From positions 3,739 through 67,738 of the forward strand of contig PLIC01000085.1 in NCBI GenBank assembly GCA_003139995.1: DNA of 64,000 bases. Reading direction: 5' to 3'. A program made the position numbers and the translations under genes. Under the pieces are notes generated by a model that was not told the DNA's origin, did no database searches, and saw only the letters and a list, made by a program, of their open reading frames with translations. How positions within the stretch are numbered: the first letter of the stretch is position 1; each line of letters starts with the position of its first letter. Positions 1 through 64,000 of this stretch are shown here, one piece after another. The DNA is from Acidobacteriaceae bacterium (GTDB lineage Bacteria > Acidobacteriota > Terriglobia > Terriglobales > Acidobacteriaceae).

Positions 1-238
1 GCGAGAGAGCGAAGTACCGCAGATATCGTTGTCTTACCCCTACCATTTTCTGCGTAAATAACGGCGTACCGCGAGAGCTGGATCTGCGGGATCGTCGATA
101 CTGATTCAAATAGACCGATGTTCCGCAAAAGCTGTAGACGATTGATCACTGGAGTTCCCTCTCCTAAATTAGAGAATTTTCAACGGTAGTGGTACCCAGG
201 ATGCTTTCCCATTTGCTGTTAGCCTCGCATTAGACAGT

Positions 239-298
239 CCCTCAGGGGCTAAAGCCCTCATTTCCATTGGTCCTGAACGGCACGGCTGAAGCCGTGCC
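239..298 (+). repeat. REP-like bipartite element, family A, copy 1
   Basis: A CCCTCAGGGGCTAAAGCCC hairpin is followed exactly 40 nt later by the perfect hairpin GGCACGGCTGAAGCCGTGCC. The same architecture recurs at 947, 8082, 21947 and 26110. Confidence 0.85.
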
Positions 299-358
299 CT
301 ACCACGAATCTCTATAACGACATTCCACCAATGAAAAAAGGCCATGGATTTCCCCATG

Positions 359-480
359 GCCCCCTCGGTCGGGATCATTATCTACCTGTTTCGACTAAAG
401 ATACATAGGACAGTTTGGTGCTGGGTGGGTTGGCGGGTGGGAACGGGATGGAAGAGTTCGAGGGGATTGCGGCGGAAGAG
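359..480 (+). repeat. Direct repeat of about 122 bp, copy 1
   Basis: GCCCCCTCGGTCGGGATCATTATCTACCTGT...GGTGCTGGGTGGGTTGGCGGGTGGGAA...GAGTTCGAGGGGAT.GCGGCGGAAGAG recurs at 793-915 with roughly 90% identity by eye. Confidence 0.85.
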
Positions 481-792
481 ACCCACGTCTCGAAAAGCGC
501 GAGACGTGGGGCACCCGCAGATCCCTCACTTCGTTCGGGATGACAAACTCCTTAAGAATGCGGCTAGAGAATATCCCGCGCCACAGTCTGACCTCAGCGG
601 CTCAAGGTGTCCGAATTTATCGGCCAAATCGCAGCGGTAAACCGCCGCGCCCCCCAAATGCAGAGCTGATGAGTTCATGGTAATCTCGGCCGTCCCTACG
701 GGACTTAATCGTGGGTTTGGCGTTACCCAGCGCTGAAGCGCTGGGCTAGTTTCGGACGCCCCTTCGGGGCTGGTGTCCAGCGGGTTTCCCAC

Positions 793-915
793 GCCCCCTC
801 GGTCGGGATCATTATCTACCTGTCTCGAATAAAGACACATAGGACAGTTTGGTGCTGGGTGGGTTGGCGGGTGGGAATGGGGATGAAAGAGTTCGAGGGG
901 ATCGCGGCGGAAGAG
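793..915 (+). repeat. Direct repeat of about 122 bp, copy 2
   Basis: Second copy of the 359-480 sequence, offset by 434 bp. It differs by a few substitutions and a 1-nt indel. Confidence 0.85.
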
Positions 916-946
916 GCTGCGGAAAAAGTTGAAATCGCAACGGCAG

Positions 947-1000
947 CCCCTAAAGGGGCGGTTGATTTCGAAGGACCTACGGCGCGGCTGAAGCCGCGCC
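947..1000 (+). repeat. REP-like element, family A, copy 2 (variant)
   Basis: CCCCTAAAGGGG hairpin plus GGCGCGGCTGAAGCCGCGCC hairpin 34 nt downstream. Confidence 0.7.
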
Positions 1001-1197
1001 CCTTCAAAACAAGGTCAAGGTCGGAGTTTTTCCGCAGCCTGGGAGGGCGCTGCCCCTCCCACCCTTCGCAAAGAACGCGAAGGATGGGGCACCCACGGCG
1101 CTCAAAATGTAGGGGTCCTTCCCCTTCGCTCCGCTCAGGGTCAGGATGACAACATGAATTTATGGCGCAGAATTTCGAGTGCTCGCTAAGCTAACAG

Positions 1198-3261
1198 TTA
1201 GTGGGCGTCGCGGACTACCAGGATCATTCCTGGGCGCAGGGCTGCGATGTTGCGGTTGTCGTGCTTTAGGGCGGTCACTGTGGTGTTGTACGAGTTGGCG
1301 ATGGAATACAGGGTTTCGCCGGGCTTGACTTTGTGGTGCTTCAGCGTGGCATGACTTACCGTGGTGTGATTCGTCGTGGGATGGGTCGCCGTGAAACGAT
1401 TCGCTGCGGAACGATTCGCCGTAGAACGATTCGCCCTAGAATGACCGGGTGCGCTGGCCGAGGCGGTTTCGGTTCCGGCTTGGTGGTGGGTTCGGCTTGA
1501 ATGCTTGGTGGCGACCTGGGTTTCGCCCGCTCCCCGAGTGACGGGAAGGTGGAGATACAAGACTTTTCTTCCGGCTAGGCTGCTGCCTTTCAGGTGGTTC
1601 CATCCGCGAAGCATTTTGGCGGAGACGCCGAAATTTTCGGCTACCGACTCGACCGTATCGCCTTTGCGCACCTTGTAGTGTGTGATGGCGTGGGCGTAGG
1701 TGCTGGTGTCGCTGTCTTTCTCTTTGCCCGGAGTGATCGGGATGATGAGACGGGTTTCGGGCGCGAGGGTATCGTCGTCCAGATTATTGGCTGCGGCGAT
1801 CGATTTCGAAGGTATGCGATAAGTGCGCGAGATCGAGGCTAGAGTTTCTCCGGCTTGCACCTTGTGATAGCGCCACGAGACGCGCTTGTCGGTGGGAATG
1901 GAGGCGACCGCAGTCTGAAATTTGCCGGCAGTTCCGGCGGGCAAGTGGAGTTCGAATTCCTGGTCCTTTCCAGTAACTCGTTCAGTAACTCGCGGAGTGG
2001 TTAGGCGGAGCAGGCTGGGGTTCAGGTCGAGCAAGTCGGAGGCGGTGGCATCCACGCACTCGGCGGCTAGGCGGAGGTCGATGGGATAGTCGATCTTGAC
2101 GGTGTCGTAGGGAACGGGCTTGTCCTTGACCACGGAATCGAGGCCGTATTGCGCGGGATTCTTGGCCATGATGGTGACGGCCAGGATGATGGGAACGTAG
2201 TTACGGGTTTCCTTGGGCAGTGCGTTGCGGCGGTAGAGTTCCCAGAAATCGGCGTAGCCGGTGCGCTTGACGGCGCTCTGGACGGTGCCGGGGCCGGAGT
2301 TGTAGGCGGCCATGGCCAGGTACCAGTCTCCGAACTGGTCGTAGAGGTCTTTCAAATGGCGAGCGGCGGCGCGGGTCGCCTTTTCGGGATCTTGGCGGTC
2401 ATCGACCCACCAACTGCGCTCGAGTCCGTAGCCTTTGGCGCGGCTGCCCATGAACTGCCACATGCCGCGAGCGCCGGCGCGGGAAACGGCGAGGAGATGA
2501 AATCCGGACTCAGCCTGGGCAAGATAGATGAGGTCCTGCGGCACGCCTTCTTCCTGCAGGGTGCGGCGAATCATGTCTTCGTAACGGCCGGAGCGGGCCA
2601 GAGCGCGCTCGACGGTGCCACGACCGCGGTTGGAAAAGTAATTGATGTAGCCGGCGACCTGGTCGGTCATCATCAGGGGCAGGTCAGAGTGGGTGGATTT
2701 AATCTCGGCTTCGGCTTTTGCCTTGACGTTTTCGTCGACGGTGGGCGTGAGTTCATTGGCTTCGTCGATCGGCGCTGGCTCGGACTTTTGCTCGGCAAAG
2801 CCGTCGCCTTGCTGCAAGGCGGCGAGTTCGAGTCCGTTGATGCCGTCGAGAATGCGGTCGAACTCACGCTGGAGACGGTCGTCGGAACGGAGATCGAATC
2901 CGCTGCCGAGCAGTTGGTTGAAAGCCGAGTCGAAATTCTGTTTCGCGGCTTCGAGATGTCCGGCGCGATAGTTATCCTGCCCTGACTGGTATTCTTTTTC
3001 GACGCGGGCGATCAGGTCGCCGATGGGATCGACTTGGAGCGCCGACGGCACCGGCGCCTTTGATTGCGGTTCAGCGGCGGCGGGCTTCTGCTGGTGCGGA
3101 TCAGGCGGCGTGCTGGCCGCGACCAAGGCTGGAGCTTGGGCCTGCGGCGGAGGCATGAAAGACGACGATTTCTGGGCGCTCTGGCAAGCGAGAGTGACCG
3201 CCAAAGTTGCCGATAATGCGGCGGAGAGAATGATCGCCAGATGCGAGTGAAAAAATCTCAT
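1198..3261 (-). CDS. mltD: Membrane-bound lytic murein transglycosylase D-like lipoprotein with C-terminal LysM repeats
   Basis: The signal peptide has a lipobox (LAVTLAC). The SLT catalytic region reads AQAESGFHLLAVSRAGARGMWQFM...AAYNSGPG. Three LysM-like modules are present (YKVQAGETLASISRTY, YKVRKGDTVESVAENFGV, HKVKPGETLYSIANSY). ATG at 3261. Confidence 0.85.
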   Translation of the reverse strand: MRFFHSHLAIILSAALSATLAVTLACQSAQKSSSFMPPPQAQAPALVAASTPPDPHQQKPAAAEPQSKAPVPSALQVDPIGDLIARVEKEYQSGQDNYRAGHLEAAKQNFDSAFNQLLGSGFDLRSDDRLQREFDRILDGINGLELAALQQGDGFAEQKSEPAPIDEANELTPTVDENVKAKAEAEIKSTHSDLPLMMTDQVAGYINYFSNRGRGTVERALARSGRYEDMIRRTLQEEGVPQDLIYLAQAESGFHLLAVSRAGARGMWQFMGSRAKGYGLERSWWVDDRQDPEKATRAAARHLKDLYDQFGDWYLAMAAYNSGPGTVQSAVKRTGYADFWELYRRNALPKETRNYVPIILAVTIMAKNPAQYGLDSVVKDKPVPYDTVKIDYPIDLRLAAECVDATASDLLDLNPSLLRLTTPRVTERVTGKDQEFELHLPAGTAGKFQTAVASIPTDKRVSWRYHKVQAGETLASISRTYRIPSKSIAAANNLDDDTLAPETRLIIPITPGKEKDSDTSTYAHAITHYKVRKGDTVESVAENFGVSAKMLRGWNHLKGSSLAGRKVLYLHLPVTRGAGETQVATKHSSRTHHQAGTETASASAPGHSRANRSTANRSAANRFTATHPTTNHTTVSHATLKHHKVKPGETLYSIANSYNTTVTALKHDNRNIAALRPGMILVVRDAH

Positions 3262-3521
3262 ATTTTCACAAACTTACCGCAACCGGTCACGAGCCCAACC
3301 CACATCTCCGATTAGATGGTACTATCGCAAAATTCGTTGGGTCAACGCTACTGAAGACACTTAAACCTCGTTACTTTGGGTACCGGCTGGGCATATTACC
3401 CGAACGTTGCAGGGATGGCAAATGGGGCAGTGGCGCTCGGACAGAAACGCCATCGGATCTTTGCAGAAAATGAAGTGCCGCCAGCGAGTCTTTCGCGGCT
3501 CCAGATTCATCGAAAGGAAAT

Positions 3522-4493
3522 ATGAAAGCCATACAGATAAAGCACACAGGTGGGCCGGAAGTGATGGAGCTGGTGGACTTGCCGGTTCCGCAGCCGAAAT
3601 CGAACGAAGCCGTGGTGAAGATCCAGGCGGCGGGCGTCAACTTCATCGATGTCTATAACCGGGAAGGGCGTTACAAGGCGGCGCTGCCGTTTGTGCTGGG
3701 ACAGGAAGCGGCGGGCGTGGTTTCGGCGGTCGGGCGCGAGGTGCGAGAGATTGCTGTCGGGGATCGTGTGGCTTACACATCGGCGCTCGGTAGCTATGCC
3801 GAGTATGCCGCGGTGCCGGCCGACCGTTTGGTGAAGATTCCGGCGGGAGTGGGAGAGCGCGAGGCTGCGGCCGCCATGTTGCAGGGGATGACGGCGCATT
3901 ACCTTGCTCATGACACTTATCCGCTGAAGAAAGGCAAGACGGCGCTGATTCATGCCGCTGCCGGCGGAGTGGGATTACTGCTGGTGCAGATGGCGCACAA
4001 CATTGGCGCACGCGTGATTGCGACGGTTTCGACCGAGGAAAAAGCCAAGCTGGCGCGAGCGGCGGGAGCGGACGAAGTCATCCTTTATACGCAGGCTGAT
4101 TTTGAGGCGGAGACGAAGCGGCTGACCGGCGGCAGAGGCGTGGATGTGGTGTACGACTCGGTGGGCAAGACGACGTTCGACAAGGGTCTGAATCTGTTGC
4201 GTCCGCGCGGAATGATGGTGCTTTATGGCGGGTCGAGCGGGGCGGTCGCGCCGATTGATCCGCTGGTGCTTACGCAGAAGGGATCGATCTTTTTGACGCG
4301 GCCGTCGCTGGGGAATTACGTTGCTACCGCTCAGGAGTTGCAACAGCGCGCCGGAGCGGTTTTCGGCATGATTCGCGATGGCAAACTTAAGTTACGGATC
4401 GAGCACGTGTATCCGCTGGCGGAAGTACAGCAGGCGCACCGCGACCTTGAAGGACGGAAGACCACGGGGAAGCTGCTGCTGCTGCCGGGGTGA
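3522..4493 (+). CDS. qor: NADPH:quinone oxidoreductase (zinc-type medium-chain dehydrogenase/reductase family)
   Basis: MKAIQI...GGPEVMELVD...AAGVNFIDVY.R.G.Y plus the Rossmann motif AAAGGVGLLLVQMA and a C-terminal ..GKLLLLP. RBS AAAGGA precedes the ATG. Confidence 0.85.
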   Translation: MKAIQIKHTGGPEVMELVDLPVPQPKSNEAVVKIQAAGVNFIDVYNREGRYKAALPFVLGQEAAGVVSAVGREVREIAVGDRVAYTSALGSYAEYAAVPADRLVKIPAGVGEREAAAAMLQGMTAHYLAHDTYPLKKGKTALIHAAAGGVGLLLVQMAHNIGARVIATVSTEEKAKLARAAGADEVILYTQADFEAETKRLTGGRGVDVVYDSVGKTTFDKGLNLLRPRGMMVLYGGSSGAVAPIDPLVLTQKGSIFLTRPSLGNYVATAQELQQRAGAVFGMIRDGKLKLRIEHVYPLAEVQQAHRDLEGRKTTGKLLLLPG

Positions 4494-4516
4494 GCGGAGC
4501 CGCGGGCGTTTACAGG

Positions 4517-5185
4517 CTAAGACTTTTTCTTGCGCGAGTAGTTCTTTAGGTATGCGGGCAGTTCCTGCTCGCAGCGGCCGTCGGGAATCGCGGCCCCGGC
4601 CGTCATCTCGAGCGGAATCACTCCTGCCCAGGTTGGGAACGAGTAATCTTCTTCTTCGTCCATGGGCGGGCCTACGCGGACTTTCGCTGAAAACTCGTTG
4701 ATCGGAAGACGCAGGACAGAGGTTGCCTTCAGCTCTTTTTCGTTGGGCTGGCGCGAGTCGTCCCAGCGATGCGGGATTATGTGCTCGCTGATCGCGCGCA
4801 GGGCCGCGAGTTTTTCCGCCGGATCGTCAACCAGGGTTGCCGTGCCGAGAATTACCACCGAGCGGTAGTTCATAGAGTGATTGGAAATCGCGCGGGCGAG
4901 CACTAACCCATCGACCAGCGTGACCGTGATGCAGACGGGGACGCCCTGTTCGAGATGGCGCAGCATGCGGCTGGCGGGCGAGCCGTGGATATAGAGCGTG
5001 TCTCCGTCGCGTCCGTAAGACATGGGGATGACGAAGGGCTGTGCGTCGGCGACGAAGCCGACGTGGCAGAGGAGTGCTTCGTTGAGAATCTGGTTGACGG
5101 CGTCGCGGTCGTAAACCCCCCGCTGCGGCAGGCGAACAACGCGGGTGCGTGGAGTTGGATTGCTGGACTCTAAACTGCTAGACAT
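4517..5185 (-). CDS. Pyridoxamine 5'-phosphate oxidase-family FMN-binding protein
   Basis: Family-typical pattern: RLPQRGVYDRDAVNQILNEALLCHVGF...PFVIPMSYGRDGDTLYIHGS. I prefer the ATG at 5185, because the ORF-track start at 5212 is a TTG. Confidence 0.6.
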   Translation of the reverse strand: MSSSLESSNPTPRTRVVRLPQRGVYDRDAVNQILNEALLCHVGFVADAQPFVIPMSYGRDGDTLYIHGSPASRMLRHLEQGVPVCITVTLVDGLVLARAISNHSMNYRSVVILGTATLVDDPAEKLAALRAISEHIIPHRWDDSRQPNEKELKATSVLRLPINEFSAKVRVGPPMDEEEDYSFPTWAGVIPLEMTAGAAIPDGRCEQELPAYLKNYSRKKKS

Positions 5186-5264
5186 GGAATTGACTTCCCA
5201 GGCAGGCGCCAAGAGTTGTAACGGAGAATTCTAGCAGGCCGGAGCGGGGAAGACGCGCTCGCCG

Positions 5265-5453
5265 CTACAGCAGTCCGCCGGTCTTTATCGCGAGGATGTT
5301 GAGCGCCATCTCCAGTTTCGTTATGGCCTCGCCGAGTTCTGGGTGATCCCCGACCTTCTGCTGCAGTTCCTTCAGAATCCGGTGAGCACTGGCAACATGC
5401 TCCGCCGCCTGGGTTGGATCTTGCTCGGGCTTGGGTTCGCTCGGTGTTGGCAT
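5265..5453 (-). CDS. Small hypothetical helical protein (62 aa)
   Basis: ATG preceded by AGAGGAG with about 7 nt spacing. No recognisable family. Confidence 0.45.
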   Translation of the reverse strand: MPTPSEPKPEQDPTQAAEHVASAHRILKELQQKVGDHPELGEAITKLEMALNILAIKTGGLL

Positions 5454-5591
5454 GGTTTCGCTCCTCTGTACAGTTGAATTCTATATGGGATCGGCGACGT
5501 TCCTGAAGGGGCATGGCATTCTTCCGCCCCGTAGAGAAGGGGCTTGCCGCGTTTCTACGGGAAATCAGACGTCCCCCGGTGCGCGATGCGT

Positions 5592-5639
5592 GGCCGAGCT
5601 ACGCTCGGCTTGGACGGGCGAGGGCGCCCGTCCCCACAC
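5592..5639 (+). repeat. REP-like hairpin pair, related to family B
   Basis: GGCCGAGCTACGCTCGGC hairpin plus GGACGGGCGAGGGCGCCCGTCC hairpin ending in CCACAC. It lies immediately downstream of the rnr stop. Confidence 0.6.
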
Positions 5640-5641
5640 GA

Positions 5642-8011
5642 TCACTTGCGCCGGCTTTTCCCTGACGGCTTGGGCTGCTCTTCGAGTATCGCGAACTGGA
5701 TTTTCTTTTCTACTGGATCGATGCGATCCACCAAGACGCGCACGCGATTGCCCAGGCTGTAGGTTTTGCGCGAACGCTGGCCGATGATCTGGCGTGTATC
5801 TTCGTGGTAGGTGTAGCGGTCGTCGGCGAGCGTGTTGAGTGGGACCAGGCCCTCGACGAAGAGGTCGGTGAGTTCCACGAAGAAGCCGAACTTGGTTACG
5901 CTGATGATTAGGCCGTCGAAATCTTCGCCGATGCGGCGCTCCATGAATTTTACTTTCTTCCATTCCATCAGGCCGCGTTCGGCTTCGTCGGCTCGGCGTT
6001 CAGACTGGCTGGATTCCTCGGCGATGTTGTGGAGTTCTTCGAGGGCGATGGGGCCGCCGAGAGGCGCGAGCGCGTGCTGATGCGCGGCGTGGTCGCGGCG
6101 CTTGGACCAGGGGGATGGGGGCGGCTCGTGTGGTGACGGGGTTTCGCCCCGTCCAAGCGGGGCCGAGCCCCGCTTCCACACGATGTCTGGGGATTGCGAC
6201 GTTCCTACCGGGACTTCTCTATCCATCTTTTCGGGCGAGTCGCGCAGCACTTCTTTCAGGATGCGGTGCACGATCAGGTCGGGATAGCGGCGGATGGGCG
6301 AGGTGAAATGGGTGTAGGTGGTGGCGGCTAGGGCGAAGTGTCCGCGATTTTCTTCGGAGTAGCGGGCCTGCTTCAGCGAGCGCAGCATCAGGAAACTCAA
6401 GATTCTTTCTTCCGGTTTGCCGGCGATTTTCTCCGTGAGTTTTTGATACATGCGCGGGGTGATGTGGATTTCTTTGGGGACTTCGATTTCGCGGACGCGC
6501 TTGCCGGTGCCGCGGGCGTCGCGGCGATCAGCTTTCAGTTGCACGCGCTGAATGGGCAGGGCGCCGACTCCCAGCGAGTATCCGAAAGTGGCGGCGATGA
6601 CTTCGAAGTCGTAGACACGTTTGGCGTCGGGCTTTTCGTGGATGCGGTAGAGCGAAGCGATGCGTTTATTTTCGAGATAGTGGGCGACGCACTCGTTGGC
6701 CGAGAGCATGAATTCTTCGATGAGGCGATGAGCGATGTTGCGCTCGGAGCGCGTGATGCTCTTCATCATGCCGAATTCGTCGAACTCAATGACAGGTTCG
6801 GGGAGATCGAAGTCGATCGATCCGCGGCGCTTGCGTTTGCGGTTCAGGATCATGGCGAGATCGCGCATGCGTTCGAAGTGCCCGATCTGACTGGCGTATT
6901 CATTGCGCGCGGCGGCGTCGCCTTCGATGACGGCATTGACGTCGGTGTAGGTCATTCTCGCAGCGGAGCGAATCACGCCTTCATTGATTTCGTAGCTGGC
7001 GATTTCGCCTTGGTGGTCGATTTCCATGGTGCAGGAGAGCACGAGGCGGTCGACTTGCGGGCGCAGGCTGCAAATGTCGGTCGAGAGCTCTAGCGGCAGC
7101 ATAGGAACGGCGCGGTCGGGGAAATAAACGCTGGTGCCGCGCAGACGGGCTTCCTGGTCGAGCGGCGAGTTAGGCGTTACGTATTGGGCGACGTCGGCGA
7201 TGTGGACTTGCAGTTCGTAGTTGCCGTTTTCGAGTTGGCGGACGTGGACGGCGTCGTCGAAATCGCGCGCGGTTTCTCCGTCGATGGTGACGATAGGAAG
7301 GCGGCGGTAGTCGCGGCGGTGACGCAAGGCGCCGGCGGGAATATCGGATTCGATCGCCTGCGCTTCTGCGATCGCTTCGGGCGGGAAGCGGTGCGGCAGG
7401 TGAAACTTGCGGATCATGATCTCGACGTCGACTCCGAAATCTTCTTCTTCGCCGAGAACTTCGATGACGCGGCCGCGCGGATTCTGCGTGGCGCTGGGCC
7501 AGTCGGTGATTTCGACATCGACCACCACGCCTTCGAGGTCTTGCCGGTTCGTGTAGACTGCGGCCTCGTCGCCTATTACACGGTCCCGGGATTTCTTTTG
7601 CTCTATCGTTTTTGATTGATTTGGAGAAACCCCAACCACAGGGGCCACAGAGGATTGCGGGTACTCCATCCCCGTCGGGATTACGATTTCCTGCGTTACT
7701 TTTTCGTCGATGGGAGCGACGTAGTTGTGGCGATGTCCGTAGTGGAAGATACCGACAACGGTTGGATGGGCGCGAGAGAGTGAGCGGATGATGCGGCCTT
7801 CGGCGCGGCCATCGGTGCGAACGGCGGAGACTTCGACCAGAACGCGGTCGCCGTGCATGGAGGATCCGGTGGCGTGCGGAGGAATGAAGACATCGCCGGC
7901 TAGGCGGGCCTTCAGACTGGCATCGAGCGAAGTGGCTTCGGGAATCACGAAGCCGAAGCCGTCGCGATGCATGGTCAGGCGGCCGATGAGCAGGTTGCGT
8001 CCTTTAGACAT
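5642..8011 (-). CDS. rnr: Ribonuclease R (3'-5' exoribonuclease, RNB family)
   Basis: Cold-shock-like N-terminus (HRDGFGFVIP) and RNB domain (TIDGETARDFDDAV...TSPIRRYPDLIVHR). C-terminal S1 domain (DFDGLIISVTKFGFFVEL) and a basic tail. ATG at 8011. Confidence 0.9.
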   Translation of the reverse strand: MSKGRNLLIGRLTMHRDGFGFVIPEATSLDASLKARLAGDVFIPPHATGSSMHGDRVLVEVSAVRTDGRAEGRIIRSLSRAHPTVVGIFHYGHRHNYVAPIDEKVTQEIVIPTGMEYPQSSVAPVVGVSPNQSKTIEQKKSRDRVIGDEAAVYTNRQDLEGVVVDVEITDWPSATQNPRGRVIEVLGEEEDFGVDVEIMIRKFHLPHRFPPEAIAEAQAIESDIPAGALRHRRDYRRLPIVTIDGETARDFDDAVHVRQLENGNYELQVHIADVAQYVTPNSPLDQEARLRGTSVYFPDRAVPMLPLELSTDICSLRPQVDRLVLSCTMEIDHQGEIASYEINEGVIRSAARMTYTDVNAVIEGDAAARNEYASQIGHFERMRDLAMILNRKRKRRGSIDFDLPEPVIEFDEFGMMKSITRSERNIAHRLIEEFMLSANECVAHYLENKRIASLYRIHEKPDAKRVYDFEVIAATFGYSLGVGALPIQRVQLKADRRDARGTGKRVREIEVPKEIHITPRMYQKLTEKIAGKPEERILSFLMLRSLKQARYSEENRGHFALAATTYTHFTSPIRRYPDLIVHRILKEVLRDSPEKMDREVPVGTSQSPDIVWKRGSAPLGRGETPSPHEPPPSPWSKRRDHAAHQHALAPLGGPIALEELHNIAEESSQSERRADEAERGLMEWKKVKFMERRIGEDFDGLIISVTKFGFFVELTDLFVEGLVPLNTLADDRYTYHEDTRQIIGQRSRKTYSLGNRVRVLVDRIDPVEKKIQFAILEEQPKPSGKSRRK
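6128..6181 (+). repeat. REP-like element, family B, copy inside the rnr coding sequence
   Basis: GTGTGGTGACGGGGTTTCGCCCCGTCCAAGCGGGGCCGAGCCCCGCTTCCACAC is near-identical in layout to the intergenic copy at 20883-20935. It is 54 nt (18 codons) long and is read in frame as VWKRGSAPLGRGETPSPH. Confidence 0.8.
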
Positions 8012-8081
8012 CAGTTCCCAGTTCTCGGTTCTCAGTCTCTAGTGGTTGTTTGATCAATACCATTCAGGTCGGAAGGCACGG

Positions 8082-8141
8082 CCCTCGGGGGCTAAAGCCC
8101 GCATTTTTCTTGGCCCTAAACGGCACGGCTGAAGCCGTGCC
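8082..8141 (+). repeat. REP-like element, family A, copy 3
   Basis: CCCTCGGGGGCTAAAGCCC plus GGCACGGCTGAAGCCGTGCC with a 40-nt offset, between the rnr start and the DinB gene end. Confidence 0.85.
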
Positions 8142-8220
8142 CTACCCAAACCCGATTTATGAAACCTGCCCTAAGTATTCAGTAGTCTTCAGTCTTTGAT
8201 CCAGTTACTGAGAACTAGAA

Positions 8221-8778
8221 TCAGCGCAAGTATTTCTCTTCGAGAATCTTTCGATGATGCAGTTCGTGTCCGGCGATGATGAAGGCTAGGGCGCGCACCG
8301 TCACCTCGTTCTTGCTGGCCACGCCGCGGCGGGTCCAGGCGGCCTCGTCTAGATTACGAAACAGCGAGATGGTGGCGCGGCGCACGGCGATGTAATCTTC
8401 GATCAGGTCCGCCAGCGGACGCCGCGCAAATGGGCCATTGCGGACGTAGTCGTCCTGCTCGAAGCCTTCGAGGGGAGTCGCGTCGCCGCGCGAAATGCGC
8501 AAGGCCCTGTAGCTCATGATGCGCTCAGTATCGCTGATGTGGCCAAGAACTTCCTTGAGGCTCCACTTCTCAGGCGCGTAGCGGAGGTCGCCGTCGGATT
8601 CGGTTCTTCCAGAGAGCAGCAGAAGCATCTGGCGGCGCTGGTCTTCTAAGGCGGCGAGCGCGGCAAGAACGTCGGTGCCCGGAACTAGAGAGATGTAGCG
8701 GTCGTAGTAGGGAGCGTATTCTCCGGGCTGGGGCCGGAGGGAGGCAGTCGCGGTCGAAGTCGTCACGGTTGAAGTCAT
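8221..8778 (-). CDS. DinB-family (metal-dependent four-helix bundle) protein
   Basis: DinB-like features: WSLKEVLGHISDTERI... and C-terminal AGHELHHRKILEEKY. ATG at 8778 is preceded by GAGGA. The ORF-track start at 8829 lacks an RBS. Confidence 0.7.
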   Translation of the reverse strand: MTSTVTTSTATASLRPQPGEYAPYYDRYISLVPGTDVLAALAALEDQRRQMLLLLSGRTESDGDLRYAPEKWSLKEVLGHISDTERIMSYRALRISRGDATPLEGFEQDDYVRNGPFARRPLADLIEDYIAVRRATISLFRNLDEAAWTRRGVASKNEVTVRALAFIIAGHELHHRKILEEKYLR

Positions 8779-9044
8779 GGATTCCTCGTTAGGGATTGCA
8801 CAGAGTCGGTTGTGCCCCCACGGCTCCATAGTATCGCGGAATTACCGCAGGCTGGGCAGGGCTTACACAGTCGGAGGCACGACCGATGGTGCGGTCGTTG
8901 GGGGAACCACGACGGGAACTATGAAAATCAATAAGGAAAGGTGGATTTCCACAGGGCAGGGCGTTTACTGAGGAGTACAATTCAATTTGGCCCCCGAAAT
9001 GCGGCGGTGATTCAGAATCCGTTAATAAAGAAAGGATTTCGACG

Positions 9045-9581
9045 ATGTGGAAGCCCACGAATCAACCTGCAACACCCGGCCGGCCGTCTGAGCCGGAGCG
9101 TCCGAGCACGTCCACGGCGACGACGGCACCGCTTGTGAGCGAGCCCGCTGCTGTGCCGCGGCCGGTTATCAGCACTACTTCGGACCAAGCCACGATTGGC
9201 AAGTCGTTGGTGATCAAAGGTGAAGTCACCGGTTCCGAGTCTTTATATATTGACGGCCGGGTGGAGGGATCGATCAACCTCTCCGGCAATCGCGTAACCA
9301 TCGGCCGCAACGGAGTGGTCGCGGCCAACATCAGCGCGCGGGAAATCGTGGTGCTCGGCAAGGTGCGGGGCAACCTGACGGCGAGCGACCGGGTAGATAT
9401 CCGCAGTGACGGTTCGCTGACCGGCGACGTGGTGGCGGCGCGCATCTCGATTGAAGACGGCGCCTTCTTCAAGGGCGGCATTGACATCCGCAAAGCGGGG
9501 AAGACAGACTCGAAGCCGGAAGAAGCGACGAAGAGTGTTTCGACTGCGTCGCCGGAACCGGCGATTGCGGTGCGGGCGTAG
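9045..9581 (+). CDS. Bactofilin (polymer-forming cytoskeletal protein) with Pro/Thr-rich N-terminus
   Basis: Bactofilin beta-helix repeat pattern: LVIKGEVTGSESLYIDGRVEGSINLSGNRVTIGRNGVVAANISAREIVVLGKVRGNLTASDRVDIRSDGSLTGDVVAARISIEDGAFFKGGIDI. Confidence 0.85.
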   Translation: MWKPTNQPATPGRPSEPERPSTSTATTAPLVSEPAAVPRPVISTTSDQATIGKSLVIKGEVTGSESLYIDGRVEGSINLSGNRVTIGRNGVVAANISAREIVVLGKVRGNLTASDRVDIRSDGSLTGDVVAARISIEDGAFFKGGIDIRKAGKTDSKPEEATKSVSTASPEPAIAVRA

Positions 9582-9583
9582 AA

Positions 9584-9633
9584 GCGCTGTTCGTGGTTCG
9601 CGTAAGACGCTATTCGTCGTTCGCTTTTCGCTG
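9584..9633 (+). repeat. TTCGC-rich short tandem array (left arm)
   Basis: GCGCTGTTCGTGGTTCGCGTAAGACGCTATTCGTCGTTCGCTTTTCGCTGG. The inverse-oriented array at 9764-9803 forms the partner arm. Confidence 0.7.
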
Positions 9634-9660
9634 GTTTTGCAGCGGCACAAGTAGGATCGT

Positions 9661-9692
9661 GGAACGGGCCTTCGTGGGCCCGTTTTCTTTTT
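9661..9692 (+). terminator. Rho-independent terminator downstream of the bactofilin gene
   Basis: AACGGGCC-TTCGTG-GGCCCGTT stem-loop followed by TTCTTTTT. Confidence 0.75.
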
Positions 9693-9763
9693 GGGCACGG
9701 CATCGAAGGTCTTGTGTTCTCAGCATTTCAGAGGGAAGCGAGGCGGGGAAACGCAGATGCAAA

Positions 9764-9803
9764 CGCGAACAGCGAACGATGAATGGCGAACGACGAATAG
9801 CGC
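9764..9803 (-). repeat. TTCGC-rich short tandem array (right arm, inverted)
   Basis: GCGAACAGCGAACGATGAATGGCGAACGACGAATAGCGC, immediately downstream of the murJ stop. Confidence 0.7.
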
Positions 9804-9805
9804 TC

Positions 9806-11425
9806 TCACGGCTCCTTGCCGGTCGCCGTTGTTTCCGCTGTTTGGGCTTCGACAAGGCTCGGGAATGAAGTCGATTTTTTTCTGCGAAGATCCGCTGGTA
9901 ATTCCGAACGCAGCAACCAGAGTCCTGCGGCGACGGCTGCAGCCCAGGTTAAGGAGCCGAGCGCGAGGGCGAGGAGATCGGCGCGGCGGCTGCCGTCGAG
10001 CGGTATGGTGCGCATGACTTCGTAACTCAATCCGCCGGAAACGGCGCCCACCAGCGCAGCCTTGCCTAATTCTTTCCAGTTCAAACCGGCCAGCGGCACC
10101 ATCCCACGAATTTGCAGAAGGAGGGCGATGGCGACTGCGTTGGCGGCGATGCCGAGGTCGGAGGCGATGGCCAGTCCGGTGACCGACAGGGTCCGAAACA
10201 ACAGCGAGTACACGGGCAGAGAAGCGAGAGTGATGATGCTGGTGGCGATCATCGGAGTCAGGGTGTTGCCGGAGGCGTAAAACGCGCGGGCATGAAGCGC
10301 CTGACTCGACCACAAAGCCAGTGAAAGCGAGAACCAGAAAAAGTAGAGGGCGGTGGATTCGGAATCCGCAAAGGTGAAGCGCCCGCGGCGATAGACGAGA
10401 TCGATGAGCGGGAAAGCCATGGCCATCATCCAGCCGGTCATTAGCAGAGAAGCAGCCGTGATGCGATAGACGGAAGCATTCACGGTAGCGGCGAATTCCT
10501 CGAACTTTTTTTCTCCGAACAGGCGCGAGAAAAACGGGAGCGACGCCTGGCCGGCAGCCTGTCCGAGAATGGCGATCGGAACGGCGAAGAGGCGCTTGGC
10601 ATAGTTGAGCCGCGCGATGTCGCCGATTCCCTTTGAGGCATAGTGCCGGAGAATCCAGTCGTCGGCGGTGACCAGCGAAACGCCGAGCATCAGCGGGATG
10701 GAGAGCCGCACCCACTCGCGGAAAGCGGGATTCTTTAGATCGAACGAGGGCCGGTATCCGGTGCCAATTTTGGCCGCTCCGATCGCGTTGAACAGAAATG
10801 GCCCGGCAACGCTGCCGGCGAGCGCGCCGAAGGCAAGGGAGGCAATCCCCATCTGGCGGCCGGCGACAACTCCGCCGGCGATGATGAACACGTTGTAGAT
10901 CAGCGGACCGAATGCAGGGAGCAGGAACAGGCGGTGCGAAAGCAACACCGCCGAAACGACTCCGCCAACATAAAAGAAGATCTGCGCGGGCAGGAGGATG
11001 CGGGTGAGATGAACACAAAGCTGCATCTCCTCCGGCTTGAAGCCACCGAACATCCAGCCGACGAACTGAGGCGTGAAGATCTCGGCCAGGATGGTGCCAG
11101 CGACCAGCACCGTGGCCATCACGGTAATGATGATTGAGAAAGTTTTCTGCGCGTCCCGCTCGCGCTTTTCGGCGAGGAACCGGGTGTAGATGGAGATGAA
11201 TGTGATCGAGGCGGTGCCGCCGGCGACGATGTAGTTGAGCCAGTCGGGGAGGGTGAAAGCGGCGACGTAGGCGTCGGTCAGCTTTCCGGCGCCAAAGGCA
11301 TAGGCGATGTAGGCCTCGCGAATGTATCCGATCACGCGCGAGAGCGTGATGGTCGTCATCATCAGCAGCGTCGCCGAAAACGCCGTGTGCTGATGTGACG
11401 GACGGAAGAAGCGGAGGAGACGCAT
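9806..11425 (-). CDS. murJ: Lipid II flippase MurJ (MviN family)
   Basis: Polytopic membrane protein with the MurJ N-terminus: TLLMMTTITLSRVIGYIREAYIAYAFGAGKLTDAYVAAFTLPDWL. ATG at 11425. Confidence 0.85.
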   Translation of the reverse strand: MRLLRFFRPSHQHTAFSATLLMMTTITLSRVIGYIREAYIAYAFGAGKLTDAYVAAFTLPDWLNYIVAGGTASITFISIYTRFLAEKRERDAQKTFSIIITVMATVLVAGTILAEIFTPQFVGWMFGGFKPEEMQLCVHLTRILLPAQIFFYVGGVVSAVLLSHRLFLLPAFGPLIYNVFIIAGGVVAGRQMGIASLAFGALAGSVAGPFLFNAIGAAKIGTGYRPSFDLKNPAFREWVRLSIPLMLGVSLVTADDWILRHYASKGIGDIARLNYAKRLFAVPIAILGQAAGQASLPFFSRLFGEKKFEEFAATVNASVYRITAASLLMTGWMMAMAFPLIDLVYRRGRFTFADSESTALYFFWFSLSLALWSSQALHARAFYASGNTLTPMIATSIITLASLPVYSLLFRTLSVTGLAIASDLGIAANAVAIALLLQIRGMVPLAGLNWKELGKAALVGAVSGGLSYEVMRTIPLDGSRRADLLALALGSLTWAAAVAAGLWLLRSELPADLRRKKSTSFPSLVEAQTAETTATGKEP

Positions 11426-11641
11426 CCTTCGCAGATTAACGCATCTGGCGGCCGGTGGGAGAGTTATTGGAAGGCTGGAATCGGGAATGGCAAGTGGGGG
11501 GCGTTAAGCCGCGGCCTGCACGCGGGCAGGATGGCCCGTGTCCACACGATTCCAGGTGAGACCATCCTGTAAATATTTGAAATATCTAGGCTTACCTGTT
11601 GATCCACGTTTTACCCGCGCTGCATTGTCATCCCAAGGCTT

Positions 11642-12400
11642 GTGCCGCATAGTGCCGCCATTACGGAGGCAATTGTGGCTACTTCACTGGCAGACTTTGC
11701 TGAGCAAATCAACCCCAAGACTTTGGCGGAGGCGCGCCTTGCCAACTTCCGGCAGGCGACTCGCGTGCACGGGAGTTTCCTGGCTGCCGCCGAGAAACGA
11801 GCGCTCGTCTGGATGGCCGAACGCATGCCGGCCCGGGTCAATTCCGACCATCTGACCGTGCTCGGCTTTGCCGCCCAGATCGCGACTGGCGTTTGCTATG
11901 CACTCGCCGTCCATGACCGGCGCATGCTGCTCGCCGCCATTGTGTGTCTCGCGGTGAACTGGTTCGGCGACAGCCTCGACGGAACCTTGGCGCGCGTGCG
12001 CCAGCAGCAGAGACCGCGCTACGGCTTCTACGTGGACCACATCATCGATTCAATCGGCGCGGTCGCGATGATGGGCGGACTGGCGCTTTCCGGCTACATG
12101 CATCCGGTGATTGCGATTGGATTGCTGATTGCGTTTCTGCTGCTTTCCATCCAGTCGTATCTGGCGACTTATACCCTCGGCGAGTTTCAGCTTTCGTTCT
12201 GGCACTTCGGCCCGACCGAGTTACGCGTTCTGCTGGTGGCCGGCAACCTGGCGCTGTTCCGTTGGGCGTGGGTGATTCACGGACGCTACCGGCTGTTTGA
12301 TATTGGCGGCGCGATTGGATTGGCCGGAATGCTGTTGATGCTGGTTGTCGTCAGCCTGAAGAACACGATCCGCCTTTACCGGGAAGAGAGAATTCGATGA
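11642..12400 (+). CDS. CDP-alcohol phosphatidyltransferase family protein
   Basis: Signature D-x2-DG-x2-AR...G-x3-D-x3-D, seen as GDSLDGTLARVRQQQRPRYGFYVDHIIDSIGA. Multiple TM helices. The GTG start at 11642 is uncertain. Confidence 0.7.
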   Translation: MPHSAAITEAIVATSLADFAEQINPKTLAEARLANFRQATRVHGSFLAAAEKRALVWMAERMPARVNSDHLTVLGFAAQIATGVCYALAVHDRRMLLAAIVCLAVNWFGDSLDGTLARVRQQQRPRYGFYVDHIIDSIGAVAMMGGLALSGYMHPVIAIGLLIAFLLLSIQSYLATYTLGEFQLSFWHFGPTELRVLLVAGNLALFRWAWVIHGRYRLFDIGGAIGLAGMLLMLVVVSLKNTIRLYREERIR

Positions 12401-12885
12401 AAGCGGATGCCTCCCAGTTGCCGATTCTCAGTTCCCGGTTCTCAGTTATTCATGGGGATCGGAATCGGACTTTTCTCCGTTGGATGAAGTTCAACACTGT
12501 GGGTGGAATCGGCATCGGCGTGCAATTGGCGGCGCTGGCCGTTTTTCGTTCCTGGCTAAAACTGGATTATCTGCTGGGTACGGGGCTGGCAGTCGAGATC
12601 GCGGTGATCCACAACTTCGTATGGCACGAGCGCTTCACCTGGGTGGACCGGCCGGTTGTGCGGCCAGTGCAGTCGCTGGTCCGGCTGGCCAAATTCAATG
12701 CCAGTAATGGAGCGGTTTCTCTTGTCGGGAACCTTGTGCTGATGCGGCTGCTGGTGGGCGAACTGAAATTGAACTATGTCGCGTCGAATGTAGTTGCGAT
12801 CATCTTGTGTTCGCTGGTGAATTTCCTGCTCGGCGATCGCTTTGTTTTCGATGCAAAGGCGGAGTCGGAAGCGATCCCGACCTAG
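12397..12885 (+). CDS. GtrA-family membrane protein
   Basis: GtrA-like pattern: KFNTVGGIGIGVQLAALAVF...AKFNASNGAVSLVGNLVLM. The 12397 start overlaps the upstream stop (ATGA). ATG 12484 (MKFNTVGG) is an alternative, because 12413-12451 carries a repeat motif that is otherwise intergenic. Confidence 0.7.
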   Translation: MKADASQLPILSSRFSVIHGDRNRTFLRWMKFNTVGGIGIGVQLAALAVFRSWLKLDYLLGTGLAVEIAVIHNFVWHERFTWVDRPVVRPVQSLVRLAKFNASNGAVSLVGNLVLMRLLVGELKLNYVASNVVAIILCSLVNFLLGDRFVFDAKAESEAIPT

Positions 12886-12943
12886 CGGTTTGCCGAACTG
12901 CGCGGTGAGGCAAGGCGACCTCTTGGGCGCGTCTTTTTGGGGG

Positions 12944-12972
12944 TTACGCTGCGATAGAACCGGGGATATAAT
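12944..12972 (+). promoter_or_regulatory. Candidate sigma70-type promoter (TTACGC-N17-TATAAT)
   Basis: The hexamers and their 17-nt spacing were read directly. The site lies about 290 nt upstream of the aminotransferase ATG, which would imply a long leader. Confidence 0.3.
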
Positions 12973-13130
12973 GCTTGCAGTTGCTATGCGCTTCAACGGC
13001 TACATTTCGCTTCTCCAGACGTGCTGGATCGAGGGACGCGCTTGTCCCCGCCGGTACCTTTCCGTTCTGCCTTCGCGCGTGCGCGCCAATCTCTTTGGCA
13101 GCGACTAATTTTCTTTCCTGTTGATTGCTC

Positions 13131-13170
13131 CGCTGATCGCTCTTCGCTATTCGCTATTCGCTTTTGGCTT
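13131..13170 (+). repeat. TTCGC-rich short tandem array
   Basis: CGCTGATCGCTCTTCGCTATTCGCTATTCGCTTTTGGCTT. Confidence 0.6.
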
Positions 13171-13262
13171 TTAGCCCATGCACCATCTCGGTGGACCCTG
13201 CCCGAACCGCGGGCTAAGAACCACTGAAAACCAAGAACTTACGAACCGATCTGGAGGATCTC

Positions 13263-14615
13263 ATGACCACCAAGACTTTGATTGCCGGCCCCAAGCTCAA
13301 GACCGCGATTCCCGGCCCCAATGCCCGGCGCATTCTCGCGGGCGATGACAAATACATTTCCCCTTCCTACACACGCTCCTATCCGATGGTGGCCAAGCGC
13401 GGCCGCGGCATTGTGGTCGAGGACGTGGATGGCAACGAGTTTTTCGATTTTTCCGCGGGCATTGCCGTGACCTCGACCGGCCATTGCCATCCGGAAGTGG
13501 TCGCCGCCATTCAGAAGCAGGCGGGTGAACTGATCCACATGTCGGGCACCGACTTTTATTACGAAGGCATGGTAACGCTGGCCGAGCGGCTGTCGAAGAT
13601 TGCGCCTATGCCGGGGCCGCACAGGATTTATTACGGAAATTCCGGAGCCGAAGCCATCGAGTGCGCTTTGAAACTGGCGCGCTATCACACCAAGCGGCAG
13701 CATATGATCGCGTTCTTTGGCGCTTTTCACGGAAGGACCATGGGCGCGCTCTCGCTGACGGCCTCGAAGCCACAGCAGAAGCGCCGCTTTGCGCCGCTCG
13801 TGCCGGGCGTAACTCACATCCGCTATCCCGATGTGTATCGGGGCTGCGCGGGCGGTCCGCAGGATGCCGAGAAATTCGCGCTCAGCTGCGCCCGCTACAT
13901 CGAAGACAAACTGTTTAAGACCGTGCTCGCGCCGGAAGAAGTCGCGGCTATTTTTGTCGAGCCGATCCAGGGCGAAGGCGGATACGTCATCGCGCCCATG
14001 ATCTTCATGCAGGAACTGCGCCGCATCTCGGACAAGCACGGCATCCTGCTGGTGGTGGACGAAGTGCAGAGCGGCATCGGCCGCACGGGCAAATGGTTTG
14101 CCGTCGAACACACTGGAGTGCATCCCGACATCGTTTGCATGGCGAAGGGGATCGCGTCCGGGATGCCGCTCGGCGTCACCATGAGCAAGGCCGAAGTCAT
14201 GGACTGGATACCCGGTTCGCATGCGTCGACGTTCGGTGGTAATCCCGTCTGCATTGCCGCAGCGCTTGCCACGCTGGATGTGATCGAGAAAGAAGGACTG
14301 CTCAGGAACTCGCAGGAGGTCGGCGACCACATGGTTAAGCGCATGGCGGACTGGCCGAAGAAGCACAAGATCGTCGGCGACGTCCGCGGACGCGGCCTCA
14401 TGATCGGCGTTGAGATCGTGAAAGACCAGACGACCCGCGAGCACGGCGCCAGTGATCGCGATCGCATCGTGCAGCAGGCGTTCGAGCGCGGCATTCTGTT
14501 TCTAGGCTGCGGTCCGAGCACGATTCGCATCGCGCCACCGCTTATCGTTACCAGGGACGAAGCCGACGTTGCCATGGATGCGCTGGAAGAGTCGATCATG
14601 ATCGTTGAAACTTAG
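13263..14615 (+). CDS. Class-III PLP-dependent aminotransferase (4-aminobutyrate / acetylornithine aminotransferase family)
   Basis: DVDGNEFFDFSAGIAVTSTGHCHP...LLVVDEVQSGIGRTGKWFAVEH...PDIVCMAKGIASGMPLG (PLP lysine context). RBS GGAGG. Confidence 0.85.
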   Translation: MTTKTLIAGPKLKTAIPGPNARRILAGDDKYISPSYTRSYPMVAKRGRGIVVEDVDGNEFFDFSAGIAVTSTGHCHPEVVAAIQKQAGELIHMSGTDFYYEGMVTLAERLSKIAPMPGPHRIYYGNSGAEAIECALKLARYHTKRQHMIAFFGAFHGRTMGALSLTASKPQQKRRFAPLVPGVTHIRYPDVYRGCAGGPQDAEKFALSCARYIEDKLFKTVLAPEEVAAIFVEPIQGEGGYVIAPMIFMQELRRISDKHGILLVVDEVQSGIGRTGKWFAVEHTGVHPDIVCMAKGIASGMPLGVTMSKAEVMDWIPGSHASTFGGNPVCIAAALATLDVIEKEGLLRNSQEVGDHMVKRMADWPKKHKIVGDVRGRGLMIGVEIVKDQTTREHGASDRDRIVQQAFERGILFLGCGPSTIRIAPPLIVTRDEADVAMDALEESIMIVET

Positions 14616-14658
14616 ATCGTTGAAACTGAAAAGAGCGCGTAATCGCGGGAGGTGCGTA

Positions 14659-15123
14659 ATGTGGAACGGAACTGTGGAATCGATTTATATCGCCTCCGCC
14701 GCGCAAGGGCCGATGCAAGCTCTGGCTCAGGTGGTGGCAATTCCGGGCGAGGGGCTTGAAGGCGACCGGTACGCGCTGAAGCTGGGCACCTTCTACAAGC
14801 CCAAGCCGGATTACGAACTCACGCTGATTGAGGCGGAGGCGATTGAGGCGCTGCGGCGGGATTATCAGGTCGAGCTTGCTGCGGGCGAAACCCGACGCAA
14901 CATCGTGACGCGCAACGTCCCGCTGAATCACTTGGTGGGGAGGGAGTTTGCCATCGGCGATGTGCGTATTCGGGGCATCCGCCTGTGCGAGCCTTGCGAT
15001 CACTTGCAGAAGTTAACGGGGAAGCCGGTGATCAAGGGCCTGCTTCACCGCGGGGGATTGCGCGCTCAGATTCTCACGCCAGGTACGATTCGCGCCGGGG
15101 ACGTGGTTAGCTTCATGCCGTAG
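14659..15123 (+). CDS. MOSC domain-containing protein
   Basis: GLEGDRY...ITLIEAEAIE...RRNIVTRNVPLNHLVGREFAIGDVRIRGIRLCEPCDHL. ATG 14659 is preceded by GGGAGG. Confidence 0.75.
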   Translation: MWNGTVESIYIASAAQGPMQALAQVVAIPGEGLEGDRYALKLGTFYKPKPDYELTLIEAEAIEALRRDYQVELAAGETRRNIVTRNVPLNHLVGREFAIGDVRIRGIRLCEPCDHLQKLTGKPVIKGLLHRGGLRAQILTPGTIRAGDVVSFMP

Positions 15124-15145
15124 AGCCGCGGCTAGCCGCGGCTCT
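15122..15145. terminator. Perfect 24-nt palindrome / hairpin after the MOSC gene
   Basis: AGAGCCGCGGCTAGCCGCGGCTCT. There is no U-tract, so terminator function is uncertain. Confidence 0.35.
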
Positions 15146-15392
15146 CACTTGCTCAGATCCGCAGCAGGTTGGAAAGCTCGGCTTGCGTGGCCCGGCCGGC
15201 CTCAGCGGCAAGGACCGTGACATCCGAAACAAGCAAGTCAGATGCTTCGACCGGTTTCCCATGAACTGAAGTCGCGGACAGCGGTCCGCCAGCGATCAGG
15301 AGAGCGCCGGCGGCGAATTGTACCGGACGCGCGGTGACCCGGATCACATAAGGCGCGGTGTGGTTCGAGCTAGGGTGAAGGTGGAGTTTTTC

Positions 15393-15869
15393 ATGTTCGC
15401 CGGACGCCTGACGCAAGCCACATTGCGCGCACTGGACTGGCTGGCAGCAAGAACGCTTCCGCCCGAGAACATGCCAGCGCACCAGCGTACCGGCCGGCGC
15501 GGCGAGGAGGACGCTTATTTTTACCTTCGCCGGCGCGGCTACACGATCATCGCGCGCAACTACCGCTCCCCCAATCATCGCGGCGAGCTCGATCTCGTCG
15601 GCTGGGATCGGGACGTCCTGAGTTTTATCGAGGTGAAAACTCGGACGAAGCGTGACCTCAAACCCGCCGAAACCGCCGTAGATCGCGATAAACAAAGGGA
15701 GCTGTCGCTGGTCGCCCGCGACTTCCTGCGCCAGATGCCCCCTTTGTCCGAGTGGCGATTCGACGTGCTCGCCGTATATTATGAACACGGACACAGCCGA
15801 CCCTCATTCGAGTTGTTTCAAAATGCGTTTCCCGTAGCGTACAATCGTGGGTTTGCGGATTCCTACTGA
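15393..15869 (+). CDS. yraN: YraN-family (UPF0102) endonuclease-like protein
   Basis: GRRGEEDAYFYLRRRGYTIIARNYRSPNHRGELDLVGWDRDVLSFIEVKTR is the family core. ATG 15393 follows GAAGGTGGAG. Confidence 0.75.
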   Translation: MFAGRLTQATLRALDWLAARTLPPENMPAHQRTGRRGEEDAYFYLRRRGYTIIARNYRSPNHRGELDLVGWDRDVLSFIEVKTRTKRDLKPAETAVDRDKQRELSLVARDFLRQMPPLSEWRFDVLAVYYEHGHSRPSFELFQNAFPVAYNRGFADSY

Positions 15870-15882
15870 AAGGATTTAGTCC

Positions 15883-16926
15883 GTGCCTGAACTGAGAAAA
15901 GACCCCATCGTTGGCCGGTGGGTGATTATTTCCACGGATCGCGCCAAGCGGCCTACCGACTTTGTGCGCGAAGCTGTGAAGATCAAGGGCGGATTCTGTC
16001 CCTTCTGTTATGGCAATGAAAGCAAGACTCCACCGGAGATCCTGGCGTATCGCCCAAGCAGCAACGGCAATCCTCCTCAGAAAGACAGTCCGGGCTGGAC
16101 GATCCGCGTGGTTCCGAACAAGTTTCCGGCGCTCGGCATCGAAGGCAATTTGAATAAGCAGGCCGAGGGTATGTTTGACAAGATGAATGGCATCGGCGCC
16201 CACGAAGTCGTCATCGAAACGCCCGACCACAACGCCAGCATGGCCACGCTTCCCGCGAAAAGAATCGAAGACGTTCTATGGGCCTTCCGCGATCGCATTC
16301 TCGATCTCAAGAAAGACCGGCGCTTCAAGTACATTCTGCTCTTCAAGAACCACGGAGAAGCAGCCGGCGCGTCGCTCGAGCACGCCCACTCGCAACTGAT
16401 CGCGCTGCCGATTCTGCCCATTTACGTGGTTGAGGAACTGCAGGGAGCCAAGCAGTATTACATCTACAAAGAGCGTTGCGTCTTCTGCGACGGCATTCGG
16501 CAGGAAACCGACAGCGGCATCCGAGTCGTGGCTGAGAACGAAGATTTTCTGACGCTCGCCCCGTATGCTCCGCGGTTTCCCTTTGAAACCTGGATCCTCC
16601 CCAAGCGCCACGAATCTGCCTTCGAGAACTCGTCGTCGCACATGTTCGAAAATCTCGCGAGAGCGCTCAAGCTGCTGCTGATGAAGGCGGACCGCGTGCT
16701 CGACAATCCACCGTACAACCTGGTGGTGCACTCGTCGCCGGTGCAGGATCCGACCAACGAGTATTACCACTGGCATATCGAATTCATGCCCAAACTGACC
16801 AAGACGGCGGGATTTGAGTGGGGAACCGGTTTCTACATCAACCCCACACCGCCCGAAGAGGCTGCGAGGTTTTTGCGCGAGGCGAGCGTGGAAGATGCGG
16901 CTCCCAGTGCGGTGGCTGCTCGCTGA
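15883..16926 (+). CDS. galT: Galactose-1-phosphate uridylyltransferase-like (GalT/HIT superfamily nucleotidyltransferase)
   Basis: N-terminal zinc motif CPFCYGNE and active-site H-x-H-x-Q (LEHAHSQLIALP). A second half-domain carries a HIT-like motif (YHWHIEFMP). GTG start. Confidence 0.75.
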   Translation: MPELRKDPIVGRWVIISTDRAKRPTDFVREAVKIKGGFCPFCYGNESKTPPEILAYRPSSNGNPPQKDSPGWTIRVVPNKFPALGIEGNLNKQAEGMFDKMNGIGAHEVVIETPDHNASMATLPAKRIEDVLWAFRDRILDLKKDRRFKYILLFKNHGEAAGASLEHAHSQLIALPILPIYVVEELQGAKQYYIYKERCVFCDGIRQETDSGIRVVAENEDFLTLAPYAPRFPFETWILPKRHESAFENSSSHMFENLARALKLLLMKADRVLDNPPYNLVVHSSPVQDPTNEYYHWHIEFMPKLTKTAGFEWGTGFYINPTPPEEAARFLREASVEDAAPSAVAAR

Positions 16927-16961
16927 GTTTTTGCGTTGCTGGAATCGGAGTCTGGAATTGG

Positions 16962-16994
16962 GGCAGAGGGGCGAACGCCGGCTCTGCCTTTTTC
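16962..16994 (+). terminator. Rho-independent terminator after galT
   Basis: GGCAGAG...CTCTGCC stem followed by TTTTTCTT. Confidence 0.6.
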
Positions 16995-17018
16995 TTATTG
17001 GGCTAACTGCTGAGTCTA

Positions 17019-17237
17019 TCAATGGGATCGGTCGCGAAACTCCGCATGCCACGCCATCTGGATCGCTTCCAGCTTGGCTTCGCTCGATTTCGTGGGGTCG
17101 TCTTTGAAGCCGGGGAGCGCGATCACATATTTGTGCAGGTCGGTGAAACGGACCGAGAGCGGTTCGAGTTCCGGATGGATTTCAGAGAGCAGAATCCCGA
17201 TGTCTTCAGAATCGCTCCAGGTGAGTTCTTTTGGCAT
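17019..17237 (-). CDS. iscX: Fe-S cluster assembly protein IscX
   Basis: LTWSDSEDIGILLSEIHPELEPLSVRFTDLHKYVIALPGFKDDP, the last gene of the isc operon. Confidence 0.85.
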   Translation of the reverse strand: MPKELTWSDSEDIGILLSEIHPELEPLSVRFTDLHKYVIALPGFKDDPTKSSEAKLEAIQMAWHAEFRDRSH

Positions 17238-17245
17238 GATAACCC

Positions 17246-17354
17246 CGCTATTCGTCCTTCGCTGTTCGCTATTCGCTTGGTCAACTTCACTTCACTTTCG
17301 TTCATTCGCGGAGCAGAGCCAACAGCGAACGACGAAAAGCGAACAACGAACAGC
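17246..17354. repeat. Inverted pair of TTCGC-rich arrays (imperfect long hairpin) in the fdx-iscX spacer
   Basis: Left arm CGCTATTCGTCCTTCGCTGTTCGCTATTCGC. Right arm CAGCGAACGACGAAAAGCGAACAACGAACAGC. Confidence 0.7.
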
Positions 17355-17360
17355 CGGTTC

Positions 17361-17774
17361 TCAATGCTCTTCCGAAACGTAATTCCGATTCCACGCGGGA
17401 ATTTCCACAACCACTTTGCCCGGTTTCTTGATCACGGTCTGGCATCCGAGGCGCGAGTTTAGCTGAAGATCGGCCGCCATGTCGAGCTTGTCGGCTTCGT
17501 CGTCTTCCATCTCCGAGATCAGGTCCGCGCCTTCTTTCACCCAGACGTGGCAGGTCGTGCAGGCGCAGTTTCCTCCACAGGCGTGATCGAGATGAATGCC
17601 GAAGTTCAGCGCTACATCGAGCAGCGACTCTTCCTTGCCATGGTCCTGATAAGGCAACTTGCCGTGTTCGAAGGTCACCGTCTTGCCTTCCGGCAGAAAC
17701 GTGACCTCAACGGTGTTTTCACTGGGAGCATCCACTGTGGTTACTCCGGTTCCCTGCGTTTTTTCTTCAGACAT
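17361..17774 (-). CDS. fdx: ISC-type [2Fe-2S] ferredoxin
   Basis: Cys ligand pattern CGGNCACTTCHV, plus its position between hscA and iscX. Confidence 0.85.
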   Translation of the reverse strand: MSEEKTQGTGVTTVDAPSENTVEVTFLPEGKTVTFEHGKLPYQDHGKEESLLDVALNFGIHLDHACGGNCACTTCHVWVKEGADLISEMEDDEADKLDMAADLQLNSRLGCQTVIKKPGKVVVEIPAWNRNYVSEEH

Positions 17775-17789
17775 GTATGAACGCCTGCC

Positions 17790-19700
17790 TTATTTAAATT
17801 CTGCCTTCGCCACCGGATGGCCGGCCTGCGGGCCTTCTTCGAGATCGGTGTCGTCCATGGCCTTTCCCTTGAGCGCGGTCGAGACGGCAGTATCCATCAT
17901 CAATTCCGCCAAACGCATCGTGGCCTCGTTCAGCGCGTCAATGCCCCCACGGATCGCGTGGTGGTCGTCGCCATCCTTCACCGCAACCAGAGCCTTCTCC
18001 AGCGTCTCGACGTTGCGGCGTTCGTCGTTTGTGAGCTCCTGCCAGGCCTGATTCTTCTTTCCCTTTGCAAGCGCCGTCAGGATCGTATCGGCTTCGCGGC
18101 GTGCTTCAATGACTTGCCGTTGCCGGAAATCCTCTTCCGCGTAGTCGAACGACGCGAGCAGCATGTTCTCGACCTGTTCATCGGTGAGGCCGTAAGTGGG
18201 CTGGACGTCGATTTCAGCTTCTTTTCCACTGCGCTGCTCGCGCGCCGAGACGCGCAAAATGCCGTTGGCGTCGATCAGAAACTTCACTTCAATGCGCGGC
18301 AGGCCGGCGGGCATGGGTGGAACGCCCTTGAGATCGAATCGCGCAAGCGAACGGCAATCCCGCGCCAGTTCGCGTTCGCCTTGCAGCACATGAATTGCGA
18401 CGTTGGTTTGGCCATCCACCTGGGTTGTGTAGTACTGCGTTGCCGAAGCCGGGATCGTCGAGTTGCGGAGGATGATTTTATCGGTCACGCCGCCCGCCAC
18501 TTCGATTCCCAGAGAAAGTGGGGTCACGTCGAGCAACAGCATCTCTTTCGTGATGTCGGAGCCGCCGCCTAGAATATTCGCCTGCACGGCCGCGCCGAGC
18601 GCAACCACTTCGTCCGGATTCAAATCCGTGTGCGGCACGCGTTGAAACAGATCCTGAACCAACCGCCGCACCTTGGGAATGCGCGTGGAGCCCCCTACCA
18701 GCACAATCTCGTCGATCTGTTCGGGCTTCAGACGTGCGTCTTTGAGGGCCTGCTTACAGGGGCCGACGGTGCGGTCAATGATCGGCTGTATCATCTGCTC
18801 GAAAACTTCGAGCGAAATCTCCCGCTGATATTTTTTTCCATCGGGCAAATCGACATCGAGCTTCGCCGTGGGCTGCGACGAAAGAACAATCTTGGCCTCG
18901 ATTACGGCCTGGCGGATGCGCGCCACCGCTTCGCCACTGCGCCGGACTTCATTCCCGAATTCGAGTCCGAGATCGCCGCGAATGTCGTCGAGCGCAATAG
19001 CGATCAGCAGATTGTCGATGTCGTCGCCGCCGAGATGGGTGTCGCCGTTGGTGGCAATAACCTCGAAAATTCCGTCGTGCAGCTTGAGAATTGAGATGTC
19101 GAACGTGCCGCCGCCCAGATCGTAAACCGCAACAATGCCGTTCTTTTTTTTGTCCAGGCCGTAAGCGAGCGATGCCGCCGTCGGCTCGTTCACCAGCCGC
19201 AAAACATTTAGCCCGGCGATGCGGCCGGCATCTTTTGTCGCCTGCCGCTGCGCGTCATTGAAGTATGCGGGGACGGTGATGACCGCCTTGGTTACAGGCC
19301 CTCCGAAAAACCGCTCGGCATTGCGTTTCAGTTGGCGCAGTATGAAGGCTGAGATTTCCGGTGGCGTGAATGTTTTTGCGCCCAGCTTGATGCGGATGAC
19401 TTCCCCCGATTGCAAGTCGTCCGCCAGGCGGAAAGGGAACAGCTTTAATTCTTCGAGGATGTCCTCGACGCCGCGCCCCATCAGACGCTTGACCGAGTAA
19501 ACCGCCCGCTCCGGCGTCTCGATCAGATACCGGCGCGCATCGTTGCCGACTATGACCTGGTTGTTTTCGTCGAGTGCCACCACCGAGGGCACAAGGTTCA
19601 GCCCGTCTTCTCCGGGGATGACGACGGGAGAATCCCCCTGCATGTAGGCTACGAGCGAGTTCGTGGTGCCGAGATCGATGCCGACTATTGGTTCAGCCAT
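17790..19700 (-). CDS. hscA: Fe-S protein assembly chaperone HscA (Hsp70 family)
   Basis: [14 protein letters not shown]...[12 protein letters not shown]...[11 protein letters not shown] prefer ATG 19700 ([11 protein letters not shown]) to the ORF-track start at 19721. Confidence 0.9.
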
Positions 19701-20080
19701 TTCTCGTCTTTCCAAACCCAACCTTGCGAATCAAAGTTGCCGATCACGTTGGCTCGTTCATCGCGGGCATCACTTGTAATACCCATGAAGTCCAATGCGG
19801 CTGCCAGATTCTCGATAACCTGTTTGCGCTTTTCTGGGCTGAGCAGCTCCCTTTCGAACGGCGCAGCCCAATGCGTTATGTACTTGGGGCGTAAAGTAAA
19901 CAGTGGATATCCCAGAGAGACCGCGTTCATAGTGTTGTCAAAACGTACGATACGATCACCCTCAAGATACTCAACGTAAATCTGAGGCGTGTTCCACCGG
20001 ACCGATACTTCAAATCCCCACGAGCTACGCACATGATTGGGGCCGATCTTCTCGAACACGTTAAGACTCCAATGCCTCAT
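19685..20080 (-). CDS. Hypothetical protein (131 aa) inserted between hscB and hscA
   Basis: The ORF exactly fills the hscB-hscA gap. Its ATG lies inside the last codons of hscB, and its TAG lies 16 nt inside hscA. No recognisable family. Confidence 0.6.
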
Positions 20081-20828
20081 TGACGTCCCGTACCAGGTTC
20101 CGGACGTAGTTCCTGCGGTTCAGCACATCGAGCATCCGGTCGAGGATCTTCCGCCGGTCGGATTTGGTTCCGTTGTCTTCGGATCTTTCTTCCACGGCCT
20201 TGTCCCACTTGCTCCACTCGGCCTTCAGCTCGTTCAACAGCGCGCCATTTTTTTCTTCCAGCGAAAGCTTGGCCTTGCCGATTTCCTCGAGCAAAGCAGG
20301 ATCGTCTTCGCCCATTTTTTTCTGCATTCGCAATTCTTCCAGATGCATATTGAGTTCGAAGACCTCCTCTAAAAGATCGGGAGGCACGGCCTGCTTCTTC
20401 AATTCCCCGGTTGCGCGAGCCTTTTCCGTCGCCTGTTTCGATTGCTCTTCCAGTTCTACGCCTTCCAGTCGCAACAGGTACTCGGTGCGTTTGATCGGAT
20501 CTTTCAGCGTGCGGTACGCGTCGTTGAGCATGGAACTTTGCTCCAGGCTCCAGGTGCGTTCTTGGGTTTCAGCTTGCCCAAACACATCGGGATGCAACCG
20601 GCGGCTCAGCGCGTAGAATTCCCTTTCCAGTTCAGCCGTGTCCAGGTTGAGCTTGCGCGGAAATCCAAAAAAAGTGAAGTAGTCCACCGGGACCGGCGGC
20701 TGCACTTTGCCGCACGAACTGCAGAAGTGCACCGCGCGCATGGTGCCGCACGACCAGCAACTTGGGGTTGCGTCTCCGGGCGCTTGTCCGGGCATGATCA
20801 AAGACGATTTGGATTCTATGTTTGCCAT
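20061..20828 (-). CDS. hscB: Fe-S assembly co-chaperone HscB (J-domain) with N-terminal Cys4 zinc-finger
   Basis: J-domain: DYFTFFGFPRKLNLDTAELEREFYALSRRLHPD. It is preceded by CWSC-x9-CSSC. Confidence 0.85.
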   Translation of the reverse strand: MANIESKSSLIMPGQAPGDATPSCWSCGTMRAVHFCSSCGKVQPPVPVDYFTFFGFPRKLNLDTAELEREFYALSRRLHPDVFGQAETQERTWSLEQSSMLNDAYRTLKDPIKRTEYLLRLEGVELEEQSKQATEKARATGELKKQAVPPDLLEEVFELNMHLEELRMQKKMGEDDPALLEEIGKAKLSLEEKNGALLNELKAEWSKWDKAVEERSEDNGTKSDRRKILDRMLDVLNRRNYVRNLVRDVNEALES

Positions 20829-20882
20829 ACAAGATTCAGGGCGAGCTCGCGGCCCGCCCTTTGGCCCTTTGACCGCTGGTTA

Positions 20883-20935
20883 TGTGGGGACGGGCTTCTG
20901 GCCCGTCCAAACGGGGCGGAGCCCCGTCTCCACAC
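20883..20935 (+). repeat. REP-like element, family B (iscA-hscB spacer)
   Basis: TGTGGGGACGGGCTTCTGGCCCGTCCAAACGGGGCGGAGCCCCGTCTCCACAC: two hairpins bracketed by TGTGGGGA/TCTCCACA. Confidence 0.8.
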
Positions 20936-20943
20936 CATCGCTA

Positions 20944-21375
20944 CTACGAGAAAGAACTCCCGCAGCCGCAGGACTTGGTTGAGTTCGGGTTCACGAACAC
21001 GAATCCTTGCTTCATCAGGGTCTCTTGGTAATCGAGAGTCATCCCGTGCAGATAGATGAAGGACTTCGGGTCCACAAAAATCCGCACATCTCCGAACTGA
21101 AATACACGGTCGCGCTCGCGCGGCTGCGTATCGAACCGTAGGTTGTAAGTCAGGCCCGAGCATCCGCCGCCCTGCACGCCCAAACGAAGCCCACCCTGCT
21201 CCGGCGAAACGCTTTCTTTCACCATCGCGGAGCGAATTTTCTTGAGCGCGTTTTCGGTCACCTGGATGCCCTTGGCCGGAGCCGTGGGCACGGCGGGTCT
21301 GAGTGCCTGATCTTCAGTGGTTCGATCCTTAGTGGTTCGATCTTTGACTGCTTCGTCTTTGACTGCTTGATCCAT
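20944..21375 (-). CDS. iscA: Fe-S cluster insertion protein IscA (HesB family) with repeat-containing N-terminal extension
   Basis: GGCSGLTYNLRFD... and C-terminal CGCGSSF. The N-terminal ~37 aa (DQAVKDEAVKDRTTKDRTTEDQ) are atypical. An internal GTG (..QVTENALKKI) could be the true start. Confidence 0.8.
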   Translation of the reverse strand: MDQAVKDEAVKDRTTKDRTTEDQALRPAVPTAPAKGIQVTENALKKIRSAMVKESVSPEQGGLRLGVQGGGCSGLTYNLRFDTQPRERDRVFQFGDVRIFVDPKSFIYLHGMTLDYQETLMKQGFVFVNPNSTKSCGCGSSFS

Positions 21376-21422
21376 GATTTGATTCTAGAAGCTTCGGGCC
21401 TCGGACTGCGAGCTGATTTCGC

Positions 21423-21483
21423 GTAGAGACGCTGCTTGCCGCGTCTCCCTTCGCAGCGGAGACGGGGCAAGCCCCGTCTCTAC
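21423..21483 (+). repeat. REP-like double hairpin, family B variant (iscU-iscA spacer)
   Basis: GAGACGC-TGCTTGCC-GCGTCTC plus GAGACGGGG-CAAG-CCCCGTCTC, bracketed by GTA...TAC. Confidence 0.75.
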
Positions 21484-21493
21484 GGGACCTGGT

Positions 21494-21910
21494 TTACTGC
21501 GCCGCCTGCACTTCTGCGGGTTTTGCGGCTTCTTGCTTCTTCTTCCAGTCGCCGATCGCGGCTCGGATCGCATCCTCGGCCAGCACCGAGCAGTGAATTT
21601 TCACCGGCGGCAAGGCCAGCTCCTTTACGATCTCAGTGTTCTTGATTTCGAGGGCTTGGTCAACGGTCTTGCCCTTGACCCACTCCGTCGCCAGTGAAGA
21701 CGACGCAATCGCCGAACCGCAGCCGAAGGTCTTGAACTTGGCGTCTTCAATGATGTTGGTCTGCGGATTCACCCTGATCTGCAGCTTCATCACGTCGCCG
21801 CACTCGGGCGCGCCGACCAGGCCGGTGCCCACATCGGCCCCCTTCTTGTCCATTGAGCCCACGTTGCGTGGACGGTTGTAGTGGTCGATCACTTTATCGC
21901 TGTATGACAT
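21494..21910 (-). CDS. iscU: Fe-S cluster assembly scaffold IscU
   Basis: MSYSDKVIDHYNRPRNVGS...GAPECGDVMKL...FGCGSAIASSS...HCSVLAEDA. ATG 21910 is preceded by AAGGAG. Confidence 0.92.
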   Translation of the reverse strand: MSYSDKVIDHYNRPRNVGSMDKKGADVGTGLVGAPECGDVMKLQIRVNPQTNIIEDAKFKTFGCGSAIASSSLATEWVKGKTVDQALEIKNTEIVKELALPPVKIHCSVLAEDAIRAAIGDWKKKQEAAKPAEVQAAQ

Positions 21911-21946
21911 CTGCAATCTCCTTGGGAACTCTAAACTTAAACGCGA

Positions 21947-22006
21947 CCCCTCAGGGGCTAAAGCCCCAGTTCATCCGGTTCGAAACGGCGCGGCTGAAGC
22001 CGCGCC
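21947..22006 (+). repeat. REP-like element, family A, copy 4 (iscS-iscU spacer)
   Basis: CCCCTCAGGGGCTAAAGCCCC plus GGCGCGGCTGAAGCCGCGCC with a 40-nt offset. Confidence 0.85.
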
Positions 22007-22016
22007 CCTTCAAAGC

Positions 22017-23315
22017 TTAATGCGCTTCCGCCGCCCACTTCACATTCTTCAAGTCCACACCCTCTTTCGCCATTTCGTAGAGTGGCGACAATTCGCGCAG
22101 ACGCAACACCGTCTCGACCACGCGGTCGGCCACGTAATCGATCTCGGCCTCGGTGTTGAAGCGCCCGATGCCGAAGCGGATCGAGCTGTGCGCCAGATCG
22201 TCACCCGTGCCGAGCGCTTTCAGAACATAGGATGGCTCCAGTGTCGCCGAGGTGCATGCCGATCCGCTCGAAACCGCGATATCGTTGATGCCCATCAGCA
22301 GCGACTCGCCTTCCACGTAGGCAAAACTGATATTCAGATTGCCGGGCAGGCGATGCTCCACCGAGCCATTGATATAGACCTCGTCAAGGCGGCTCATGAT
22401 GCTGTCTTTCAGCCGGTCTCGCAAACCAGCGATTTTGCAGGATTCCTGCGGCATCTCTTCCTGCGCGATGGCGCAAGCCTTGCCCAGGCCGGCGATGCCG
22501 GGAACGTTGAGGGTTCCGGAACGCATGCCACGCTCGTGGCCGCCGCCGTCAATCTGCGCCACCAACTGCACTCGCGGATTCTTGCGGCGCACGTAAAGCG
22601 CGCCCGCGCCTTTGGGCCCGTACAGTTTGTGCGCGGTGATGGAGGCGACATCGATGTTCATCTTGTTTACGTCGATCGGAATTTTGCCGATTGCCTGCAC
22701 CGCATCGGAATGGAAGATCACGCCGCGTTCGCGGCACAGTTTGCCGATCTCCGCGATCGGTTGCAGCACGCCGATTTCGTTGTTGGCCGCCATGATCGTG
22801 ACCAGAATTGTCTTGTCGCCGATGGCGCGCTTCAGGTCGTCGAGATCAACCAACCCATCCTTCTGCACGGGCAGATAGGTCACGCGAAAGCCGAGCTTCT
22901 CAAGATGCTTGCAGGTGTCGAGCACCGCCTTGTGCTCGGTGGTCGCAGTGATGATGTGGTTGCCCTTCTCGCGGTACATCTCCGCCACGCCCTTGATGGC
23001 GAGGTTGTCGCTTTCGGTGGCGCCCGAGGTGAAGATGATTTCTTTCGAAGTGGCGCCGATCAGCCTTGCGATGCGCTCACGCGACAACTCGACCGCTTCT
23101 TCCGCCACCCATCCAAATGGGTGATTGCGGCTGGCCGCGTTGCCGAACTTTTCCATGAAGTAGGGCAGCATTTCGTCGAGAACCCGAGGATCCATCGGCG
23201 TGGTCGCGTGGTTATCCATGTAAATCGGCAGCTTGATCCCATTGGGAACAGCGCGTTGTTCATTTTTATGTTCATCGTGATTGGTTAGGGTCGCCTTGTT
23301 GCCATTCGTGCTCAT
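22017..23315 (-). CDS. iscS: Cysteine desulfurase IscS
   Basis: [15 protein letters not shown]...[17 protein letters not shown]...SSGSACTS and C-terminal ..WAAEAH. Confidence 0.92.
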
Positions 23316-23339
23316 GATTGCTCTTCTCCTTACGGGTCC

Positions 23340-23807
23340 TTACAAAATCTTTACTAACTCCGCCGGCTTCCTGGTCTCCAGTTTGTCGACCTGGATGACT
23401 TCCGGCTCTTCCTTCATTTGCGAAATCATGATGTTCTTCAGCACCTGCTCGATGCTTTCGTTCACTTTCCGCAGCGGCTCGCGAATCGTGCAGCGATTGC
23501 TCTGCCCGCATTCGCCGCGCACGGTCACGCACGACGTAATGAACAGCGGACCATCAATGGCCTTGATCACCTCGAACGCGGAAATCATCTTCGGATCGCG
23601 CGTCAGCGTGTAACCTCCGTTCATGCCATGCTGCGACCGTATCAAGCCGATCTTCGCCAGCCGTTGCAGGATCTTCGCCAGCGCTTCCTGCGGAATGCCG
23701 TAAGCCTCGGCCACATCCTTTGCGCTGCAGGCGCCCTGGTCGGCGTGCTCGGCCAGATGCTTCATGGCCATGAGCCCGTAGTCCGCTTTTTTGGTGAGTT
23801 TGAGCAT
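23340..23807 (-). CDS. iscR: Rrf2-family Fe-S transcriptional regulator IscR
   Basis: MLKLTKKADYGLMAMKHLA...AKDVAEAYGIPQEALAKILQRL, with three clustered Cys (C..C-x5-C region TSCVTVRGECGQSNRC). First gene of the operon. Confidence 0.85.
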   Translation of the reverse strand: MLKLTKKADYGLMAMKHLAEHADQGACSAKDVAEAYGIPQEALAKILQRLAKIGLIRSQHGMNGGYTLTRDPKMISAFEVIKAIDGPLFITSCVTVRGECGQSNRCTIREPLRKVNESIEQVLKNIMISQMKEEPEVIQVDKLETRKPAELVKIL

Positions 23808-23844
23808 GGGGCCGAATGCCGACCTATATGATCGGATTAAACTC

Positions 23845-23859
23845 CGACTGTTTCAGTCG
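23845..23859. promoter_or_regulatory. Candidate IscR type-1-like operator (CGACTG-N3-CAGTCG)
   Basis: Palindrome located 38-52 nt upstream of the iscR ATG. Its core GACT-N5-AGTC matches the core of the E. coli type-1 IscR motif as I recall it (ATASYYGACTRWWWYAGTCRRSTAT). Confidence 0.4.
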
Positions 23860-23879
23860 CAATTTAATCTTAACCCCGG

Positions 23880-24240
23880 CGGCGGGTTCGCGCAAGAGCA
23901 ATCAGCCATTGGGCAGATTCTAGGGCCGAACGGTAAGTTTCAGCAGGCAAACGGCTTAGGGGTGCCCACCATAAGCGTGTGTATGAGAACTCGTTTTCGG
24001 GCAACCCGGTTAAGCGAAACCCGGGATAATCCAGCCCCGCACGGGAGAATCCAGTCCTGGAGGGACGACCGAGTTCCCTCGCACACACCATAAGCCCTAA
24101 CTTTAGTCCCCGTACTAGAAGTCGATGTTCGGCACGTGATGTCGAAGTGCGGCAGTCCCAGAGAGTGGCTTCCGGGTAGGCGACCATCCAACCGCAACGC
24201 GGGTCAATGTGCAACGCAACCTTCACGCAACGCTTCGCCG
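23880..24240. ncRNA. Candidate structured RNA of unknown class
   Basis: About 360 nt free of credible CDS between the methyltransferase stop and the iscR promoter. On the minus strand there are nested complementary pairs: GCCGAAC/GTTCGGC, TTAGGG/CCCTAA, GGTGTGTG.GAG/CTC.ACACAC. Local hairpins are also present: GAGGGA..TCCCTC and CCCGG..CCGGG. Confidence 0.3.
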
Positions 24241-24275
24241 GCCACCTTCCGGCACCGCGACTTCGTAGAAAGCCT

Positions 24276-25046
24276 TCAGCCTCGGGACTTGCGCGCCAGA
24301 TAAACTGTGCGGCAACCGGGACCGATCAACGGATTGTCCTTGAAGAAGGGAGCAGCATCCCATGCTCGTAGCTGGTCAAAGCCTGTCTCTTGGAAGACGC
24401 GACGGATCTCGCCAGGATCCCAGCAGACTTCTTCGACCCGTTCGTGACGCCGTCGCCAGCAACTTCCGTCCCGGATGAACCAATTGATGTCGCTCCAGGC
24501 CCGGTCGGCCTGGCGGTTATGGCCGGTCCGCATCACGACCACCACGCCCGGCTTCTCGATCCAGGAAGTGCCCGACCAGTATCGTTCAAATCCAAGCGAG
24601 TTGTTGACGTCGAAGAAGAAGTGGCCGCCGGGCCGCAGTGCTCGTAGTACGGCCTTTGCGACCAACCGCAGGTCGGCCCTACGCGGAACATGATTGAGCG
24701 CATCATATTCGCAGGTGACCAGATCGACTGATTCCGGGAGCCGGAAATGCCGCATGTCGGCCCCAAATACGCGTACAGGCAGGTAGGCGCGACCAGCCTT
24801 CTCCCGGACAAGCCGGCACATCAGCGGAGATAGATCCACAGCGTACATTTTGATGCCCTTGCGTGCCAGGGCAAGAGCAGTCGTTCCCGTGCCACACGCA
24901 ATATCGCAAGCGGTTTCAACTTGTGGCAATATCCGGCCGAGCACGCGCGCGCGCGCTGCATCTATCGGGAATCGAGAAGACGAAAAGATTTCGTCGTAAT
25001 ACTGCGCAAGCCATCGATAAGGTCGAATAACTGAAGTCCGAGGCAT
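24276..25046 (-). CDS. Class I SAM-dependent methyltransferase
   Basis: Motif I reads DIACGTGTTALALARKG, with post-I acidic YAVDLS. Substrate unknown. Confidence 0.75.
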   Translation of the reverse strand: MPRTSVIRPYRWLAQYYDEIFSSSRFPIDAARARVLGRILPQVETACDIACGTGTTALALARKGIKMYAVDLSPLMCRLVREKAGRAYLPVRVFGADMRHFRLPESVDLVTCEYDALNHVPRRADLRLVAKAVLRALRPGGHFFFDVNNSLGFERYWSGTSWIEKPGVVVVMRTGHNRQADRAWSDINWFIRDGSCWRRRHERVEEVCWDPGEIRRVFQETGFDQLRAWDAAPFFKDNPLIGPGCRTVYLARKSRG

Positions 25047-25365
25047 GTTTGTGCCACCGATTTCTGGATTTTACGCTGCCCGTTCACCAACCGATAGCCT
25101 CTGCGGAGCTACAGCACTGGGACGAGACAGAAACAACCTGCCGCGCAGTTCCCACCGTCGCCGCGACTCGCATGAAGCAAAAAACTCTTCAGTTCTCCGC
25201 TCTCATCCCCAAGGAACACCGCCACTGGGCTCCTATCGGACTCGCTCATGGATCGAGGGCGGTTGACGGGCACTTCGGAAGGAATTCTTCCGTAAGTTAG
25301 CAGCTAGAAAGTGCGGGCCTTTGGAATGCCGTGCAGCTCGCGGTGCGCTCCGGTGAGCCCAATTT

Positions 25366-26013
25366 TCAGTCCTGCGACTGGCGTTTCAGCCCCTGCAGCA
25401 CCAGTCCGCAAATTTCGTCGGCGAAGCTTTCGTCGAGCTTGTCGTGCCGGATCAGAAAGCGCATGTAGATCGGTCCGTAGAGCGAGTCAAGAATAAGGTC
25501 GAGGTCGCAGTCCTCGGGCAGTTCGCCGCGGTCGATGCCGCGCTGCAGAGTTTGATAGGCCTGCTTGCGTCTGGGCCACAGGAACCTGTCGCGAAAGGCT
25601 TCGATCAACTCTGGGTCCGATTGCCCTCCGGCGATCAGCGCCGCCACGACCTTGCCGCGCTTGGAGCGGAAGATACGAATCAGCTGCCTCATCTGAAGGC
25701 TCATGTCCTTTTGCACGGAGCCAGTGTTCGGGAAGCGAAGTTCGTCGTCGGCACTGGCGGAGAAAGCGTCGGCGACCAGGGCGGCCTTGGTCGGCCACCA
25801 ACGATAGACGGTTGTTTTGCCAACGTTGGCATCGGCGGCAATGGCCTCAATGCTTAGTTCCGGGAATCCACCTTGCTGTTTGAGCAGTTTCACGGTGCTG
25901 TGCAGGATCGACCGACGCGACTCCTCGCTGCGTGGCCGCCCGGGGGAACGTTTCTCGCCGGCCCCATTACTTCCGTTCCGGGTCGCGGCGCTCCGGATAT
26001 GATTTTGAGCCAT
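25366..26013 (-). CDS. TetR/AcrR-family transcriptional regulator
   Basis: N-terminal HTH reads SIEAIAADANVGKTTVYRWWPTKAALV. It is divergent from the RND transporter genes. Confidence 0.85.
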   Translation of the reverse strand: MAQNHIRSAATRNGSNGAGEKRSPGRPRSEESRRSILHSTVKLLKQQGGFPELSIEAIAADANVGKTTVYRWWPTKAALVADAFSASADDELRFPNTGSVQKDMSLQMRQLIRIFRSKRGKVVAALIAGGQSDPELIEAFRDRFLWPRRKQAYQTLQRGIDRGELPEDCDLDLILDSLYGPIYMRFLIRHDKLDESFADEICGLVLQGLKRQSQD

Positions 26014-26109
26014 GGCTGAAGTCTAATATAATTTAATTCCGAAACGTACTGTTTTGAATCTAACGTGAAGGATCGCCGGCGAAGGGATCTATCCAACCGG
26101 GCTGTCCGG

Positions 26110-26169
26110 CCCTCAGGGGCCAAAGCCCGCATGTTTTTCAGCCGATGGTGGCACGGCTGAAGCCGTGCC
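26110..26169 (+). repeat. REP-like element, family A, copy 5
   Basis: CCCTCAGGGGCCAAAGCCC plus GGCACGGCTGAAGCCGTGCC with a 40-nt offset, in the TetR/RND divergent region. Confidence 0.85.
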
Positions 26170-26235
26170 CTTCCCAAAGCCATTTATGGGGTCAGCTAGT
26201 ATCGAATTTCAGCGTCACGAGTTTTTGCCAGTCTT

Positions 26236-29200
26236 ATGTGGATTGTCGCATTAGCGCTTCGCCGTCCTTATACGTTTGTGGTGATGGCACTGCTCATCAT
26301 CATTCTTATGCCGATCGCCATCCTTCGCACTCCGGTCGACATTTTCCCCGAAATCAACATTCCCGTGGTCAGCGTGGTGTGGAGCTATGACGGTATGTCG
26401 CCGAGTGAGATGGCGAACCGGATCGTGACCAACTCCGAGCGCGGATTGACGGTCACGGTCAACGACATCGAACATCAGGAGTCGCAGTCGCTGAACGGAA
26501 AAGCTGTGATCAAGATCTTCTTCCGGCCTGGCGTCAACATTTCCATGGCGATGACGCAAGTGACGGCGATGTGCCAGACCGTGCTGCGCGGACTGCCCCC
26601 GGGCACGACTCCGCCGTTGGTCATTACGTACTCGGCATCCACGACGCCGGTTGTGCAACTGGGCTTGAGCAGCAAGACGCTTGAGGAGCAGCAGGTGTTC
26701 GATCTGGCGCAGAATTTCCTGCGCAACCAATTGGTTACGGTCCAGGGCGTGGCCACTCCCTATCCTTACGGCGGCAAGCCGCGCCAAATACAGGTGGACC
26801 TCGATTCCGCCAAGCTCCAGGCCTATGGTTTGGCGCCCATCGACATCGTCAATGCAGTGTCCGCGCAGAACTTGATTCTGCCGGCCGGGACGACGAAGAT
26901 CGGGCCGACCGAGTACTACATGGAGATGAACGGCACTCCGCAGACCATCGCCGAACTGAACGATCTGCCGGTGAAGACCTCCAATTCGTCCACGCTTTAC
27001 CTGCGCGACGTGGCGCACGTGCGCGACGGATTTGCGGTGCAAACCAACATTGTGCGCCAGGATGGCGTGCGCGGCGTACTGATGTCGATGTATAAGCTGG
27101 GCGGCTCTTCCACGCTGGCGGTTGTCGATGGCATAAAAGCGATGGTGCCGCAGGCGGCAAAGTCTCTGCCGCGCGATCTTAACATCAAGGCCTTGTTCGA
27201 TCAGTCTCTGTTCGTGCGGGCGTCGATTCAGGGAGTGTTGCGGGAAGGCCTGACCGCAGCCTGTCTTACCGCCATCATGATCCTGGTTTTTCTGGGTGAT
27301 TGGCGTCCGACCTTGATCATCGCGGTCTCGATTCCTTTGTCCATTTTCGTCTCGGTAATTCTGCTGAGCGCGCTCGGCGAGACCATCAACATCATGACCC
27401 TGGGAGGACTGGCGCTCGCCGTCGGAATCCTGGTCGACGATGCCACGGTGGAGATCGAAAACATCGAGCGCAATCTGGCCATGGGCAAGGAAATGAAGAA
27501 GGCCATCCTCGACGGCGCGCAACAGGTCGCTGTGCCCGCGTTCGTATCGACGCTGAGTATCTGCATTGTGTTTGTGCCGATGTTCTTTCTGACGGGAGTC
27601 GCGAAGTTTCTTTTCGTTCCGCTGGCGGAAGCGGTGAGCTTTGCCATGCTGGCGTCGTACCTGTTGTCGCGGACCCTGATCCCGACGCTGGTGATGTTTA
27701 TCATGCGCGGGCATGAGCATCGCGCCGCCGAGCCGACCTTTTTTTTGGCGAAATACCAGCGGAAATTCGAGCGCTGGTTTGAAAGGTTCCGCGGCAGCTA
27801 CCGGCAACTGCTGGAAACCACGATCGAACACCGGAAATTATTTTCCCTCGGTTTTGCCGCTTTCTGCTTCCTGTCGCTGGGGCTGGCGTTCTTTCTGGGG
27901 CGGGATTTTTTTCCGCAGGTGGATGCGGGCCTGATTCGCTTGCACGTCCGCGCCCGGCCCGGCCTGCGCGTGGAAGAGACGGCACGTCTGTGCGATGAAG
28001 TGGAGCGCGTGCTGCGCAGCGAGATTCCGAAGGAAGAGTTGGAAACGGTGCTGGACAATGTCGGCGTTCCGTACTCCAGCATGAATCTTTCCTATAGCAC
28101 CTCGGGTGTGATTGGGACGAGCGATGCGGAAATCCTGATTTCGCTGAATCCGGAACACCATCATCCGACGGCGCAATACGTGCGCCAGTTGCGCCGTGAC
28201 CTTCCATCGCGGTTTCCGGGCGTGGAGTTCTTCTTCCAGCCCGCCGATATCGTGTCGCAAATTCTCAATTTTGGATTGCCCGCGCCGGTCGATATTCAGG
28301 TAATGGGCGCCGATATGCGCGGGAACTACTACATCGCGCAGGGAATCGCAAATCGGCTGCGCCAGATTCCCGGCACGGCGGACGTGCACGTGCAACAGAT
28401 GATGAGCCTGCCCACGCTTTACCTCGGTATGGACCGCACGCGCATCAATCAGGTCGGACTGAATGCCCAAGAAGTCGCACAGAGCGTGCTGATCAGCTTG
28501 AGCGGAAGCTTCCAGACGGCCCCCAATTTCTGGCTTGATCCAAAGAATGGTGTTACCTATCCCATCGCCATACAGTCGCCGCAGTACCGCATGACATCGT
28601 TGCAGGACTTGATGAACACCCCGGTGAACGCCACGAGTGCCGAGGCCCCACAAGTGCTCGGCAATTTGGCGCAACTCACGCCGGTGGCGCGTCCCGCCGT
28701 GGTCAACCATTACAACGTGCAGCCGGTCATCGATGTATATGCCAGCACCCAGGGGCGCGATCTGGGCGGGGTTGCGACGGACATCATGAAGGCGCTCAAA
28801 CCAGTCCAGGACCATCTGCCGCGCGGAACGCAAATCGTGGTTCGCGGGCAGATTGAGACCATGCAGTCCTCGTTCTTCGGCCTGGGCGTTGGCCTTCTGG
28901 GCGCAATCGTGCTCGTCTATTTGCTGATCGTGGTCAACTTTCAGTCGTGGCTCGATCCCTTTATCATCATTACAGCGTTGCCGGGAGCGTTGGCGGGAAT
29001 CTGCTGGTTCCTGCTGATCACGCGCACCACGCTCAGTGTTCCGTCGCTGACGGGCGCGGTCATGTGCATGGGAGTGGCGACCTCGAATTCGATTCTGCTG
29101 GTTTCGTTTTCTCGCGACCGCATGAATGCGGGAGCGCCCGCACGGCAAGCGGCGCTCGAAGCGGGCCACACGCGCATACGGCCTGTCATCATGACGGCGC

Positions 29201-29391
29201 TCGCCATGATTATCGGCATGGTGCCGATGGCGTTGGGCTTCGGTGAGGGCGGCGAGCAGAACGCACCGTTAGGCCGCGCCGTAATTGGCGGCCTGCTCTT
29301 CGCAACCGTAGCCACATTATTTTTCGTGCCCAGCGTATTCACGATTATTCATGGCCGCCGTGAGGCACGGCTGCAGTCGGAACGGAAGTAG
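26236..29391 (+). CDS. RND efflux transporter, inner-membrane permease (AcrB/HAE family)
   Basis: 1051 aa with a 12-TM RND layout. N-terminus RRPYTFVVMALLIIILMPIAI, and conserved GGLALAVGILVDDATVEIENIERN. Confidence 0.9.
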   Translation: MWIVALALRRPYTFVVMALLIIILMPIAILRTPVDIFPEINIPVVSVVWSYDGMSPSEMANRIVTNSERGLTVTVNDIEHQESQSLNGKAVIKIFFRPGVNISMAMTQVTAMCQTVLRGLPPGTTPPLVITYSASTTPVVQLGLSSKTLEEQQVFDLAQNFLRNQLVTVQGVATPYPYGGKPRQIQVDLDSAKLQAYGLAPIDIVNAVSAQNLILPAGTTKIGPTEYYMEMNGTPQTIAELNDLPVKTSNSSTLYLRDVAHVRDGFAVQTNIVRQDGVRGVLMSMYKLGGSSTLAVVDGIKAMVPQAAKSLPRDLNIKALFDQSLFVRASIQGVLREGLTAACLTAIMILVFLGDWRPTLIIAVSIPLSIFVSVILLSALGETINIMTLGGLALAVGILVDDATVEIENIERNLAMGKEMKKAILDGAQQVAVPAFVSTLSICIVFVPMFFLTGVAKFLFVPLAEAVSFAMLASYLLSRTLIPTLVMFIMRGHEHRAAEPTFFLAKYQRKFERWFERFRGSYRQLLETTIEHRKLFSLGFAAFCFLSLGLAFFLGRDFFPQVDAGLIRLHVRARPGLRVEETARLCDEVERVLRSEIPKEELETVLDNVGVPYSSMNLSYSTSGVIGTSDAEILISLNPEHHHPTAQYVRQLRRDLPSRFPGVEFFFQPADIVSQILNFGLPAPVDIQVMGADMRGNYYIAQGIANRLRQIPGTADVHVQQMMSLPTLYLGMDRTRINQVGLNAQEVAQSVLISLSGSFQTAPNFWLDPKNGVTYPIAIQSPQYRMTSLQDLMNTPVNATSAEAPQVLGNLAQLTPVARPAVVNHYNVQPVIDVYASTQGRDLGGVATDIMKALKPVQDHLPRGTQIVVRGQIETMQSSFFGLGVGLLGAIVLVYLLIVVNFQSWLDPFIIITALPGALAGICWFLLITRTTLSVPSLTGAVMCMGVATSNSILLVSFSRDRMNAGAPARQAALEAGHTRIRPVIMTALAMIIGMVPMALGFGEGGEQNAPLGRAVIGGLLFATVATLFFVPSVFTIIHGRREARLQSERK

Positions 29392-29446
29392 ACCGCAGTA
29401 AAAGTAGAGAAGAACAGAAGCAGAGAATTTTTTGGAGACCGCAATT

Positions 29447-30685
29447 ATGCCAGTACAACCGCCGCCCGTGACGACCGAGCAGAACGAGACGGAGGCCGTG
29501 CGTGCAGACAACTATCAGCCTTCCGACTTGGGCCCTAATCCGGCAGGCCGGGCAAAGCTTCTGATTGGCGCCGCGCTGCTCGTTCTGATCACGGCGGGCG
29601 CAGTTACGTTTCTGAACCGGCACACCGAATCTAACGCGCTGGCCAAAGAAACCGAAGCCGTCTCGGTTCCAACCGTCGCAGTGGTGCAACCCGCATCCGA
29701 GCCCGGCAACGACGAGCTTGTGTTGCCCGGAAATTTGCTTGCTTTTGAAGAGTCGCCAATTTTTGCCCGAACCAACGGCTACCTCTTACGCTGGTACAAG
29801 GACATCGGAAGCAAGATTCAGAAGGGAGAACTGCTGGCGGCGATTGACACTCCGGAAATCGACCAGGAGCTCTCCCAGGCTCGAGCCAGCCGCGAGCAGA
29901 TCAAGGCGGCGTTGGACTTGGCGAAGATCTCCGCCGACCGTTGGGCGAATTTGCTCAAGACCGACTCGGTTTCGCAGCAGGAAGCCGACCAGGAGGCGAG
30001 CGGGTACCAGCAGGCGCTCGCCAATCTGGCAGCGGCGGACGCGAATGTTCGCCGCCTCGAAGAACTCGAGTCTTTCAAGAACGTGTACGCTCCTTTCTCC
30101 GGCGTGCTTACCAAGCGCAATGTCGATCCGGGCGCGCTCATCAATTCCGGGGCGCAAGCGACTGGCAAAGAGTTGTTCGATGTTGCGCGCGTCGATCCGC
30201 TTCGCGTTTACGTGAGTGTTCCGCAGGCGTATGCGCCGTCGATGAAGGTTGGGATGAAGGCCAACGTTACGCTGCAGGAATTTCCCAGCCAGAAATTCTT
30301 GGGAACGGTCGCTCGCACCGCCGATGCCATCGATCCCGCGACGCGCACCCTGAACACGGAAGTGGATGTTCCCAACAAAGATGGCAAGCTGTTGCCTGGT
30401 TCGTTCGGCCAGGTGCATTTTGCGACCGGGGCTTCCGTCCCGCGGATTACGATCCCGGTAAACGCCATGCTCTTTCGCGCCGAGGGTCCGCAGGTCGCGG
30501 TTGTCGATAAAGATAACAAGGTGCACTTGCGCCCGATCAGCATTGGGCGCGACTTCGGCGCCACGCTCGAAATTCTTGGCGGGCTCGACGTAAGCGATCG
30601 GATCGTCATCAACCCGTCCGACTCACTCGAGGAAGGGCAGCAAGTACACGTCGCTAAGCCGAGCGCAGGAGATGCTCACTCGTGA
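29447..30685 (+). CDS. RND efflux periplasmic adaptor (membrane fusion protein, HlyD family)
   Basis: Coiled-coil hairpin region (QELSQARASREQIKAALD...) and beta-barrel motifs (VYAPFSGVLTKRNVDPGALI). I prefer ATG 29447 to the TTG at 29432. Confidence 0.85.
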   Translation: MPVQPPPVTTEQNETEAVRADNYQPSDLGPNPAGRAKLLIGAALLVLITAGAVTFLNRHTESNALAKETEAVSVPTVAVVQPASEPGNDELVLPGNLLAFEESPIFARTNGYLLRWYKDIGSKIQKGELLAAIDTPEIDQELSQARASREQIKAALDLAKISADRWANLLKTDSVSQQEADQEASGYQQALANLAAADANVRRLEELESFKNVYAPFSGVLTKRNVDPGALINSGAQATGKELFDVARVDPLRVYVSVPQAYAPSMKVGMKANVTLQEFPSQKFLGTVARTADAIDPATRTLNTEVDVPNKDGKLLPGSFGQVHFATGASVPRITIPVNAMLFRAEGPQVAVVDKDNKVHLRPISIGRDFGATLEILGGLDVSDRIVINPSDSLEEGQQVHVAKPSAGDAHS

Positions 30686-32196
30686 AGCGATTGCCTCCAG
30701 TCATCAAGAACGCCTTGAAAGGCGACTTGAAACGTGCGTTGCTGGCCGTCGCATCGCTCGCGGTCTGTACCGTCGGTTGCACCGTCGGGCCGGGATACAA
30801 GCGCCCCACCGCGCAGGTTCCCGACGCGTGGAAAGGCCAAGGGCCGTGGCAAACGGCGGCTCCGAAGGACGCAATTCCCAAGGGCACGTGGTGGCAGATA
30901 TTTCATGACGCGGAACTCGACCGACTGGAACAAGAGCTGCTTCAGGCAAACCAGTCGCTGGATGCAGCGCGGGATCGCCTCTCGCAGGCTCGGTCGCAGG
31001 CGCGGATCGCATCGTCGGCATATTTTCCCGCGCTCAGCGCCGACCCCAGCGGTCAACGCCAGCGCCTCTCCGGCAACCGTCCGCTTGAGGGCGGCACGGT
31101 TCAGACCGTCAAGGTCGACACTGAGAACAATTTTACCGTTCCGTTTTCCATCAGCTACGAGCTTGATTTATTCGGACGCGTGCGCCGCAATCTCGAAGCG
31201 GCCAACGCTTCGCTGCAGGGGAGCGCTGCCGACCTGGAAAATGTGCGCCTGGTGTTGACCGCCGAACTTGCCGCCGACTATTTCAACCTGCGCGAACTTG
31301 ACCGCGAAGCTGGAGTGGTACGGGAGTCCGTCGAGATCCAACAAAGAGGACTGGACCTGGTCAACCATCGTCACGAAGGCGGGGTCGCGAATGGACTGGA
31401 AGTGGCGCAGCAAGCCGCGTTGCTGGATTCGACTGCGACGCAGCTTCAGCTCGTGCTGCAGCAGCGGGCGCAATACGAACATGCCATCGCCGCGCTGACA
31501 GGGAAGTCCGCGTCGGCTTTCAGCCTGGCTGAGGCGCCGTTCAACGCCACCCCTCCAGCGATTCCCACCGGAGTTCCATCTGAGATTTTGGAGCGTCGGC
31601 CTGACGTTGCTACGAACGAGCGCCAGATGGCGTTCGAAAATGCGCAAGTCGGTTTAGCGATGGCTGCGTTTTATCCGCATATTACGCTGGCCGGCAGCGG
31701 CGGTTATGAAAGCCGCGACATTGCCACGCTGGTGAACGCTCCCAGCGCTTTCTGGTCGCTGGGTGGCGATCTGCTGCAGCCGATTTTTAATGGCGGCCGC
31801 AATCGAGCCAACCTGGCGGCGAGCCGCGCTGCCTATGACGAATCGGTCGCCAATTATCGCGAATCCGTCCTGGAGGCATTTCAACAGGTGGAGGATGGGC
31901 TCTCTAGTCTGGCGCTGCTTAACCAGGCTGCGAAAACTCAGCAGGCAGCGGTCGCCGATTCGCGCCGCGCTCTCGACATCGCCAACGACCGTTATGTGGG
32001 CGGCGTCACAACTTACCTCGATGTCATTACCGCGCAATCCACGCTGCTAAGCAACGAACGCCTGGCAACGCAGTTGCTCGGCCAGCAAATGGTCACTTCC
32101 GTTTATCTGGTGAAGGCTCTGGGCGGCGCGTGGGACGCCTCTGAAATTCAGCGCGAGCAGGTGAGGCCAGCGCTGGTTCAGGCCGTGCAGCAATAA
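30682..32196 (+). CDS. Efflux outer-membrane factor lipoprotein (NodT/TolC family)
   Basis: Lipobox LAVCTVGC. WW..F.D..L and duplicated coiled-coil repeats. The GTG start overlaps the MFP stop (GTGA). Confidence 0.85.
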   Translation: MKRLPPVIKNALKGDLKRALLAVASLAVCTVGCTVGPGYKRPTAQVPDAWKGQGPWQTAAPKDAIPKGTWWQIFHDAELDRLEQELLQANQSLDAARDRLSQARSQARIASSAYFPALSADPSGQRQRLSGNRPLEGGTVQTVKVDTENNFTVPFSISYELDLFGRVRRNLEAANASLQGSAADLENVRLVLTAELAADYFNLRELDREAGVVRESVEIQQRGLDLVNHRHEGGVANGLEVAQQAALLDSTATQLQLVLQQRAQYEHAIAALTGKSASAFSLAEAPFNATPPAIPTGVPSEILERRPDVATNERQMAFENAQVGLAMAAFYPHITLAGSGGYESRDIATLVNAPSAFWSLGGDLLQPIFNGGRNRANLAASRAAYDESVANYRESVLEAFQQVEDGLSSLALLNQAAKTQQAAVADSRRALDIANDRYVGGVTTYLDVITAQSTLLSNERLATQLLGQQMVTSVYLVKALGGAWDASEIQREQVRPALVQAVQQ

Positions 32197-32334
32197 CTTC
32201 ACCGACCGCCTGCGGCTCTGGCTGGCGAGCGTTCGCACCCGAGCCCGATCGTCGGTCGGAGCGGGTCTAGCGCAGAGCCAGTAAGCACTTCCCAGCTCCC
32301 GGTAAAATTCCAGCCCGCGAACCCACGCCGGGAG

Positions 32335-32625
32335 CTACGCCGTGCGTCGGTCCTGCCTGCCGTAGCGCAAACGGATCTCGCGCTCCGCAAGCAGCCAATC
32401 TTGGTTCTCGTCGCCGCCCGCAGTCCCTCTGCGCTGCAGGTAGAGTTCGTAGGCGCGACGGCGAATCTCTTCTTCAAGATTGACAGGAACGAGGTTGGAA
32501 GGCTTCGTATTCTTGCGTACGTCCTTGCCAACTTCGGGTGCAACCTCCACAGCGGCAGGCGGAACGGAGGCTCCGGTTTTCTTGCTGCGATTGGTCGTAG
32601 TGTTTCCGTTTGTCTTGCGAGCCAT
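32335..32625 (-). CDS. DUF2934-like small protein
   Basis: EEEIRRRAYELYLQRRG...QDWLLAEREI pattern. ATG 32625 is preceded by AAGGAG. Confidence 0.55.
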   Translation of the reverse strand: MARKTNGNTTTNRSKKTGASVPPAAVEVAPEVGKDVRKNTKPSNLVPVNLEEEIRRRAYELYLQRRGTAGGDENQDWLLAEREIRLRYGRQDRRTA

Positions 32626-32920
32626 ACGATACTCCTTACAGATACCCAACTCCAAAAATGGTTTTACATAATGAATAAGCGACATACGCGTACCCCGCCA
32701 GCCGCTATCCGACTATTTGCGAAGAATTGTGTATTCAAATATAACGCGAATGCCTGTGGAAGTGTGCCGCAAGACAACGAAAATTCTTCCCTCTACAAAA
32801 GAAGACACCCTTTTGGATAGGGATATGCAGGAGCTGCGAAGCCGGCAAAAGTACTCTGGTAACTTGTCGAAAAGTTGCTGGCGCACGCAGGATGGATGGG
32901 TAAGGATTGTGGCCACAATT

Positions 32921-33484
32921 ATGTCATCGACTCGGAATCAAGGTTCTGCAGCCAAAGCCGTCAAGGCCAGCCTCAGCGAATTGGAGAGCATGCTTCCGGA
33001 ATCTCCGAGTTCGGATAGAGCTTGCGTGAAGCTGGCCCAGATCCTGCGGGTGCACCGCAGCGAAGTGGCGCTGCTCAGGTTAGAAAAGTGTAGTCTGCGG
33101 TTTATCTTTCCGCCCGAACTGCGGTCCGCGGGCGTACTGCCGCTTACGGGATCGGCGGTTGCGGCGCGGACAGCGGCGACTCGCACTCCACTTCTGTCGA
33201 ATACGTTCATGAGCGTAAAACATGTCAGCTTGTTTGAAGCGGTGAAGCTGGGAGCCGGGGAAGAAGATCGGAGCCAGGAGCAAATGCCGATTCAGAAAAT
33301 CATGTCTGTTCCTGTGACGCTCCCCGGAGGAAACGTGATGGGCGTGGTGCAGATTTCGCGTAAAGGGCTGGATGCTTCGCTCGCGGGCGCGGACTTCACC
33401 GGCGAAGACCTGAAGCAACTGGAGCAGGCCGCGCAAATTCTCGCCCGCATGCCGTTCATGCAGGAAGGCGCGGAGATTCAGTAA
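32921..33484 (+). CDS. GAF-domain-like protein
   Basis: GAF-like pattern GSAVAARTAATRTPLLSN...IMSVPVTLPGGNVMGVVQISRKG. The start is uncertain (ATG at 32825 or 32921). Confidence 0.5.
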   Translation: MSSTRNQGSAAKAVKASLSELESMLPESPSSDRACVKLAQILRVHRSEVALLRLEKCSLRFIFPPELRSAGVLPLTGSAVAARTAATRTPLLSNTFMSVKHVSLFEAVKLGAGEEDRSQEQMPIQKIMSVPVTLPGGNVMGVVQISRKGLDASLAGADFTGEDLKQLEQAAQILARMPFMQEGAEIQ

Positions 33485-33523
33485 CGGCCGCATCGAGTGG
33501 CCGCATTTGTTCGCGGGAAATCC

Positions 33524-34720
33524 TCACATCGCCTGTCCGGCGCAAAATCCGGACGCCCAGGCCCACTGGAAGTTGAAGCCTCCGAGCTGGCCGGTGACAT
33601 CGACCACTTCTCCGATGAAAAAGAGGCCAGGCACTTTATGGGATTCCATGGTCTTGGCGGAAAGTTCGTCGGTGTCGACGCCGCCCGCGGTGACTTCCGC
33701 TTTTCCGTATCCCTCCGTCCCTTCCGGCTGAACTTCCCACGCATGCAGTTGATGTTCGGCGTCAGCGAAGGCGCGATCGAAGTTGCCCGCTAGGGGATAA
33801 GTTTCGAGCCAGCGATCAGCGAAACGGCGAGGCCACACCTCTCTCAGCAGCGACTTCCAACTCGACTGGTCGCGATGGCCGCGCGTTTGCAATTCGGCGG
33901 TGAGATTGCGGTCTGGCGCAAGGTCGAGATAGATCGGCTGCTTGCCGTCCCAGTAAGAAGAGATCTGGAGAATCGCGGGCCCGCTGATACCGCGATGAGT
34001 AAAAAGCATGTTTTCGCGGAACGCTTGTTTCGTGTTGCGCTTCGTGCCGCGAGTGGAAGCAACCACCTCGGTGGAGACTCCTGCCAGATCGCACCAGCGC
34101 TTGCGGTCGCTTTTGCTGAAGACGAGAGGAACGAGGGCGGGGCGTGGGGGCACGATCTTCAGGCCGAATTGCCGGGCCAGATCGTAACCAAATGAGGTGG
34201 CGCCGATTTTTGCGATCGACAAACCTCCGGTCGCGACCACCAGGCGAGGCGCGCCGAAACTGGCGTCCTCGGCTTGCACGGTGAACTGGCCGTCTTCACG
34301 CACGTCGTTCTTACGCACGTTGCTCACTTTCGTGTTGCACCGGATTTCTACTCCGGCGTCGCGGCATTCCTGCTCGAGTATCGCCGTGATGTCGCTCGCC
34401 GCTCGATCGCAGAACAACTGGCCGAGCTTCTTCCCGTGGTAGGGGATGCGATGTCTTCCGACGAGGCGCACAAAAGCGTCCGGAGTGTAGCGGGCGAGCG
34501 CCGACTTGGCGAAGTGTGGATTGGCCGAAAGAAAATTCTCTGGGCTGGTGTGCAGATTGGTGAAATTGCAGCGCCCGCCGCCGGAGATCAGGATCTTCTT
34601 GCCGATTCGATCCGCGCGTTCGAGCATCAGGACGCGCCGGCTCCGCTTGCCGGCTTCCATGGCACACATTAGGCCGGCAGCACCGGCGCCGAGAATGATG
34701 ACGTCGTATTTCCGATTCAC
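33524..34720 (-). CDS. HI0933/BaiN-family FAD-dependent flavoprotein
   Basis: YDVIILGAGAAGLMCA...GGGRCNFTN...TGGLS...VTAGGV...GLFFIGEVVDVTGQLGGFNFQWAWASG. GTG start. Confidence 0.85.
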   Translation of the reverse strand: MNRKYDVIILGAGAAGLMCAMEAGKRSRRVLMLERADRIGKKILISGGGRCNFTNLHTSPENFLSANPHFAKSALARYTPDAFVRLVGRHRIPYHGKKLGQLFCDRAASDITAILEQECRDAGVEIRCNTKVSNVRKNDVREDGQFTVQAEDASFGAPRLVVATGGLSIAKIGATSFGYDLARQFGLKIVPPRPALVPLVFSKSDRKRWCDLAGVSTEVVASTRGTKRNTKQAFRENMLFTHRGISGPAILQISSYWDGKQPIYLDLAPDRNLTAELQTRGHRDQSSWKSLLREVWPRRFADRWLETYPLAGNFDRAFADAEHQLHAWEVQPEGTEGYGKAEVTAGGVDTDELSAKTMESHKVPGLFFIGEVVDVTGQLGGFNFQWAWASGFCAGQAM

Positions 34721-34804
34721 ACGGAAATGAGCTTATCAGGGCTGGCGATCTGTCGGCTGTACTTCTTCCCGCCAGCAAACTCGGGCCTTTCCTCGTGCCT
34801 CCGC

Positions 34805-35551
34805 CTAACGAAATCTTCGGACTAACAGGGTGTGTCGATCCGATCGATACAGGCCGAGCACGTAAAGCGTGGCTTTCCCTTTTGTCGAATAAATGACCTG
34901 ACGGATCCTGAGCAGCGGCTCATCGCGCGCCACTTGCAGAAGATGCGCTGTCGCGGGGGCGGCGGCGGTCGCATCCATTTCCTCGTCGGCATAAGCGAGC
35001 TGGATACCATAGCTGCCCTCCAAAATAGAAAACAGCGACCCACGTGCCACCGAGCTGCGCGTGAGCCCGGCGAACTCCTCAGCCGGCAGATAGCAGGTCT
35101 CAACCGCGAACGGTTCGTCAGCCGCGAGCCGGAGCCGTTCCACTTTGAGCAGGCGAGTGTTGGCCGCCAAGGCCAGACGGGCCGCGACTTCCGGCTCGTC
35201 ATCGACCACGCAGAACGAAAGAACTTTCGAGCAAGCGGGTAGACTTCGACCGGCCATCTGCTCGGTGAAACTGGTCAGCTTGTTGAAGTGGATCTTGGGC
35301 GGCGCGACAAAAGTTCCGGCACCACGCCTGCGATGAACCATGCCCTCCCGTTCGAGGGCGGTTAAGGCATGGCGCGCCGTCATCAGGCTCACCTGGTGAA
35401 TCTTTGCCAGTTCCCTTTCAGAATCGACTGCATCCCCCGGTTTCAACTGGCCGTTTTCAATGCGCTTCACGATTGTAGCTTGGATTTTCTTGTATGCGGG
35501 CATTCCATTTGGGCGGCTGTCTGGCATGAACTCCCCAATCATTCGGACCAC
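34805..35551 (-). CDS. GntR-family transcriptional regulator (HutC subfamily, UTRA effector domain)
   Basis: PAYKKIQATIVKRIENGQLKPGDAVDSERELAKIHQVSLMTARHALTALEREGMVHRRRGAGTFV. Several in-frame start candidates (35551/35542/35527/35503). Confidence 0.8.
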   Translation of the reverse strand: MVRMIGEFMPDSRPNGMPAYKKIQATIVKRIENGQLKPGDAVDSERELAKIHQVSLMTARHALTALEREGMVHRRRGAGTFVAPPKIHFNKLTSFTEQMAGRSLPACSKVLSFCVVDDEPEVAARLALAANTRLLKVERLRLAADEPFAVETCYLPAEEFAGLTRSSVARGSLFSILEGSYGIQLAYADEEMDATAAAPATAHLLQVARDEPLLRIRQVIYSTKGKATLYVLGLYRSDRHTLLVRRFR

Positions 35552-35974
35552 ATGCGCTGCTGTTTACTTCGCTGTGCGCCTATGCGAACGAAAAACCGAC
35601 GATATTGTACCTCTTCCTTCAATGTGCTATAGAGTAAATGAAATCAAGAACCAGTGTTCCAGACCGGTCCACGATGCGTTTTCCTTTGTCTTCCACGCTA
35701 TAGAGCTGTCGGCACAACACAATTCAATACCATATACCGCTGAAGACTCACACCTTAAACCCTCACCATGAAACTTGTAAAGAGCGGATTTCGGCCGTAG
35801 CTCCGAAATACTGCATTTCATAGCACGAAATTCCATTCTTTGTATAGTTTAAAAGTCGTCGTCTTCTGCAGGCTGCGGATCGACCCACCTCCGGGAGGCG
35901 ACAGGCTCCGGATAGTGCTATAGCTTAGTGCTCAGAAAAAAGAATTGGAAACTCAGCTTTTTTGTATTTTTCTC

Positions 35975-36004
35975 TTGACGGCCTCCACGCAAAAGTACTA
36001 TATA
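35975..36004 (+). promoter_or_regulatory. Candidate sigma70-type promoter for the TonB-dependent receptor (TTGACG-N17-CTATAT)
   Basis: The hexamers were read directly in a 35-38% GC stretch, about 75 nt upstream of ATG 36080. Confidence 0.4.
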
Positions 36005-36079
36005 GCATTATCCTAGTATTATTGCAGTATTTGTTGATTGGGTTGTGTTTCACCAAAGCGTCTTCACGGAGGGACTGCG

Positions 36080-39000
36080 ATGCGAAAGTCATTGGCGATG
36101 ATGATAGGGATTCTGCTACTGGCCGGACTGCTCGGCGCGTTGATGCCGGCGTGGGGCCAGGAGGTAACCGCGGCAATTGTCGGTACGGTGACCGATCCCA
36201 CAGGATCGGCCATCCAAGGGGCTGCGGTCACGGCCACGGACGTCGACCGCGGAACGGTGTGGACGGCGCAGACGAATGGGACGGGCGGCTACAGCATCCT
36301 GCGCTTGCCCGTGGGCAATTACACCGTCAAAATCACCAAGGACGGGTTCCAAACCACCGTGCAGCCAGCCTTCACGCTGGTCCTGAATCAAACCGCGCGC
36401 GTTGATGCGCAGATGAAAGTCGGCAAGGTCAGCGAGACGATGGAAGTCACCGCCCTCGCGCCGATCATGCAAACACAAAGCGTTGACGTCAGCACTGTGA
36501 TCGACGCCGCCACGAATGTCAGCATGCCGCTGGCTTCTCGCAATTATCTGCAACTCACGCTGCTCGCTCCGGGTGTAACCAATGTCGACCCGGATGGCAT
36601 GCGGCTGCCGCAAAGCATGCTCAACTCCGGACGTCCCTACATCAACGGCAACCGCGAGCAGGCGAACGAGTATCTGATCGACGGTATTCTCAACAGCGAA
36701 GACAAGAACAACGAGACCGGCTACACGCCGGGCATCGATGCTATTCAGGAATTCAACCTGATCACTCAAAACGCCTCCGCCGAATTCGGCAACTACCAGG
36801 GCGGGATCGTGAGCGTCAGCACCAAGTCGGGCACCAATAGCTTTCATGGCAGCGCCTATGAGTTTTTCCGCAACGATGCGCTGGACGCCAACTTAGCTTC
36901 TTCGGGATGGACCCAAGGCGTTGACAACGGTCTGCTTGGATTCAACGCCCAAGGTGTGGCAATCAAGCCGGAGCTGCGGTACAACCAATTCGGCGCGACC
37001 ATTGGCGGTCCGATCATTAAGAATAAACTGTTCTTCTTCGGCGACTATCAGGGCCAGCGTACGGTCAATGCTGGTACAACCGGAGCCCAAGTTTTAACCC
37101 AAAGTGCGCGCGGCGGAGATTTTGGGCAGCTGTGCACGGATTGGGGCGGATCGTTCAATAGCTCCGGGATATGTACTGGGGGAACGCCCCCAGCTGGCGT
37201 GCCGACCCAGCTTATATACCCAAACGGTCCAAACGTTGGCAATCCGATTCCAAATAACAATCTGGCGACTGCTGGGTACACCATCGACCCGGTGGCCTCG
37301 GCCCTGTTTGGCATGACCAATTACTATCCTGTGCCTGCGCTCGACAACCTCGAGGGGAACAACATTTTTTATAAGAGCGGATACGATCTGAACAACAACC
37401 AGTACGACGTGAAGATCGACTTCAACGCCTCTCAGAAAGACCATGTCTTCGGACGCTGGTCGCACATGGATCTCAAAGAGCCAACCTTCACGGGCTGCGT
37501 GTTCTGCAACAGCGGCGCCGCGGAGGGCAGCGACGAGCCCGTCCGGAATGCAGTTGTTAACTGGACCCATACGATCGGCCCGAATTTGCTGAACGAAGCT
37601 CGCTTCGGCTTCAATGCTGTCGGATTCACTCAGAGCATAACGCCAACCTCCTCGCTGGGCGATATCAGTCAGACACTCGGCATTACCGGCGGCAACGCTC
37701 AGGCATCGGGCTTGGTTGAACTCGATATCACGGGCAATAATGGAGGAGCAGCCAGTCTCGGACTTCGCAATCTGGTTCAAATATTCCACTCCACCCAAGG
37801 CCAGTTGGAAGACAACGTGATCTTTACTCATGGCCGCCACCAGATCAAGAGCGGTTTTGAGTACGTGCGCGAGCGCCAGGATTACATCTATCCGGGAAAT
37901 AATGGCGCGCTTGGCTATTTGGGTTTCACTACTGCAACGAACTCCGGCCTGGCCGACTTCTGGTTGGGCAGCGTTTCGGGGGGAGTCGCTTCGGAAAGGG
38001 ACACCGGCAGCCAGCTCAGTTCGCCCGCCAAGCTTAGGGGCAATGTTTTCGCCGCCTATGTGCAGGACGACTGGCGTGTGACTCCGACGCTCACCGTGAA
38101 CCTCGGCGTACGCTTCGAGGACCACACTCCGCTCTACGAAACGACCAACCGGGAGGTCAACTTCGGGCTGTACACGGGGACGATTTACACCGCGACCGGA
38201 GTGGACGGAACCGCGAAGTTTAGCAACCAAGCCCTCTACAATAATTACTTGGGAAGAGGCGATTTCATGCCGCGGATCGGGATTTCCTGGTCGCCAGCAG
38301 CCATGGGCGGCAAGACGGTAATTCGCGCGGGCTTCGGCATTTCCTCCTTCATGGAAGGCGGCGGCGGCAACGAAGAACTCACCCAGAACCTGCCGTTCGG
38401 TTTCCTCCAGCAAGAGGCTGCGGGCGGCATTGGAACGATGGCGCTTGGTTTCGGGGCTACTACGGCTGTCGCGTGCGGCGGCGTCATCGATCAAGCCTGC
38501 TATGCCGGCAACCGCATCCGGGTGTTCGATCAGAATTTCCGGCCAGCGACGATCAATCAATGGAACCTCACGTTACAGCAGCAATTGAACAACTCACTGA
38601 CCTTCCAGATTGGCTATGTCGGCCAGCGGGGCGCGCATTTACTCAACTTTGAGGACATTGCGCAATCCATCCCGTTGAACGCGGCCGGGAAGGTTGCGGG
38701 ACGCGGGGACCTCATCACCACCCTGGAACCTGGACCGTTCCTGGGAGGCAATACGCCCGGATCGCTCTATCTGGCGGATAACCCCCAATTCAACGCTGCG
38801 GGTTGTGGGACCGGCGCCAACCCCCCATGTGGCAAGGCAACCCTCGCCGGAACCAACATGTCGAACTCCGACCAGTCATACAACGCGCTCCAGGCTGTAC
38901 TGCAGAAGCGCATGAGCAACGGGCTGGAAGCTCAGGTTTCCTATACCTGGTCGAAGTGCATGAGTAACTCTCCCGGTTACTTTGGCACCGGCTGGGGCAG

Positions 39001-39739
39001 CACCGGCGCGACCAGTTCGGGCGGGCAGCCTGGCTGGGAGAACATCTATAACCCGCGTCTGGATTGGGGACCGTGCTATTACGATCAGACCCATATCCTG
39101 ACCAGTTATGTCACTTATCAACTGCCATTTGGCCGCGGTAAGCAGTTTGGCCACGACATGAACCCGGCACTCAGTGCTGTGCTCGGGAACTGGGAGATCG
39201 GCGGAATTGTCACCCTGCATACCGGAAACGCTCTGACTCTGAATAACTTTGGAGGATGGGCCGTGGGTGGTAACTCCGACAATACCAACGGCGTCGATCC
39301 CCAGACGCTGGCCGGACTGCCTGACTGCAGCGGTACAGTCCATATTCTCAACCAAACAGTGTACGCGGCGAATGGGGCGGCTGGGTATATTCAGTACATC
39401 GACCCCTCGCAGACCAACGTCAGTGTTCCGGTGCCGAACACGTTTGGGACCTGCGGCGTCGGCAACGTTCGCGGCCCGGGCTATGCCAATGTGGATTTGA
39501 GTCTGCACAAGGGCATCCCCTTCACAGAGAACAAGAGGCTGGAATTCCGCTTTGAGGCCCTGAATGCCTTCAACCATCCGGTGTGGACATTCAGCGGTGG
39601 GCCTGATGACGGCTCGTTTGATCCGGGTTCATGGTCGACTGGTCCTAACGGACCCGTCAGTACCAATACGAACTTCGGTAAAATCACCGGGTCACAGGGA
39701 GCACGAATACTTCAGCTTGCTTTGAAGTTCTACTTCTAA
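36080..39739 (+). CDS. TonB-dependent receptor with N-terminal carboxypeptidase-regulatory-like domain
   Basis: Signal peptide, then VTAAIVGTVTDPTGSAIQGAAVTATDVDRGT...YSILRLPVGNYTVKITKDGF (CarboxypepD_reg). Then a plug domain, a long beta-barrel and a terminal ..LALKFYF. ATG 36080 is preceded by GGAGGG. Confidence 0.85.
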   Translation: MRKSLAMMIGILLLAGLLGALMPAWGQEVTAAIVGTVTDPTGSAIQGAAVTATDVDRGTVWTAQTNGTGGYSILRLPVGNYTVKITKDGFQTTVQPAFTLVLNQTARVDAQMKVGKVSETMEVTALAPIMQTQSVDVSTVIDAATNVSMPLASRNYLQLTLLAPGVTNVDPDGMRLPQSMLNSGRPYINGNREQANEYLIDGILNSEDKNNETGYTPGIDAIQEFNLITQNASAEFGNYQGGIVSVSTKSGTNSFHGSAYEFFRNDALDANLASSGWTQGVDNGLLGFNAQGVAIKPELRYNQFGATIGGPIIKNKLFFFGDYQGQRTVNAGTTGAQVLTQSARGGDFGQLCTDWGGSFNSSGICTGGTPPAGVPTQLIYPNGPNVGNPIPNNNLATAGYTIDPVASALFGMTNYYPVPALDNLEGNNIFYKSGYDLNNNQYDVKIDFNASQKDHVFGRWSHMDLKEPTFTGCVFCNSGAAEGSDEPVRNAVVNWTHTIGPNLLNEARFGFNAVGFTQSITPTSSLGDISQTLGITGGNAQASGLVELDITGNNGGAASLGLRNLVQIFHSTQGQLEDNVIFTHGRHQIKSGFEYVRERQDYIYPGNNGALGYLGFTTATNSGLADFWLGSVSGGVASERDTGSQLSSPAKLRGNVFAAYVQDDWRVTPTLTVNLGVRFEDHTPLYETTNREVNFGLYTGTIYTATGVDGTAKFSNQALYNNYLGRGDFMPRIGISWSPAAMGGKTVIRAGFGISSFMEGGGGNEELTQNLPFGFLQQEAAGGIGTMALGFGATTAVACGGVIDQACYAGNRIRVFDQNFRPATINQWNLTLQQQLNNSLTFQIGYVGQRGAHLLNFEDIAQSIPLNAAGKVAGRGDLITTLEPGPFLGGNTPGSLYLADNPQFNAAGCGTGANPPCGKATLAGTNMSNSDQSYNALQAVLQKRMSNGLEAQVSYTWSKCMSNSPGYFGTGWGSTGATSSGGQPGWENIYNPRLDWGPCYYDQTHILTSYVTYQLPFGRGKQFGHDMNPALSAVLGNWEIGGIVTLHTGNALTLNNFGGWAVGGNSDNTNGVDPQTLAGLPDCSGTVHILNQTVYAANGAAGYIQYIDPSQTNVSVPVPNTFGTCGVGNVRGPGYANVDLSLHKGIPFTENKRLEFRFEALNAFNHPVWTFSGGPDDGSFDPGSWSTGPNGPVSTNTNFGKITGSQGARILQLALKFYF

Positions 39740-39777
39740 CCCAAACTGCCTTCGCGGTAGGATGGCAGCTAAGCCAA

Positions 39778-39811
39778 GGCAGGCGCTCTCCCGGCGCCTG
39801 CCGTTTCTTTT
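39778..39811 (+). terminator. Rho-independent terminator after the receptor gene
   Basis: GGCAGGCGC-TCTCCCG-GCGCCTGCC followed by GTTTCTTTT. Confidence 0.75.
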
Positions 39812-39876
39812 GTGAAGCGTGTGGCGGCAAACACTGCGAAATTCGGACAGCCGTGATTTCGGAATATAATAAGTCC

Positions 39877-40890
39877 ATGCGTGAGTCCTTCCGGCGAGCC
39901 GGGTTTTCTTTTGTACTCCTCCCTTGCCTGTCCTTGTTGGCGACGTTTTCCGTGGGTCAGGCTGCAAAGAAGAGTGCGACGCCCGGCGCGAGCGGAGAAG
40001 CGGAACGGGCCACGAATTTGGCGGAGAGTGGACATTGCGCGGAGGCGCTCCCGCTGCTCAGGCGCGCCATTCGGCAGACGGCGGATCGCGAACTCAAAAA
40101 GAGGGTCGGTCTGGACGGTCTGCACTGCGCGATGACGCACAGCAGTCCCTATGACTCGCTCGATTTTCTGGTTGTGCTCAGCCGGGAGTTTCCGCGCGAT
40201 CCCGAGGTGCTGTATGCGGCCACGCATGCGTACTCCGATCTTTCGATGCGAGCTTCGCAGGACTTGGCCCACGAGGCTCCCTTCTCGTTCCAGGTTCACG
40301 CGCTGAATGCGGAGGCACTGGAAATCCAGGGCAGATGGGATGAGGCGGCGGCGGAATACCGCAAGATTCTGGATATCAACCCGATGCTTCCTGGCATCCA
40401 CGCGCGACTGGGTCGCGCACTGCTATCGAAACCGCAGCCTTCGCCCGCGGAGGTAGAGCAAGCGAAGAAGAGTTTTGAGGAAGAGCTTGAGATCGACCCC
40501 CGGAATGCCGTGGCGGAATTTGTCCTAGGGCAGGTGGCCGCAGACGCGAAAGATTCGGCGGCGGCGATCCGGCATTTTACACGCGCAACAAAGTTAGACA
40601 CCGGCTTCATGGAGGCATACCTCGGACTCGGGACAGCGTTGAACTCGGCAAAGCAGTTCACCGAGGCCATTCCGCCGCTTGAGACCTACGAAAAAATGGC
40701 GCCCGACAGTCCGACAGGGCATTATCAACTTGCGGTCGCCTACGCTGGAGCAGGACGCCGGGAGGATTCCAACCGCGAGGCCGCGCTACAGCGGCAAACG
40801 TCGGAGGCACTGGAAGAGGTCAAGCGGAAGGCGGCCATCGCTCAGGAGAAGCAAACTTCTACCGATACGCAGCCACCGGAGCCGAAGTAG
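39877..40890 (+). CDS. Tetratricopeptide-repeat protein (secreted)
   Basis: Signal peptide plus TPR-like helices (AEYRKILDINPMLPGIHARLGRAL, AIRHFTRATKLDTGFMEAYLGLGTAL, PLETYEKMAPDSPTGHYQLAVAYA). Confidence 0.7.
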   Translation: MRESFRRAGFSFVLLPCLSLLATFSVGQAAKKSATPGASGEAERATNLAESGHCAEALPLLRRAIRQTADRELKKRVGLDGLHCAMTHSSPYDSLDFLVVLSREFPRDPEVLYAATHAYSDLSMRASQDLAHEAPFSFQVHALNAEALEIQGRWDEAAAEYRKILDINPMLPGIHARLGRALLSKPQPSPAEVEQAKKSFEEELEIDPRNAVAEFVLGQVAADAKDSAAAIRHFTRATKLDTGFMEAYLGLGTALNSAKQFTEAIPPLETYEKMAPDSPTGHYQLAVAYAGAGRREDSNREAALQRQTSEALEEVKRKAAIAQEKQTSTDTQPPEPK

Positions 40891-40892
40891 CG

Positions 40893-42611
40893 ATGCGCTT
40901 CGCCCCCGGGCTCGTTGGAAGGAGAGAGTTCCTGAGAGTTCTGGCGGGAACGCTCGCCTTCCCTGCTTTGGCGAGGATTGCAGCCGCCTCGGACTCTCCT
41001 TCTTATCCGTTTTCCGAAGTCCCATCCTCCGCCAGCGGCATCACCTGGAAACACACCGCAGGCCTCTCCCCTGAAAAATACTTACCCCAGTCGACCGGCG
41101 CCGGTTGCGCGTTCTTGGATTACGACAGCGACGGATGGATGGACATCTATCTTGTCAACAGCGGGAAATGCGACATTTTCACGCCAACGCAGCCTCTGCG
41201 CAATGCGCTCTACCGGAACAACCGCGACGGCACGTTTACCGACGTCACGGAGAGGGCGGGCGTTGCCGGCGGTGGCTACGGCATGGGTGTCGCGGTTGGC
41301 GACTACAACGCCGACGGCTTCCCCGATTTGTACGTAACTCAATACGGGCGGAGCATTCTGTATCGCAACAACGGCGACGGCACGTTCACGGATGTCACCG
41401 AGCACGCGGGCGTAGCGGCTCCAGGATGGGCATCGAGCGCGGTGTGGTTCGACTACGACAACGACGGACGGCTGGATCTTTTTGTCTGCCACTTCGTGGA
41501 CTTCGACAAATCAAAGCATCACAATTGCGGCGCGCCGAACATCCCCGCGATCAAGGGGCTGAATGAGTATTGTTATCCGCGGATCTATTCGCCGATGGCG
41601 AGCTGGCTGTTCCACAACAATGGGGACGGCACATTCACGGATGTCAGCCAGAAAATGGGAATTGCCGATAATCCGGGCAAGTCCTGGGGCGTAGTGGCGA
41701 CCGATGTCAACAATGACGGGTGGATGGACTTGTTTGTGTCCAACGACACGGTGGCCAACTTCCTATTCATGAACCGCGCTGGGCGACGTTTTGAAGAAAT
41801 CGGTTTCACGTCGGGAGTGGCCTTCGGTGAAGGTGGAATGGCGCGCTCGGGCATGGGCGTCGATTCCGCGGATCTTGACCAGGATGGGTGGATGGACCTG
41901 TTTGTGACCGACCTGAACCACGAGCTCGACGGCCTCTATCAGAACCGGCACGACGAAACATTTGACGACATCGCTGCTCCTTCCGGCATTGCGACCGCCA
42001 CCAGGCTCATGAGCGGCTGGGGACTAAAATTCCTGGACTACGATAACGACGGCAACCTCGATCTGATGATCGCCAATGGTCATCCCGACGACCTGATCGA
42101 AAAAATCTATGACAATGTGAGCTACCGCGAGCGGATCTTGCTGTTTCATAACAGTGGGAACGGCCTGAAAAACGTAACTGAGGAAAGTGGCCCCGCCTTT
42201 TCCCATCCTATTGCGGCTCGCGGTTTGGCCCTGGGCGACTTCGACAACGACGGAGGAGTCGACGTGCTCATTTCTTGCAATGACGAGGCGCCGGTTCTCT
42301 TGCACAACAACATTGGCAGCCAAAGCCACTGGCTGGGAATCAATCTCATCGGCAAGAAGGCGAATATCGACGCCGTTGGCGCCCGTGTTACCTATCAGGC
42401 GGGCGATCTGAAGCGCTACCGGATGAAAGTGGGTGGTGGGAGCTACTTATCGTCGCACGACCCCCGATTGGTCCTCGGACTTGGCCAAAGAACGAAGATC
42501 GATCTACTCGAAGTGAAATGGCCGCAACCCAGCAACTTGGTCGAACGCTTCACCGATCCTCCCGTCGATCGTTACATTACCATTGTGGAGGGTCAAGGTA
42601 AGTGGAAGTGA
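40893..42611 (+). CDS. CRTAC1-family protein (FG-GAP/VCBS repeats + ASPIC/UnbV C-terminal domain)
   Basis: Tat-like RREFLRVLAG. Repeated DYD.DGW.DL(Y/F)V.N motifs. The C-terminal GARVTY.AGD..RYRMKVGGGSYLSSHDPRLVLGLG is typical of UnbV_ASPIC. Confidence 0.8.
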   Translation: MRFAPGLVGRREFLRVLAGTLAFPALARIAAASDSPSYPFSEVPSSASGITWKHTAGLSPEKYLPQSTGAGCAFLDYDSDGWMDIYLVNSGKCDIFTPTQPLRNALYRNNRDGTFTDVTERAGVAGGGYGMGVAVGDYNADGFPDLYVTQYGRSILYRNNGDGTFTDVTEHAGVAAPGWASSAVWFDYDNDGRLDLFVCHFVDFDKSKHHNCGAPNIPAIKGLNEYCYPRIYSPMASWLFHNNGDGTFTDVSQKMGIADNPGKSWGVVATDVNNDGWMDLFVSNDTVANFLFMNRAGRRFEEIGFTSGVAFGEGGMARSGMGVDSADLDQDGWMDLFVTDLNHELDGLYQNRHDETFDDIAAPSGIATATRLMSGWGLKFLDYDNDGNLDLMIANGHPDDLIEKIYDNVSYRERILLFHNSGNGLKNVTEESGPAFSHPIAARGLALGDFDNDGGVDVLISCNDEAPVLLHNNIGSQSHWLGINLIGKKANIDAVGARVTYQAGDLKRYRMKVGGGSYLSSHDPRLVLGLGQRTKIDLLEVKWPQPSNLVERFTDPPVDRYITIVEGQGKWK

Positions 42612-42695
42612 CGGCGGAAGATCCTTGCCGGAGAATACCGGTCTCCGCAGAGCGGGAATGACGCCACCACGCAGGGGAGAACCTGGCGATTTGCT

Positions 42696-43343
42696 TCAGT
42701 TGATGCGGTTATGGCAGCCGCGGCTTTCGCGGGATTGTTGAGCGGCTTCGAGTATCAGAAGCGCCGTGAGGATGCCGTTGCGCAGGCCGATGATGGAATC
42801 GCCGACCTCGCACTTTTCGTAGAAACGCGCGATCTCGAGGTCGAGTTCGCGCAAGATCCGCATGGCCCGGTTCAGGCATCTCTTGCTTCGGATCAGGCCG
42901 ACATAATTCCACATCGTGTGCTGGATCGTCAGCCAATCTTGAGTGATGAGGACGGGGTCCGCCGGTTCATGTTCGTAGCGCCAATCCGCCACTTTGGGAA
43001 AGTAGAAATCGTCGCCTCGCGTGATGCCTTCGGCGGCATGCTCCCCGGCCCGCGTTCCCCAAACCAGGCATTCGAGCAGGGAAGTGCTGGCCAAGCGGTT
43101 GGCGCCGTGCAATCCGGTGCAGGCGACCTCGCCCGCCGCCAACCGAGAGGATGTCGGCAACAAGTTGTTCTGGGATTCCGATTGCGCGCGATAGATGATT
43201 CCGCCCTGCGCCCGATCAGTATTGCTTTCCTCAGGTTTTTCGGCGCGCGTCAGCAGAATGACTTGGCAGCCCCGTTTGGCGGCGTTCCAGGCGGCCGCCA
43301 GGCCAGCCAGGCCGAGGATATCGGTCTGTCAGGTGTCTTGCAT
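42696..43343 (-). pseudogene. nadB: L-aspartate oxidase remnant (in-frame TGA at codon 5 and ~300-codon internal deletion)
   Basis: Reads ATG CAA GAC ACC TGA, then in frame TDILGLAGLAAAWNAAKRGCQVILLTRAEKPEESNTDRAQGGIIY (FAD-binding N-terminus). This is joined directly to ..LAAGEVACTGLHGANRLASTSLLECLVWG... (the C-terminal ~150 aa). Confidence 0.75.
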
Positions 43344-43491
43344 CACGCGGGTTCAATCTCGAAGCTCAAGTCCACTGCCGGGGCGGAGTGGGTCAGCGCG
43401 CCGACCGAAATCCAGTCCACGCCGGTCTCCGCGAACTGCCTTATGTCGGCGAGCGTAATTCCGCCGGAGGCCTCGATGCGAATCTTTTTCG
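43343..43491 (-). pseudogene. nadC: Nicotinate-nucleotide pyrophosphorylase remnant (last ~45 codons only)
   Basis: [44 protein letters not shown] is the NadC C-terminus. Only 149 nt separate the nadA stop from the nadC stop. Confidence 0.7.
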
Positions 43492-44386
43492 TTAGATCGC
43501 GCGCCGGATCGCGCGCCAGAGCGTGCGCTTGTTCGCGTTGAGCGTCATGTGCGGGCATTCGCTGCACGAGCAGCCACCCTCGCCGGGAGCCGAAATGAAC
43601 TTTTTCTCGGGGGCAAGCCTTCTCCATCTGGTGGAGGATGCCGCTTTCGGTGGCGACAATGAACTCGGCCGCCGGGCTCTGTTCGGCGTATTTGAGAATT
43701 CCAGTTGTCGAGCCGACGTAATCCGCATGGCGCAGCACCGCTTCCGGGCACTCGGGATGCGCCAGTACCTTGGCTTGGCGATGGCGCTCCTTCAGTTGCA
43801 CCAGGCTGCGCTCGGAAAACATTTTGTGAACAATGCAGCTCCCCGGCCAAAGCCGCAGTTCCCGTCGCGTCTTCTTTATGAGGTAGCGGCCCAGATGCTG
43901 GTCGGGCGCGAACAAGATAGGCTGCGCCGGCGGAATCTGCCGGATGATCTTCTCCGCGTTGCTGGACGTGCAAATGATATCGCTGAGCGCTTTAACCTCG
44001 GCGCTGCAATTGATGTATGTGATCGCCACATGATCGAGGTAGCGCTTGCGAAACGCCTGGAACAAGTTCGCCGGACAGCCGTCGGCCAACGAACAACCTG
44101 CCTTCAGGTCGGGGAGCAGCACGGGCTTGGTGGGGTTGAGGATCTTAGCTGTCCCGGCCATGAAGAGCACGCCACAGAAAACGATCACATCCGCCGAGGT
44201 AGCCGCGGCTTTTTGCGAAAGTTGCAGGCTGTCCCCAACAAAATCGGCCAGGTCCTGAATTTCCGATTCCTGATAGTAGTGCGCCAGGATGACGGCATTC
44301 ATCTGGCGCTTGAGCCGCACGATTTCCTGCTCGAGATTGAGGCGCGCCAGGGGCTCGTGGTCCCCGGTCACTGTCGGAGCTATCAT
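43492..44386 (-). pseudogene. nadA: Quinolinate synthase with a +1 frameshift in a C5 run (G5 on the plus strand at 43609-43613)
   Basis: The upstream frame gives ..[10 protein letters not shown]...FMAGTAKIL...[12 protein letters not shown]...[15 protein letters not shown]. The conserved tail [23 protein letters not shown] is in the neighbouring frame (ORF 43492..43728). Removing one C restores [14 protein letters not shown]. Confidence 0.7.
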
Positions 44387-44545
44387 CGGACCTATCTAGT
44401 CTCATTATGGAGTAAGGCAATTTGCGATGCAAAAGCGCTCACCTTAAGGCTACGCCCGTTTCACCGCCATCGTAGGCTGACATCTGCATGAAGAACGGTC
44501 TGGCGAATCCGAAACCACCGCTCTGCAATCGGCAGGGTCTCCTCT

Positions 44546-46009
44546 GTGCTCCTCTGGGACCCCTGTTTCGAACTTTTCCCTCTTACCGCAACGCCCTCTG
44601 AAACACATCGCGAAGCCGGGCCAGCCCCGGACGGAACATTTCTGGCGCCACCAGCGTATCTGAACGCAGGTAACGAAATCGTCGTGCAAGAACTGCTTCA
44701 AGAATCGCTCTCTCTCTGGCGGCAGAACGGGGTCTGCCTCGCCCCGTTCGCCCGAACGTTCACGGCTGCCGAGCAAGCCGCCCGCGAAACTTACCTCGAC
44801 CGGTTTCTGCAGACAGTCGAAACGGAGTTGCGTGATCTGCCCAGCACCAGATCTGAACGCCGTTGCGCGCACGATCGCATCACCTCAGCCTTCACGAATT
44901 TTGCAAAAGCCTGTCTGGGCCTTGACGATAGTCATCTCGAACTCCTGCTAAACCACGGATTCTCAGCCATCGCCGCAGAACTCGCCCGGGAAGCCCGCCA
45001 TATCGATCCCGCCGTCAGCGCCGCTGACATTTTTCAAGCCAGTCGAAACGCGTGGACCGCGTGTGCTCTCCAAACTCTCATGGGACAACGCATGCGCCTC
45101 ACGCCCGCGATCTTCGCTTACAGCATGCTCTACCCCTACACCGATAATTATCTCGACGACCCGGCAATATCCCGCGACGCAAAGCTCGAATTCAGCGACC
45201 GGTTTCGCCGGCGTCTCGAGGGGTACGCGGCCGCTCCATTCAACGATCGGGAGGCCACCATCTGGCACCTTATTGGACTCATCGAAGAGCAGTACCGCCG
45301 CACCGACTGGCCCGAGGTCTATGCCAGCCTGTTGACGATCCACCGCGCACAGGAAAACAGCGTTCGCATGCTTCGTTTCGGCTCCTCCCCAGCTAACGTA
45401 GACGTTCTCAAACTCAGTTTCGAGAAGGGCGGCGCTTCCGTTGTGGCGGACGCCTGCTTGGTCGCAGGATCGCTCTCGCCCGATGAAGCTCGGGTCGCCT
45501 TTGGTTGGGGAGTGCTGCTGCAGTTGGTTGACGATCTCCAGGATATTCAGCAGGACCTTCGTGACGGGAACCTTACGGTTTTCACGGAATCTGCCGCATG
45601 CCTGCGTTCGGGTCCGCCTCCCGGCATGCCGCTCGATGATCTCACAACGCGCGCGCTGAATTTCGGCTACGGCGTCATGCGCCAAGTCGACCGCATGCCC
45701 TCAGATCACTCCGCGATCAAAGACGCAGCCCCGAAACACAAATCTCTAAAAGAAATGATTCGGATGAGTTCTTCGCTGCTGCTAATCTGGTCTGCCGGCG
45801 AGTCCGCCAAGCTCTATACCGGCAACTATCTTGCGGACCTTGAAACCCACTCGCCATTCCGCTTCGCCACTCTCGCCCAGAGACGCGGCAAGCTAAGCCG
45901 TTGGACCGGTCCCCTGGCCCGTATGTTCGAGTCGTTCCTCAAGGATAAGGATGAAGAGGACGGCGCCGCATCTCTCCTGCTCGCCAGCTTCTTCATGCCC
46001 CGCTTGTGA
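44546..46009 (+). CDS. Hypothetical protein with head-to-head isoprenoid-synthase-like (squalene/phytoene synthase fold) Asp-rich motifs
   Basis: Two DxxxD motifs sit 129 aa apart: YPYTDNYLDD (nt 45143-45160) and GVLLQLVDDLQDIQQDLRDGN (nt 45530-45565). The second resembles the A.QL.N..RD...D...GR motif of CrtB/SQS. The GTG start is uncertain. Confidence 0.4.
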   Translation: MLLWDPCFELFPLTATPSETHREAGPAPDGTFLAPPAYLNAGNEIVVQELLQESLSLWRQNGVCLAPFARTFTAAEQAARETYLDRFLQTVETELRDLPSTRSERRCAHDRITSAFTNFAKACLGLDDSHLELLLNHGFSAIAAELAREARHIDPAVSAADIFQASRNAWTACALQTLMGQRMRLTPAIFAYSMLYPYTDNYLDDPAISRDAKLEFSDRFRRRLEGYAAAPFNDREATIWHLIGLIEEQYRRTDWPEVYASLLTIHRAQENSVRMLRFGSSPANVDVLKLSFEKGGASVVADACLVAGSLSPDEARVAFGWGVLLQLVDDLQDIQQDLRDGNLTVFTESAACLRSGPPPGMPLDDLTTRALNFGYGVMRQVDRMPSDHSAIKDAAPKHKSLKEMIRMSSSLLLIWSAGESAKLYTGNYLADLETHSPFRFATLAQRRGKLSRWTGPLARMFESFLKDKDEEDGAASLLLASFFMPRL

Positions 46010-46082
46010 CCGAGCGAAAGGTCCGCAAGAGAACGTCCGCGGGAGAACATACGGACGTTCTCCTAATCTTGACACCTCAAGC

Positions 46083-49000
46083 CTACGGCGTGACCGTGAG
46101 CTCGAACGTTCTCGAAGCACCCAGGCTTCCATACGTGCCGGTGACGGTTAGGGTGGACTCTCCGGTTGCTGCCGAGCCGCTTACCGCCAGCGTTAACGTG
46201 CAGGTGGAAGTGGCCGGGTTGGGACTGAAGGACGCGGTCACCCCACTCGGCAGTCCACTCGCGCGCAGAGTGACACTCTGATCGAAGGTATTCGTCGGCG
46301 TGATGGTAATCGTGGCGGTTCCGCTGCTACCTTGAGCGACCTTCACGTCCCACGGAGAAACCCTATCCAGGTAGAAGTTCCCCAACGGATTCACCGTCAG
46401 CGTGATCGTTGTGGTTGCGCTCAGGCTGCCGGAAGTTCCAGTGATCGTTACCGTTGCCGTCCCCTCCGTCGCCGTGCTGCTTGCCGTCAGGGTCAGGACG
46501 CTGGTTGAAGTTGCCGGGTTCTTACTGAAAGAAGCGGTTACGCCCTCCGGCAGTCCGGAAGAGGCCAGTGTTACGTTGCCGGAAAATTCATTGGCCGGAG
46601 TGATAGTGATGGTGCTCTTGCCGCTGGCTCCGCCAGTCGCGATAGCAACTGTTTTCGTCGAGGCGGAGAGGCTGAAGCTCTGCTTCGTAGCACTCCCCGT
46701 GAGGCTGAGCATCGTGGTATTCGTCAACGTGCCCGACTTGCCCTTGATCGTCACCGTGACCGTTCCCGTAGCCGCTGTGGCGCTGGCCTTCAAGGTCAGC
46801 GTACTTGTCGTTGTGGCGGGATTGGGCGTGAAAGACGCCGTCACGCCGCTGGGCAAGCCCGACGCGGAAAGAGTGATGTTGCCACTGAAACCGTTGAGTG
46901 GAGTGATGGTGATCGTGCTCGTCCCGCTGGCGCCCGGCGTGATGGCCACGGTACTCGGCTTGGCTGAAAGCGTGAAATTCGGAGTGCCTCCCGGCCAGCT
47001 GTTCACCAGATTGGCGGCGTTCACCGTGCCGATTCCGGTCGCGAAGTCCCAGCCGGTTGTGGCGCGGTAAGCCGGCTGATACGAACTGTCCGAAGTGGAA
47101 AGCACACCGTATGCACCGGAGGGCCGGTAGCAGTTGTGAGTGCCGGTGCAATTCACGTCCATGTCGCCCTCGGTCACGTCATAGAAAATGCACGAGCTGC
47201 CAGCGGCATTTCCGAGGCTTGAATTGCAAGAACTGTCGCCGCTGCTGCCATACTCGCTGGCCGCCAAGCTGTAATAGACGGGATTCGGATTGCCTTGGCG
47301 TTGGCCGGTTTTCTGGTTCACCAGGGCTTGGATACCAGCCATGATCGGCGACGAGAACGACGTGCCACCCGCTCCCAGCCAATTTTCGGGCGGGAGGGAA
47401 CAGGTGCCCCCATAGGAAGGGTCGCTTAAGCAGAATGGATAATAGTGTCCCCAAACTCCGTTGGCGGCGAAGAGCGAGACGTCAGGAATATCGCGCACAC
47501 CGTCGCTGGGATTACCCACCAGCGATTGCCACGATGGCTTTGGCCAACCTGCGCATGTTCCACCCACTACGCCAGATTGGGATGGCGATCCCGTCGCGCA
47601 GCCGCTCGGTCCGCCGCTGCCTCCAACCGGATACAAGAAACTTTCTCCCTCGCTGCTATTGCAGAACCCACTCGTTCCGTAAGTCTGGCTAAAACCGTTG
47701 AACTCCGCGAGTGGCACGCTGGCGCAGGAATCGTTCCAGGGAATCTCGGGGACATAGGACTTGGCCGATCCATAGGTTGCGGTGTTAGTGGCATTCCAAT
47801 AAGTGCTGTTAGTGCCGGCAAAAATATCGCCGTAGTCGGTCCCACCCACGGCCACGTTATAAGGAGTGGATGCAAAACCGCTGACCCCAATACCATGCGT
47901 GGCATTAGCCTCGTCGGAGTCGCAGCCCGCCGCGTCCTCATCGCCAGCGGAAACGAAAACCGAAACACCTTCCGTGGCCGCCTGCTGATAGGCCGCGTTG
48001 TAAGCGGCATTGGCCGATGCGCGGTTCTCGGCTTCGCACTCGCCATAGCTGATGCTCACGAGAGCCGGCGGCATGCTGCTTTCGTTCAACAGGTTTTGCA
48101 GCGCAATCAGGCCGCCAAACGTTGCGTCTGTGTCGCTGCACGAAGCCAGTACGATGGCCGCGCTGGGCGCGGCCGCGCTGGAATATTCGGCATCAATGAT
48201 CGCTTCCTCGTCGTCACTGTTTACTCCCGGGTTTGTGCAGTTGTTGGAGCCACTCGGAGGAGCGGGATGAACCTCGGTGAACGAGCCGCTGGTGTACGAC
48301 GAAAGACCAAATGCCGAACGGAACCTAGTCCAATCGGCGGTGGTGTAGACGTTCGTGTCCTCGATCACCACAATCGTTTGGCCTTGTCCTGAAATGCCTG
48401 CGCTGAAAAGTGGATTTAGGTTGTATATCGTCGCCAGATCGGATGGAACGACTAAGTAATATGTTTGCCCGCCGGAAGTAACGGTGTAGTTTGCCCGCGG
48501 CCGGTACATGGCATGAGGCATGAAGTCGTGCAAAGACACTACCCCGGCTACTGCCGGCGCCAGAGCGGCCGGGATCTGCGGATCGCTCATGTTGGCGATG
48601 TGCTTCGCGCCCTTCACGTTCAATTGGTGAATCTCGGTATGGAAAGCCTCCCGTACTTGACCGGCAGTCCCCGAAAAGTCGATGAGCAGGCCGTTCTCGT
48701 AAACCACATTGACCTTGAGACCATGCGACTGCAGCCAACTCGTAATCGCGTCGAGGTCTTGTTTCGCCAGCCCGAATCTCTCTCCGAATTCCTTGGCAGT
48801 GAGCCAGTGATGAAAATTCCGCGAGGATGAGTCATTAAGTTCATCAATGAACTGTCGCAGCTCTTGCTCCTGCTCCGGAGACCGCTTCAACTGGAGCAGC
48901 ATGTGCTCCATCGAAAGAGTGTCAGCCACCAACCCGCGATCATATTTCGCCTTCGCCTCGGGCCGGGTGTTACCCCCAAGTGTGGTCAACTTCCCTTCAT

Positions 49001-49124
49001 CGATATTTTGTGTGATCAGAGCAGGGGGGCCGCTTTCGGCTTGCGCAGTGGGAACAACGACAAAAAGGCAGAGAGAAGCCAAAACAGCCAATAGACAGCA
49101 CGAAAGAGACACTTTACGACCCAT
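46083..49124 (-). CDS. Secreted S53 (sedolisin/kumamolisin-type) serine peptidase with three C-terminal Ig-like repeats
   Basis: Pro-kumamolisin activation domain (HMLLQLKRSPEQEQELRQFIDEL...HHWLTAKEFGERFG...ITSWLQSHGL). Catalytic region with ..GGTSFSSPIMAG. ATG 49124 follows AAAGGA and a signal peptide. Confidence 0.85.
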   Translation of the reverse strand: MGRKVSLSCCLLAVLASLCLFVVVPTAQAESGPPALITQNIDEGKLTTLGGNTRPEAKAKYDRGLVADTLSMEHMLLQLKRSPEQEQELRQFIDELNDSSSRNFHHWLTAKEFGERFGLAKQDLDAITSWLQSHGLKVNVVYENGLLIDFSGTAGQVREAFHTEIHQLNVKGAKHIANMSDPQIPAALAPAVAGVVSLHDFMPHAMYRPRANYTVTSGGQTYYLVVPSDLATIYNLNPLFSAGISGQGQTIVVIEDTNVYTTADWTRFRSAFGLSSYTSGSFTEVHPAPPSGSNNCTNPGVNSDDEEAIIDAEYSSAAAPSAAIVLASCSDTDATFGGLIALQNLLNESSMPPALVSISYGECEAENRASANAAYNAAYQQAATEGVSVFVSAGDEDAAGCDSDEANATHGIGVSGFASTPYNVAVGGTDYGDIFAGTNSTYWNATNTATYGSAKSYVPEIPWNDSCASVPLAEFNGFSQTYGTSGFCNSSEGESFLYPVGGSGGPSGCATGSPSQSGVVGGTCAGWPKPSWQSLVGNPSDGVRDIPDVSLFAANGVWGHYYPFCLSDPSYGGTCSLPPENWLGAGGTSFSSPIMAGIQALVNQKTGQRQGNPNPVYYSLAASEYGSSGDSSCNSSLGNAAGSSCIFYDVTEGDMDVNCTGTHNCYRPSGAYGVLSTSDSSYQPAYRATTGWDFATGIGTVNAANLVNSWPGGTPNFTLSAKPSTVAITPGASGTSTITITPLNGFSGNITLSASGLPSGVTASFTPNPATTTSTLTLKASATAATGTVTVTIKGKSGTLTNTTMLSLTGSATKQSFSLSASTKTVAIATGGASGKSTITITPANEFSGNVTLASSGLPEGVTASFSKNPATSTSVLTLTASSTATEGTATVTITGTSGSLSATTTITLTVNPLGNFYLDRVSPWDVKVAQGSSGTATITITPTNTFDQSVTLRASGLPSGVTASFSPNPATSTCTLTLAVSGSAATGESTLTVTGTYGSLGASRTFELTVTP
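46086..46982 (-). repeat. Three tandem ~100-codon coding repeats (Ig-like domains) in the S53 peptidase
   Basis: Shared pattern SG.STITITP.N.FSGN(I/V)TL.ASGLP.GVTASF..NPAT.TS.LTL.AS..A..GT.TVTI.G.SG, repeated three times. Confidence 0.8.
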
Positions 49125-49477
49125 GGGGGAATCCTTTCTGGGAGGGCGAGGTTTCGAGAAGAACGACCGATTGCATCTGAAAACGGGCCCAATCACGCGT
49201 GCAATTACTGTGCATTTCCGTGGGAGTATACACGAAAACAACACACAAGCAACGATGAAACTCCTGTAAATGAACTTCTGATTCTAAGCGCGGCTACGGA
49301 TGCTCGCACTGTGCAAAAATAAACTGCACTTGATGTGTTCTCGCTCGCATTTTTTTGCACATTACTTACTGTAGGGCATCGTTCGGACTGTCCGAGACTT
49401 GGTGACTCAGGCGTGGTGGCGGCTGCGGAGAAATTTCCTCTTTGCTCTACACCGGCCGAACGTCGCCCCTCGCTGAG

Positions 49478-50101
49478 CTACCTCGCGCGGCGAGTTGCAC
49501 GCGCCATCTCCCCCCGGAAGCTCAGGAACGCCTTCTGCCCGGCGAGTTTCGCCAGTTGTTCGCGCTCATTTTCCAGAGGCATGCCCGCACGCAGAAACTG
49601 TTTCCGAAGTTTTCCGATGTGCTCCACAAACGGTCCCCACTCCGGCGGGAATTGCCGCTCCAATTCCTTTCGCAGCCGTGCCGCCAAGGCAGGACTGTTT
49701 CCGCTTGTAGAGATCGCAATCTGCAGCGGCCCGCGACGCACCACGGCCGGATAAAAAAAGTCGCAGTGCTCGGGATCGTCCACTACATTGCAGAGCACGC
49801 GCCGGGCCCGGCAAGCGCGAAACACGGCGCCGTTGGATGCAGCGGAATCGGTGGCGGCGACCACCAGAAACGCGCCTCGCACATCGCGGGACAAAAATGC
49901 CCGGCTTCGCCATACGAGCTTGCCCGATCGCGCTTTCTCGCGAATCCAGGCGACGGCTTTCGGGGCGACGACAACGACCTCAGCCCCATGGCTCAGCAAG
50001 CCAGCCGCTTTCGCCGCCGCCACGCGCCCCGCGCCCACCACCAGGCATTTCCGGCCCTGCAGCCGGACCATGATGGGGAAAACGATGATAGGGAACGCCA
50101 T
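49478..50101 (-). CDS. sirC: Precorrin-2 dehydrogenase / sirohydrochlorin ferrochelatase (CysG N-terminal / SirC-Met8 type)
   Basis: FPIMVRLQGRKCLVVGAGRVAAAKAAGLLSHGAEVVVVAP...NVVDDPEHCDFFYPAVV. Divergent from dsrA. Confidence 0.8.
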   Translation of the reverse strand: MAFPIIVFPIMVRLQGRKCLVVGAGRVAAAKAAGLLSHGAEVVVVAPKAVAWIREKARSGKLVWRSRAFLSRDVRGAFLVVAATDSAASNGAVFRACRARRVLCNVVDDPEHCDFFYPAVVRRGPLQIAISTSGNSPALAARLRKELERQFPPEWGPFVEHIGKLRKQFLRAGMPLENEREQLAKLAGQKAFLSFRGEMARATRRAR

Positions 50102-50237
50102 GTAACCCCCGCATTTTCAATCGGGTCGGACCAGACCATGATACCCCAAACTGGGCACTCCGCACGCCATCTGCGGGGTCTCAGTTTTCATCCGCGGGTC
50201 ATTTTTCCGGCGATTCTTCGGCGCAGTCACCACGCCC

Positions 50238-50253
50238 TGTGATCGATGTCACA
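50238..50253. promoter_or_regulatory. Perfect CRP/FNR-family palindrome TGTGA-TCGATG-TCACA in the sirC/dsrA divergent region
   Basis: Read directly. It lies 116 nt upstream of the dsrA ATG. A -10-like TAGTAAT follows 19 nt downstream (50273-50279). Confidence 0.5.
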
Positions 50254-50368
50254 TACCGGCGACGGCTATTCCTAGTAATCTTATGGACAAGATGATGTTG
50301 TCCCCTCTTCGTCCCGTGGCCGCTTGCGACTCCAGGCCGATTCCCCCAAGAACCTAAGGAGATAGGTG

Positions 50369-51568
50369 ATGGCCAATGACAGCGGCGAGAAACCGGAAAC
50401 CAAGATGTTGGACGAACTGGAAAAAGGTCCATGGCCGAGCTTCGTGAAGGAGATCAAGTCGGCTGGCCAAACCAGCGCCAGCGCCCAGGATCTCCTTCGC
50501 CAGTTGGAGCTTTCCTACCAGGAGAAGAAAGGGCATTGGAAGCACGGCGGCTTAGTCGGCGTGCTCGGCTACGGCGGAGGCGTCATCGGGCGCTACAGCG
50601 ATGCCGGCGATCAGTTTCCCAAGGTCGCTCAGTTCCACACCCTACGCGTCAACCAGCCTGCGGGATGGTTCTACACCAGCGACGCGATTCGCACTCTCTG
50701 CGACATTTGGGAGCGCCACGGCTCCGGCCTCACTAACATGCACGGGTCCACCGGCGACCTCATTCTGCTGGGCACCGGCACGGCTGAACTGGAGCCCACA
50801 TTCCAAGAGCTGGCGCAGGCTGGGTTCGATCTGGGCGGCTCCGGATCCGCGTTTCGCACTCCTTCTTGCTGCGTCGGCATGGCCCGCTGCGAATGGGCGT
50901 GTTATGACGCGATGAAACTGTGTTACGACCTGACCATGGCGTACCAGGACGAAATGCATCGTCCACCCTTCCCTTACAAGTTCAAAGTCAAGTGCGCCGC
51001 CTGCCCGAACGATTGCGTGGCGGCCATTGCCCGCGCCGATCTTTCTATCATCGGCACCTGGAAGGACGAAATTCAGGTGGACGAGAGCGCCGTGAACGAG
51101 TACGCGTCCGCTGGCCTCAACCTCCAGAAGGACGTCTGCGATCTCTGCCCCAGCAAGTGCATGGCATGGGATGGCCACAAGCTCAGCATTGAAAACCACG
51201 AATGCGTGCGCTGCATGCACTGCATCAACGTCATGCCCAAAGCGCTGCGGCCCGGCAAAGAGCGCGGAGCGGTCATCATGATCGGAGGCAAGGCGCCCAT
51301 CATGCAAGGCGCTCTGCTTTCTTCCGTCCTCGTTCCTTTCGTGCCTGCGGAAGAACTCATGGACACTTTGAAGGAGTTGATCCGCCGCATCTGGGATTTC
51401 TGGGACGAATACGGCAACAATCGGGAGCGGGTTGGTGAACTGATCCAGCGCGTGGGGCTGCCCGTGTTCCTCGATGGTATTGGTCTCGACCCCGTTCCGG
51501 AAATGGTCTCCGCGCCCCGCGACAATCCTTACATTTACTTTCAGGTTGCGAAGGACGGTGAGAAATGA
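50369..51568 (+). CDS. dsrA: Dissimilatory sulfite reductase alpha subunit
   Basis: [19 protein letters not shown]-terminus. Sirohaem-[4Fe-4S] Cys cluster ([12 protein letters not shown] ... CAACPNDC) and ferredoxin insert ([12 protein letters not shown]). AAGGAG lies 7 nt before the ATG. Confidence 0.9.
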
Positions 51569-52647
51569 GCGCCACACCCCAACCTCGGCTCACCGACATC
51601 GGGCCGCCGCATTACGAAAAATATCTGCATCCTTTGATCAAGAAGAACTACGGCCAGTGGAAGTACCACGAGAATCTGGCCCCCGGAGTCTATTGCCATG
51701 TTGCGGAATCGGGTGACCGCATCTACACGGTGCGCGCGGGCACGCCGCGTCTGCTAAGTATCCACACGCTGCGGAAGTTTGCTGACTTGGCCGACAAATA
51801 TTCTGGCGGCTATCTACGCTTCACCAGCCGGAACAATCTCGAGTTTCTGCTCGACGATCCGGCCCGGATCGAGCCGCTGAAGCGGGAACTGATCGCCCTG
51901 GGATATCCGGTGGGCGGCACTAATAACGCCATCAGCAACATCGTCCATACCCAGGGATGGATCCATTGCCATTCCTCGGCAACCGACGCTTCGGGACTGG
52001 TCAAGTGCGTGATGGACGCTGTTTACGAACGCTTCACGCACGAGGACCTTCCGGCAAAATTGCGGATCGCGGTCGCCTGCTGCCTGAATATGTGTGGCGC
52101 GGTGCATTGTTCCGACATCGCCATCCTCGGCGTTCACCGCCTCCCCCCGAAAATCCAGCATGGCACGCTGCCCAAAGTATGCGAGGTGCCAACGCTGATC
52201 GCCGCCTGCCCGACCGGGGCGATTCGTCCGGCGATCGTGGACGGCAAGAATTCGGTCGCAGTGGTGGAGCAGCAGTGCATGTATTGCGGCAATTGCTACA
52301 CCGTATGCCCCGCCATGCCCATGAACGATGCGGAGAATGACGGTTTATCCATCTGGGTGGGCGGCAAGGTGAGCAATGCGCGGAGCGTGCCAAAGTTTTC
52401 CAAGCTGGCGATCCCGTTCCTCCCCAACCATCCTCCGCGCTGGCCCGAGGTGGTTGAGGCCGTGGTGAAGATTGTGAACGTTTATGCGAAACACGCGCGC
52501 AAATACGAACGGGTGGGCGAGTGGATCGAGCGCATCGGTTGGCCGCGCTTTTTCCAACTGACCGGGTTCGAGTTCACGCGTTATCACATTGACGACTTCA
52601 AACATGCGGCGCTGACCTACGCGCGGTCGGCGCACGTTCGCTATTGA
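51565..52647 (+). CDS. dsrB: Dissimilatory sulfite reductase beta subunit
   Basis: [27 protein letters not shown]...[10 protein letters not shown]...[16 protein letters not shown]...[16 protein letters not shown] overlap with dsrA. Confidence 0.9.
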
Positions 52648-52686
52648 AGTGCGTCTTCGGACCTCCCCCTACGAGGAAGCTGGTTG

Positions 52687-54348
52687 ATGGGGCTGTTCAA
52701 GGAAGTCGAGAAGCCGGTGATTCGAAGCGTGGCGGCGGCTGCCAGTGAGATCAGCCCGCTGCGTCCTCGCTTCGCGCCCAAAGCGCCGCCGTGCGCCTCG
52801 GGCTGCCCCAACGGCACCGAAATTCGCGAGCTGCTAGTGATCGTCGCGCAAGCCAAAGACTACGGCTTGACGCATGAACAAGCTTTCGACCGCGTTTGGA
52901 AAAGAATCGTGGAGCGCAACCCATTCCCCGCAGTCACGGGCCGAATCTGTCCGCACCCTTGCGAAACTGCGTGTAACCGCAGCGCCAAGGATGGAGCGGT
53001 GGCGTTCAATGCGATCGAACGCATGATCGGAGATTTTGGGATTGCCAACAAGCTGAGGCTCTCGCCGCTGACGACTCAGCCCCGCGCAGAAAAAGTTGCG
53101 GTCATTGGCGCGGGCCCGGCGGGGTTGTCCTGCGCCTATCAACTGGTTCGGCGAGGATACGCGGTCGCTGTTTTCGAAGCCTTGAACGAGCCGGGAGGTA
53201 TGTTGCGTTACGGTATTCCGGGATTCCGCTTGCCGCGTGAAGTTCTCGACGCGGAGATCGGCCGCATTCTCGATCTCGGAGTCGAGCTGCAGTGCAATTG
53301 CGCCGTGGGCAAGGATATTTCCCTGGAGCAACTCCGCCAGGAATATGCAGCCGTATTCGCCGGCATTGGCGCACAAAAAGGGATCAAGTTGAATTTGGCG
53401 GGCGAGGATGCGCCGAACGTGATCAGCGGGATCGAATTCCTCAATCTGGTCAACCGCGGAGAAAAAATCGGCGTCGGAAGCAAAGTGATCGTGATCGGCG
53501 GAGGCGACACCGCCATTGACGCCGCCCGCGTCAGCAAGCGGCTCGGCGCCGAGGTCACCGTCCTCTATCGCCGCACGCGCGCCGAAATGCCGGCCATCAA
53601 GTCCGAGATCGAAGGCGCGCTCGAAGAAAGTGTGAAGATCGAATACTTGGCCGCGCCGCTCGAAATCCTGCGGCAGAACAGACGCGCCGTAGGCATGCGC
53701 TCGATTCGCATGCAGCTTGGCGAACCGGATTCCTCGGGCCGTCCGCGCCCCGTGCCTCAGCCCGGCAGCGAATTTGAAATGGAGGCGTCCTGCGTCATCG
53801 CGGCGATCAGCCAGGCGCCCGATTTCCAGGGTCTGGAGACTCTGCCCAACGGCGACGGCTGGATCAAAATTGACGATTGGGGCGGGACCGCCGTTGACGG
53901 AATCTTCGCCGGCGGCGACGGCGCTGGACTCGGTATCGCCGCTGTTGCCATTGCCCAGGGCCGGTTGGCGGCCCAGGCCATCGACGCGCGTTTTCAGGGA
54001 CGCAAGTTGGAAAAGCCGCCCGCGTTGCCTGCCATCCCGATCGAGAAGCTGAGGCTTGACTGGTATCCGGCGGCGCCGCGGCGCGAAGCGCAGCGGGTTT
54101 CGGTCACGGAGCGCGAACTCGGCACCGAGGTCGCGTTCGGTTTAACTGAAGCTGAAGTGCTCGAAGAGGCCAAGCGCTGCATGTCTTGCGGCATGTGCAT
54201 GGATTGTGAAGCCTGCTGGATGTACTGCAGCAACAACTGTTTTGTCAGGCTGCCGAAAGGCGAACATTGCAAGATCAGGCTGGAAGTCTGCAACGGGTGC
54301 AAGAAGTGCGCCGACGCATGTCCGAGCGGATATATCGAACTGAGTTGA
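52687..54348 (+). CDS. dsrL: DsrL-like NAD(P)H oxidoreductase (GltD-like flavoprotein with C-terminal 2x[4Fe-4S] ferredoxin domain)
   Basis: GRICPHPCETACNR; two dinucleotide folds (VAVIGAGPAGLSCAY, VIVIGGGDTAIDAA); C-terminal CMSCGMCMDCEACWMYC...CNGCKKCADACP. It sits between dsrB and dsrC. Confidence 0.8.
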   Translation: MGLFKEVEKPVIRSVAAAASEISPLRPRFAPKAPPCASGCPNGTEIRELLVIVAQAKDYGLTHEQAFDRVWKRIVERNPFPAVTGRICPHPCETACNRSAKDGAVAFNAIERMIGDFGIANKLRLSPLTTQPRAEKVAVIGAGPAGLSCAYQLVRRGYAVAVFEALNEPGGMLRYGIPGFRLPREVLDAEIGRILDLGVELQCNCAVGKDISLEQLRQEYAAVFAGIGAQKGIKLNLAGEDAPNVISGIEFLNLVNRGEKIGVGSKVIVIGGGDTAIDAARVSKRLGAEVTVLYRRTRAEMPAIKSEIEGALEESVKIEYLAAPLEILRQNRRAVGMRSIRMQLGEPDSSGRPRPVPQPGSEFEMEASCVIAAISQAPDFQGLETLPNGDGWIKIDDWGGTAVDGIFAGGDGAGLGIAAVAIAQGRLAAQAIDARFQGRKLEKPPALPAIPIEKLRLDWYPAAPRREAQRVSVTERELGTEVAFGLTEAEVLEEAKRCMSCGMCMDCEACWMYCSNNCFVRLPKGEHCKIRLEVCNGCKKCADACPSGYIELS

Positions 54349-54366
54349 TAACTAAGGAGAGTAACT

Positions 54367-54684
54367 GTGCCGCTATTCGAAGTCGAGGGAAGAAGTTACG
54401 AAGTGGATGAAGACGGCTTCTTGCAGGAGCCGGAACGCTGGAACCGGGAGGTGGCCAAGGACTTCGCTGCTACTGAGGCCATCGCCGATCTGACCGAGGA
54501 ACACTGGAAGATCATTCACTACATCCGCAATTACTACCTGGAGTTCGGGATCGCGCCCATGATTCGCAAGCTCTGCAAGGAAACCGGGCACAAACTGAAC
54601 GAGATCTACAAGCTGTTCCCATCCGGGCCGGCGAAGGGCGCGTGCAAGCTGGCGGGGCTGCCGAAGCCCACAGGCTGCGTGTAG
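54367..54684 (+). CDS. dsrC: DsrC (TusE/DsrC/DsvC family) with both conserved C-terminal cysteines
   Basis: MPLFEVEGRSYEVDEDGFL...EHWKIIHYIRNYY and C-terminal ..GACKLAGLPKPTGCV. GTG start after AAGGAG. Confidence 0.9.
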   Translation: MPLFEVEGRSYEVDEDGFLQEPERWNREVAKDFAATEAIADLTEEHWKIIHYIRNYYLEFGIAPMIRKLCKETGHKLNEIYKLFPSGPAKGACKLAGLPKPTGCV

Positions 54685-54691
54685 AAATCAA

Positions 54692-55165
54692 ATGGACGCG
54701 AACGAGGCCATCCTCGAACAGTGGGTCGTGCGGACGGCGGAATCCTACCCGCATCACGCGGCGGCTCTTCTGAGCAAAGAGCGGGATCCCTTTCGCAATC
54801 CGGTTGGCGATACGCTGCGCCAGAGCCTGGCGCTGCTGCTGCGCGAGTTATTCGCCGAGATGGATGCAACGGCAATCGATTCCGCCCTCGACCCCATCAT
54901 CCGGCTCCAAGCGATTCAAGGGTTCTCTTCCGACGACGCCGTGCGATTCGTATCTCTGTTGAAACCCATTCTCCGTGAACTGGCGCCGGAACGAAACTCT
55001 GCAGTCCTTGATCGTCGGATCGATGATGACAGGATCAATCGGCTCGCGGTGATGGCTGCAGACAAGTGCACACAATGCCGCGAGCAACTGGCTCGAATCC
55101 GGGCGAACGAAGTTCAGCGCGCGAACCATGTGCAACAACGTATCCGCGCGAGGCGGCCCGCATGA
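54692..55165 (+). CDS. dsrT: DsrT-like protein (RsbRD N-terminal-type domain)
   Basis: Located directly upstream of dsrMKJOP, as in sulfate reducers and Chlorobi. The pattern ILEQWVVRTAESYP...DPFRNPVGDTLRQSL is what I recall for this family. Confidence 0.55.
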   Translation: MDANEAILEQWVVRTAESYPHHAAALLSKERDPFRNPVGDTLRQSLALLLRELFAEMDATAIDSALDPIIRLQAIQGFSSDDAVRFVSLLKPILRELAPERNSAVLDRRIDDDRINRLAVMAADKCTQCREQLARIRANEVQRANHVQQRIRARRPA

Positions 55166-56175
55166 AAGCCCTCTCTCCGCTGCTGGCCGTTCTCGCGATT
55201 GTTGGGTTCGCCGTCGTAGGCGGGCACACGCATGCTGGCCTTGTTTTTCTGGCTGTGTTCGTTCCCTATGCGGCCTTCGCGGTTTTCCTAGTTGGCTTCT
55301 GTTACCGTGTGGCGCGCTGGGCGTGGATCCCTGTACCGTTCCGCATTCCCACCACTTGCGGCCAGCAAAAGTCGCTGCCCTGGATCAAACCTGCATCGCT
55401 GGACAACCCCAGCACCGGCTGGGGCGCATTCCGCCGTATGGCGCTGGAAATCCTTCTGTTCCGTTCCCTGTTCCGCAACAATCGCGCGCGGCTGCACGAT
55501 CGGCGGCTTGTACTGGGCGAAGACAGATATCTATGGCTGGGCGCTCTTGCGTTTCATTGGTCGTTGCTGGTGATTCTGCTTCGGCACCTGCGTCTGTTTG
55601 TCCAGCCCGTTCCAGTTTTCGTAAGTGTGCTCTCGCGACTGGACGGCGCTTTTCAAGTGGGAACTCCTGCACTTTATATCTCTGACGTGGTCATTCTGGG
55701 CACGCTGGTGTACCTGACCGCACGGCGATTTCGCAACCCGCTGGCTCGCTACCTATCAATGCCGATCGATTACCTGGCCTTGTTTCTTCTGCTGGGAATC
55801 GTGACTTCCGGCCTGCTCATGCGCTTCGTAGTCCGAGTAGACGTGGCTGCGATCAAGCAGTTTGCGCTCGGATTGGCCGTCTTCCGCCCGGTAGTTACAA
55901 GCGCCATAACTCCGATATTTCTCGTCCACTTACTTTTGGTCAGCGCCCTGGCTGCATATTTCCCGTTCAGCAAGCTCATGCACATGGGCGGTGTCTTTCT
56001 CAGCCCCACGCGTAATCTGGCCAACAACAATCGCAGCAAGCGCCACGTCAACCCCTGGAATCATCCAGTGAAAACCCACTCCTATGCGGAGTGGGAGGAC
56101 GAGTTCCGAGACAAACTGAAAACCGCGAACCTTCCGCTTGAGGCTGAGGATGCCCGACAAATTACTGGCCATTGA
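55162..56175 (+). CDS. dsrM: DsrM (NarI-like dihaem b membrane subunit)
   Basis: Polytopic membrane protein with conserved His in TM helices. ATGA overlap with dsrT. Its position is typical for dsrM. Confidence 0.8.
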   Translation: MKALSPLLAVLAIVGFAVVGGHTHAGLVFLAVFVPYAAFAVFLVGFCYRVARWAWIPVPFRIPTTCGQQKSLPWIKPASLDNPSTGWGAFRRMALEILLFRSLFRNNRARLHDRRLVLGEDRYLWLGALAFHWSLLVILLRHLRLFVQPVPVFVSVLSRLDGAFQVGTPALYISDVVILGTLVYLTARRFRNPLARYLSMPIDYLALFLLLGIVTSGLLMRFVVRVDVAAIKQFALGLAVFRPVVTSAITPIFLVHLLLVSALAAYFPFSKLMHMGGVFLSPTRNLANNNRSKRHVNPWNHPVKTHSYAEWEDEFRDKLKTANLPLEAEDARQITGH

Positions 56176-57748
56176 ACAGAAACGTCCCGAAGGCGATTGG
56201 CGCGATGCTAAGGTCGAGTTTCGCAAAGGGACGATCTGTTACAGCGCGGCGCCGAAAAACATCACCTATCTCAGTCTGCCCAACCCCCGCGAGTGGCAGC
56301 CTTTCGACGCGGACTGGAAACTTCCGCCCAACTGGAAAGAAATCATTCTCAAAGGCATGAAAGAGCGATTGCGGAAGTACCGCTCTTTTCGCCTATTCAT
56401 GGAAATCTGCGTACGCTGCGGCGCCTGCGCCGACAAGTGTCATTTCTATGTCGGCTCCGGCGATCCCAAGAACATGCCAGTGCTGCGCGCCGAGTTGATG
56501 CGCTCGGTTTATCGCCGCTATTTCACCCTCACGGGGCGGCTTTTTAGGGCGCTCGTGGGCGCGCGCGAGCTGACTGAAGACGTCATCAAGGAATGGTTCT
56601 ACTACTTTTATCAGTGCACCGAGTGCCGGCGCTGTTCGGTTTTTTGTCCTTATGGGATCGACACGGCCGAGATCACTATGATGGGCCGCGAGTTACTCGA
56701 CCTGATCGGCTGCAACATCAATTGGGTCATGGAGCCTGCCGCAAACTGTTTCCGCACCGGCAATCATCTTGGAGTGCAGCCGCACGCTTTTCAGGACAGC
56801 ATTCAATTCGCCGCCGATGAAGCAAAGGAAATCACGGGCCTGCCCATCGAAGTTCCCATCAACCGCAAAGGCGCGGAGATTCTTTTCGTCATGCCCTCGG
56901 CCGATTATTTTGGCACCCCGCATTACTACACACTGCTCGGCTATCTGATGCTGTTTCACGAAATCGGGCTTGACTACACAGTTAGTGCCTTTGCTTCGGA
57001 GGGCGGCAACTTCGGCCTCTTTTCATCGCACGAACTAATGAAGCGGCTCAATGCCAAGATCTACGAAGAAGCGAAGCGGCTGCGCGTCAAATGGATTCTG
57101 GGCGGCGAGTGCGGCCACATGTGGCGCGTGTTCCATCAGTATATGGACACGATGAACGGGCCGGCCGATTTTCTGGAGCCGCCGGTTTCGCCCATTACCG
57201 GGACGCATTTCGAGAACGCCCGCTCCACGCGCGCCGTCCACATTTGCGAGTTCACCGCCGACCTGATTCATCACGGCAAACTTCGGCTCGACCCTCGCCG
57301 CAACGATCGTTGGAACGTTACTTACCACGACTCCTGTAATCCTTCGCGCGCCATGGGGTTGCTGGAAGAGCCGCGCTACATCCTGAAAAACGCTTGCCGG
57401 AATTTCCACGAGATGCCGGAGAACACGATCCGCGAACAAACCTTCTGCTGCGGCAGCGGCGCCGGACTCGGCACGGATGAGAACCTGGAGATGCGCCTGC
57501 GCGGCGGCTTTCCGCGCGCCAACGCCGTCAAGCACGTAAGGGAAAAACATGGCGTGAACTTGCTGGCTTGCATTTGCGCCATCGACAAGGCAACGCTGCC
57601 CACGCTGATGGAGTACTGGGTCCCTGGCGTCGAGGTCGCCGGCGTGCACGAGTTACTGGGGAATGCGCTGGTGATGACCGGAGAAAAAGAACGAACCACT
57701 GACTTGCGCGGCGAACCACTGGTACGGGAGGAGGCTACGCGTGAGTGA
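56150..57748 (+). CDS. dsrK: DsrK (HdrD-like Fe-S/CCG-domain catalytic subunit)
   Basis: CVRCGACADKCH, CTECRRCSVFCPYGID and the CCG motif region FCCGSGAG. Confidence 0.85.
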   Translation: MPDKLLAIEQKRPEGDWRDAKVEFRKGTICYSAAPKNITYLSLPNPREWQPFDADWKLPPNWKEIILKGMKERLRKYRSFRLFMEICVRCGACADKCHFYVGSGDPKNMPVLRAELMRSVYRRYFTLTGRLFRALVGARELTEDVIKEWFYYFYQCTECRRCSVFCPYGIDTAEITMMGRELLDLIGCNINWVMEPAANCFRTGNHLGVQPHAFQDSIQFAADEAKEITGLPIEVPINRKGAEILFVMPSADYFGTPHYYTLLGYLMLFHEIGLDYTVSAFASEGGNFGLFSSHELMKRLNAKIYEEAKRLRVKWILGGECGHMWRVFHQYMDTMNGPADFLEPPVSPITGTHFENARSTRAVHICEFTADLIHHGKLRLDPRRNDRWNVTYHDSCNPSRAMGLLEEPRYILKNACRNFHEMPENTIREQTFCCGSGAGLGTDENLEMRLRGGFPRANAVKHVREKHGVNLLACICAIDKATLPTLMEYWVPGVEVAGVHELLGNALVMTGEKERTTDLRGEPLVREEATRE

Positions 57749-58145
57749 TCGTCCACTTATTCTCGCGGGCCTGACTCTTTTCGTCGGACTGGTAACGACG
57801 CCGATCTGGCACGGCGCTCTCGATAGGAAGGCGGCCTTGACCGCTCCGCCGATCCAGCTTCCTGCGCAGGAAAAGCAGTGCGTAGCACCCGCGAGTTACA
57901 TGCGCAGTTCGCACATGCAGTTGCTGGAACATTGGAGAGATGAGGCGGCGCGCGATGGGCGGAGGCAGTTCGTCGCATTCAACGGGAAGATTTACGACAA
58001 GAATCCCACCCGCACCTGCGTCACGCAATGCCACACCGACCGCAAGGAATTTTGCGAACGGTGCCATGACTATGCCGGTGTTTCCGATCCAGATTGTTGG
58101 AATTGCCACAACGATTCCCAGCGAACTTCGAGGAGTGCGCCATGA
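57741..58145 (+). CDS. dsrJ: DsrJ (trihaem cytochrome c, membrane anchored)
   Basis: N-terminal TM helix and three haem motifs: CVTQCH (CX3CH), CERCH, CWNCH. GTG start overlaps dsrK by 8 nt. Confidence 0.8.
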   Translation: MSDRPLILAGLTLFVGLVTTPIWHGALDRKAALTAPPIQLPAQEKQCVAPASYMRSSHMQLLEHWRDEAARDGRRQFVAFNGKIYDKNPTRTCVTQCHTDRKEFCERCHDYAGVSDPDCWNCHNDSQRTSRSAP

Positions 58146-58921
58146 AGATTACGCGAAAAGATTTTCTTCGGATTTCGGGCCTGGGCTTGCTGGCTGTGGC
58201 AGGAAGGAAAGCTGTCCGCGCAGTGGCCGAACGAACGTCCGAGCGAGCGTCCGAGCAAACGTCCGCGCCGTTCGCGAAACAGGTCCGCTGGGGCATGGCG
58301 ATTGATCTGCAGAAATGCCGTCAAAAAGACGGCTGCGACCGCTGCATCAAGGCGTGCCACTCGACGCACAACGTGCCGCAATTCTCCGACCGCGCGCACG
58401 AGGTCAAGTGGATATGGAAGGAGCCGTTCAAGAATGTATTTCCCGCCGCGCAGACCGGCTACACACGCGAGTTTTTCGGAAACCTTCCCGTGTTGCTGGT
58501 GTGCAACCACTGCGACGATCCTCCCTGCCAGGACGTTTGCCCGGTCAAGGCAACCTGGAAACGAGAGGACGGCGTGGTCACCATCGACTTTCATCGCTGC
58601 ATCGGCTGCCGCTATTGCATGGCTGCCTGCCCGTATGGTGCGCGCAGCTTTAACTGGCTGGATCCCCGGCCAGCCATCGCAACTGTGAACCTGGATTTCC
58701 CGACCCGCACCAAAGGTGTGGTGGAGAAGTGCAATTTCTGCGAAGAACGGCTGGCGAAAGGGCTGGGACCGGCTTGCGCCGAGAGCTGCGAGGAGAAAGC
58801 CATCGTGTTCGGCGATCTCGAAAAGCCAGACTCCGAGGTGCGCCGACTGCTGCGATCGCGCTTTGCGGTGCAGCGCCAACCGGAATTGGGCACTGGCCCT
58901 GCTGTGTATTACATCGTCTGA
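58142..58921 (+). CDS. dsrO: DsrO (periplasmic 4Fe-4S ferredoxin-type subunit, Tat-like signal)
   Basis: MKITRKDFLRISGLGLLAVAG, then CIGCRYCMAACPYGA and CNFCEERL..G..PACAESC. ATGA overlap with dsrJ. Confidence 0.85.
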   Translation: MKITRKDFLRISGLGLLAVAGRKAVRAVAERTSERASEQTSAPFAKQVRWGMAIDLQKCRQKDGCDRCIKACHSTHNVPQFSDRAHEVKWIWKEPFKNVFPAAQTGYTREFFGNLPVLLVCNHCDDPPCQDVCPVKATWKREDGVVTIDFHRCIGCRYCMAACPYGARSFNWLDPRPAIATVNLDFPTRTKGVVEKCNFCEERLAKGLGPACAESCEEKAIVFGDLEKPDSEVRRLLRSRFAVQRQPELGTGPAVYYIV

Positions 58922-58929
58922 GTGTGCTT

Positions 58930-60087
58930 ATGTTCATGTTTGAAAAAGCGCTCACGGGAGGCCGCAAATACTGGCTCTGGATAACCTCACTCTTCTTGTT
59001 AGTTCTGGCAGGTTCTCTTTGTTATGTCTTACAACTGACGCACGGGCTGGCCGTCACCGGACTCAGCCGCGATGTAAGTTGGGGCCTCTACATTGCGCAA
59101 TTCACCTTCTTTGTGGGTGTCGCCGCTTCCGCGGTCATGGTAGTTCTGCCCTACTATCTGCACGATTACCAACAATTTGGCCGCATCACCATCCTTGGCG
59201 AACTTCTGGCGGTCACGGCGGTTACGATGTGCATTCTTTTCATCTTCGTCGACTTGGGCCAGCCTACGCGGATTGTCAACATCGTGCTTCATCCCCAGCC
59301 GAAGTCGGTGATGTTTTGGGACATGATTGCGCTCGGCGGTTATCTACTGATGAACGCGGCGATCGCCGTGGTCACACTGACCGCGCAACGCGAACAAGTA
59401 CCGGCTCCCGGCTGGATCAAGCCCGTGATTATCCTCTCGATTCCATGGGCAATCGGCATTCATACGGTCACCGCATTTCTCTATAGCGGATTGCCCGGCC
59501 GATCTTACTGGCTGACGGCGATTCTGGCGCCGCGTTTCCTGGCTTCGGCTTTTGCTTCGGGGCCGGCCTTGTTGATCCTTCTGTGTCTGGCCTTGCGGAA
59601 GTTGTCCGGCTTTGATGCGGGGCGGGAAGCCATCCAGAAGCTCGCGGTCATCGTGACCTACGCCCTCGCCATCAATATGTTTCTCATCCTGGCAGAGGTC
59701 TTTACCGCTTTCTACAGCGAGATTCCGGCGCACGAAGAGCACTTCGAGTATCTCTTCATCGGCCTCAACGGCGATCGGCACCTGGTGCTCTGGATGTGGC
59801 TCTCGACGCTGCTTTCCGGGGTTGCATTGGCATTGCTGCTGGTTCCAAAGTGGCGAAACAACATCCGTCTGCTGGTGGTGGCATGCGTGTGTGTTTTCGT
59901 TTCGATCTGGCTGGACAAGGGACTCGGACTGATTGTTGGTGGCATGGCGCCTTCACCACTCGGAGCGGTCACGCGGTATGTTCCCACGCTACCCGAATCG
60001 GCTATCGTTCTCGGGATTTGGGCCAGCGGCGCCTTGATGATCACGGTTTTCTACAAGATCACGCTCTCGGTTTGGGAGGATAACTAA
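58930..60087 (+). CDS. dsrP: DsrP (NrfD/PsrC-type integral membrane quinone-interacting subunit)
   Basis: 385-aa polytopic membrane protein following dsrO. ATG 58930 (MFMFEKALTGGRKYWLW). Confidence 0.8.
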   Translation: MFMFEKALTGGRKYWLWITSLFLLVLAGSLCYVLQLTHGLAVTGLSRDVSWGLYIAQFTFFVGVAASAVMVVLPYYLHDYQQFGRITILGELLAVTAVTMCILFIFVDLGQPTRIVNIVLHPQPKSVMFWDMIALGGYLLMNAAIAVVTLTAQREQVPAPGWIKPVIILSIPWAIGIHTVTAFLYSGLPGRSYWLTAILAPRFLASAFASGPALLILLCLALRKLSGFDAGREAIQKLAVIVTYALAINMFLILAEVFTAFYSEIPAHEEHFEYLFIGLNGDRHLVLWMWLSTLLSGVALALLLVPKWRNNIRLLVVACVCVFVSIWLDKGLGLIVGGMAPSPLGAVTRYVPTLPESAIVLGIWASGALMITVFYKITLSVWEDN

Positions 60088-60175
60088 CAACAGAACTAAT
60101 AAGGATGACTCGTTCTATGGTTTGCGATTGAGGCACGACGATGATTTTGAAAGAGAGAATTGAAAGAGAGCATTC

Positions 60176-61072
60176 ATGACGAACATTGGCAAAGTATATT
60201 TGGTGGGCGCAGGACCGGGACATCCTGATCTTCTTACGATCCGGGCGGCCGAAATTCTCAAGACCGCTGAAGTGATCGTGTACGACCGGCTGATCCAGGA
60301 TGAGGTCCTGGCGCTGGCCAAGCCTTCTGCCGAAAAGATCTTCATGGGCAAGCCGTTGGGCAGGCATGCTTCGCGACAGAACGAGATCCACGATCTGCTG
60401 GTCCGCAAGGCCCGCGAAGGCAGAATGGTGGTGCGCCTCAAGGGCGGCGATCCGTTTTTGTTCGGTCGCGGCGGCGAGGAAGCCGAGTATCTTGCGGAGC
60501 ATGGGGTTACCTTCGAAGTAGTTCCGGGAGTTTCTTCCTGCCTGTCCGCGCCGCTGAGCGCCGGAATCGCAGTTACTCACCGCGACCGGGCCTCGTCCGT
60601 CGCTATTGTTACCGGCCATCAGGCGGCGGAGCATGAGGATCGGGTGGATTGGCAAGCGCTGAGCAAAGTCGACACTCTGGTCGTTCTCATGGGCATCCAC
60701 AATATCGACCACATCACCAGGAAGTTGATGGCGGCCGGCCTCGCTCCCGATACTCCAGCCGCGATCGTTCAGATGGCCTTCTGGGAAAGTGAGCGAGTTA
60801 TCGCTTCAACGCTGGGCACGATTACAGAAGACGCTCGTCGCGCAGCTATCGAGCCTCCGGCGACTCTCGTGATTGGGGAGGCGGTGCGCCTGCGCGAGAA
60901 ATTGAAACATCATCAACAACACATCGGACAGCACTCCGGCCGCGATCCCTTGATTCACGTTGTTCCTATCCCTGACCGGTCCTCGGGCGACACGCTAAGT
61001 CTAGACACGCTAAGTCTGGAAGAGGAGAGTTGCGTGGTGCCTGCATCGTGCGAGAAAGAGGTTCTCCAATGA
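60176..61072 (+). CDS. cobA: Uroporphyrinogen-III C-methyltransferase (SUMT) with ~45-aa C-terminal extension
   Basis: VYLVGAGPGHPDLLTIRAAEILKTAEVIVYDRL...VVRLKGGDPFLFGRGGEE...VPGVSS. The tail contains the direct repeat DTLSLDTLSL. Confidence 0.85.
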   Translation: MTNIGKVYLVGAGPGHPDLLTIRAAEILKTAEVIVYDRLIQDEVLALAKPSAEKIFMGKPLGRHASRQNEIHDLLVRKAREGRMVVRLKGGDPFLFGRGGEEAEYLAEHGVTFEVVPGVSSCLSAPLSAGIAVTHRDRASSVAIVTGHQAAEHEDRVDWQALSKVDTLVVLMGIHNIDHITRKLMAAGLAPDTPAAIVQMAFWESERVIASTLGTITEDARRAAIEPPATLVIGEAVRLREKLKHHQQHIGQHSGRDPLIHVVPIPDRSSGDTLSLDTLSLEEESCVVPASCEKEVLQ

Positions 61073-61323
61073 CGGATACGACATCGGTCCCTATCGAGAT
61101 TCTGGCGGAAGAAATGTACCAGCTGGTTGCGGACTGCGCCGGGAAGAAGAACTTGAAACCCGGCGATCTGACTAAAGAGATGATCGCCAAACACGGCCCA
61201 GCTTGCAGCAAAGACGACTGCAAGAAGGCCCTGCGAATCTTGATCGACTCAAGCCGCTGCGTCTACAGCTATCTCGGAGGCACTTACATTCAACTTCCGC
61301 CTAAGCCTGGCAGTGAAATATGA
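61069..61323 (+). CDS. dsrD: DsrD-like small winged-helix protein
   Basis: 84 aa. KKNLKPGDLTKEMI...DCKKALRILIDSSRCVYSYLGGTYIQLPP parallels the ..EVKKILTALVNDEVLEYWSSGSTTMYGLK region I recall from Desulfovibrio DsrD. ATGA overlaps on both sides. Confidence 0.5.
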   Translation: MTDTTSVPIEILAEEMYQLVADCAGKKNLKPGDLTKEMIAKHGPACSKDDCKKALRILIDSSRCVYSYLGGTYIQLPPKPGSEI

Positions 61324-62744
61324 CGGATTCTCGGCCCATGCCGCGCCTGCTGATTGGCGGTATGTCCGGCGGTTCGGGCAAGACACTGGTTTCGCTCGCG
61401 CTGCTGCTGGCCCTGCGCCGGGCCGGATTCCAGGTCCGCGCATTCAAGAAGGGTCCCGACTATATCGACGCTGCTTGGCTAAGTTGGGCAGCATCTTACC
61501 CCGCTCGCAATCTCGACACTTACTTGATGGGCCGAGACACCGTTCGCTCGTCGTTTGTGCGTGCTGGGATCACGGATGGCGTCAACCTCATCGAAGGCAA
61601 TCGGGGAATATTCGACGGATTCGACGCCGCTGGCACGCACAGTAGTGCCGCCCTCAGCCACTGCCTCGCCGCGTCAGTGGTGCTCGTGATCAACGTCGCC
61701 AAAGTCACGCGCACCGCAGCGGCTTTTGTCGCAGGATGCCGGGCACTTGATCGGGAGCTTCCGATTCGCGGCATCATTCTGAACAACGTGAATGGCCAGC
61801 GGCATGAGGAGGTCTTGCGTGCGGCGATTGAGTCTGCATGTGCGATCCCTATAGTTGGCACAATTCGTAAGGCCGCGGTCAACCCGCTGCCCGAGCGCTA
61901 TCTCGGATTGGTTCCTCCGCAAGAACACGCCGGAACGGCGCAAATCCAGGAGAATTTATTGAAACTGGCGGACGGGTTCGATTTAGACGCCATCGTCTCA
62001 ATCGCGCGGAGTGCGCCTTCGCTGGAGACCGATCCCACGGAGGTTGCGGTATCAGCCGTGAAGGACATCAAGGTTGGCTATCTGCGCGACTCGGCGTTTA
62101 GTTTCTATTACCCGGAAAATTTGGAGCAGTTGGAGCATGGGGGTGCCGAACCCATCCCAGTTTCCGCGCTTCAGAGCAGCGCTCTGCCAGAAGGGCTATG
62201 CGCGTTATACATCGGAGGCGGCTTTCCAGAAAAACACGCGGAAGTGCTGTCGTCGAACCGGAGTTTCCTGGAGTCGGTCCGGGAAGCAGCGCTCGGAGGT
62301 CTGCCAATTTACGCCGAATGCGGAGGTCTAATGCTGCTGGCCCAAACGCTGCGCTGGGAGGGCAGAACGTATCCGATGGCCGGAGTTTTCCCATTCGATG
62401 TGGAAGGCTTCAACACGCCACAAGGCCACGGTTACAGCGAGTTGCGCGTCGACCGGCCGAACCCGTTTTTTCCTGCTGGGCTCGTTCTTCGCGGCCATGA
62501 GTTCCATTACTCACGCATTTTGCTTGGGGATGAACCGGTTCCGACCGCTTGCGCAGTAATTCGCGGCGTGGGATGCTTTCAGAAACGCGACCTTGTTATC
62601 ACGAGAAATGTAATGGCAGGTTATACCCACTTACATGCCCTGGCCACTCCCGAATGGGCGAAAGGCTTTCTGGATGCGGCGCGCCGCTTCGAGCCTCGTG
62701 CCGCGCACCGAAACATTTCACATACTGTTGAAGCGATGGGCTAA
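61320..62744 (+). CDS. dsrN: DsrN (cobyrinic acid a,c-diamide synthase family; sirohaem amidase)
   Basis: PRLLIGGMSGGSGKTLVSLALLLALRRAGFQVRAFKKGPDYID, plus a C-terminal glutamine amidotransferase part (YAECGGLMLL...GHEFHYS). Confidence 0.8.
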   Translation: MTDSRPMPRLLIGGMSGGSGKTLVSLALLLALRRAGFQVRAFKKGPDYIDAAWLSWAASYPARNLDTYLMGRDTVRSSFVRAGITDGVNLIEGNRGIFDGFDAAGTHSSAALSHCLAASVVLVINVAKVTRTAAAFVAGCRALDRELPIRGIILNNVNGQRHEEVLRAAIESACAIPIVGTIRKAAVNPLPERYLGLVPPQEHAGTAQIQENLLKLADGFDLDAIVSIARSAPSLETDPTEVAVSAVKDIKVGYLRDSAFSFYYPENLEQLEHGGAEPIPVSALQSSALPEGLCALYIGGGFPEKHAEVLSSNRSFLESVREAALGGLPIYAECGGLMLLAQTLRWEGRTYPMAGVFPFDVEGFNTPQGHGYSELRVDRPNPFFPAGLVLRGHEFHYSRILLGDEPVPTACAVIRGVGCFQKRDLVITRNVMAGYTHLHALATPEWAKGFLDAARRFEPRAAHRNISHTVEAMG

Positions 62745-62758
62745 GCTGGTTCGCCGCG

Positions 62759-63997
62759 CTACGCCGTCATCCCGATGGGTTGTCGAGTCGTAGTCAGCAC
62801 TAACTCGCGCTCCGGCTTCCGAACGCGCTCGCGCGCCCAGTTGGAGATTTCGGAGACGGCATGGATCGCGGCGGCCACTTCCGCCTCGGTATTGAATGCG
62901 CCCACCGCGAAACGCACGCCGCCGTGTGTTTCCACAGTGCCCAATTGCGTGTGCACGAGCGGCGCGCAATGCAGCCCGGTGCGGGTCGCGATGTTATGGT
63001 CCACGTCAAGCATGATTCCGACATCGCCCGGATCGGCGCCTTCTATGTTCATCAAGACAGTCGAGAGGTGGTTCTCGAGTTGGTCGCAACAGTACAAGCG
63101 CACGCCATCGATCTTGCGCAAGCCTTCCACCAACTGTCTGGCGAGCTTCATCTCGTGGGCGTACACCTTTTCGATTCCGTTTTCGTCAAGCCAGTCCTGG
63201 CCCGCCCAAAGGGCCGCCACTCCCACCATGTTCGGAGTGCCGAACTCGAGGCGCCACGGATATTCCTCCAGATGATAGGGCTCGACCGAGCGCACTCCGG
63301 TGCCGCCGCTGCGTACCTGTGCGATTTCAACATGCTTACGGATACAAAGACCGCCGATGCCCATGCTGCCCATCAGCGCCTTGTGCCCTGTGAACGCGAC
63401 CACATCAATATTCATTTCTTTCATGTTGATCGGGATCACGCCTGCGGTTTGCGCCGTGTCTACGAGGAAGATTATGCCGTGCTCCCGGCAAAGACGCCCC
63501 ATTTCGCGAAGGGGCTGCACGGTGCCAATGACGTTTGAGCCGTGATTAACAATCAGTACTTTCGTGTTCGGACGAATGGCCCGCTTGACGTCGCCGGGTT
63601 CGATGAATCCCGAGGAGTTGAAAGGGAGATAGGTCGCCTCCGCTCCACAATCGCGAACCAGGTGGTTGACCGGCCGGATCACGGAGTTATGTTCCAGGTT
63701 GGTCGTGATCACGTGGTCGCCCTTGCCGATCAGCCCCGGAATCACCAGGTTCAGCGCATCCGTGACGTTGTAGCTGAAGACGAGCCGCTCCGGCGTATCT
63801 TCGTCGCCGCCAAAAAACTTGGTCAAACGCTTGCGCAGGTTCGTCAGCAAGGAACCCGCTTCAATCGCCAGGTCGTAACCGCTTCGGCCGGGGTTGACGC
63901 CATGCGTGCGGTAGAACTGATCCATGAACTTGTAAACACTCTCCGGCTTGGGCCAAACGGTCGCCGCATTATCAAAATAGATCAAGCGTTTTTCCAT
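62759..63997 (-). CDS. Class-V aminotransferase-fold cysteine desulfurase-like enzyme
   Basis: IYFDNAATVWP...FTGHKALMGSMGIGGLCI (PLP Lys context)...RTGLHCAP. Convergent with dsrN, 14 nt apart. Confidence 0.75.
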   Translation of the reverse strand: MEKRLIYFDNAATVWPKPESVYKFMDQFYRTHGVNPGRSGYDLAIEAGSLLTNLRKRLTKFFGGDEDTPERLVFSYNVTDALNLVIPGLIGKGDHVITTNLEHNSVIRPVNHLVRDCGAEATYLPFNSSGFIEPGDVKRAIRPNTKVLIVNHGSNVIGTVQPLREMGRLCREHGIIFLVDTAQTAGVIPINMKEMNIDVVAFTGHKALMGSMGIGGLCIRKHVEIAQVRSGGTGVRSVEPYHLEEYPWRLEFGTPNMVGVAALWAGQDWLDENGIEKVYAHEMKLARQLVEGLRKIDGVRLYCCDQLENHLSTVLMNIEGADPGDVGIMLDVDHNIATRTGLHCAPLVHTQLGTVETHGGVRFAVGAFNTEAEVAAAIHAVSEISNWARERVRKPERELVLTTTRQPIGMTA

Positions 63998-64000
63998 GTT

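Follow-up and report, generated by a model that had tools for sequence, protein, structure and literature searches.

An in-frame REPIN-type palindrome in the hypervariable RNB-S1 linker of RNase R from a peat-soil acidobacterium

The rnr gene, encoding RNase R, lies at positions 5642..8011 of the minus strand in the window (the whole 64,000-nucleotide stretch of DNA analysed here) and is the sole long open reading frame at this locus. The open reading frame list, the translation, and the matches in Pfam and in the PDB (RNase R entries 8cdu and 5xgu) agree on an intact protein of 789 aa with the domains OB_RNB (residues 10-76), CSD2 (160-210), RNB (232-590) and S1 (693-775), and it contains the catalytic motif DGETARDFDDA as well as the TSPIRRYPD motif. 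The alignment with Bacillus subtilis RNase R stops at query residue 590 and resumes from residue 658; together with the Pfam limits it defines an RNB-S1 linker of 67 aa (residues 591-657; 6041..6241, minus strand), compared with 13 aa in B. subtilis. Within this linker, comparison of orthologues delimits a hypervariable cassette slot, residues T604-S633 (6113..6202, minus strand), which is flanked by the conserved sequences PVG and SPWSKRRD. An AlphaFold2 model of the C-terminal 470 aa, made from an alignment of 66 close relatives, gave a mean pLDDT of 40 and was set aside. Tryptic peptides predicted from the linker include GSAPLGR and GETPSPHEPPPSPWSK. The source genome is a fragmented metagenome-assembled genome (MAG) of a peat-soil acidobacterium, with 313 contigs, 5.49 Mb and a completeness of 92.8%.

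The slot is occupied by a REPIN-like element of 54 nt made of two inverted REP units (6128..6181, minus strand), which corresponds exactly to 18 codons and encodes residues 611-628 of RNase R (VWKRGSAPLGRGETPSPH) in frame. On the plus strand, the element consists of the outer stem arm GTGTGG (6128..6133), which is the family tag and pairs with CCACAC at 6176-6181 (helix 1, with 98% of cells paired over 17 copies), a single T, the hairpin GACGGGG-TTTCG-CCCCGTC (6135..6153; helix 2, stem of 7 bp), the spacer CAA, the hairpin GCGGGGC-CGA-GCCCCGC (6157..6173; helix 3, stem of 7 bp), TT, and the closing CCACAC. The original prediction had placed these 18 codons in frame between two intact domains, and both the coordinates and the Pfam limits of RNB and S1 bear this out; the insert is also located between RNB and S1, in a hypervariable segment, by the domain profile and by alignment to 8cdu. 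The element is free of stop codons in five of its six frames, and its translation adds 18 residues to the linker, mostly rich in Gly, Pro, Ser and Arg. The fold predicted for the mRNA-sense strand reaches -37.5 kcal/mol (z = -5.4), a value equalled by none of 200 shuffles. Elsewhere in the window, a superfamily member without a closed end (GTGTGGGGACGGGCGCCCTCGCCCGTCCAAGCCGAGCGTAGCTCGGCC; 5590..5639, minus strand) begins 2 nt past the rnr stop codon, and an intergenic closed copy (20883..20935, plus strand) of the same family has a layout that agrees with that of the rnr element, as had been proposed. Three sites in the 64-kb window match the core pattern, where 0.28 would be expected, and none of 100 shuffles has as many. 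Covariance models of Rfam gave no match in 5300-8300 (E <= 1), and two chance snoRNA matches elsewhere.

In the whole genome, an iterated nhmmer profile detects 119 copies of this family (E <= 1e-3; 5.49 Mb), the rnr copy among them with E = 6e-11. About 25 copies are closed, with a modal length of 54 nt (16 of 25), equivalent to 18 codons. In 17 closed copies, 97.6% of the stem cells pair, and compensatory changes are found at four pairs versus a shuffled mean of 1.0. Each unit carries the tag GTGTGG, replaced in some copies by GTGTAG, followed by a GC stem of 7-9 bp; closed copies match the profile on both strands, with one arm formed by GTGTGG and the hairpin after it and the other by a hairpin that runs into CCACAC. 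The family thus consists of tagged, short, imperfect palindromes that form pairs of inverted REPs with a short spacer, and it is dispersed and mainly extragenic (101 of the 119 copies lie outside coding-like open reading frames), as is expected of REPs and REPINs; the description of the element as a REP-like dispersed palindrome is therefore upheld by copy number, stem pairing and compensatory changes. The family does not fit the definition of a MITE, since the terminal arms are only 6 nt long and no duplicated flanks are visible in the 10 nt next to the copies. The consensus is conserved across related species. Regarding the enzymes that may mobilise these repeats, the genome contains nine Y1_Tnp (RAYT/IS200-like) genes. 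One of them (C274:10790-11083) is flanked by inverted GTGTGG-tagged hairpins, GTGTGG-GGGCGGGCG..CGCCCGCCCC on one side and GCGCGGGCG..CGCCCGCGC-CCACAC on the other, with the tag of the rnr family and a different stem; judged from these flanks, this gene is a candidate for the mobilising enzyme.

Comparable systems have been described in other bacteria. In the REPIN-RAYT system, two inverted REPs form a larger unit capable of folding into a hairpin, of which a genome carries tens to hundreds of copies (Bertels and Rainey, 2011; PMC3116915). The acidobacterial family shares with it the inverted pair, the copy number, the conservation of the consensus across relatives and the presence of REP-flanked Y1/HUH RAYT-like genes; it differs in that nine RAYT-like genes coexist with many repeat families, instead of one RAYT with one REPIN population, in its high intragenic fraction, and in the stem carried by the RAYT flanks found. 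Another example is that of the GTAG- and CGTC-tagged REPs, whose partners are RAYT tyrosine transposases. Most of them lie outside genes; the minority inserted in frame into known genes encode roughly 7-30 residues as single or dimeric REPs, and the host genes are enriched for repair and RNA handling, such as UvrABC, UvrD and tRNA synthetases (Di Nocera, De Gregorio and Rocco, 2013; PMC3733652). Hosts of exactly the same kind are found here, although the tag is mostly GTGTGG and in some cases GTGTAG, RNase R is missing from the list of decorated proteins in that paper, and one slot filled by many families across a clade is not described in it. The rnr copy conforms to their intragenic REPs, being located inside an open reading frame with the frame kept, the host domains intact and orthologues that lack the insert. 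Finally, the RPE of Rickettsia are repeats of about 100-150 bp with one conserved peptide per family (Ogata et al., 2000, 2002, as summarised in PMC10969869 and PMC3733652). Compared through these descriptions, both are selfish palindromes inserted in frame in many unrelated, functional, often essential genes and read as an extra peptide, which lies at the surface in the RPE and probably does so here; however, the present element is only 54 nt long, its frame and orientation vary from gene to gene, its peptides differ, and its host is a free-living soil acidobacterium, so that it is not an RPE proper. The REPORTH preprint yielded nothing on the turnover of repeats or on hotspots.

The rnr copy has many parallels in the same genome. 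About 18 of the 119 family copies (about 15%) lie in open reading frames with coding-like flanks, and many copies of other repeat families are also in frame within housekeeping genes; the earlier statement that such insertions are uncommon in essential-type genes does not hold for this lineage. Profile searches have revealed in-frame repeats in UvrA, MetH, ValS, AlaS, MnmG, PcrA/UvrD, Der, PriA and others; further hosts are an MsbA-like exporter, a MutS-domain-V protein (MutS2-like by eye), a CCA/polyA polymerase, Dus and oxoprolinase B. In total, at least 25 unrelated genes host the same repeat families, and the frame and orientation of the element differ from host gene to host gene. The rnr insertion is in this sense a known kind of event, akin to intragenic REPs and RPE-like insertions, whereas the repeated hits of different families on one linker are a feature of this lineage.

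This feature was examined in 98 related RNase R orthologues from Acidobacteriaceae and Terriglobales, particular counts being based on 83 distinct orthologous linkers or on 104 retrieved loci. Short linkers that lack the 54-nt segment are found in B. subtilis RNase R and in all six orthologues examined from the outgroup family, so this segment is an insertion, as the original prediction had supposed; the same peptide was also looked for in REP-free orthologues, which would have indicated ancestral sequence, and was not encountered. In related species the slot contains other cassettes or is short and free of repeats, and even sister species differ in their cassettes, an indirect sign of mobility. 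At least 11 different repeat families occupy the slot among the 98 orthologues, with lengths of 17-74 aa, no preferred value and unrelated sequences, and the type of cassette is discordant with the rnr gene phylogeny. In relatives with a slot of 17-21 aa and no repeat match, the protein is otherwise identical. Both anchors of the linker are in one frame at 101 of the 104 orthologous loci. Repeat-derived sequence fills the slot in more than 90% of a core clade of 49 species, versus about 8 of 28 species at a comparable site of alaS. Throughout the clade, then, the entire slot receives repeats of many families, and its near-saturation in rnr gives a hint of targeting or selection, as a candidate explanation only. 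No conserved peptide is found in the slot across the 98 orthologues, nor a conserved hairpin across the 83 distinct linkers: a perfect stem of at least 7 bp is present in 34 of the 83, 40 have 5 bp or less, and many hold a half-element alone (of the CHPERSEG type), without hairpin.

The very same 54-nt REPIN is present, in frame and at the same place of rnr, in six other species, which makes seven bearers in total. The seven copies agree in orientation and reading frame. All six whose first hairpin is intact also belong to the AAG..CTT subtype, and three copies have GGGCAA to the right of the element; shared orientation, frame, subtype and right flank are unexpected under purely random independent hits. 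In the rnr tree the bearers do not cluster, and a test of their monophyly rejects it. Long-tract lateral transfer of the cassette is also rejected, as the 90-nt flanks on either side group with the sister species that lack the REPIN and not with the other bearers, a result with which short-tract exchange remains compatible. A pre-existing shared target motif on the right of the element does not explain the choice of site either, for GGGCAA occurs only in three REPIN-bearing alleles. The REPIN copies of six species diverge by 6-20%, versus 30-49% at four-fold degenerate sites in the rnr sequence that flanks them, which points either to recent re-insertion from a conserved pool or to a force that keeps the element intact. 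By hand count, about 13 changes over 240 stem sites versus 8 over 84 non-stem sites do not make a convincing case for stem-specific constraint, and therefore no selection on structure is claimed. It is unlikely, though conceivable, that the RNB-S1 linker serves the REPs and REPINs of peat-soil Acidobacteriaceae as a dedicated landing pad, specific in both site and orientation, where the same REPIN has entered or been renewed several times independently. If so, it would imply a transposase target within rnr, or selection tying a REP-degrading nuclease to the hairpins of its own mRNA.

With family membership, in-frame position, outgroup absence, same-genome parallels and extreme cassette turnover established, the element is very probably a mobile palindrome of the REPIN type, that is, selfish DNA tolerated in a permissive and repeatedly hit linker of RNase R, for which no function can be demonstrated. 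Pairs of inverted REP units, each unit with a GTGTGG tag and a GC hairpin, are dispersed through this genome and those of its relatives; any of the nine RAYT/IS200-like Y1 transposases may have mobilised them, and a REPIN would have landed in the variable RNB-S1 linker or displaced an older repeat there. The insert would survive because it is 18 codons long and stop-free in five of six frames and because the linker tolerates nearly every sequence and widely differing lengths; it would be neutral, with selection keeping only the reading frame open. Tolerance of selfish DNA is favoured because neither a peptide nor a hairpin is conserved in the slot.

Other explanations have been considered. The palindrome could be ancestral linker sequence, a GC-rich peculiarity of the coding sequence that arose by convergence, or a chimera of the assembly, and the fragmented state of the MAG speaks for this reading; it is extremely improbable, given the same element in the same place and frame in six other species, the highly significant match to a family with about 25 closed copies elsewhere in the genome, and its absence from the outgroups. 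On the other hand, a long flexible linker might be favoured at the protein level, for example for positioning S1 on ribosomes or structured substrates, REPs being just the handiest raw material and occupancy, not sequence, being adaptive. The linkers of this clade are indeed far longer than those of the outgroup family or of B. subtilis, hardly any species of the core clade has an empty slot and every cassette is in frame, but the absence of a preferred length and the relatives whose repeat-free slots leave the protein otherwise identical make such a benefit very improbable.

A regulatory role in cis would require that the REP hairpins of the rnr mRNA are kept to regulate RNase R; the hairpin, together with the second REP past the stop codon, might arrest 3' exonucleases or ribosomes and so close a feedback loop. 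In E. coli, RNase R clears REP-stabilised mRNA fragments, and this background speaks for such a loop, as do the very stable fold, the REP lying 2 nt beyond the stop codon, the far greater similarity of the REPIN core between species than of neutral sites, and the repeats that fill the slot in most core-clade species. Nevertheless, the strong hairpin is kept in fewer than half of the orthologous linkers, many of which contain only a hairpin-less half-element, and the same families reside in at least 25 unrelated genes. In addition, stems are broken in two same-family copies of relatives, one of which (G016) has lost its second hairpin while the other (G022) is rearranged. Cis-regulation is accordingly very unlikely, and the suggestion that the hairpin matters for the mRNA of a ribonuclease finds no backing in these orthologues.

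In practical terms, the rnr element should be annotated as tolerated selfish palindromic DNA and not as a functional motif. The same warning applies to the annotation of Acidobacteriota MAGs, in which odd Gly/Pro/Arg-rich peptides, such as VWKRGSAPLGRG, CHPERSEGP, EGHDFSRAD and SGRRDAGAT, are translations of repeats. From a biological point of view, a slot that at least 11 repeat families have filled, always in frame, across about 100 related genomes constitutes a natural experiment on the target choice of REPs and REPINs, on the speed of their turnover, and on the capacity of a protein linker to accept arbitrary sequence.

The palindrome occupies positions 6128-6181, where the plus strand reads GTGTGG-T-GACGGGG-TTTCG-CCCCGTC-CAA-GCGGGGC-CGA-GCCCCGC-TT-CCACAC, and lies within rnr (5642..8011, minus strand), the sole long ORF of the region. 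In the 789-aa RNase R product it is read exactly as residues 611-628 (VWKRGSAPLGRGETPSPH), between the Pfam domains RNB (232-590) and S1 (693-775), which follow OB_RNB (10-76) and CSD2 (160-210). The original prediction of a palindrome laid out like the copy at 20883-20935, forming 18 in-frame codons of the RNB-S1 linker with both domains kept, agrees with these boundaries and with the sequence of both copies. The closest solved structures are those of bacterial RNase R (8cdu and 5xgu) and, since the translation carries the catalytic Asp cluster DGETARDFDDA and the TSPIRRYPD motif, rnr looks functional. In the mRNA sense, the 54 nt fold into a 6-bp outer stem around two hairpins (-37.5 kcal/mol, z = -5.4, equalled by 0 of 200 shuffles). 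A REP doublet of the same superfamily (5590-5639, minus strand) begins 2 nt past the rnr stop codon and is followed by a degenerate GTAG-tagged REP, CCGTAGAAACGCGGCAAGCC..CTCTACGG, at 5530-5560. In E. coli, REPs that near a stop codon reduce translation of the upstream gene. Regarding the origin of the 54-nt element, the RNase R of B. subtilis can be aligned up to residue 590 and resumes at residue 658, with 13 linker residues versus 67 here, and the orthologues of the neighbouring family (L025-L030) have short linkers. The alignment proposed with the prediction finds the 54-nt segment missing from all of these; members of the genus share the flanks ..EVPVGTS and SPWSKRRD.. but differ in the stretch they enclose. 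Judged from these alignments, the segment is an insertion in the RNB-S1 linker.

The core pattern of the element occurs at 3 sites in the window versus 0.28 expected, and an iterated nhmmer profile seeded with the two window copies (E <= 1e-3) recovered 119 family copies in the 5.49-Mb genome (58% G+C), the rnr copy with E = 6e-11. About 25 copies, that of rnr included, are of the closed type (GTGTGG ... CCACAC); the others have in common the first unit, GTGTGGGGACGGGCG..CGCCCGTCC, and then diverge. The closed form has the REPIN architecture of two inverted REP units, and for this reason the profile hits closed copies on either strand. Across 17 of them, 97.6% of stem cells are paired, with compensatory double changes in four pairs versus a shuffled mean of 1.0. 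No Rfam family matches the element. Its commonest closed length is 54 nt (16/25) and, by inspection, five of its six frames are stop-free, so that the frame is preserved wherever it lands in a gene. Nine Y1_Tnp (RAYT/IS200-like) genes are present in this genome (G000:C274:10540-11260 and eight other loci, L031-L038), several of them REPtron-like, with flanking palindromes of their own that differ between units (CCCACTTCTCG.., CCCCACTCAAGC.., GTAG-GGGCAGGTG.., GTGTGG-GGGCGGGCG...). One, with HUH and Tyr motifs (C274:10790-11083), has GTGTGG-tagged hairpins in inverted orientation on both sides, identical to the 54-nt element in the tag and different in stem sequence; its product is a candidate for mobilising the family.

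Insertion into coding sequence extends to many other genes of this bacterium. A 14-mer census gave 856 repeat intervals, many of them inside long ORFs whose codon-position G+C is of coding type on either side of the repeat. The same holds for 18 of the 119 family copies, the rnr copy serving as positive control. Profile searches identified as hosts UvrA, MetH, AlaS, Der, an MsbA-like exporter, an Lhr-type helicase, oxoprolinase B, a class-V aminotransferase, a MacB/FtsX permease, PriA, CCA/polyA polymerase, an NAD epimerase, Dus, an LptD_N protein and a MutS-domain-V protein (MutS2-like by eye), together with ValS (two inserts), MnmG (three) and PcrA/UvrD (three). One profile alignment runs across the insert in MetH, ValS, Der, Dus and others, and such searches confirm the host ORFs as genuine genes whose reading continues across the repeat. 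Element frame and orientation vary among hosts, so no peptide is conserved. Repeats of several families lie in frame in at least 25 genes (uvrA, metH, valS, alaS, mnmG, pcrA/uvrD, der, priA, cca, dus and the gene for the MutS-domain-V protein included), outside the window on contigs C45, C47, C74, C280, C288, C274, C262, C253, C258, C39, C156, C136, C304, C199, C93, C237 and C73. The picture matches that published for intragenic REPs, which often reside in genes for repair and for tRNA synthetases (PMC3733652), and for the intragenic palindromes of Rickettsia, the RPEs (PMC10969869). The element is an in-frame intragenic REP/REPIN, a known type of event; the observation and interpretation of the original prediction were borne out, and its argument that such insertions are uncommon was not, given the 18 of 119 copies in coding-like ORFs and the many housekeeping hosts.

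Across relatives, 98 orthologous linkers were gathered (about ten duplicating one another), 24 of them from same-genus genomes; 80 loci came from public, largely peat MAGs labelled uncultured Acidobacteriaceae, Terriglobales or Candidatus Sulfotelmatobacter. Measured from PVG to SPWSKRRD, the slot varies from 17 to 74 aa, and blastn-short searches of each against the genome of the window showed repeats dispersed in that genome to make up many of the slots in other species, with the encoded peptides CHPERSEGP, EGHDFSRAD..GALAPEG (the other "family A" of the original prediction), EERPFRAAS, SEANRSAQSKDP, GHRFSDA..ADAPLGAG, SRAGRPRH, HPDPEQAEGEGP and GVPSAPVFGAMGWG. The shortest slots (17-21 aa) matched no repeat of that genome. 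Two types missing from it recur elsewhere: SAGVPPAVAG/SGRRDAGAT is scattered through G001 (61 hits), G007 and G020, and AAHGASRG has two additional copies in G024. Nested repeats were seen in the linkers of L070, L023, L009 and L090, among them a 27-nt unit (CCTTCGGCTCCGCTCAGGGCAGGCTCC) that interrupts the second hairpin loop of the REPIN in L070 and L023, and a SEANRSAQSKDP-type unit within the CHPERSEG element of L009. Recognisable repeat sequence is present in more than 90% of slots in the 49-species core clade; at a comparable alaS site the figure is about 8 of 28 species, and about 14 keep the ancestral TSLKKELDKEAHTKS. This polymorphic AlaS site of the genus (L039-L068) follows ..AAELTG, and the repeat-bearing species, that of the window included, have REP-derived VGTGASPVQAERSSA-type peptides. 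Both linker anchors lie in one frame in 101 of 104 loci, the exceptions being a truncated contig, a locus failing the anchor search and the frameshifted G004. The rnr of G004 (L022, G004:C28:503219-505755) lies in three frames with one break inside the slot, and L081 has stop codons upstream of the match; these may be either real pseudogenes or long-read-assembly indel errors.

Seven species share the 54-nt element at one position and with one orientation and frame: L001, L002 (identical to L118), L023, L069, L070, L071 and L092, where it adjoins an intact EGHDFSRAD-type element. A DNA tree computed from the rnr flanks with the slot removed (53 rows, 1230 columns) scatters these bearers, with seven state changes needed, and constraining their monophyly costs 457 log-likelihood units (p-AU 1e-94). 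Cassettes are unrelated even between sisters (L071/L080, 100/100; L092/L009, 100/100; L023/L098, 98/93). The independent alaS locus rejects monophyly of the three testable bearers (p-AU 0.0012) and places G016 as sister to G017, whose CHPERSEG cassette begins at the same codon. The rnr and alaS trees disagree for the same genomes (G000 groups with G020 in alaS, not in rnr), which suggests recombination among these peat Acidobacteriaceae, or weak resolution. Discordance of cassette type with gene phylogeny, and fast turnover, are solid.

Exchange of the cassette on long tracts is unlikely, because the 90 nt beside the slot group with the non-bearing sister and not with other bearers. The rnr copies differ by 6-20% versus 30-49% at four-fold sites of the flanks (P about 1e-4 to 1e-11 per pair), and the same consensus has 3-15 near-consensus copies in each of the other bearers' genomes (0 in a control search), which fits a conserved pool from which the element has repeatedly been re-inserted or renewed. 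Against purely independent hits speak the AAG..CTT subtype, found in all six copies whose first hairpin is intact, and a GGGCAA that three copies have in common on the right-hand side. The history may have been one of re-insertion specific to this site, of allele exchange over short tracts, or of an old polymorphism under concerted evolution.

As for function, a minority hypothesis is that the hairpin, placed in the mRNA of a nuclease that degrades REPs, may, together with the further REP after the stop codon, serve autoregulation of RNase R. The slot peptide is freely variable among orthologues in sequence, length and even repeat family, a perfect stem of at least 7 bp is present in 34 of 83 distinct slots and one of 5 bp or less in 40, and in G016 the second hairpin of the copy is gone; these comparisons give no sign that the insert itself has a function. 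What the analysis adds is that the RNase R linker, judged from its orthologues, is a slot colonised repeatedly across the whole clade.

Follow-up and report, generated by a model that had tools for sequence, protein, structure and literature searches.

A 64,000-nucleotide stretch of DNA (hereafter, the window) from a member of the Terriglobia carries, on its minus strand, pieces of the three genes for de novo NAD biosynthesis. These pieces raise the question of whether a genuine operon has decayed at this site, and from where the organism would then obtain its NAD. We judge it very probable (roughly 85%) that nucleotides 44435 through 42696 of the minus strand are a dead nadA-nadC-nadB operon in a peat-soil acidobacterium, and that this is the native copy, decayed in place. 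The original prediction of a decayed nadA-nadC-nadB cluster is supported by disabling lesions found by comparison with intact orthologues and reproduced in independent data, and the lesions of all three genes lie at the coordinates that it named. From sequence, none of nadA, nadC and nadB is predicted to be capable of yielding an active enzyme.

Lesions in the three genes

Intact relatives carry these genes in the order nadA (320 residues), nadC (296–321) and nadB (521–529). The features of the window that correspond to them, all on the minus strand, are as follows.

44387..44435, minus: conserved block of 49 nt upstream of nadA (blastn homology to loci L007 and L009 begins at 44435)
43614..44386, minus: in-frame body of nadA, codons 1–258 (Pfam NadA 1–246 of 295, E=4.5e-105)
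43609..43613, minus: run of five C (plus-strand G5), a +1 insertion that shifts the nadA frame (other alleles have four C)
43533..43612, minus: nadA tail in the shifted frame, with the third Cys-rich cluster-ligand motif (homology ends at ~43533)
43494..43528, minus: 12-bp tandem array (AGATCGCGCGCC x 2.9; TRF) at the start of the nadC remnant, just downstream of the deletion junction
43343..43519, minus: nadC remnant, the last ~57 codons and TGA stop (43345–43343) (tblastn to NadC 257–313, blastn)
43343..44386, minus: 347-aa chimeric ORF comprising NadA 1–258, ~30 out-of-frame residues and the NadC C-terminus
43133..43343, minus: 5′ remnant of nadB, ~70 codons with three small lesions (FAD_binding_2 match 8–46)
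43133..43140, minus: nadB deletion junction, with one GGCGGCGG copy left (overlapping blastn HSPs)
42696..43139, minus: 3′ remnant of nadB, the last 147 codons and stop (NadB profile 370–515 of 537)

The nadA body is 90.6% identical in nucleotide sequence to the intact nadA of L007, and its reading frame is lost at the run of five C nucleotides, where four bases are found in every intact relative and in three further alleles of the locus. That the nadA tail would be out of frame beyond plus-strand G5 at 43609–43613 had been anticipated, and dropping one base indeed restores the reading of the tail. This frameshift is not the only damage to the gene, as the original prediction missed both a 3′ truncation of 36 codons and several radical substitutions. 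The missing codons are present in all 107 relatives, and removal of the extra C still yields a product of only 293–297 aa that lacks these last 36 residues. Coverage of the profile of quinolinate synthase NadA (PF02445 / TIGR00550) is likewise incomplete, with the in-frame match ending at 246 of 295; intact ORFs of the clade are ~300–320 aa. The substitutions E78G and E188K replace residues with 100% conservation among the 107 relatives, and G174R one with 98%; the residue at position 78 is Glu in Thermotoga maritima NadA as well. In the window, the three Cys ligands of the [4Fe-4S] cluster are not in one polypeptide, as evident by the fact that the third Cys-rich motif, which we take to be a cluster ligand, is in frame only in alleles with four C. 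The alignment to T. maritima NadA (4P3X) stops just short of this third motif.

A single deletion of ~815 bp (relative to L007) took 36 codons from the end of nadA and the initial ~230 codons of nadC, so that the N-terminal domain of NadC and the greater part of its catalytic barrel are gone. As predicted, nadC is reduced to its 3′ end, but the remnant is longer than the ~45 codons proposed, since homology from ~43519 to 43346 gives ~57. It matches only the ends of the relevant profiles (QRPTase_C, PF01729, 122–168 of 169; TIGR00078, 223–269 of 269), and profile and tblastn searches found neither the N-terminal domain PF02749 nor a start codon of its own. Because the shift caused by the fifth C by chance brings the reading into register with nadC, the two remnants are read as one ORF. 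Its interpretation as an artificial NadA-NadC chimera agrees with its domain content, which is NadA 1–246 of 295 followed by QRPTase_C in Pfam, and NadA 4–253 of 306 followed by nadC 223–269 of 269 in NCBIfam. When the run is read with four C, the nadA ORF instead ends at a TAA (43494–43492). The adjacent tandem array varies in copy number, as 12 bp at 43517–43528 are missing from alleles L012–L014.

Four lesions disable nadB, whose intact product is L-aspartate oxidase (TIGR00551 / PRK09077). The proposed start codon overlapping the nadC stop (TGATG) is present (ATG, 43343–43341), as is the TGA at codon 5 (43331–43329), where relatives have TTA. The proposed fusion of the N-terminus to the C-terminal part of the protein is also evident, with the FAD_binding_2 match being followed directly by the end of the NadB profile; positions ~47–369, including the central FAD/capping (catalytic) region at about residues 76–376, are absent. 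Two further lesions had escaped notice. In the GxGxxG motif, 12 bp are lost between 43314 and 43313, such that VIGS is gone from DILVIGSGLAGL to leave DILGLAGL, and one nucleotide is missing between 43174 and 43173, a -1 frameshift that causes PEQLVADILSVGGG to be read in another frame. The internal loss spans 905 bp, and two 8-nt GGCGGCGG direct repeats would have caused it through slippage or illegitimate recombination. Intact nadB (L104) has both, at gene coordinates 220 and 1125 and thus 905 bp apart, and the undeleted 3′ site is seen in L192. The 3′ remnant retains 88% nucleotide identity to L004, L103 and L104, and appears in gene calls as an ORF of 148 aa starting at 43142. We also considered a stand-alone family of 149-aa NadB C-terminal proteins and rejected it, as its supposed members result from gene callers placing a start at a conserved Leu codon downstream of a frameshift or contig end.

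Altogether, the locus carries at least seven events rather than the three independent lesions originally counted. These are the ~815-bp deletion, which accounts for both the nadA 3′ and the nadC 5′ losses, the four nadB lesions, the extra C in nadA and the nadA substitutions at invariant residues. Neither an IS element nor a long repeat flanks the junctions, in agreement with the original prediction, and the process is one of ordinary gene decay with no new mechanism.

Upstream of nadA, the conserved block probably represents a retained promoter or 5′ leader, judging from its homology. Within it lies a sigma-70-like site (TTTGCA-18-CATAAT, 44433–44404), and a promoter scan returned one site against 0.7 expected, which alone is not significant. 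NAD+ riboswitches are known upstream of acidobacterial nadA genes. However, there is no Rfam covariance match to the class I NAD+ riboswitch (nadA motif) at 44300–44650, even with E<=10, and the motif is also missing upstream of nadA in five intact relatives.

Haplotypes, selection and recombination

The lesions and their breakpoints are direct observations, as are their reproducibility across assemblies and their polymorphism. The exact 347-aa chimera is present in 103 collection blocks (ENA, JGI, NCBI and Logan) on contigs of up to 607 kb, and three of these loci match the window at 100% identity across 17.7–21 kb. Alleles with four C are on record as the in-frame proteins P0133 and P0134, of 293 aa, and at loci L012–L014 and L181–L188. 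In L012–L014 the four-C run is combined with loss of the 12-bp unit. A separate haplogroup (L181 and L184–L188) is 98.2% identical, and it shares the deletions but carries four C and the nonsense codon Q150*, to which L181 adds E215*. The 12-bp contraction recurs in L185–L187, where the tail of the four-C nadA frame aligns over 35 codons instead of 39, and the ORF in the nadC frame is 67 aa long instead of 71.

Old lesions are thus shared and young ones are haplotype-specific, from which we conclude that the five-C frameshift is polymorphic and the youngest. The older set, common to every haplotype seen, would comprise the ~815-bp deletion and the four nadB lesions. The younger set would vary by haplotype, being the extra C in the four-C run plus the third 12-bp repeat copy in the window, and Q150* and E215* of nadA elsewhere. 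An intact run of four C had been proposed as a sign of assembly artefact. Such a run does exist in part of the population, but it neither reveals an artefact nor rescues nadA, because the deletions are common to the four-C alleles too, and nonsense codons have been added in the Q150* haplogroup.

Substitution patterns in nadA suggest relaxed constraint. Four residues at positions conserved in at least 95% of sequences are unique to the window (the median in 107 relatives is 0), and dN/dS is 0.19, compared with 0.05–0.10 between intact pairs. The branch leading to the window carries 16 nonsynonymous and 11 synonymous changes, with radical replacements among them, whereas the sister branch has nine and ten, all of the former conservative; the excess is not statistically significant.

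The 3′ remnant of nadB gives a different picture, as its 15 synonymous and five nonsynonymous differences between haplogroups (pN/pS 0.08–0.11) resemble purifying selection at face value. We set selection aside here because synonymous divergence is a mosaic along the whole locus (0.19 in dsrA versus 0.005–0.03 in its neighbors), so that the bias in the remnant probably reflects recombination tracts. A plus-strand ORF at 49442–50239 was excluded from this divergence comparison as spurious, given that it has no Pfam match. A sirohaem-synthase-like gene is located on the minus strand.

The core that bears the lesions (43738–43129) may owe its distribution not to descent alone but to homologous recombination across diverged haplogroups. 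Spread of this kind would explain both the near-identity of the core and the synonymous-biased divergence in the arms of the remnant. We tentatively extend this to a scenario in which the loss of de novo NAD synthesis has become fixed in an abundant sulfur-cycling peat acidobacterium that occurs in many metagenome assemblies and would be a niacin auxotroph supplied by its community, with the loss allele possibly having recombined between haplogroups.

Alternative explanations and the source of NAD

Could homopolymer sequencing error and assembly collapses explain the lesions? This is extremely improbable. The frameshift does lie in a homopolymer, of which a four-C version exists, but the five-C allele is identical in many short-read assemblies made with differing pipelines (megahit k141, JGI and others), with one chimera-bearing contig occurring in at least 20 samples. 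Every haplotype, even one that is 1.8% diverged, has the two large deletions and the full set of nadB lesions, the additional nonsense mutations differ among haplotypes, and the 8-nt repeat at the nadB junction is far shorter than the k-mers used by assemblers. Scarcely more credible is the idea that the remnants have been co-opted, with either the 148-aa NadB ORF or the NadA-NadC chimera, the latter perhaps read by programmed +1 shifting at CCC-C, being functional and selected. The sequence CCC-CGA is a classic shift-prone context for +1 frameshifting, and the site carries it; however, all relatives and several alleles have four C, so the shift site is not conserved, and a shifted product would stay truncated, without the last 36 residues of NadA. 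For these reasons we rejected programmed frameshifting. The ORFs are whole enough for pipelines to call and name, yet the chimera is destroyed in the Q150* and E215* haplotypes, and NadB C-terminal ORFs of similar size elsewhere belong to no protein family. Even the low pN/pS of the nadB remnant, which might be taken to favor co-option, has its counterpart in synonymous-rich patches of neighboring genes that fit recombination.

A weightier alternative, which we nevertheless regard as unlikely, holds that a functional second de novo set, be it an ancient paralogue or a replacement gained by horizontal transfer, resides elsewhere in the genome, making this locus surplus and the organism no NAD auxotroph. 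The genes that flank the remnant differ from the neighbors of nadACB in all relatives compared, and position therefore does not prove orthology. In particular, they differ from the context found in three related lineages (NrdR, Iso_dh, COX15, ABC transporter, nadACB, anti-sigma and STAS). This oddity is weak evidence, because the context of nadACB varies across Terriglobia, with L007, L009 and L102–L104 all differing. The loci with the conserved context do match the window in tetranucleotide composition (r=0.97–0.985), but we discarded this likeness as a link to a second locus since it does not discriminate at this depth, the positive control (the L184 flank) having scored lowest. The remnant also sits at a structural-variant boundary, as the L184 flank diverges 10 nt past the nadB stop. 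Moreover, the closest relative (L007/L008) has a broken nadB beside intact nadA and nadC, which hints at another source of iminoaspartate in the clade. Against a second set, a search of metagenomes with the portion of NadC that the deletion removed found no intact allele at the locus. The best intact N-termini recovered (JGI metagenomes) share just 83–85% identity with the NadC N-terminus of the sister lineage, and they occur in other contexts, in DNA of higher GC.

Sequence distances argue for a native operon. The nearest intact NadA proteins are 89–90% identical and the next 87%, and none is found at 91–99% although the species is represented in more than 100 assemblies, which excludes a recent duplicate. 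RNase R of the same window finds its homologues at 95%, 90% and 89%, followed by a cloud at 85–89%; the 95% match, P0259, belongs to a sister lineage. The distance from the remnant to intact NadA thus equals the orthologous distance of RNase R, which fits decay of a native operon in situ. From this we infer a vertically inherited operon that would have decayed where it stood once selection for de novo NAD synthesis ceased. Homologues of a neighboring gene of 487 aa were located at 80 GTDB loci (best match 78% identical), none of which has nadA, nadB, nadC or any other flank in common with the window, and tblastn detected no dsr genes near them. The species of the window is apparently not among the GTDB representatives.

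If selection for de novo synthesis was lost and the native operon decayed, a life on salvage seems most likely, and we consider it somewhat probable that the organism depends on it. Such a cell would live on salvaged nicotinate, nicotinamide or a riboside. No NAD salvage genes are located within the 64-kb window.

Annotation and comparison with known systems

Annotation pipelines call the fragments ‘quinolinate synthase’, ‘nicotinate-nucleotide pyrophosphorylase’ and ‘L-aspartate oxidase’. A module-based reconstruction of this MAG would therefore count de novo NAD synthesis as present in full even though no gene is functional, and mislabelled remnants of this type distort predictions of auxotrophy in uncultured bacteria. 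Cultivation of this dsr-carrying acidobacterium would require niacin or a riboside, provided that no second set exists in the genome. The haplotypes also provide an order of decay in a free-living bacterium, with large deletions early, and slippage and nonsense mutations later and specific to lineages.

Partial relics of the NAD pathway are found in group A streptococci, where nadC is retained or decayed without nadA and nadB. As in the window, fragments of the quinolinate pathway persist there in a genome that relies on salvage, but in a different phylum and lifestyle. The nadA and nadB genes of Shigella, ‘antivirulence’ loci whose loss causes nicotinic acid auxotrophy, resemble the present case in having several independent lesions across lineages of one species group and recognizable pseudogenes. 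Shigella is host-adapted, and IS elements have a major part in its gene loss. In contrast, the window comes from a free-living peat bacterium in which no IS element is involved, the agents being microhomology deletion, slippage at a homopolymer and a tandem repeat, and point mutations, and nadC is destroyed too. In Escherichia coli NC101, a point mutation in nadA is reported to cause niacin auxotrophy, such that external nicotinic acid is needed (PMC8207962). That case involves a single mutation with experimental proof, whereas here a whole operon is degraded and the evidence is genomic.

The window also bears a dsrAB-dsrL-dsrC-dsrMKJOP island. Its pairing of dsrC with dsrL downstream of dsrAB is shared with the peatland Acidobacteria MAGs SbA1-7, for which the main text of the report (PMC6018796) makes no mention of auxotrophy, quinolinate, or nicotin- or vitamin-related terms. 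The 487-aa neighboring gene is just 50% identical to its SbA3 homologue, and the window therefore represents a different lineage.

Lesions of the nadA-nadC-nadB remnant

The nadA-nadC-nadB (nadACB) remnant is a real pseudogenised operon of an ordinary kind. Its breakpoints were defined by the comparison with sister genomes that the original prediction had proposed, in which intact relatives encode NadA of 320-321 aa, NadC of 296-321 aa and NadB of 521-529 aa. The remnant comprises the following features:

43343-44386, minus strand: 347-aa ORF matching the NadA profile up to position 246 of 295, then the NadC C-terminal domain over its final 47 positions
43492-43728, minus strand: ORF with the conserved NadA tail, in a different frame from the body
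43609-43613, minus-strand gene: C5 run (plus-strand G5) at which the nadA frame switches
43494-43528: 12-bp tandem array, 2.9 copies, at the start of the nadC remnant, just downstream of the nadA/nadC junction
nadC stop, minus strand: nadB start ATG overlapping it (TGATG)
43331-43329, minus strand: nadB nonsense change at codon 5, TTA>TGA
between 43314 and 43313, minus strand: 12-bp in-frame nadB loss, converting DILVIGSGLAGL to DILGLAGL and destroying the GxGxxG motif
between 43174 and 43173, minus strand: 1-nt nadB deletion, shifting PEQLVADILSVGGG out of frame
42711-43541 and 43523-44491, plus strand: antisense ORFs of 276 and 322 aa

The displacement of the nadA tail into another frame at the C5 run is as originally predicted, as evident by the fact that deleting one C regains the tail in frame. 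Also as predicted, nadC is reduced to its 3′ end and is read into by the nadA ORF, with ~30 residues lacking any profile match separating the two parts. Relative to L007, the closest relative with an intact nadA (90.6% nucleotide identity), nadA homology stops at window position 43533, which is 110 nt short of the gene end, and nadC homology restarts at ~43519-43514, 57 codons ahead of the nadC stop. These boundaries show a single ~815 bp deletion that took the last 36 nadA codons, the spacer and ~230 nadC codons, with microhomology of at most ~3 nt at the junction. Four nadA residues at 95-100% conserved sites are unique to the window when compared with 107 relatives (Q6V, E78G, G174R and E188K), whereas the median number in the other sequences is 0. 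The E78 position is also Glu in Thermotoga maritima NadA.

The nadB remnant, in which a start codon overlapping the nadC stop is followed by TGA at codon 5 and the N-terminus is joined to the C-terminus, was likewise described correctly. It matches the FAD-binding profile at 8-46 and then the NadB profile at 370-515 of 537. Its lesions total four: the three listed and a large internal deletion, whose junction joins GTTGGCGGCGG to GCGAGGTC and leaves a single copy of GGCGGCGG. In the intact nadB of a relative (L104) the octamer is found twice, at gene coordinates 220 and 1125, so the event was a deletion of 905 bp between direct repeats of 8 nt; the 3′ site is present undeleted in another locus (L192). 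These short repeats aside, no IS element or long repeat was found near the remnant, as the prediction held, and its base composition is not unusual. All three genes are broken as described, but the count of three independent lesions is not supported, because the nadA 3′ and nadC 5′ losses are one deletion and nadB carries four lesions.

The sister lineage represented by L007 (6774-7264) and L008 has a broken nadB, although its nadA (320 aa) and nadC (296 aa) are complete. Its nadB shows a gap of 4 nt at codons 6-7, and homology ends after ~codon 40, followed by unrelated AT-rich sequence; tblastn found no NadB match. The window has none of these lesions, and the two lineages therefore lost nadB independently. 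Split or frameshifted nadB genes are also seen in other Terriglobia (L189, L190; P0154, P0181, P0188, P0195, P0232). For example, a G4>G3 change in TGGGG in L189 (1230-1450) yields ORFs of 390 and 149 aa. Several such splits come from very long contigs, so that indel errors in long reads, and not true pseudogenisation, could be their cause. In other lineages, the ‘NadB C-terminal’ proteins of 149 aa are gene-calling artefacts after frameshifts or contig ends.

No NAD+ riboswitch was found upstream of nadA in the window or in relatives. The 49-nt block upstream of nadA (44387-44435) shows conservation with both L007 and a further relative (L009), and includes the sole sigma-70-like site in the region, which is not significant alone. 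The antisense ORFs, which run through GC-rich DNA, are probably spurious; some public assemblies annotate the 276-aa ORF (L184 9771-10601; L012 10845-11663).

Haplotypes, age and probable recombination

An assembly or homopolymer artefact, a concern raised originally, is excluded. The identical 347-aa chimera was recovered from 103 collection blocks of public data (NCBI, JGI, ENA, Logan), on contigs of up to 607 kb, one of them present in at least 20 samples, and three of these loci match the window at 100% identity across 17.7-21 kb. Moreover, C4 alleles share the deletions. Three JGI samples (L012-L014) carry C4 and one 12-bp unit fewer, giving a 293-aa nadA ORF, and are otherwise identical across 11.6 kb. 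A second haplogroup (L181 and L184-L188; 98.2% identity across 10 kb) has the same two deletions and nadB lesions, together with C4 and its own nadA nonsense change, Q150* (43939 C>T), to which L181 adds E215* (43744 G>T). The C5 frameshift is therefore the youngest lesion and is polymorphic. Because the R/W variants of NadA residue 24 (CGG>TGG at 44317) are found with both C4 and C5 (P0121, P0132, P0133, P0134), either the run has altered in length at least twice or there is recombination between alleles. L183 has both a window-like nadA and a 4-nt patch of the L181 type.

Purifying constraint still acted on nadA during most of its divergence from L007; dN/dS is 0.19, versus 0.05-0.10 for intact gene pairs. 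Parsimony assigns 16 nonsynonymous and 11 synonymous changes to the window branch, with many radical ones among them (E>G, G>R, E>K, P>L, P>R), versus 9 and 10 on the L007 branch, all conservative, a difference that is suggestive but not significant.

Between haplogroups, the remnant is ~3.6 times as divergent as the flanks sampled in L181 (38/1691 versus 12/1941), with a bias towards synonymous differences (15:5 in the 3′ remnant of nadB; 14/2/21 by codon position overall). Synonymous divergence is a mosaic along the whole locus, reaching 0.19 in dsrA, 0.14 in the nadB 3′ remnant and 0.07 in dsrL, versus 0.005-0.03 in the kumamolisin-like, 487-aa, ASPIC and TPR genes. We infer that the population recombines and that divergent patches were imported from lineages with genes under selection, which would account for the synonymous bias of the remnant. 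Either the lesion-bearing core may have moved between haplogroups, or the arms may have been imported later. In one haplogroup of the species (L184 10626-19376), the downstream flank differs wholly from 10 nt past the nadB stop (window 42686), which places the remnant at a structural-variant boundary. That flank carries Peptidase_S9, CarboxypepD_reg/OMP, anti-sigma factor and ECF sigma factor genes (GC 0.546), where the window has ASPIC/UnbV and TPR genes.

Probable native copy and NAD supply

The remnant lies between a divergent 487-aa protein gene and a convergent ASPIC/UnbV gene, unlike nadACB in every relative examined. Three lineages share a context with NrdR, Iso_dh, COX15 and an ABC transporter upstream and anti-sigma and STAS genes downstream, and further lineages differ again; a relative's contig, L005 (GCA_049592035.1, JBAWFQ010000242.1), also carries intact nadACB. 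No intact NadA 91-99% identical to the remnant was found, though the species is abundant, which excludes a recent intact duplicate. The closest intact NadA proteins are 89-90% and then 87% identical, and identities to the RNase R of the window fall off in the same pattern (95%, 90%, 89%, then many at 85-89%); together these argue that the remnant is the native copy. A divergent second nad set elsewhere in the genome is unlikely. Among 80 GTDB loci with homologues of the 487-aa gene, the best of which is 78% identical, no nad genes lie nearby, and the species is therefore apparently absent from GTDB representatives.

To our knowledge, every de novo NAD route, from aspartate or tryptophan, requires NadC, so a cell with no second set must salvage a pyridine precursor. 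Dependence on NAD salvage is plausible; no salvage genes were found in the 64-kb window. The locus shows classic decay of de novo NAD genes, like that of nadA/nadB in Shigella (PMC7373316) and of the nadA mutant E. coli NC101 (PMC8207962). In contrast to those cases, the host lives free in soil, IS elements play no part, each of the three genes is damaged and several haplotypes show the order of events. The main value of the remnant is as a warning about MAG-based pathway calls and a pointer for cultivation.

Other features of the window

44546-46009, plus strand: 487-aa protein gene adjoining nadA, no Pfam match, DDLQD motif
50366-62744, plus strand: complete acidobacterial dsr island
726-771, plus strand: Acido-Lenti-1 small RNA motif (RF01687), 57.3 bits versus a gathering score of 37
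17790-23807, minus strand: full ISC operon (Rrf2/IscR, IscS, IscU (NifU_N), IscA (Fe-S_biosyn), DnaJ-domain HscB-like, HscA (Hsp70))
62759-63997: second cysteine desulfurase-like gene

No Rfam family other than RF01687 was found in the window. The dsr island encodes dsrA (400 aa), dsrB (360), dsrL (554), dsrC (105), an RsbRD_N protein, dsrM-like (Nitrate_red_gam), dsrK-like (Fer4), a 134-aa ORF, dsrO-like, dsrP-like (NrfD), TP_methylase and a dsrN-like CobB/CobQ amidase. Its dsrAB-dsrL-dsrC layout is that reported for peatland Acidobacteria (PMC6018796), and the synonymous divergence of dsrA, high next to that of genes within a few kb of it, indicates that a recombinant tract was imported there. 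Homologues of the 487-aa protein occur in 423 stretches of GTDB genomes (35-78% identity) from Acidobacteriota, Chloroflexota, Actinomycetota, Bacteroidota and Bipolaricaulota, unlinked to nad or dsr genes, and the gene shows 3 synonymous versus 5-7 nonsynonymous differences between haplogroups.

Follow-up and report, generated by a model that had tools for sequence, protein, structure and literature searches.

The whole stretch of DNA analyzed here (64,000 nucleotides, referred to as the window) holds a cluster of 13 genes that all lie on the plus strand and span 12,379 bp in the order dsrA-B-L-C-T-M-K-J-O-P, cobA/dsrWa, dsrD and dsrN, between a divergent and a convergent neighbor:

49478-50101, minus strand: dsrV (sirC-like), precorrin-2 dehydrogenase and sirohydrochlorin ferrochelatase of the CysG N-terminal type, divergent from dsrA (TIGR01470 cysG_Nterm, 164 bits, cut-off 62; PF13241, PF14824)
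50238-50253, no strand: perfect CRP/FNR-type palindrome TGTGATCGATGTCACA between dsrV and dsrA, 116-131 nt upstream of the dsrA ATG
50369 (ATG) or 50366 (GTG)-51568, plus strand: dsrA, dissimilatory sulfite reductase alpha subunit, 399 aa from the ATG (TIGR02064, 574 bits, cut-off 393)
51565-52647, plus strand: dsrB, dissimilatory sulfite reductase beta subunit, 360 aa (TIGR02066, 513 bits, cut-off 341.5)
52687-54348, plus strand: dsrL, iron-sulfur flavoprotein NAD(P)H:acceptor oxidoreductase type 2, 553 aa (NF009410, 573 bits, cut-off 516; Fer4_20, Pyr_redox_2)
54367-54684, plus strand: dsrC, sulfur-carrier co-substrate of DsrAB, 105 aa (PF04358, 1e-39; TIGR03342 match)
54692-55165, plus strand: dsrT, 157 aa with an RsbRD_N domain (PF14361, 9e-15)
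55162-56175, plus strand: dsrM, membrane dihaem cytochrome b, NarI-like (NF038037, 461 bits, cut-off 300)
56150-57748, plus strand: dsrK, HdrD-like catalytic iron-sulfur subunit (NF045796, 730 bits, cut-off 400)
57741-58145, plus strand: dsrJ, membrane-anchored periplasmic trihaem cytochrome c (NF038038, 134 bits, cut-off 100)
58142-58921, plus strand: dsrO, periplasmic ferredoxin-like iron-sulfur subunit (NF045797, 298 bits, cut-off 200)
58930-60087, plus strand: dsrP, NrfD-type quinone-interacting membrane subunit (NF045798, 452 bits, cut-off 350; PF03916 match)
60176-61072, plus strand: dsrWa/cobA, uroporphyrinogen-III C-methyltransferase, SUMT (TIGR01469, 298 bits, cut-off 185)
61069-61323, plus strand: putative divergent dsrD, 84-aa winged-helix protein and predicted allosteric activator of DsrAB (position, fold, weak profile-profile similarity)
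61320-62744, plus strand: dsrN, CobB-type a,c-diamide synthase homologue, predicted sirohaem amidase (NF002204, 388 bits, cut-off 254; CbiA, GATase_3)
62759-63997, minus strand: cysteine desulfurase family gene, convergent neighbor (TIGR01977, 412 bits, cut-off 377)

This layout was obtained from the listing of open reading frames and by direct reading of the sequence, and gene callers applied to independent public assemblies returned identical calls, including that of 385 aa for dsrP. It reproduces the original prediction of 13 co-directional genes over some 12.4 kb with a divergent sirC and a convergent cysteine-desulfurase-like gene. All of the overlaps claimed there are present, namely ATGA at dsrA/B, dsrT/M, dsrJ/O, cobA/dsrD and dsrD/N, 26 nt at dsrM/K and 8 nt at dsrK/J, while the non-overlapping junctions have spacers of 39, 18, 7, 8 and 88 bp. 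Start and stop codons that overlap in this way couple translation tightly and are indicative of one operon, and all 13 genes are intact. Every gene of the cluster is assigned to a family by Pfam and NCBIfam with the exception of dsrD, such that the earlier statement that every component is recognizable stands for the profile-matched genes but not for this one. DsrA and DsrB as well as all five subunits of the predicted DsrMKJOP complex score above their NCBIfam equivalog cut-offs. The cysteine desulfurase gene lies 14 bp from the dsrN stop codon; the loci fetched from other species mostly end before, or right at, the gene following dsrN.

DsrA is 62% identical to the Archaeoglobus fulgidus and 59% to the Desulfovibrio vulgaris protein, and DsrB reaches 56-58% with the same two organisms (56% with D. 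vulgaris). All cysteines that bind the iron-sulfur clusters and sirohaem in the solved enzymes of both species are invariant in DsrA, and C135, C172, C173 and C177 are conserved in DsrB together with a 12-letter motif, so that the predicted cofactor motifs proved complete upon alignment. The phylogeny proposed earlier as a check was run as a DsrA tree, in which the window protein groups with reductive D. vulgaris and A. fulgidus, apart from a separate clade of oxidative-type rDsrA (100% bootstrap) that is represented by viral rdsrA genes only; when rooted on DsrB, the reductive clade has a bootstrap value of 55%. Identity to reductive references is 59-62%, versus 41-49% to rDsrA. DsrA contains GHWKHGG and DsrB CGNCYT, not the KGYWKG site targeted by rDSR primers. 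Profile scores and tree thus bear out the prediction of a dissimilatory sulfite reductase, and its assignment to the reductive type is supported by these sequence comparisons.

In DsrL, the YRR motif (LYRRTRAEMP) marks the NADP(H)-specific type DsrL-2 by the criteria of Loeffler 2020, and the cysteines of a C-terminal two-cluster ferredoxin are visible. The C-terminus of DsrC (...CKLAGLPKPTGCV) contains both conserved cysteines, as had been predicted, and the placement of dsrT between dsrC and dsrM is kept in nearly all relatives. Within the membrane complex, DsrK has the CCG motif (FCCGSG), and DsrJ has the haem sites CVTQCH (CX3CH), CERCH and CWNCH and retains the conserved cysteine in KQCVAP. 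The profile matches place cobA, sirC and dsrN in the expected tetrapyrrole families; for the sirC-like gene we use the name dsrV of Hausmann et al. 2018 (PMC6018796).

The 84-residue product, labeled hypothetical in GenBank, did not match any Pfam or NCBIfam profile even at E<=10, nor any PDB sequence. Its AlphaFold2 model (pLDDT 81.7) shows three helices and a beta-hairpin in the manner of a winged helix. PF08679 is matched by 7 of 46 representatives of its family, and hhalign aligned this family in register with canonical DsrD (P=0.0013; probability 18.5%). The canonical position of dsrD is directly after dsrB, and a homologue of the 84-residue gene is found directly 3' of dsrB in 53 of the 59 relatives that have one. 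Because of this synteny and the predicted winged-helix fold, together with the weak profile-profile similarity, we accept the product as a probable divergent DsrD. The earlier dsrD call is upheld in this form, although the protein escapes standard profiles. D. vulgaris DsrD has the motif YWSSGSTT and matches PF08679, whereas the window protein has YSYLGGTY and no Pfam match; moreover, the gene adjoins dsrN in the window but dsrB in D. vulgaris.

The architecture was published for this lineage in 2018, and we therefore regard the cluster as real but ordinary. The same genes are indeed reported in the paper named as precedent in the original prediction: SbA1-7, MAGs of peatland Acidobacteria (Candidatus Sulfotelmatobacter, Sulfotelmatomonas and Sulfopaludibacter; PMC6018796), have dsrAB with dsrL and dsrC as a duo downstream of it, as well as dsrT, dsrMKJOP, a dsrD-dsrN pair, dsrV and dsrWa. 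Nothing of substance differs, and the window represents another species or strain. SbA1, 4, 5 and 6 are of a sulfite-only type, SbA2, 3 and 7 of the full sulfate-reducing type (PMC6018796). MAG CO124, a facultatively aerobic, polysaccharide-degrading acidobacterium (PMC10564751), shares reductive-type DsrAB, DsrL type 2, DsrD, DsrC and DsrMKJOP with the window, but additionally encodes sat, aprAB and qmoABC, and its transcripts are evidence that the pathway is used reductively. The canonical sulfate reducer D. vulgaris Hildenborough (dsrABD, dsrC, dsrMKJOP) has the same cofactor cysteines, DsrC C-terminal arm and five DsrMKJOP subunits, but its DsrA carries an extra insertion in the ferredoxin domain. 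In D. vulgaris the dsr genes are dispersed over several loci. The window has dsrL, a gene that according to the literature is overwhelmingly absent from canonical sulfate-reducer lineages. The oxidative system of Allochromatium vinosum (dsrABEFHCMKLJOPNRS) is likewise one long operon with dsrAB, dsrC, dsrMKJOP, dsrL and dsrN. Unlike that operon, the window cluster has no dsrEFH, dsrR or dsrS but a DsrD-like gene; its DsrL, of type 2 with YRR, has 553 aa and is shorter than the NAD-preferring DsrL-1A, and its DsrA falls on the reductive side, away from oxidative-type rDsrA.

We consider it likely that the cluster is a chromosomal, reductive and energy-conserving sulfite-respiration module of a peat-soil Terriglobales (Acidobacteriota) bacterium. 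From the families present we infer that DsrAB would reduce sulfite on DsrC at its sirohaem-[4Fe-4S] site to yield the DsrC trisulfide, and that DsrMKJOP would draw electrons from the menaquinol pool to convert this to sulfide and DsrC. DsrK would be catalytic, DsrM and DsrP would interact with quinone, and DsrJ and DsrO would form a periplasmic module. NADPH electrons may enter DsrAB via DsrL-2, and the divergent DsrD may activate the enzyme allosterically. DsrV/SirC and DsrWa/CobA would supply sirohaem from uroporphyrinogen III, with amidation by DsrN. For sulfate to be the origin of the sulfite, sat, aprAB and qmo would have to be encoded elsewhere in the genome; failing that, external sulfite, thiosulfate or organosulfonates would be its source. 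The window and the adjoining 10 kb (about 74 kb in all) contain no sat, aprAB or qmoABC, which extends the earlier observation for the window and counts against assuming sulfate respiration for the host.

The original prediction had left the physiological direction open. It is less so now, as DsrL-2 with its YRR motif, DsrD and reductive-type DsrAB taken together suggest a reductive role. The literature ascribes to Acidobacteriota a full Dsr gene set that includes dsrL of type 2 and also dsrD, which indicates reductive operation; it further proposes DsrL-2C encoded near reductive DsrAB as a reductive indicator. In MAG CO124, dsr transcription occurred almost exclusively under anoxic, sulfate-reducing conditions (Dyksma & Pester 2023, PMC10564751). 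According to Loeffler et al., however, direction is not decidable from sequence alone, and DsrL-2 also occurs in sulfur oxidizers, where it accompanies oxidative rDsrAB. The same genes might thus run in reverse or both ways, from sulfide or stored sulfur to sulfite via DsrC, DsrMKJOP and DsrAB, with DsrL-2 reducing NADP+, coupled to oxygen respiration or as part of sulfur disproportionation. DsrL was first known from sulfur oxidizers, Hausmann et al. (PMC6018796) explicitly proposed this direction for peat Acidobacteria, these bacteria have aerobic respiratory chains (PMC10564751), and Desulfurivibrio and cable bacteria are described as using reductive-type DsrAB oxidatively or in disproportionation. 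We nevertheless hold it to be unlikely here, given the reductive type of DsrA and the presence of a DsrD-like gene, which genomes of oxidizers with oxidative-type rDsrAB lack according to the literature. Furthermore, dsrEFH is missing in and near the cluster, neither it nor sqr or sox was seen in the 74 kb, and the dsr genes of CO124 are essentially silent under oxic conditions (PMC10564751).

It is also conceivable, though quite improbable in our judgment, that the host is a polysaccharide degrader living aerobically or by fermentation, in which the cluster is used to detoxify sulfite or is for the most part dormant and seldom expressed. Its flanking genes encode functions typical of heterotrophs (TonB receptor, S53 peptidase, GH94, MFS transporter), sat, apr and qmo are absent nearby, and in a bioreactor study dsr-only acidobacterial MAGs without sat and apr showed little or no dsrAB transcription (PMC10564751). 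However, the coupled, intact genes are identical across many independent assemblies, with the exact DsrB sequence in 202 blocks of a public collection, which argues for purifying selection. A complete DsrMKJOP and dedicated sirohaem genes would be costly for detoxification alone, and acidobacterial dsr genes are expressed and upregulated anoxically in peat (Hausmann et al., PMC6018796). That the locus is foreign to the acidobacterial chromosome, either as an island acquired recently by transfer or as a chimera of assembly or binning, appears highly improbable. The DsrAB clade is scattered over Polyangia, Pirellulales, Ignavibacteria, Gemmatimonadota and Zixibacteria among the GTDB matches, which indicates lateral transfer at some past time, and the flanking S53 peptidase and a 487-aa ORF have no matches in relatives from other species. 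But GC content is 0.586 both inside and outside the cluster, its tetranucleotide correlation of 0.966 falls within the 0.94-0.97 of other window segments, the same flanks recur in five assemblies made independently, with long contigs of 430 and 518 kb among them, and the called genes showed no integrase, tRNA or repeat boundary. The term 'island' in the sense of foreign DNA is therefore not sustained, and the check for chimerism or mis-binning, by composition and by comparison with independent assemblies, found the contig consistent. The predicted Acidobacteriota host is borne out, as proteins identical to those of the window occur in a public 'Terriglobales bacterium' MAG (GCA_049510585.1), DsrB clusters at 90% identity with a 'Candidatus Sulfotelmatobacter sp.' protein, and the window contains an Acido-Lenti-1 RNA.

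As to control of the putative sulfite-respiration operon, no gene for a CRP/FNR-family regulator was seen in the 64 kb window, in which the palindrome upstream of dsrA is the sole perfect match. It is conserved in the closest relatives, and of 69 relatives, 6 have GTGA-N6-TCAC at 100-206 nt ahead of dsrA, versus 0.55 expected. We predict it to be an operator for a regulator of this family, and its position suggests control by a redox- or effector-sensing protein. In Desulfovibrio, sat and apsAB are preceded by sites for HcpR, also of the CRP/FNR family (Rodionov et al. 2004, PMC545781); there, as in the window, a dissimilatory sulfur-reduction operon has TGTGA-N6-TCACA about 100-200 nt ahead of it. 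Desulfovibrio dsrAB is outside the predicted HcpR regulon (PMC545781), whereas the candidate box in the window precedes dsrA and is a small new item.

The gene map of the original prediction was reproduced exactly by the ORF list and by direct reading of the sequence, and gene callers return the identical gene set on independent public assemblies. The elements concerned are the following:

49478-50101, - strand: dsrV, a sirC-like gene that points away from dsrA across a spacer of 267 bp, divergent as claimed
50366/50369 to 62744, + strand: thirteen genes over 12,379 bp, dsrA-B-L-C-T-M-K-J-O-P, cobA (dsrWa), dsrD and dsrN
60176-61072, + strand: cobA (dsrWa)
61069-61323, + strand: an 84-aa ORF, the predicted dsrD
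62759-63997, - strand: a cysteine desulfurase family gene that faces dsrN across a gap of 14 bp, convergent as claimed

The ATGA start/stop overlaps that had been reported are seen at dsrA/B (51565), dsrT/M (55162), dsrJ/O (58142), cobA/84-aa ORF (61069) and 84-aa ORF/dsrN (61320), and the overlaps of 26 nt between dsrM and dsrK and of 8 nt between dsrK and dsrJ (GTGAGTGA) are both present. Spacers at the other junctions of the cluster measure 39, 18, 7, 8 and 88 bp.

For seven of the products the NCBIfam equivalog cut-offs served as the criterion of identity, and all were passed with wide margins.

Scores of the cluster proteins against NCBIfam equivalog models
DsrA, TIGR02064: 574 bits, cut-off 393 bits
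DsrB, TIGR02066: 513 bits, cut-off 341.5 bits
DsrM, NF038037: 461 bits, cut-off 300 bits
DsrK, NF045796: 730 bits, cut-off 400 bits
DsrJ, NF038038: 134 bits, cut-off 100 bits
DsrO, NF045797: 298 bits, cut-off 200 bits
DsrP, NF045798: 452 bits, cut-off 350 bits

DsrA and DsrB are 59-62% and 56-58% identical, respectively, to the solved enzymes from D. vulgaris and A. fulgidus. In the alignment with the chains of these structures (2v4j and 3mm5), residues C168, C174, C212, C216, C260, C279, C282 and C285 of DsrA and C135, C172, C173, C177, C206, C215, C238, C241, C244 and C248 of DsrB are invariant, and we take them, following the published structures, to be the ligands of the sirohaem-coupled [4Fe-4S] cluster and of the clusters in the ferredoxin domains. 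The predicted sets of sirohaem and Fe-S cysteines are therefore complete in both subunits; no cysteine column of the clusters or the sirohaem varies in the alignment, and none is missing. An affiliation of DsrAB with assimilatory or anaerobic small sulfite reductases, the outcome that would have spoken against the original prediction, is rejected on the HMM scores: the dissimilatory equivalog models are passed, while assimilatory and AsrC-type models stay far under their cut-offs, with sulfite_red_C reaching just 41-47 bits on DsrA and DsrB against a cut-off of 324.

The distinction between reductive and oxidative DsrAB required suitable references. We know of no oxidative-type DsrAB structure in the PDB. 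The best 80 matches of the GTDB scan, with DsrB identities of 67-85%, all came from close relatives and included no oxidative or archaeal outgroups. A reductive DsrA alignment run against IMG/VR yielded no oxidative references, the peptide patterns derived from it being specific to the reductive type. Primer rDSR1Fa, which matches Allochromatium, Alkalilimnicola, Ruthia and others perfectly (Loy et al. 2009), then served as the DNA pattern for IMG/VR and led to phage-borne rdsrA genes, known auxiliary genes for sulfur oxidation (PMC8190135). DsrA is 41-49% identical to these viral products, 59-62% to two reductive references and 66-84% to its relatives, acidobacterial or not. In a neighbour-joining tree of DsrA rooted with DsrB, whose oxidative references were 16 viral rDsrA sequences with the rDSR1F motif and which held no cellular oxidative and no archaeal-type sequences, the viral proteins form a clade of their own with 100% bootstrap support. 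DsrA groups with its acidobacterial relatives, D. vulgaris and A. fulgidus, with a support of just 55% under this paralogue rooting. GHWKHGG in DsrA and CMYCGNCYT in DsrB are motifs of the reductive references. As judged from this DsrA-only neighbour-joining tree, with 55% for the reductive clade, the protein is of the reductive type and not an oxidative rDsrA, a placement that agrees with the reductive-type DsrAB of all dsrAB-bearing Acidobacteriota known so far (Dyksma & Pester 2023, PMC10564751).

DsrL, a protein of 553 aa, combines a Fer4_20 and pyridine-nucleotide-disulfide oxidoreductase architecture with a two-cluster ferredoxin at the C-terminus. Its NAD(P)-binding domain contains a YRR motif, ...EVTVLYRRTRAEMPA... 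(LYRRTRAEMP), the mark of NADP(H)-specific DsrL-2 that is missing from DsrL-1 of sulfur oxidisers (Loeffler et al. 2020), and by this criterion the protein is predicted to be of type 2 and NADP(H)-dependent. DsrL-1A carries an insertion of ~32 aa in the substrate domain and a linker ~30 aa longer (Loeffler et al. 2020); judged from length only, DsrL is consistent with the absence of both, and acidobacterial DsrL has been described as shorter than the A. vinosum protein (Hausmann et al. 2018, PMC6018796). DsrC (PF04358 at 1e-39) has the DsrC/TusE fold and does end with both redox cysteines, CKLAGLPKPTGCV, the penultimate residue and a second cysteine 11 residues upstream of it. DsrT contains an RsbRD_N domain. 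The five subunits of DsrMKJOP are all present, adjacent and above their equivalog cut-offs. The CCG motif attributed to DsrK is found as FCCGSG, with the Pfam CCG model at 20.4 bits against a cut-off of 20.6, and the description of DsrJ as a trihaem protein is borne out by the haem sites CVTQCH, CERCH and CWNCH, next to a conserved cysteine in KQCVAP. Of 53 relatives, 18 share the CX3CH spacing that the first of these sites (residues ~93-98) has here, and 33 have CX2CH. A sequence search for a solved structure of DsrJ or DsrMKJOP found none. The sirohaem branch is likewise as predicted, the sirC-like gene encoding a dehydrogenase/chelatase of the CysG N-terminal type (TIGR01470), cobA a SUMT (TIGR01469) and dsrN a predicted amidase of the CobB-type a,c-diamide synthase family.

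The one gene call that stands without support from standard tools is dsrD. The 84-aa ORF has no Pfam or NCBIfam match even at E<=10, and PDB sequence and family-profile searches returned neither 1ucr/1wq2 nor any other match. Where canonical DsrD has YWSSGSTT the protein reads YSYLGGTY, and it holds conserved cysteines, of which canonical DsrD has none. Its family counts 154 representatives at the 50% identity level; among 46 of them scanned individually, 7 match PF08679 DsrD, with a best E-value of 5e-6, and generic winged-helix families are matched by six each. An AlphaFold2 model (pLDDT 81.7) predicts a winged helix, H-H-H plus a beta-hairpin. Foldseek with this model retrieves many winged-helix proteins, DsrD (1wq2_A) being at rank 35 with E=0.034 and 23% identity; the small winged-helix fold is present in the model and is unspecific for DsrD. 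An hhalign comparison with an alignment of Desulfovibrionaceae DsrD gave P=0.0013 and 59 columns in register, at a probability of only 18.5%.

As fold and sequence alone could not establish DsrD, synteny was needed, and position became the decisive evidence. In the loci of the best 80 GTDB matches, taken at species level, a homologue of the ORF is found in 59, and in 53 of these it directly follows dsrB, the canonical dsrABD arrangement. The remaining 6 of the 59 loci have it adjoining dsrN, as in the window, with cobA as a direct or near neighbour within the dsr cluster, and three of the six (the public loci L012, L016 and L017) share the exact order cobA-dsrD-dsrN after dsrP. In the lineage of the window dsrD has left its usual position behind dsrB and become part of a sirohaem sub-cluster, cobA-dsrD-dsrN. 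Pairs of dsrD and dsrN, as well as conserved hydrophobic residues, were noted previously, and the genes called dsrD (Hausmann et al. 2018, PMC6018796). We accept the 84-aa protein as a predicted, divergent DsrD, on its position beside its fold and weak sequence similarity. Binding to DsrAB and a raised activity of sulfite reduction by DsrD were demonstrated only for the A. fulgidus and D. vulgaris proteins.

The best-supported reading of the cluster is that of a reductive, energy-conserving operon for sulfite respiration. Electrons from NADPH would pass through DsrL-2 to DsrAB, activated by DsrD, and sulfite would be reduced by DsrAB on DsrC to yield a trisulfide that DsrMKJOP would in turn reduce with menaquinol, while DsrV, DsrWa and DsrN may supply and amidate the sirohaem; we infer these steps from the characterised families. 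The cluster does not match an oxidative rDsr system, given the reductive-type DsrA, the YRR motif in DsrL, the presence of a DsrD-like gene and the lack of a DsrE-family gene in ~74 kb. A probable reductive direction in vivo is supported by the combination of reductive DsrAB, DsrD and DsrL-2 and by transcription of the related MAG CO124, a sulfate-reducing acidobacterium whose dsr genes are transcribed almost only under anoxic conditions (Dyksma & Pester 2023, PMC10564751). In the same study acidobacterial MAGs with dsr only were barely transcribed (Dyksma & Pester 2023, PMC10564751).

The Acidobacteriota host that had been proposed is confirmed by several lines of evidence. The NCBI MAG 'Terriglobales bacterium' (GCA_049510585.1) encodes identical copies of DsrA, DsrB, DsrL, DsrC and the 84-aa protein, the 90% cluster of DsrB contains a protein of 'Candidatus Sulfotelmatobacter sp.', and an Acido-Lenti-1 RNA (Rfam) at 726-771 on the + strand, scoring 57 bits where the gathering score is 37, fits an acidobacterial host. 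A public collection lists the exact DsrB sequence in 202 blocks. The designation as an island, where it implies foreign DNA, did not hold: the GC content is 0.586 both inside and outside the cluster, its tetranucleotide usage correlates with r=0.966 as compared to 0.94-0.97 for control segments of the window, and neither an integrase nor a tRNA was seen beside it among the called genes. The same neighbourhood (CRTAC1/UnbV, NadA, a 487-aa ORF and an S53 peptidase) recurs in five independent assemblies, including contigs of 430 kb and 518 kb. Both a foreign genomic island and a chimeric contig, for which a tetranucleotide check had been proposed, are rejected on composition together with these assemblies; uniform composition and identical neighbourhoods make the cluster native-looking chromosomal DNA, neither a recent island nor a chimera. 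Among the annotated genes near the cluster, the only trace of a mobile element is a 55-aa IstB (IS21) fragment at 2964-3131 of the public locus L153, ~7 kb past the cysteine desulfurase gene and the right end of the window.

Note that in two ENA loci (L004 and L005, 430 and 518 kb) dsrA is split into pieces of 274 aa and 135 aa at ~8804-10004 in locus coordinates, with the remaining operon identical; a frameshift introduced by assembly is the most likely reason, and not a pseudogene. DsrAB sequences 66-72% identical to those of the window, with the same dsrD, dsrL and dsrN neighbours, also occur in MAGs (L048, L052, L055, L058, L064, L069, L075 and L082-L084) labelled Polyangia, Pseudomonadota, Acidithiobacillales, Pirellulales, Ignavibacteria, Zixibacteria and Gemmatimonadota. 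In the tree the DsrA sequences with non-acidobacterial labels are interleaved with acidobacterial ones, through either lateral transfer or mis-binning, and their presence in MAGs of several other phyla suggests an older lateral transfer of this DsrAB clade.

At 50238-50253, between dsrV and dsrA and 116-131 nt upstream of the latter, the sequence TGTGATCGATGTCACA forms a perfect palindrome of the CRP/FNR type, the only perfect match within the 64-kb window. GTGA-N6-TCAC is found 100-206 nt upstream of dsrA in 6 of 69 relatives, with 0.55 expected, and these six are the closest GTDB ones (L010, L014, L016, L017, L040 and L047). An alignment of the regions upstream of dsrA from 10 loci displayed no extended conservation beyond the short palindrome, and the called genes of the window include none of the CRP/FNR family. 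In Desulfovibrio, predicted HcpR sites with a comparable CRP-like signal stand in front of sat and apsAB (Rodionov et al. 2004, PMC545781). Consensus scans for promoters and terminators between 49.3 and 64 kb remained at chance level (3 promoter-like matches with 4.0 expected, 21 terminator-like with 16.4 expected). The predicted operator is a testable candidate for switching the operon on under anoxia. That the box (TGTGA-N6-TCACA) might be a dedicated redox/effector switch for a two-way DsrABL-2/DsrD module in facultatively aerobic Terriglobales strikes us as improbable; NADPH-driven sulfite reduction would then proceed under anoxia and sulfur oxidation with reduction of NADP+ at oxic-anoxic interfaces, with the cysteine-containing, non-canonical DsrD setting the direction.

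The observation is thus confirmed and its original interpretation supported, and the system is already known. The same architecture was described from the same lineage by Hausmann et al. 2018 (PMC6018796), and it was later interpreted by Loeffler 2020, Ferreira 2022, Diao 2023 and Dyksma & Pester 2023; the type of system is not new, and what the window contributes is a reference copy of the Terriglobales-type cluster that is clean and contiguous. Just two points are new and open to test, the candidate CRP/FNR operator and the gap in the annotation of acidobacterial DsrD. PF08679 and NCBIfam fail to detect the acidobacterial DsrD, in the case of PF08679 the subfamily as a whole, and the DsrD-like protein is a 'hypothetical protein' (ABSG40_03820) in GenBank/PGAP, where DsrL is labelled 'NAD(P)-binding protein'; for DsrD this can skew the assignment of a reductive or an oxidative metabolism from marker genes. 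A hidden sulfur cycle of peatlands, in competition with methanogenesis, is attributed to Acidobacteriota with dsr genes, and recognising their dsr clusters correctly therefore matters for reading wetland metagenomes.

The surroundings were surveyed through Pfam annotations of the called genes in the whole window and 10 kb beyond. As predicted for the window, no sat, aprBA or qmo genes are among them, here or in the next 10 kb, and a complete sulfate reduction pathway (sat, aprAB and qmoABC in addition to dsr) is not found within the ~74 kb examined; dsrEFH, sqr and sox are equally missing from the called genes of this stretch. Neighbouring functions comprise RNase R, MurJ, an isc operon, an RND efflux pump, a TonB-dependent receptor, GH94 and an MFS transporter. 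The isc operon (~17019-23807, - strand) is complete, with IscR (Rrf2), IscS, IscU, IscA, HscB, HscA, Fdx and IscX, and is located 26 kb upstream of the dsr cluster, itself rich in iron-sulfur proteins.
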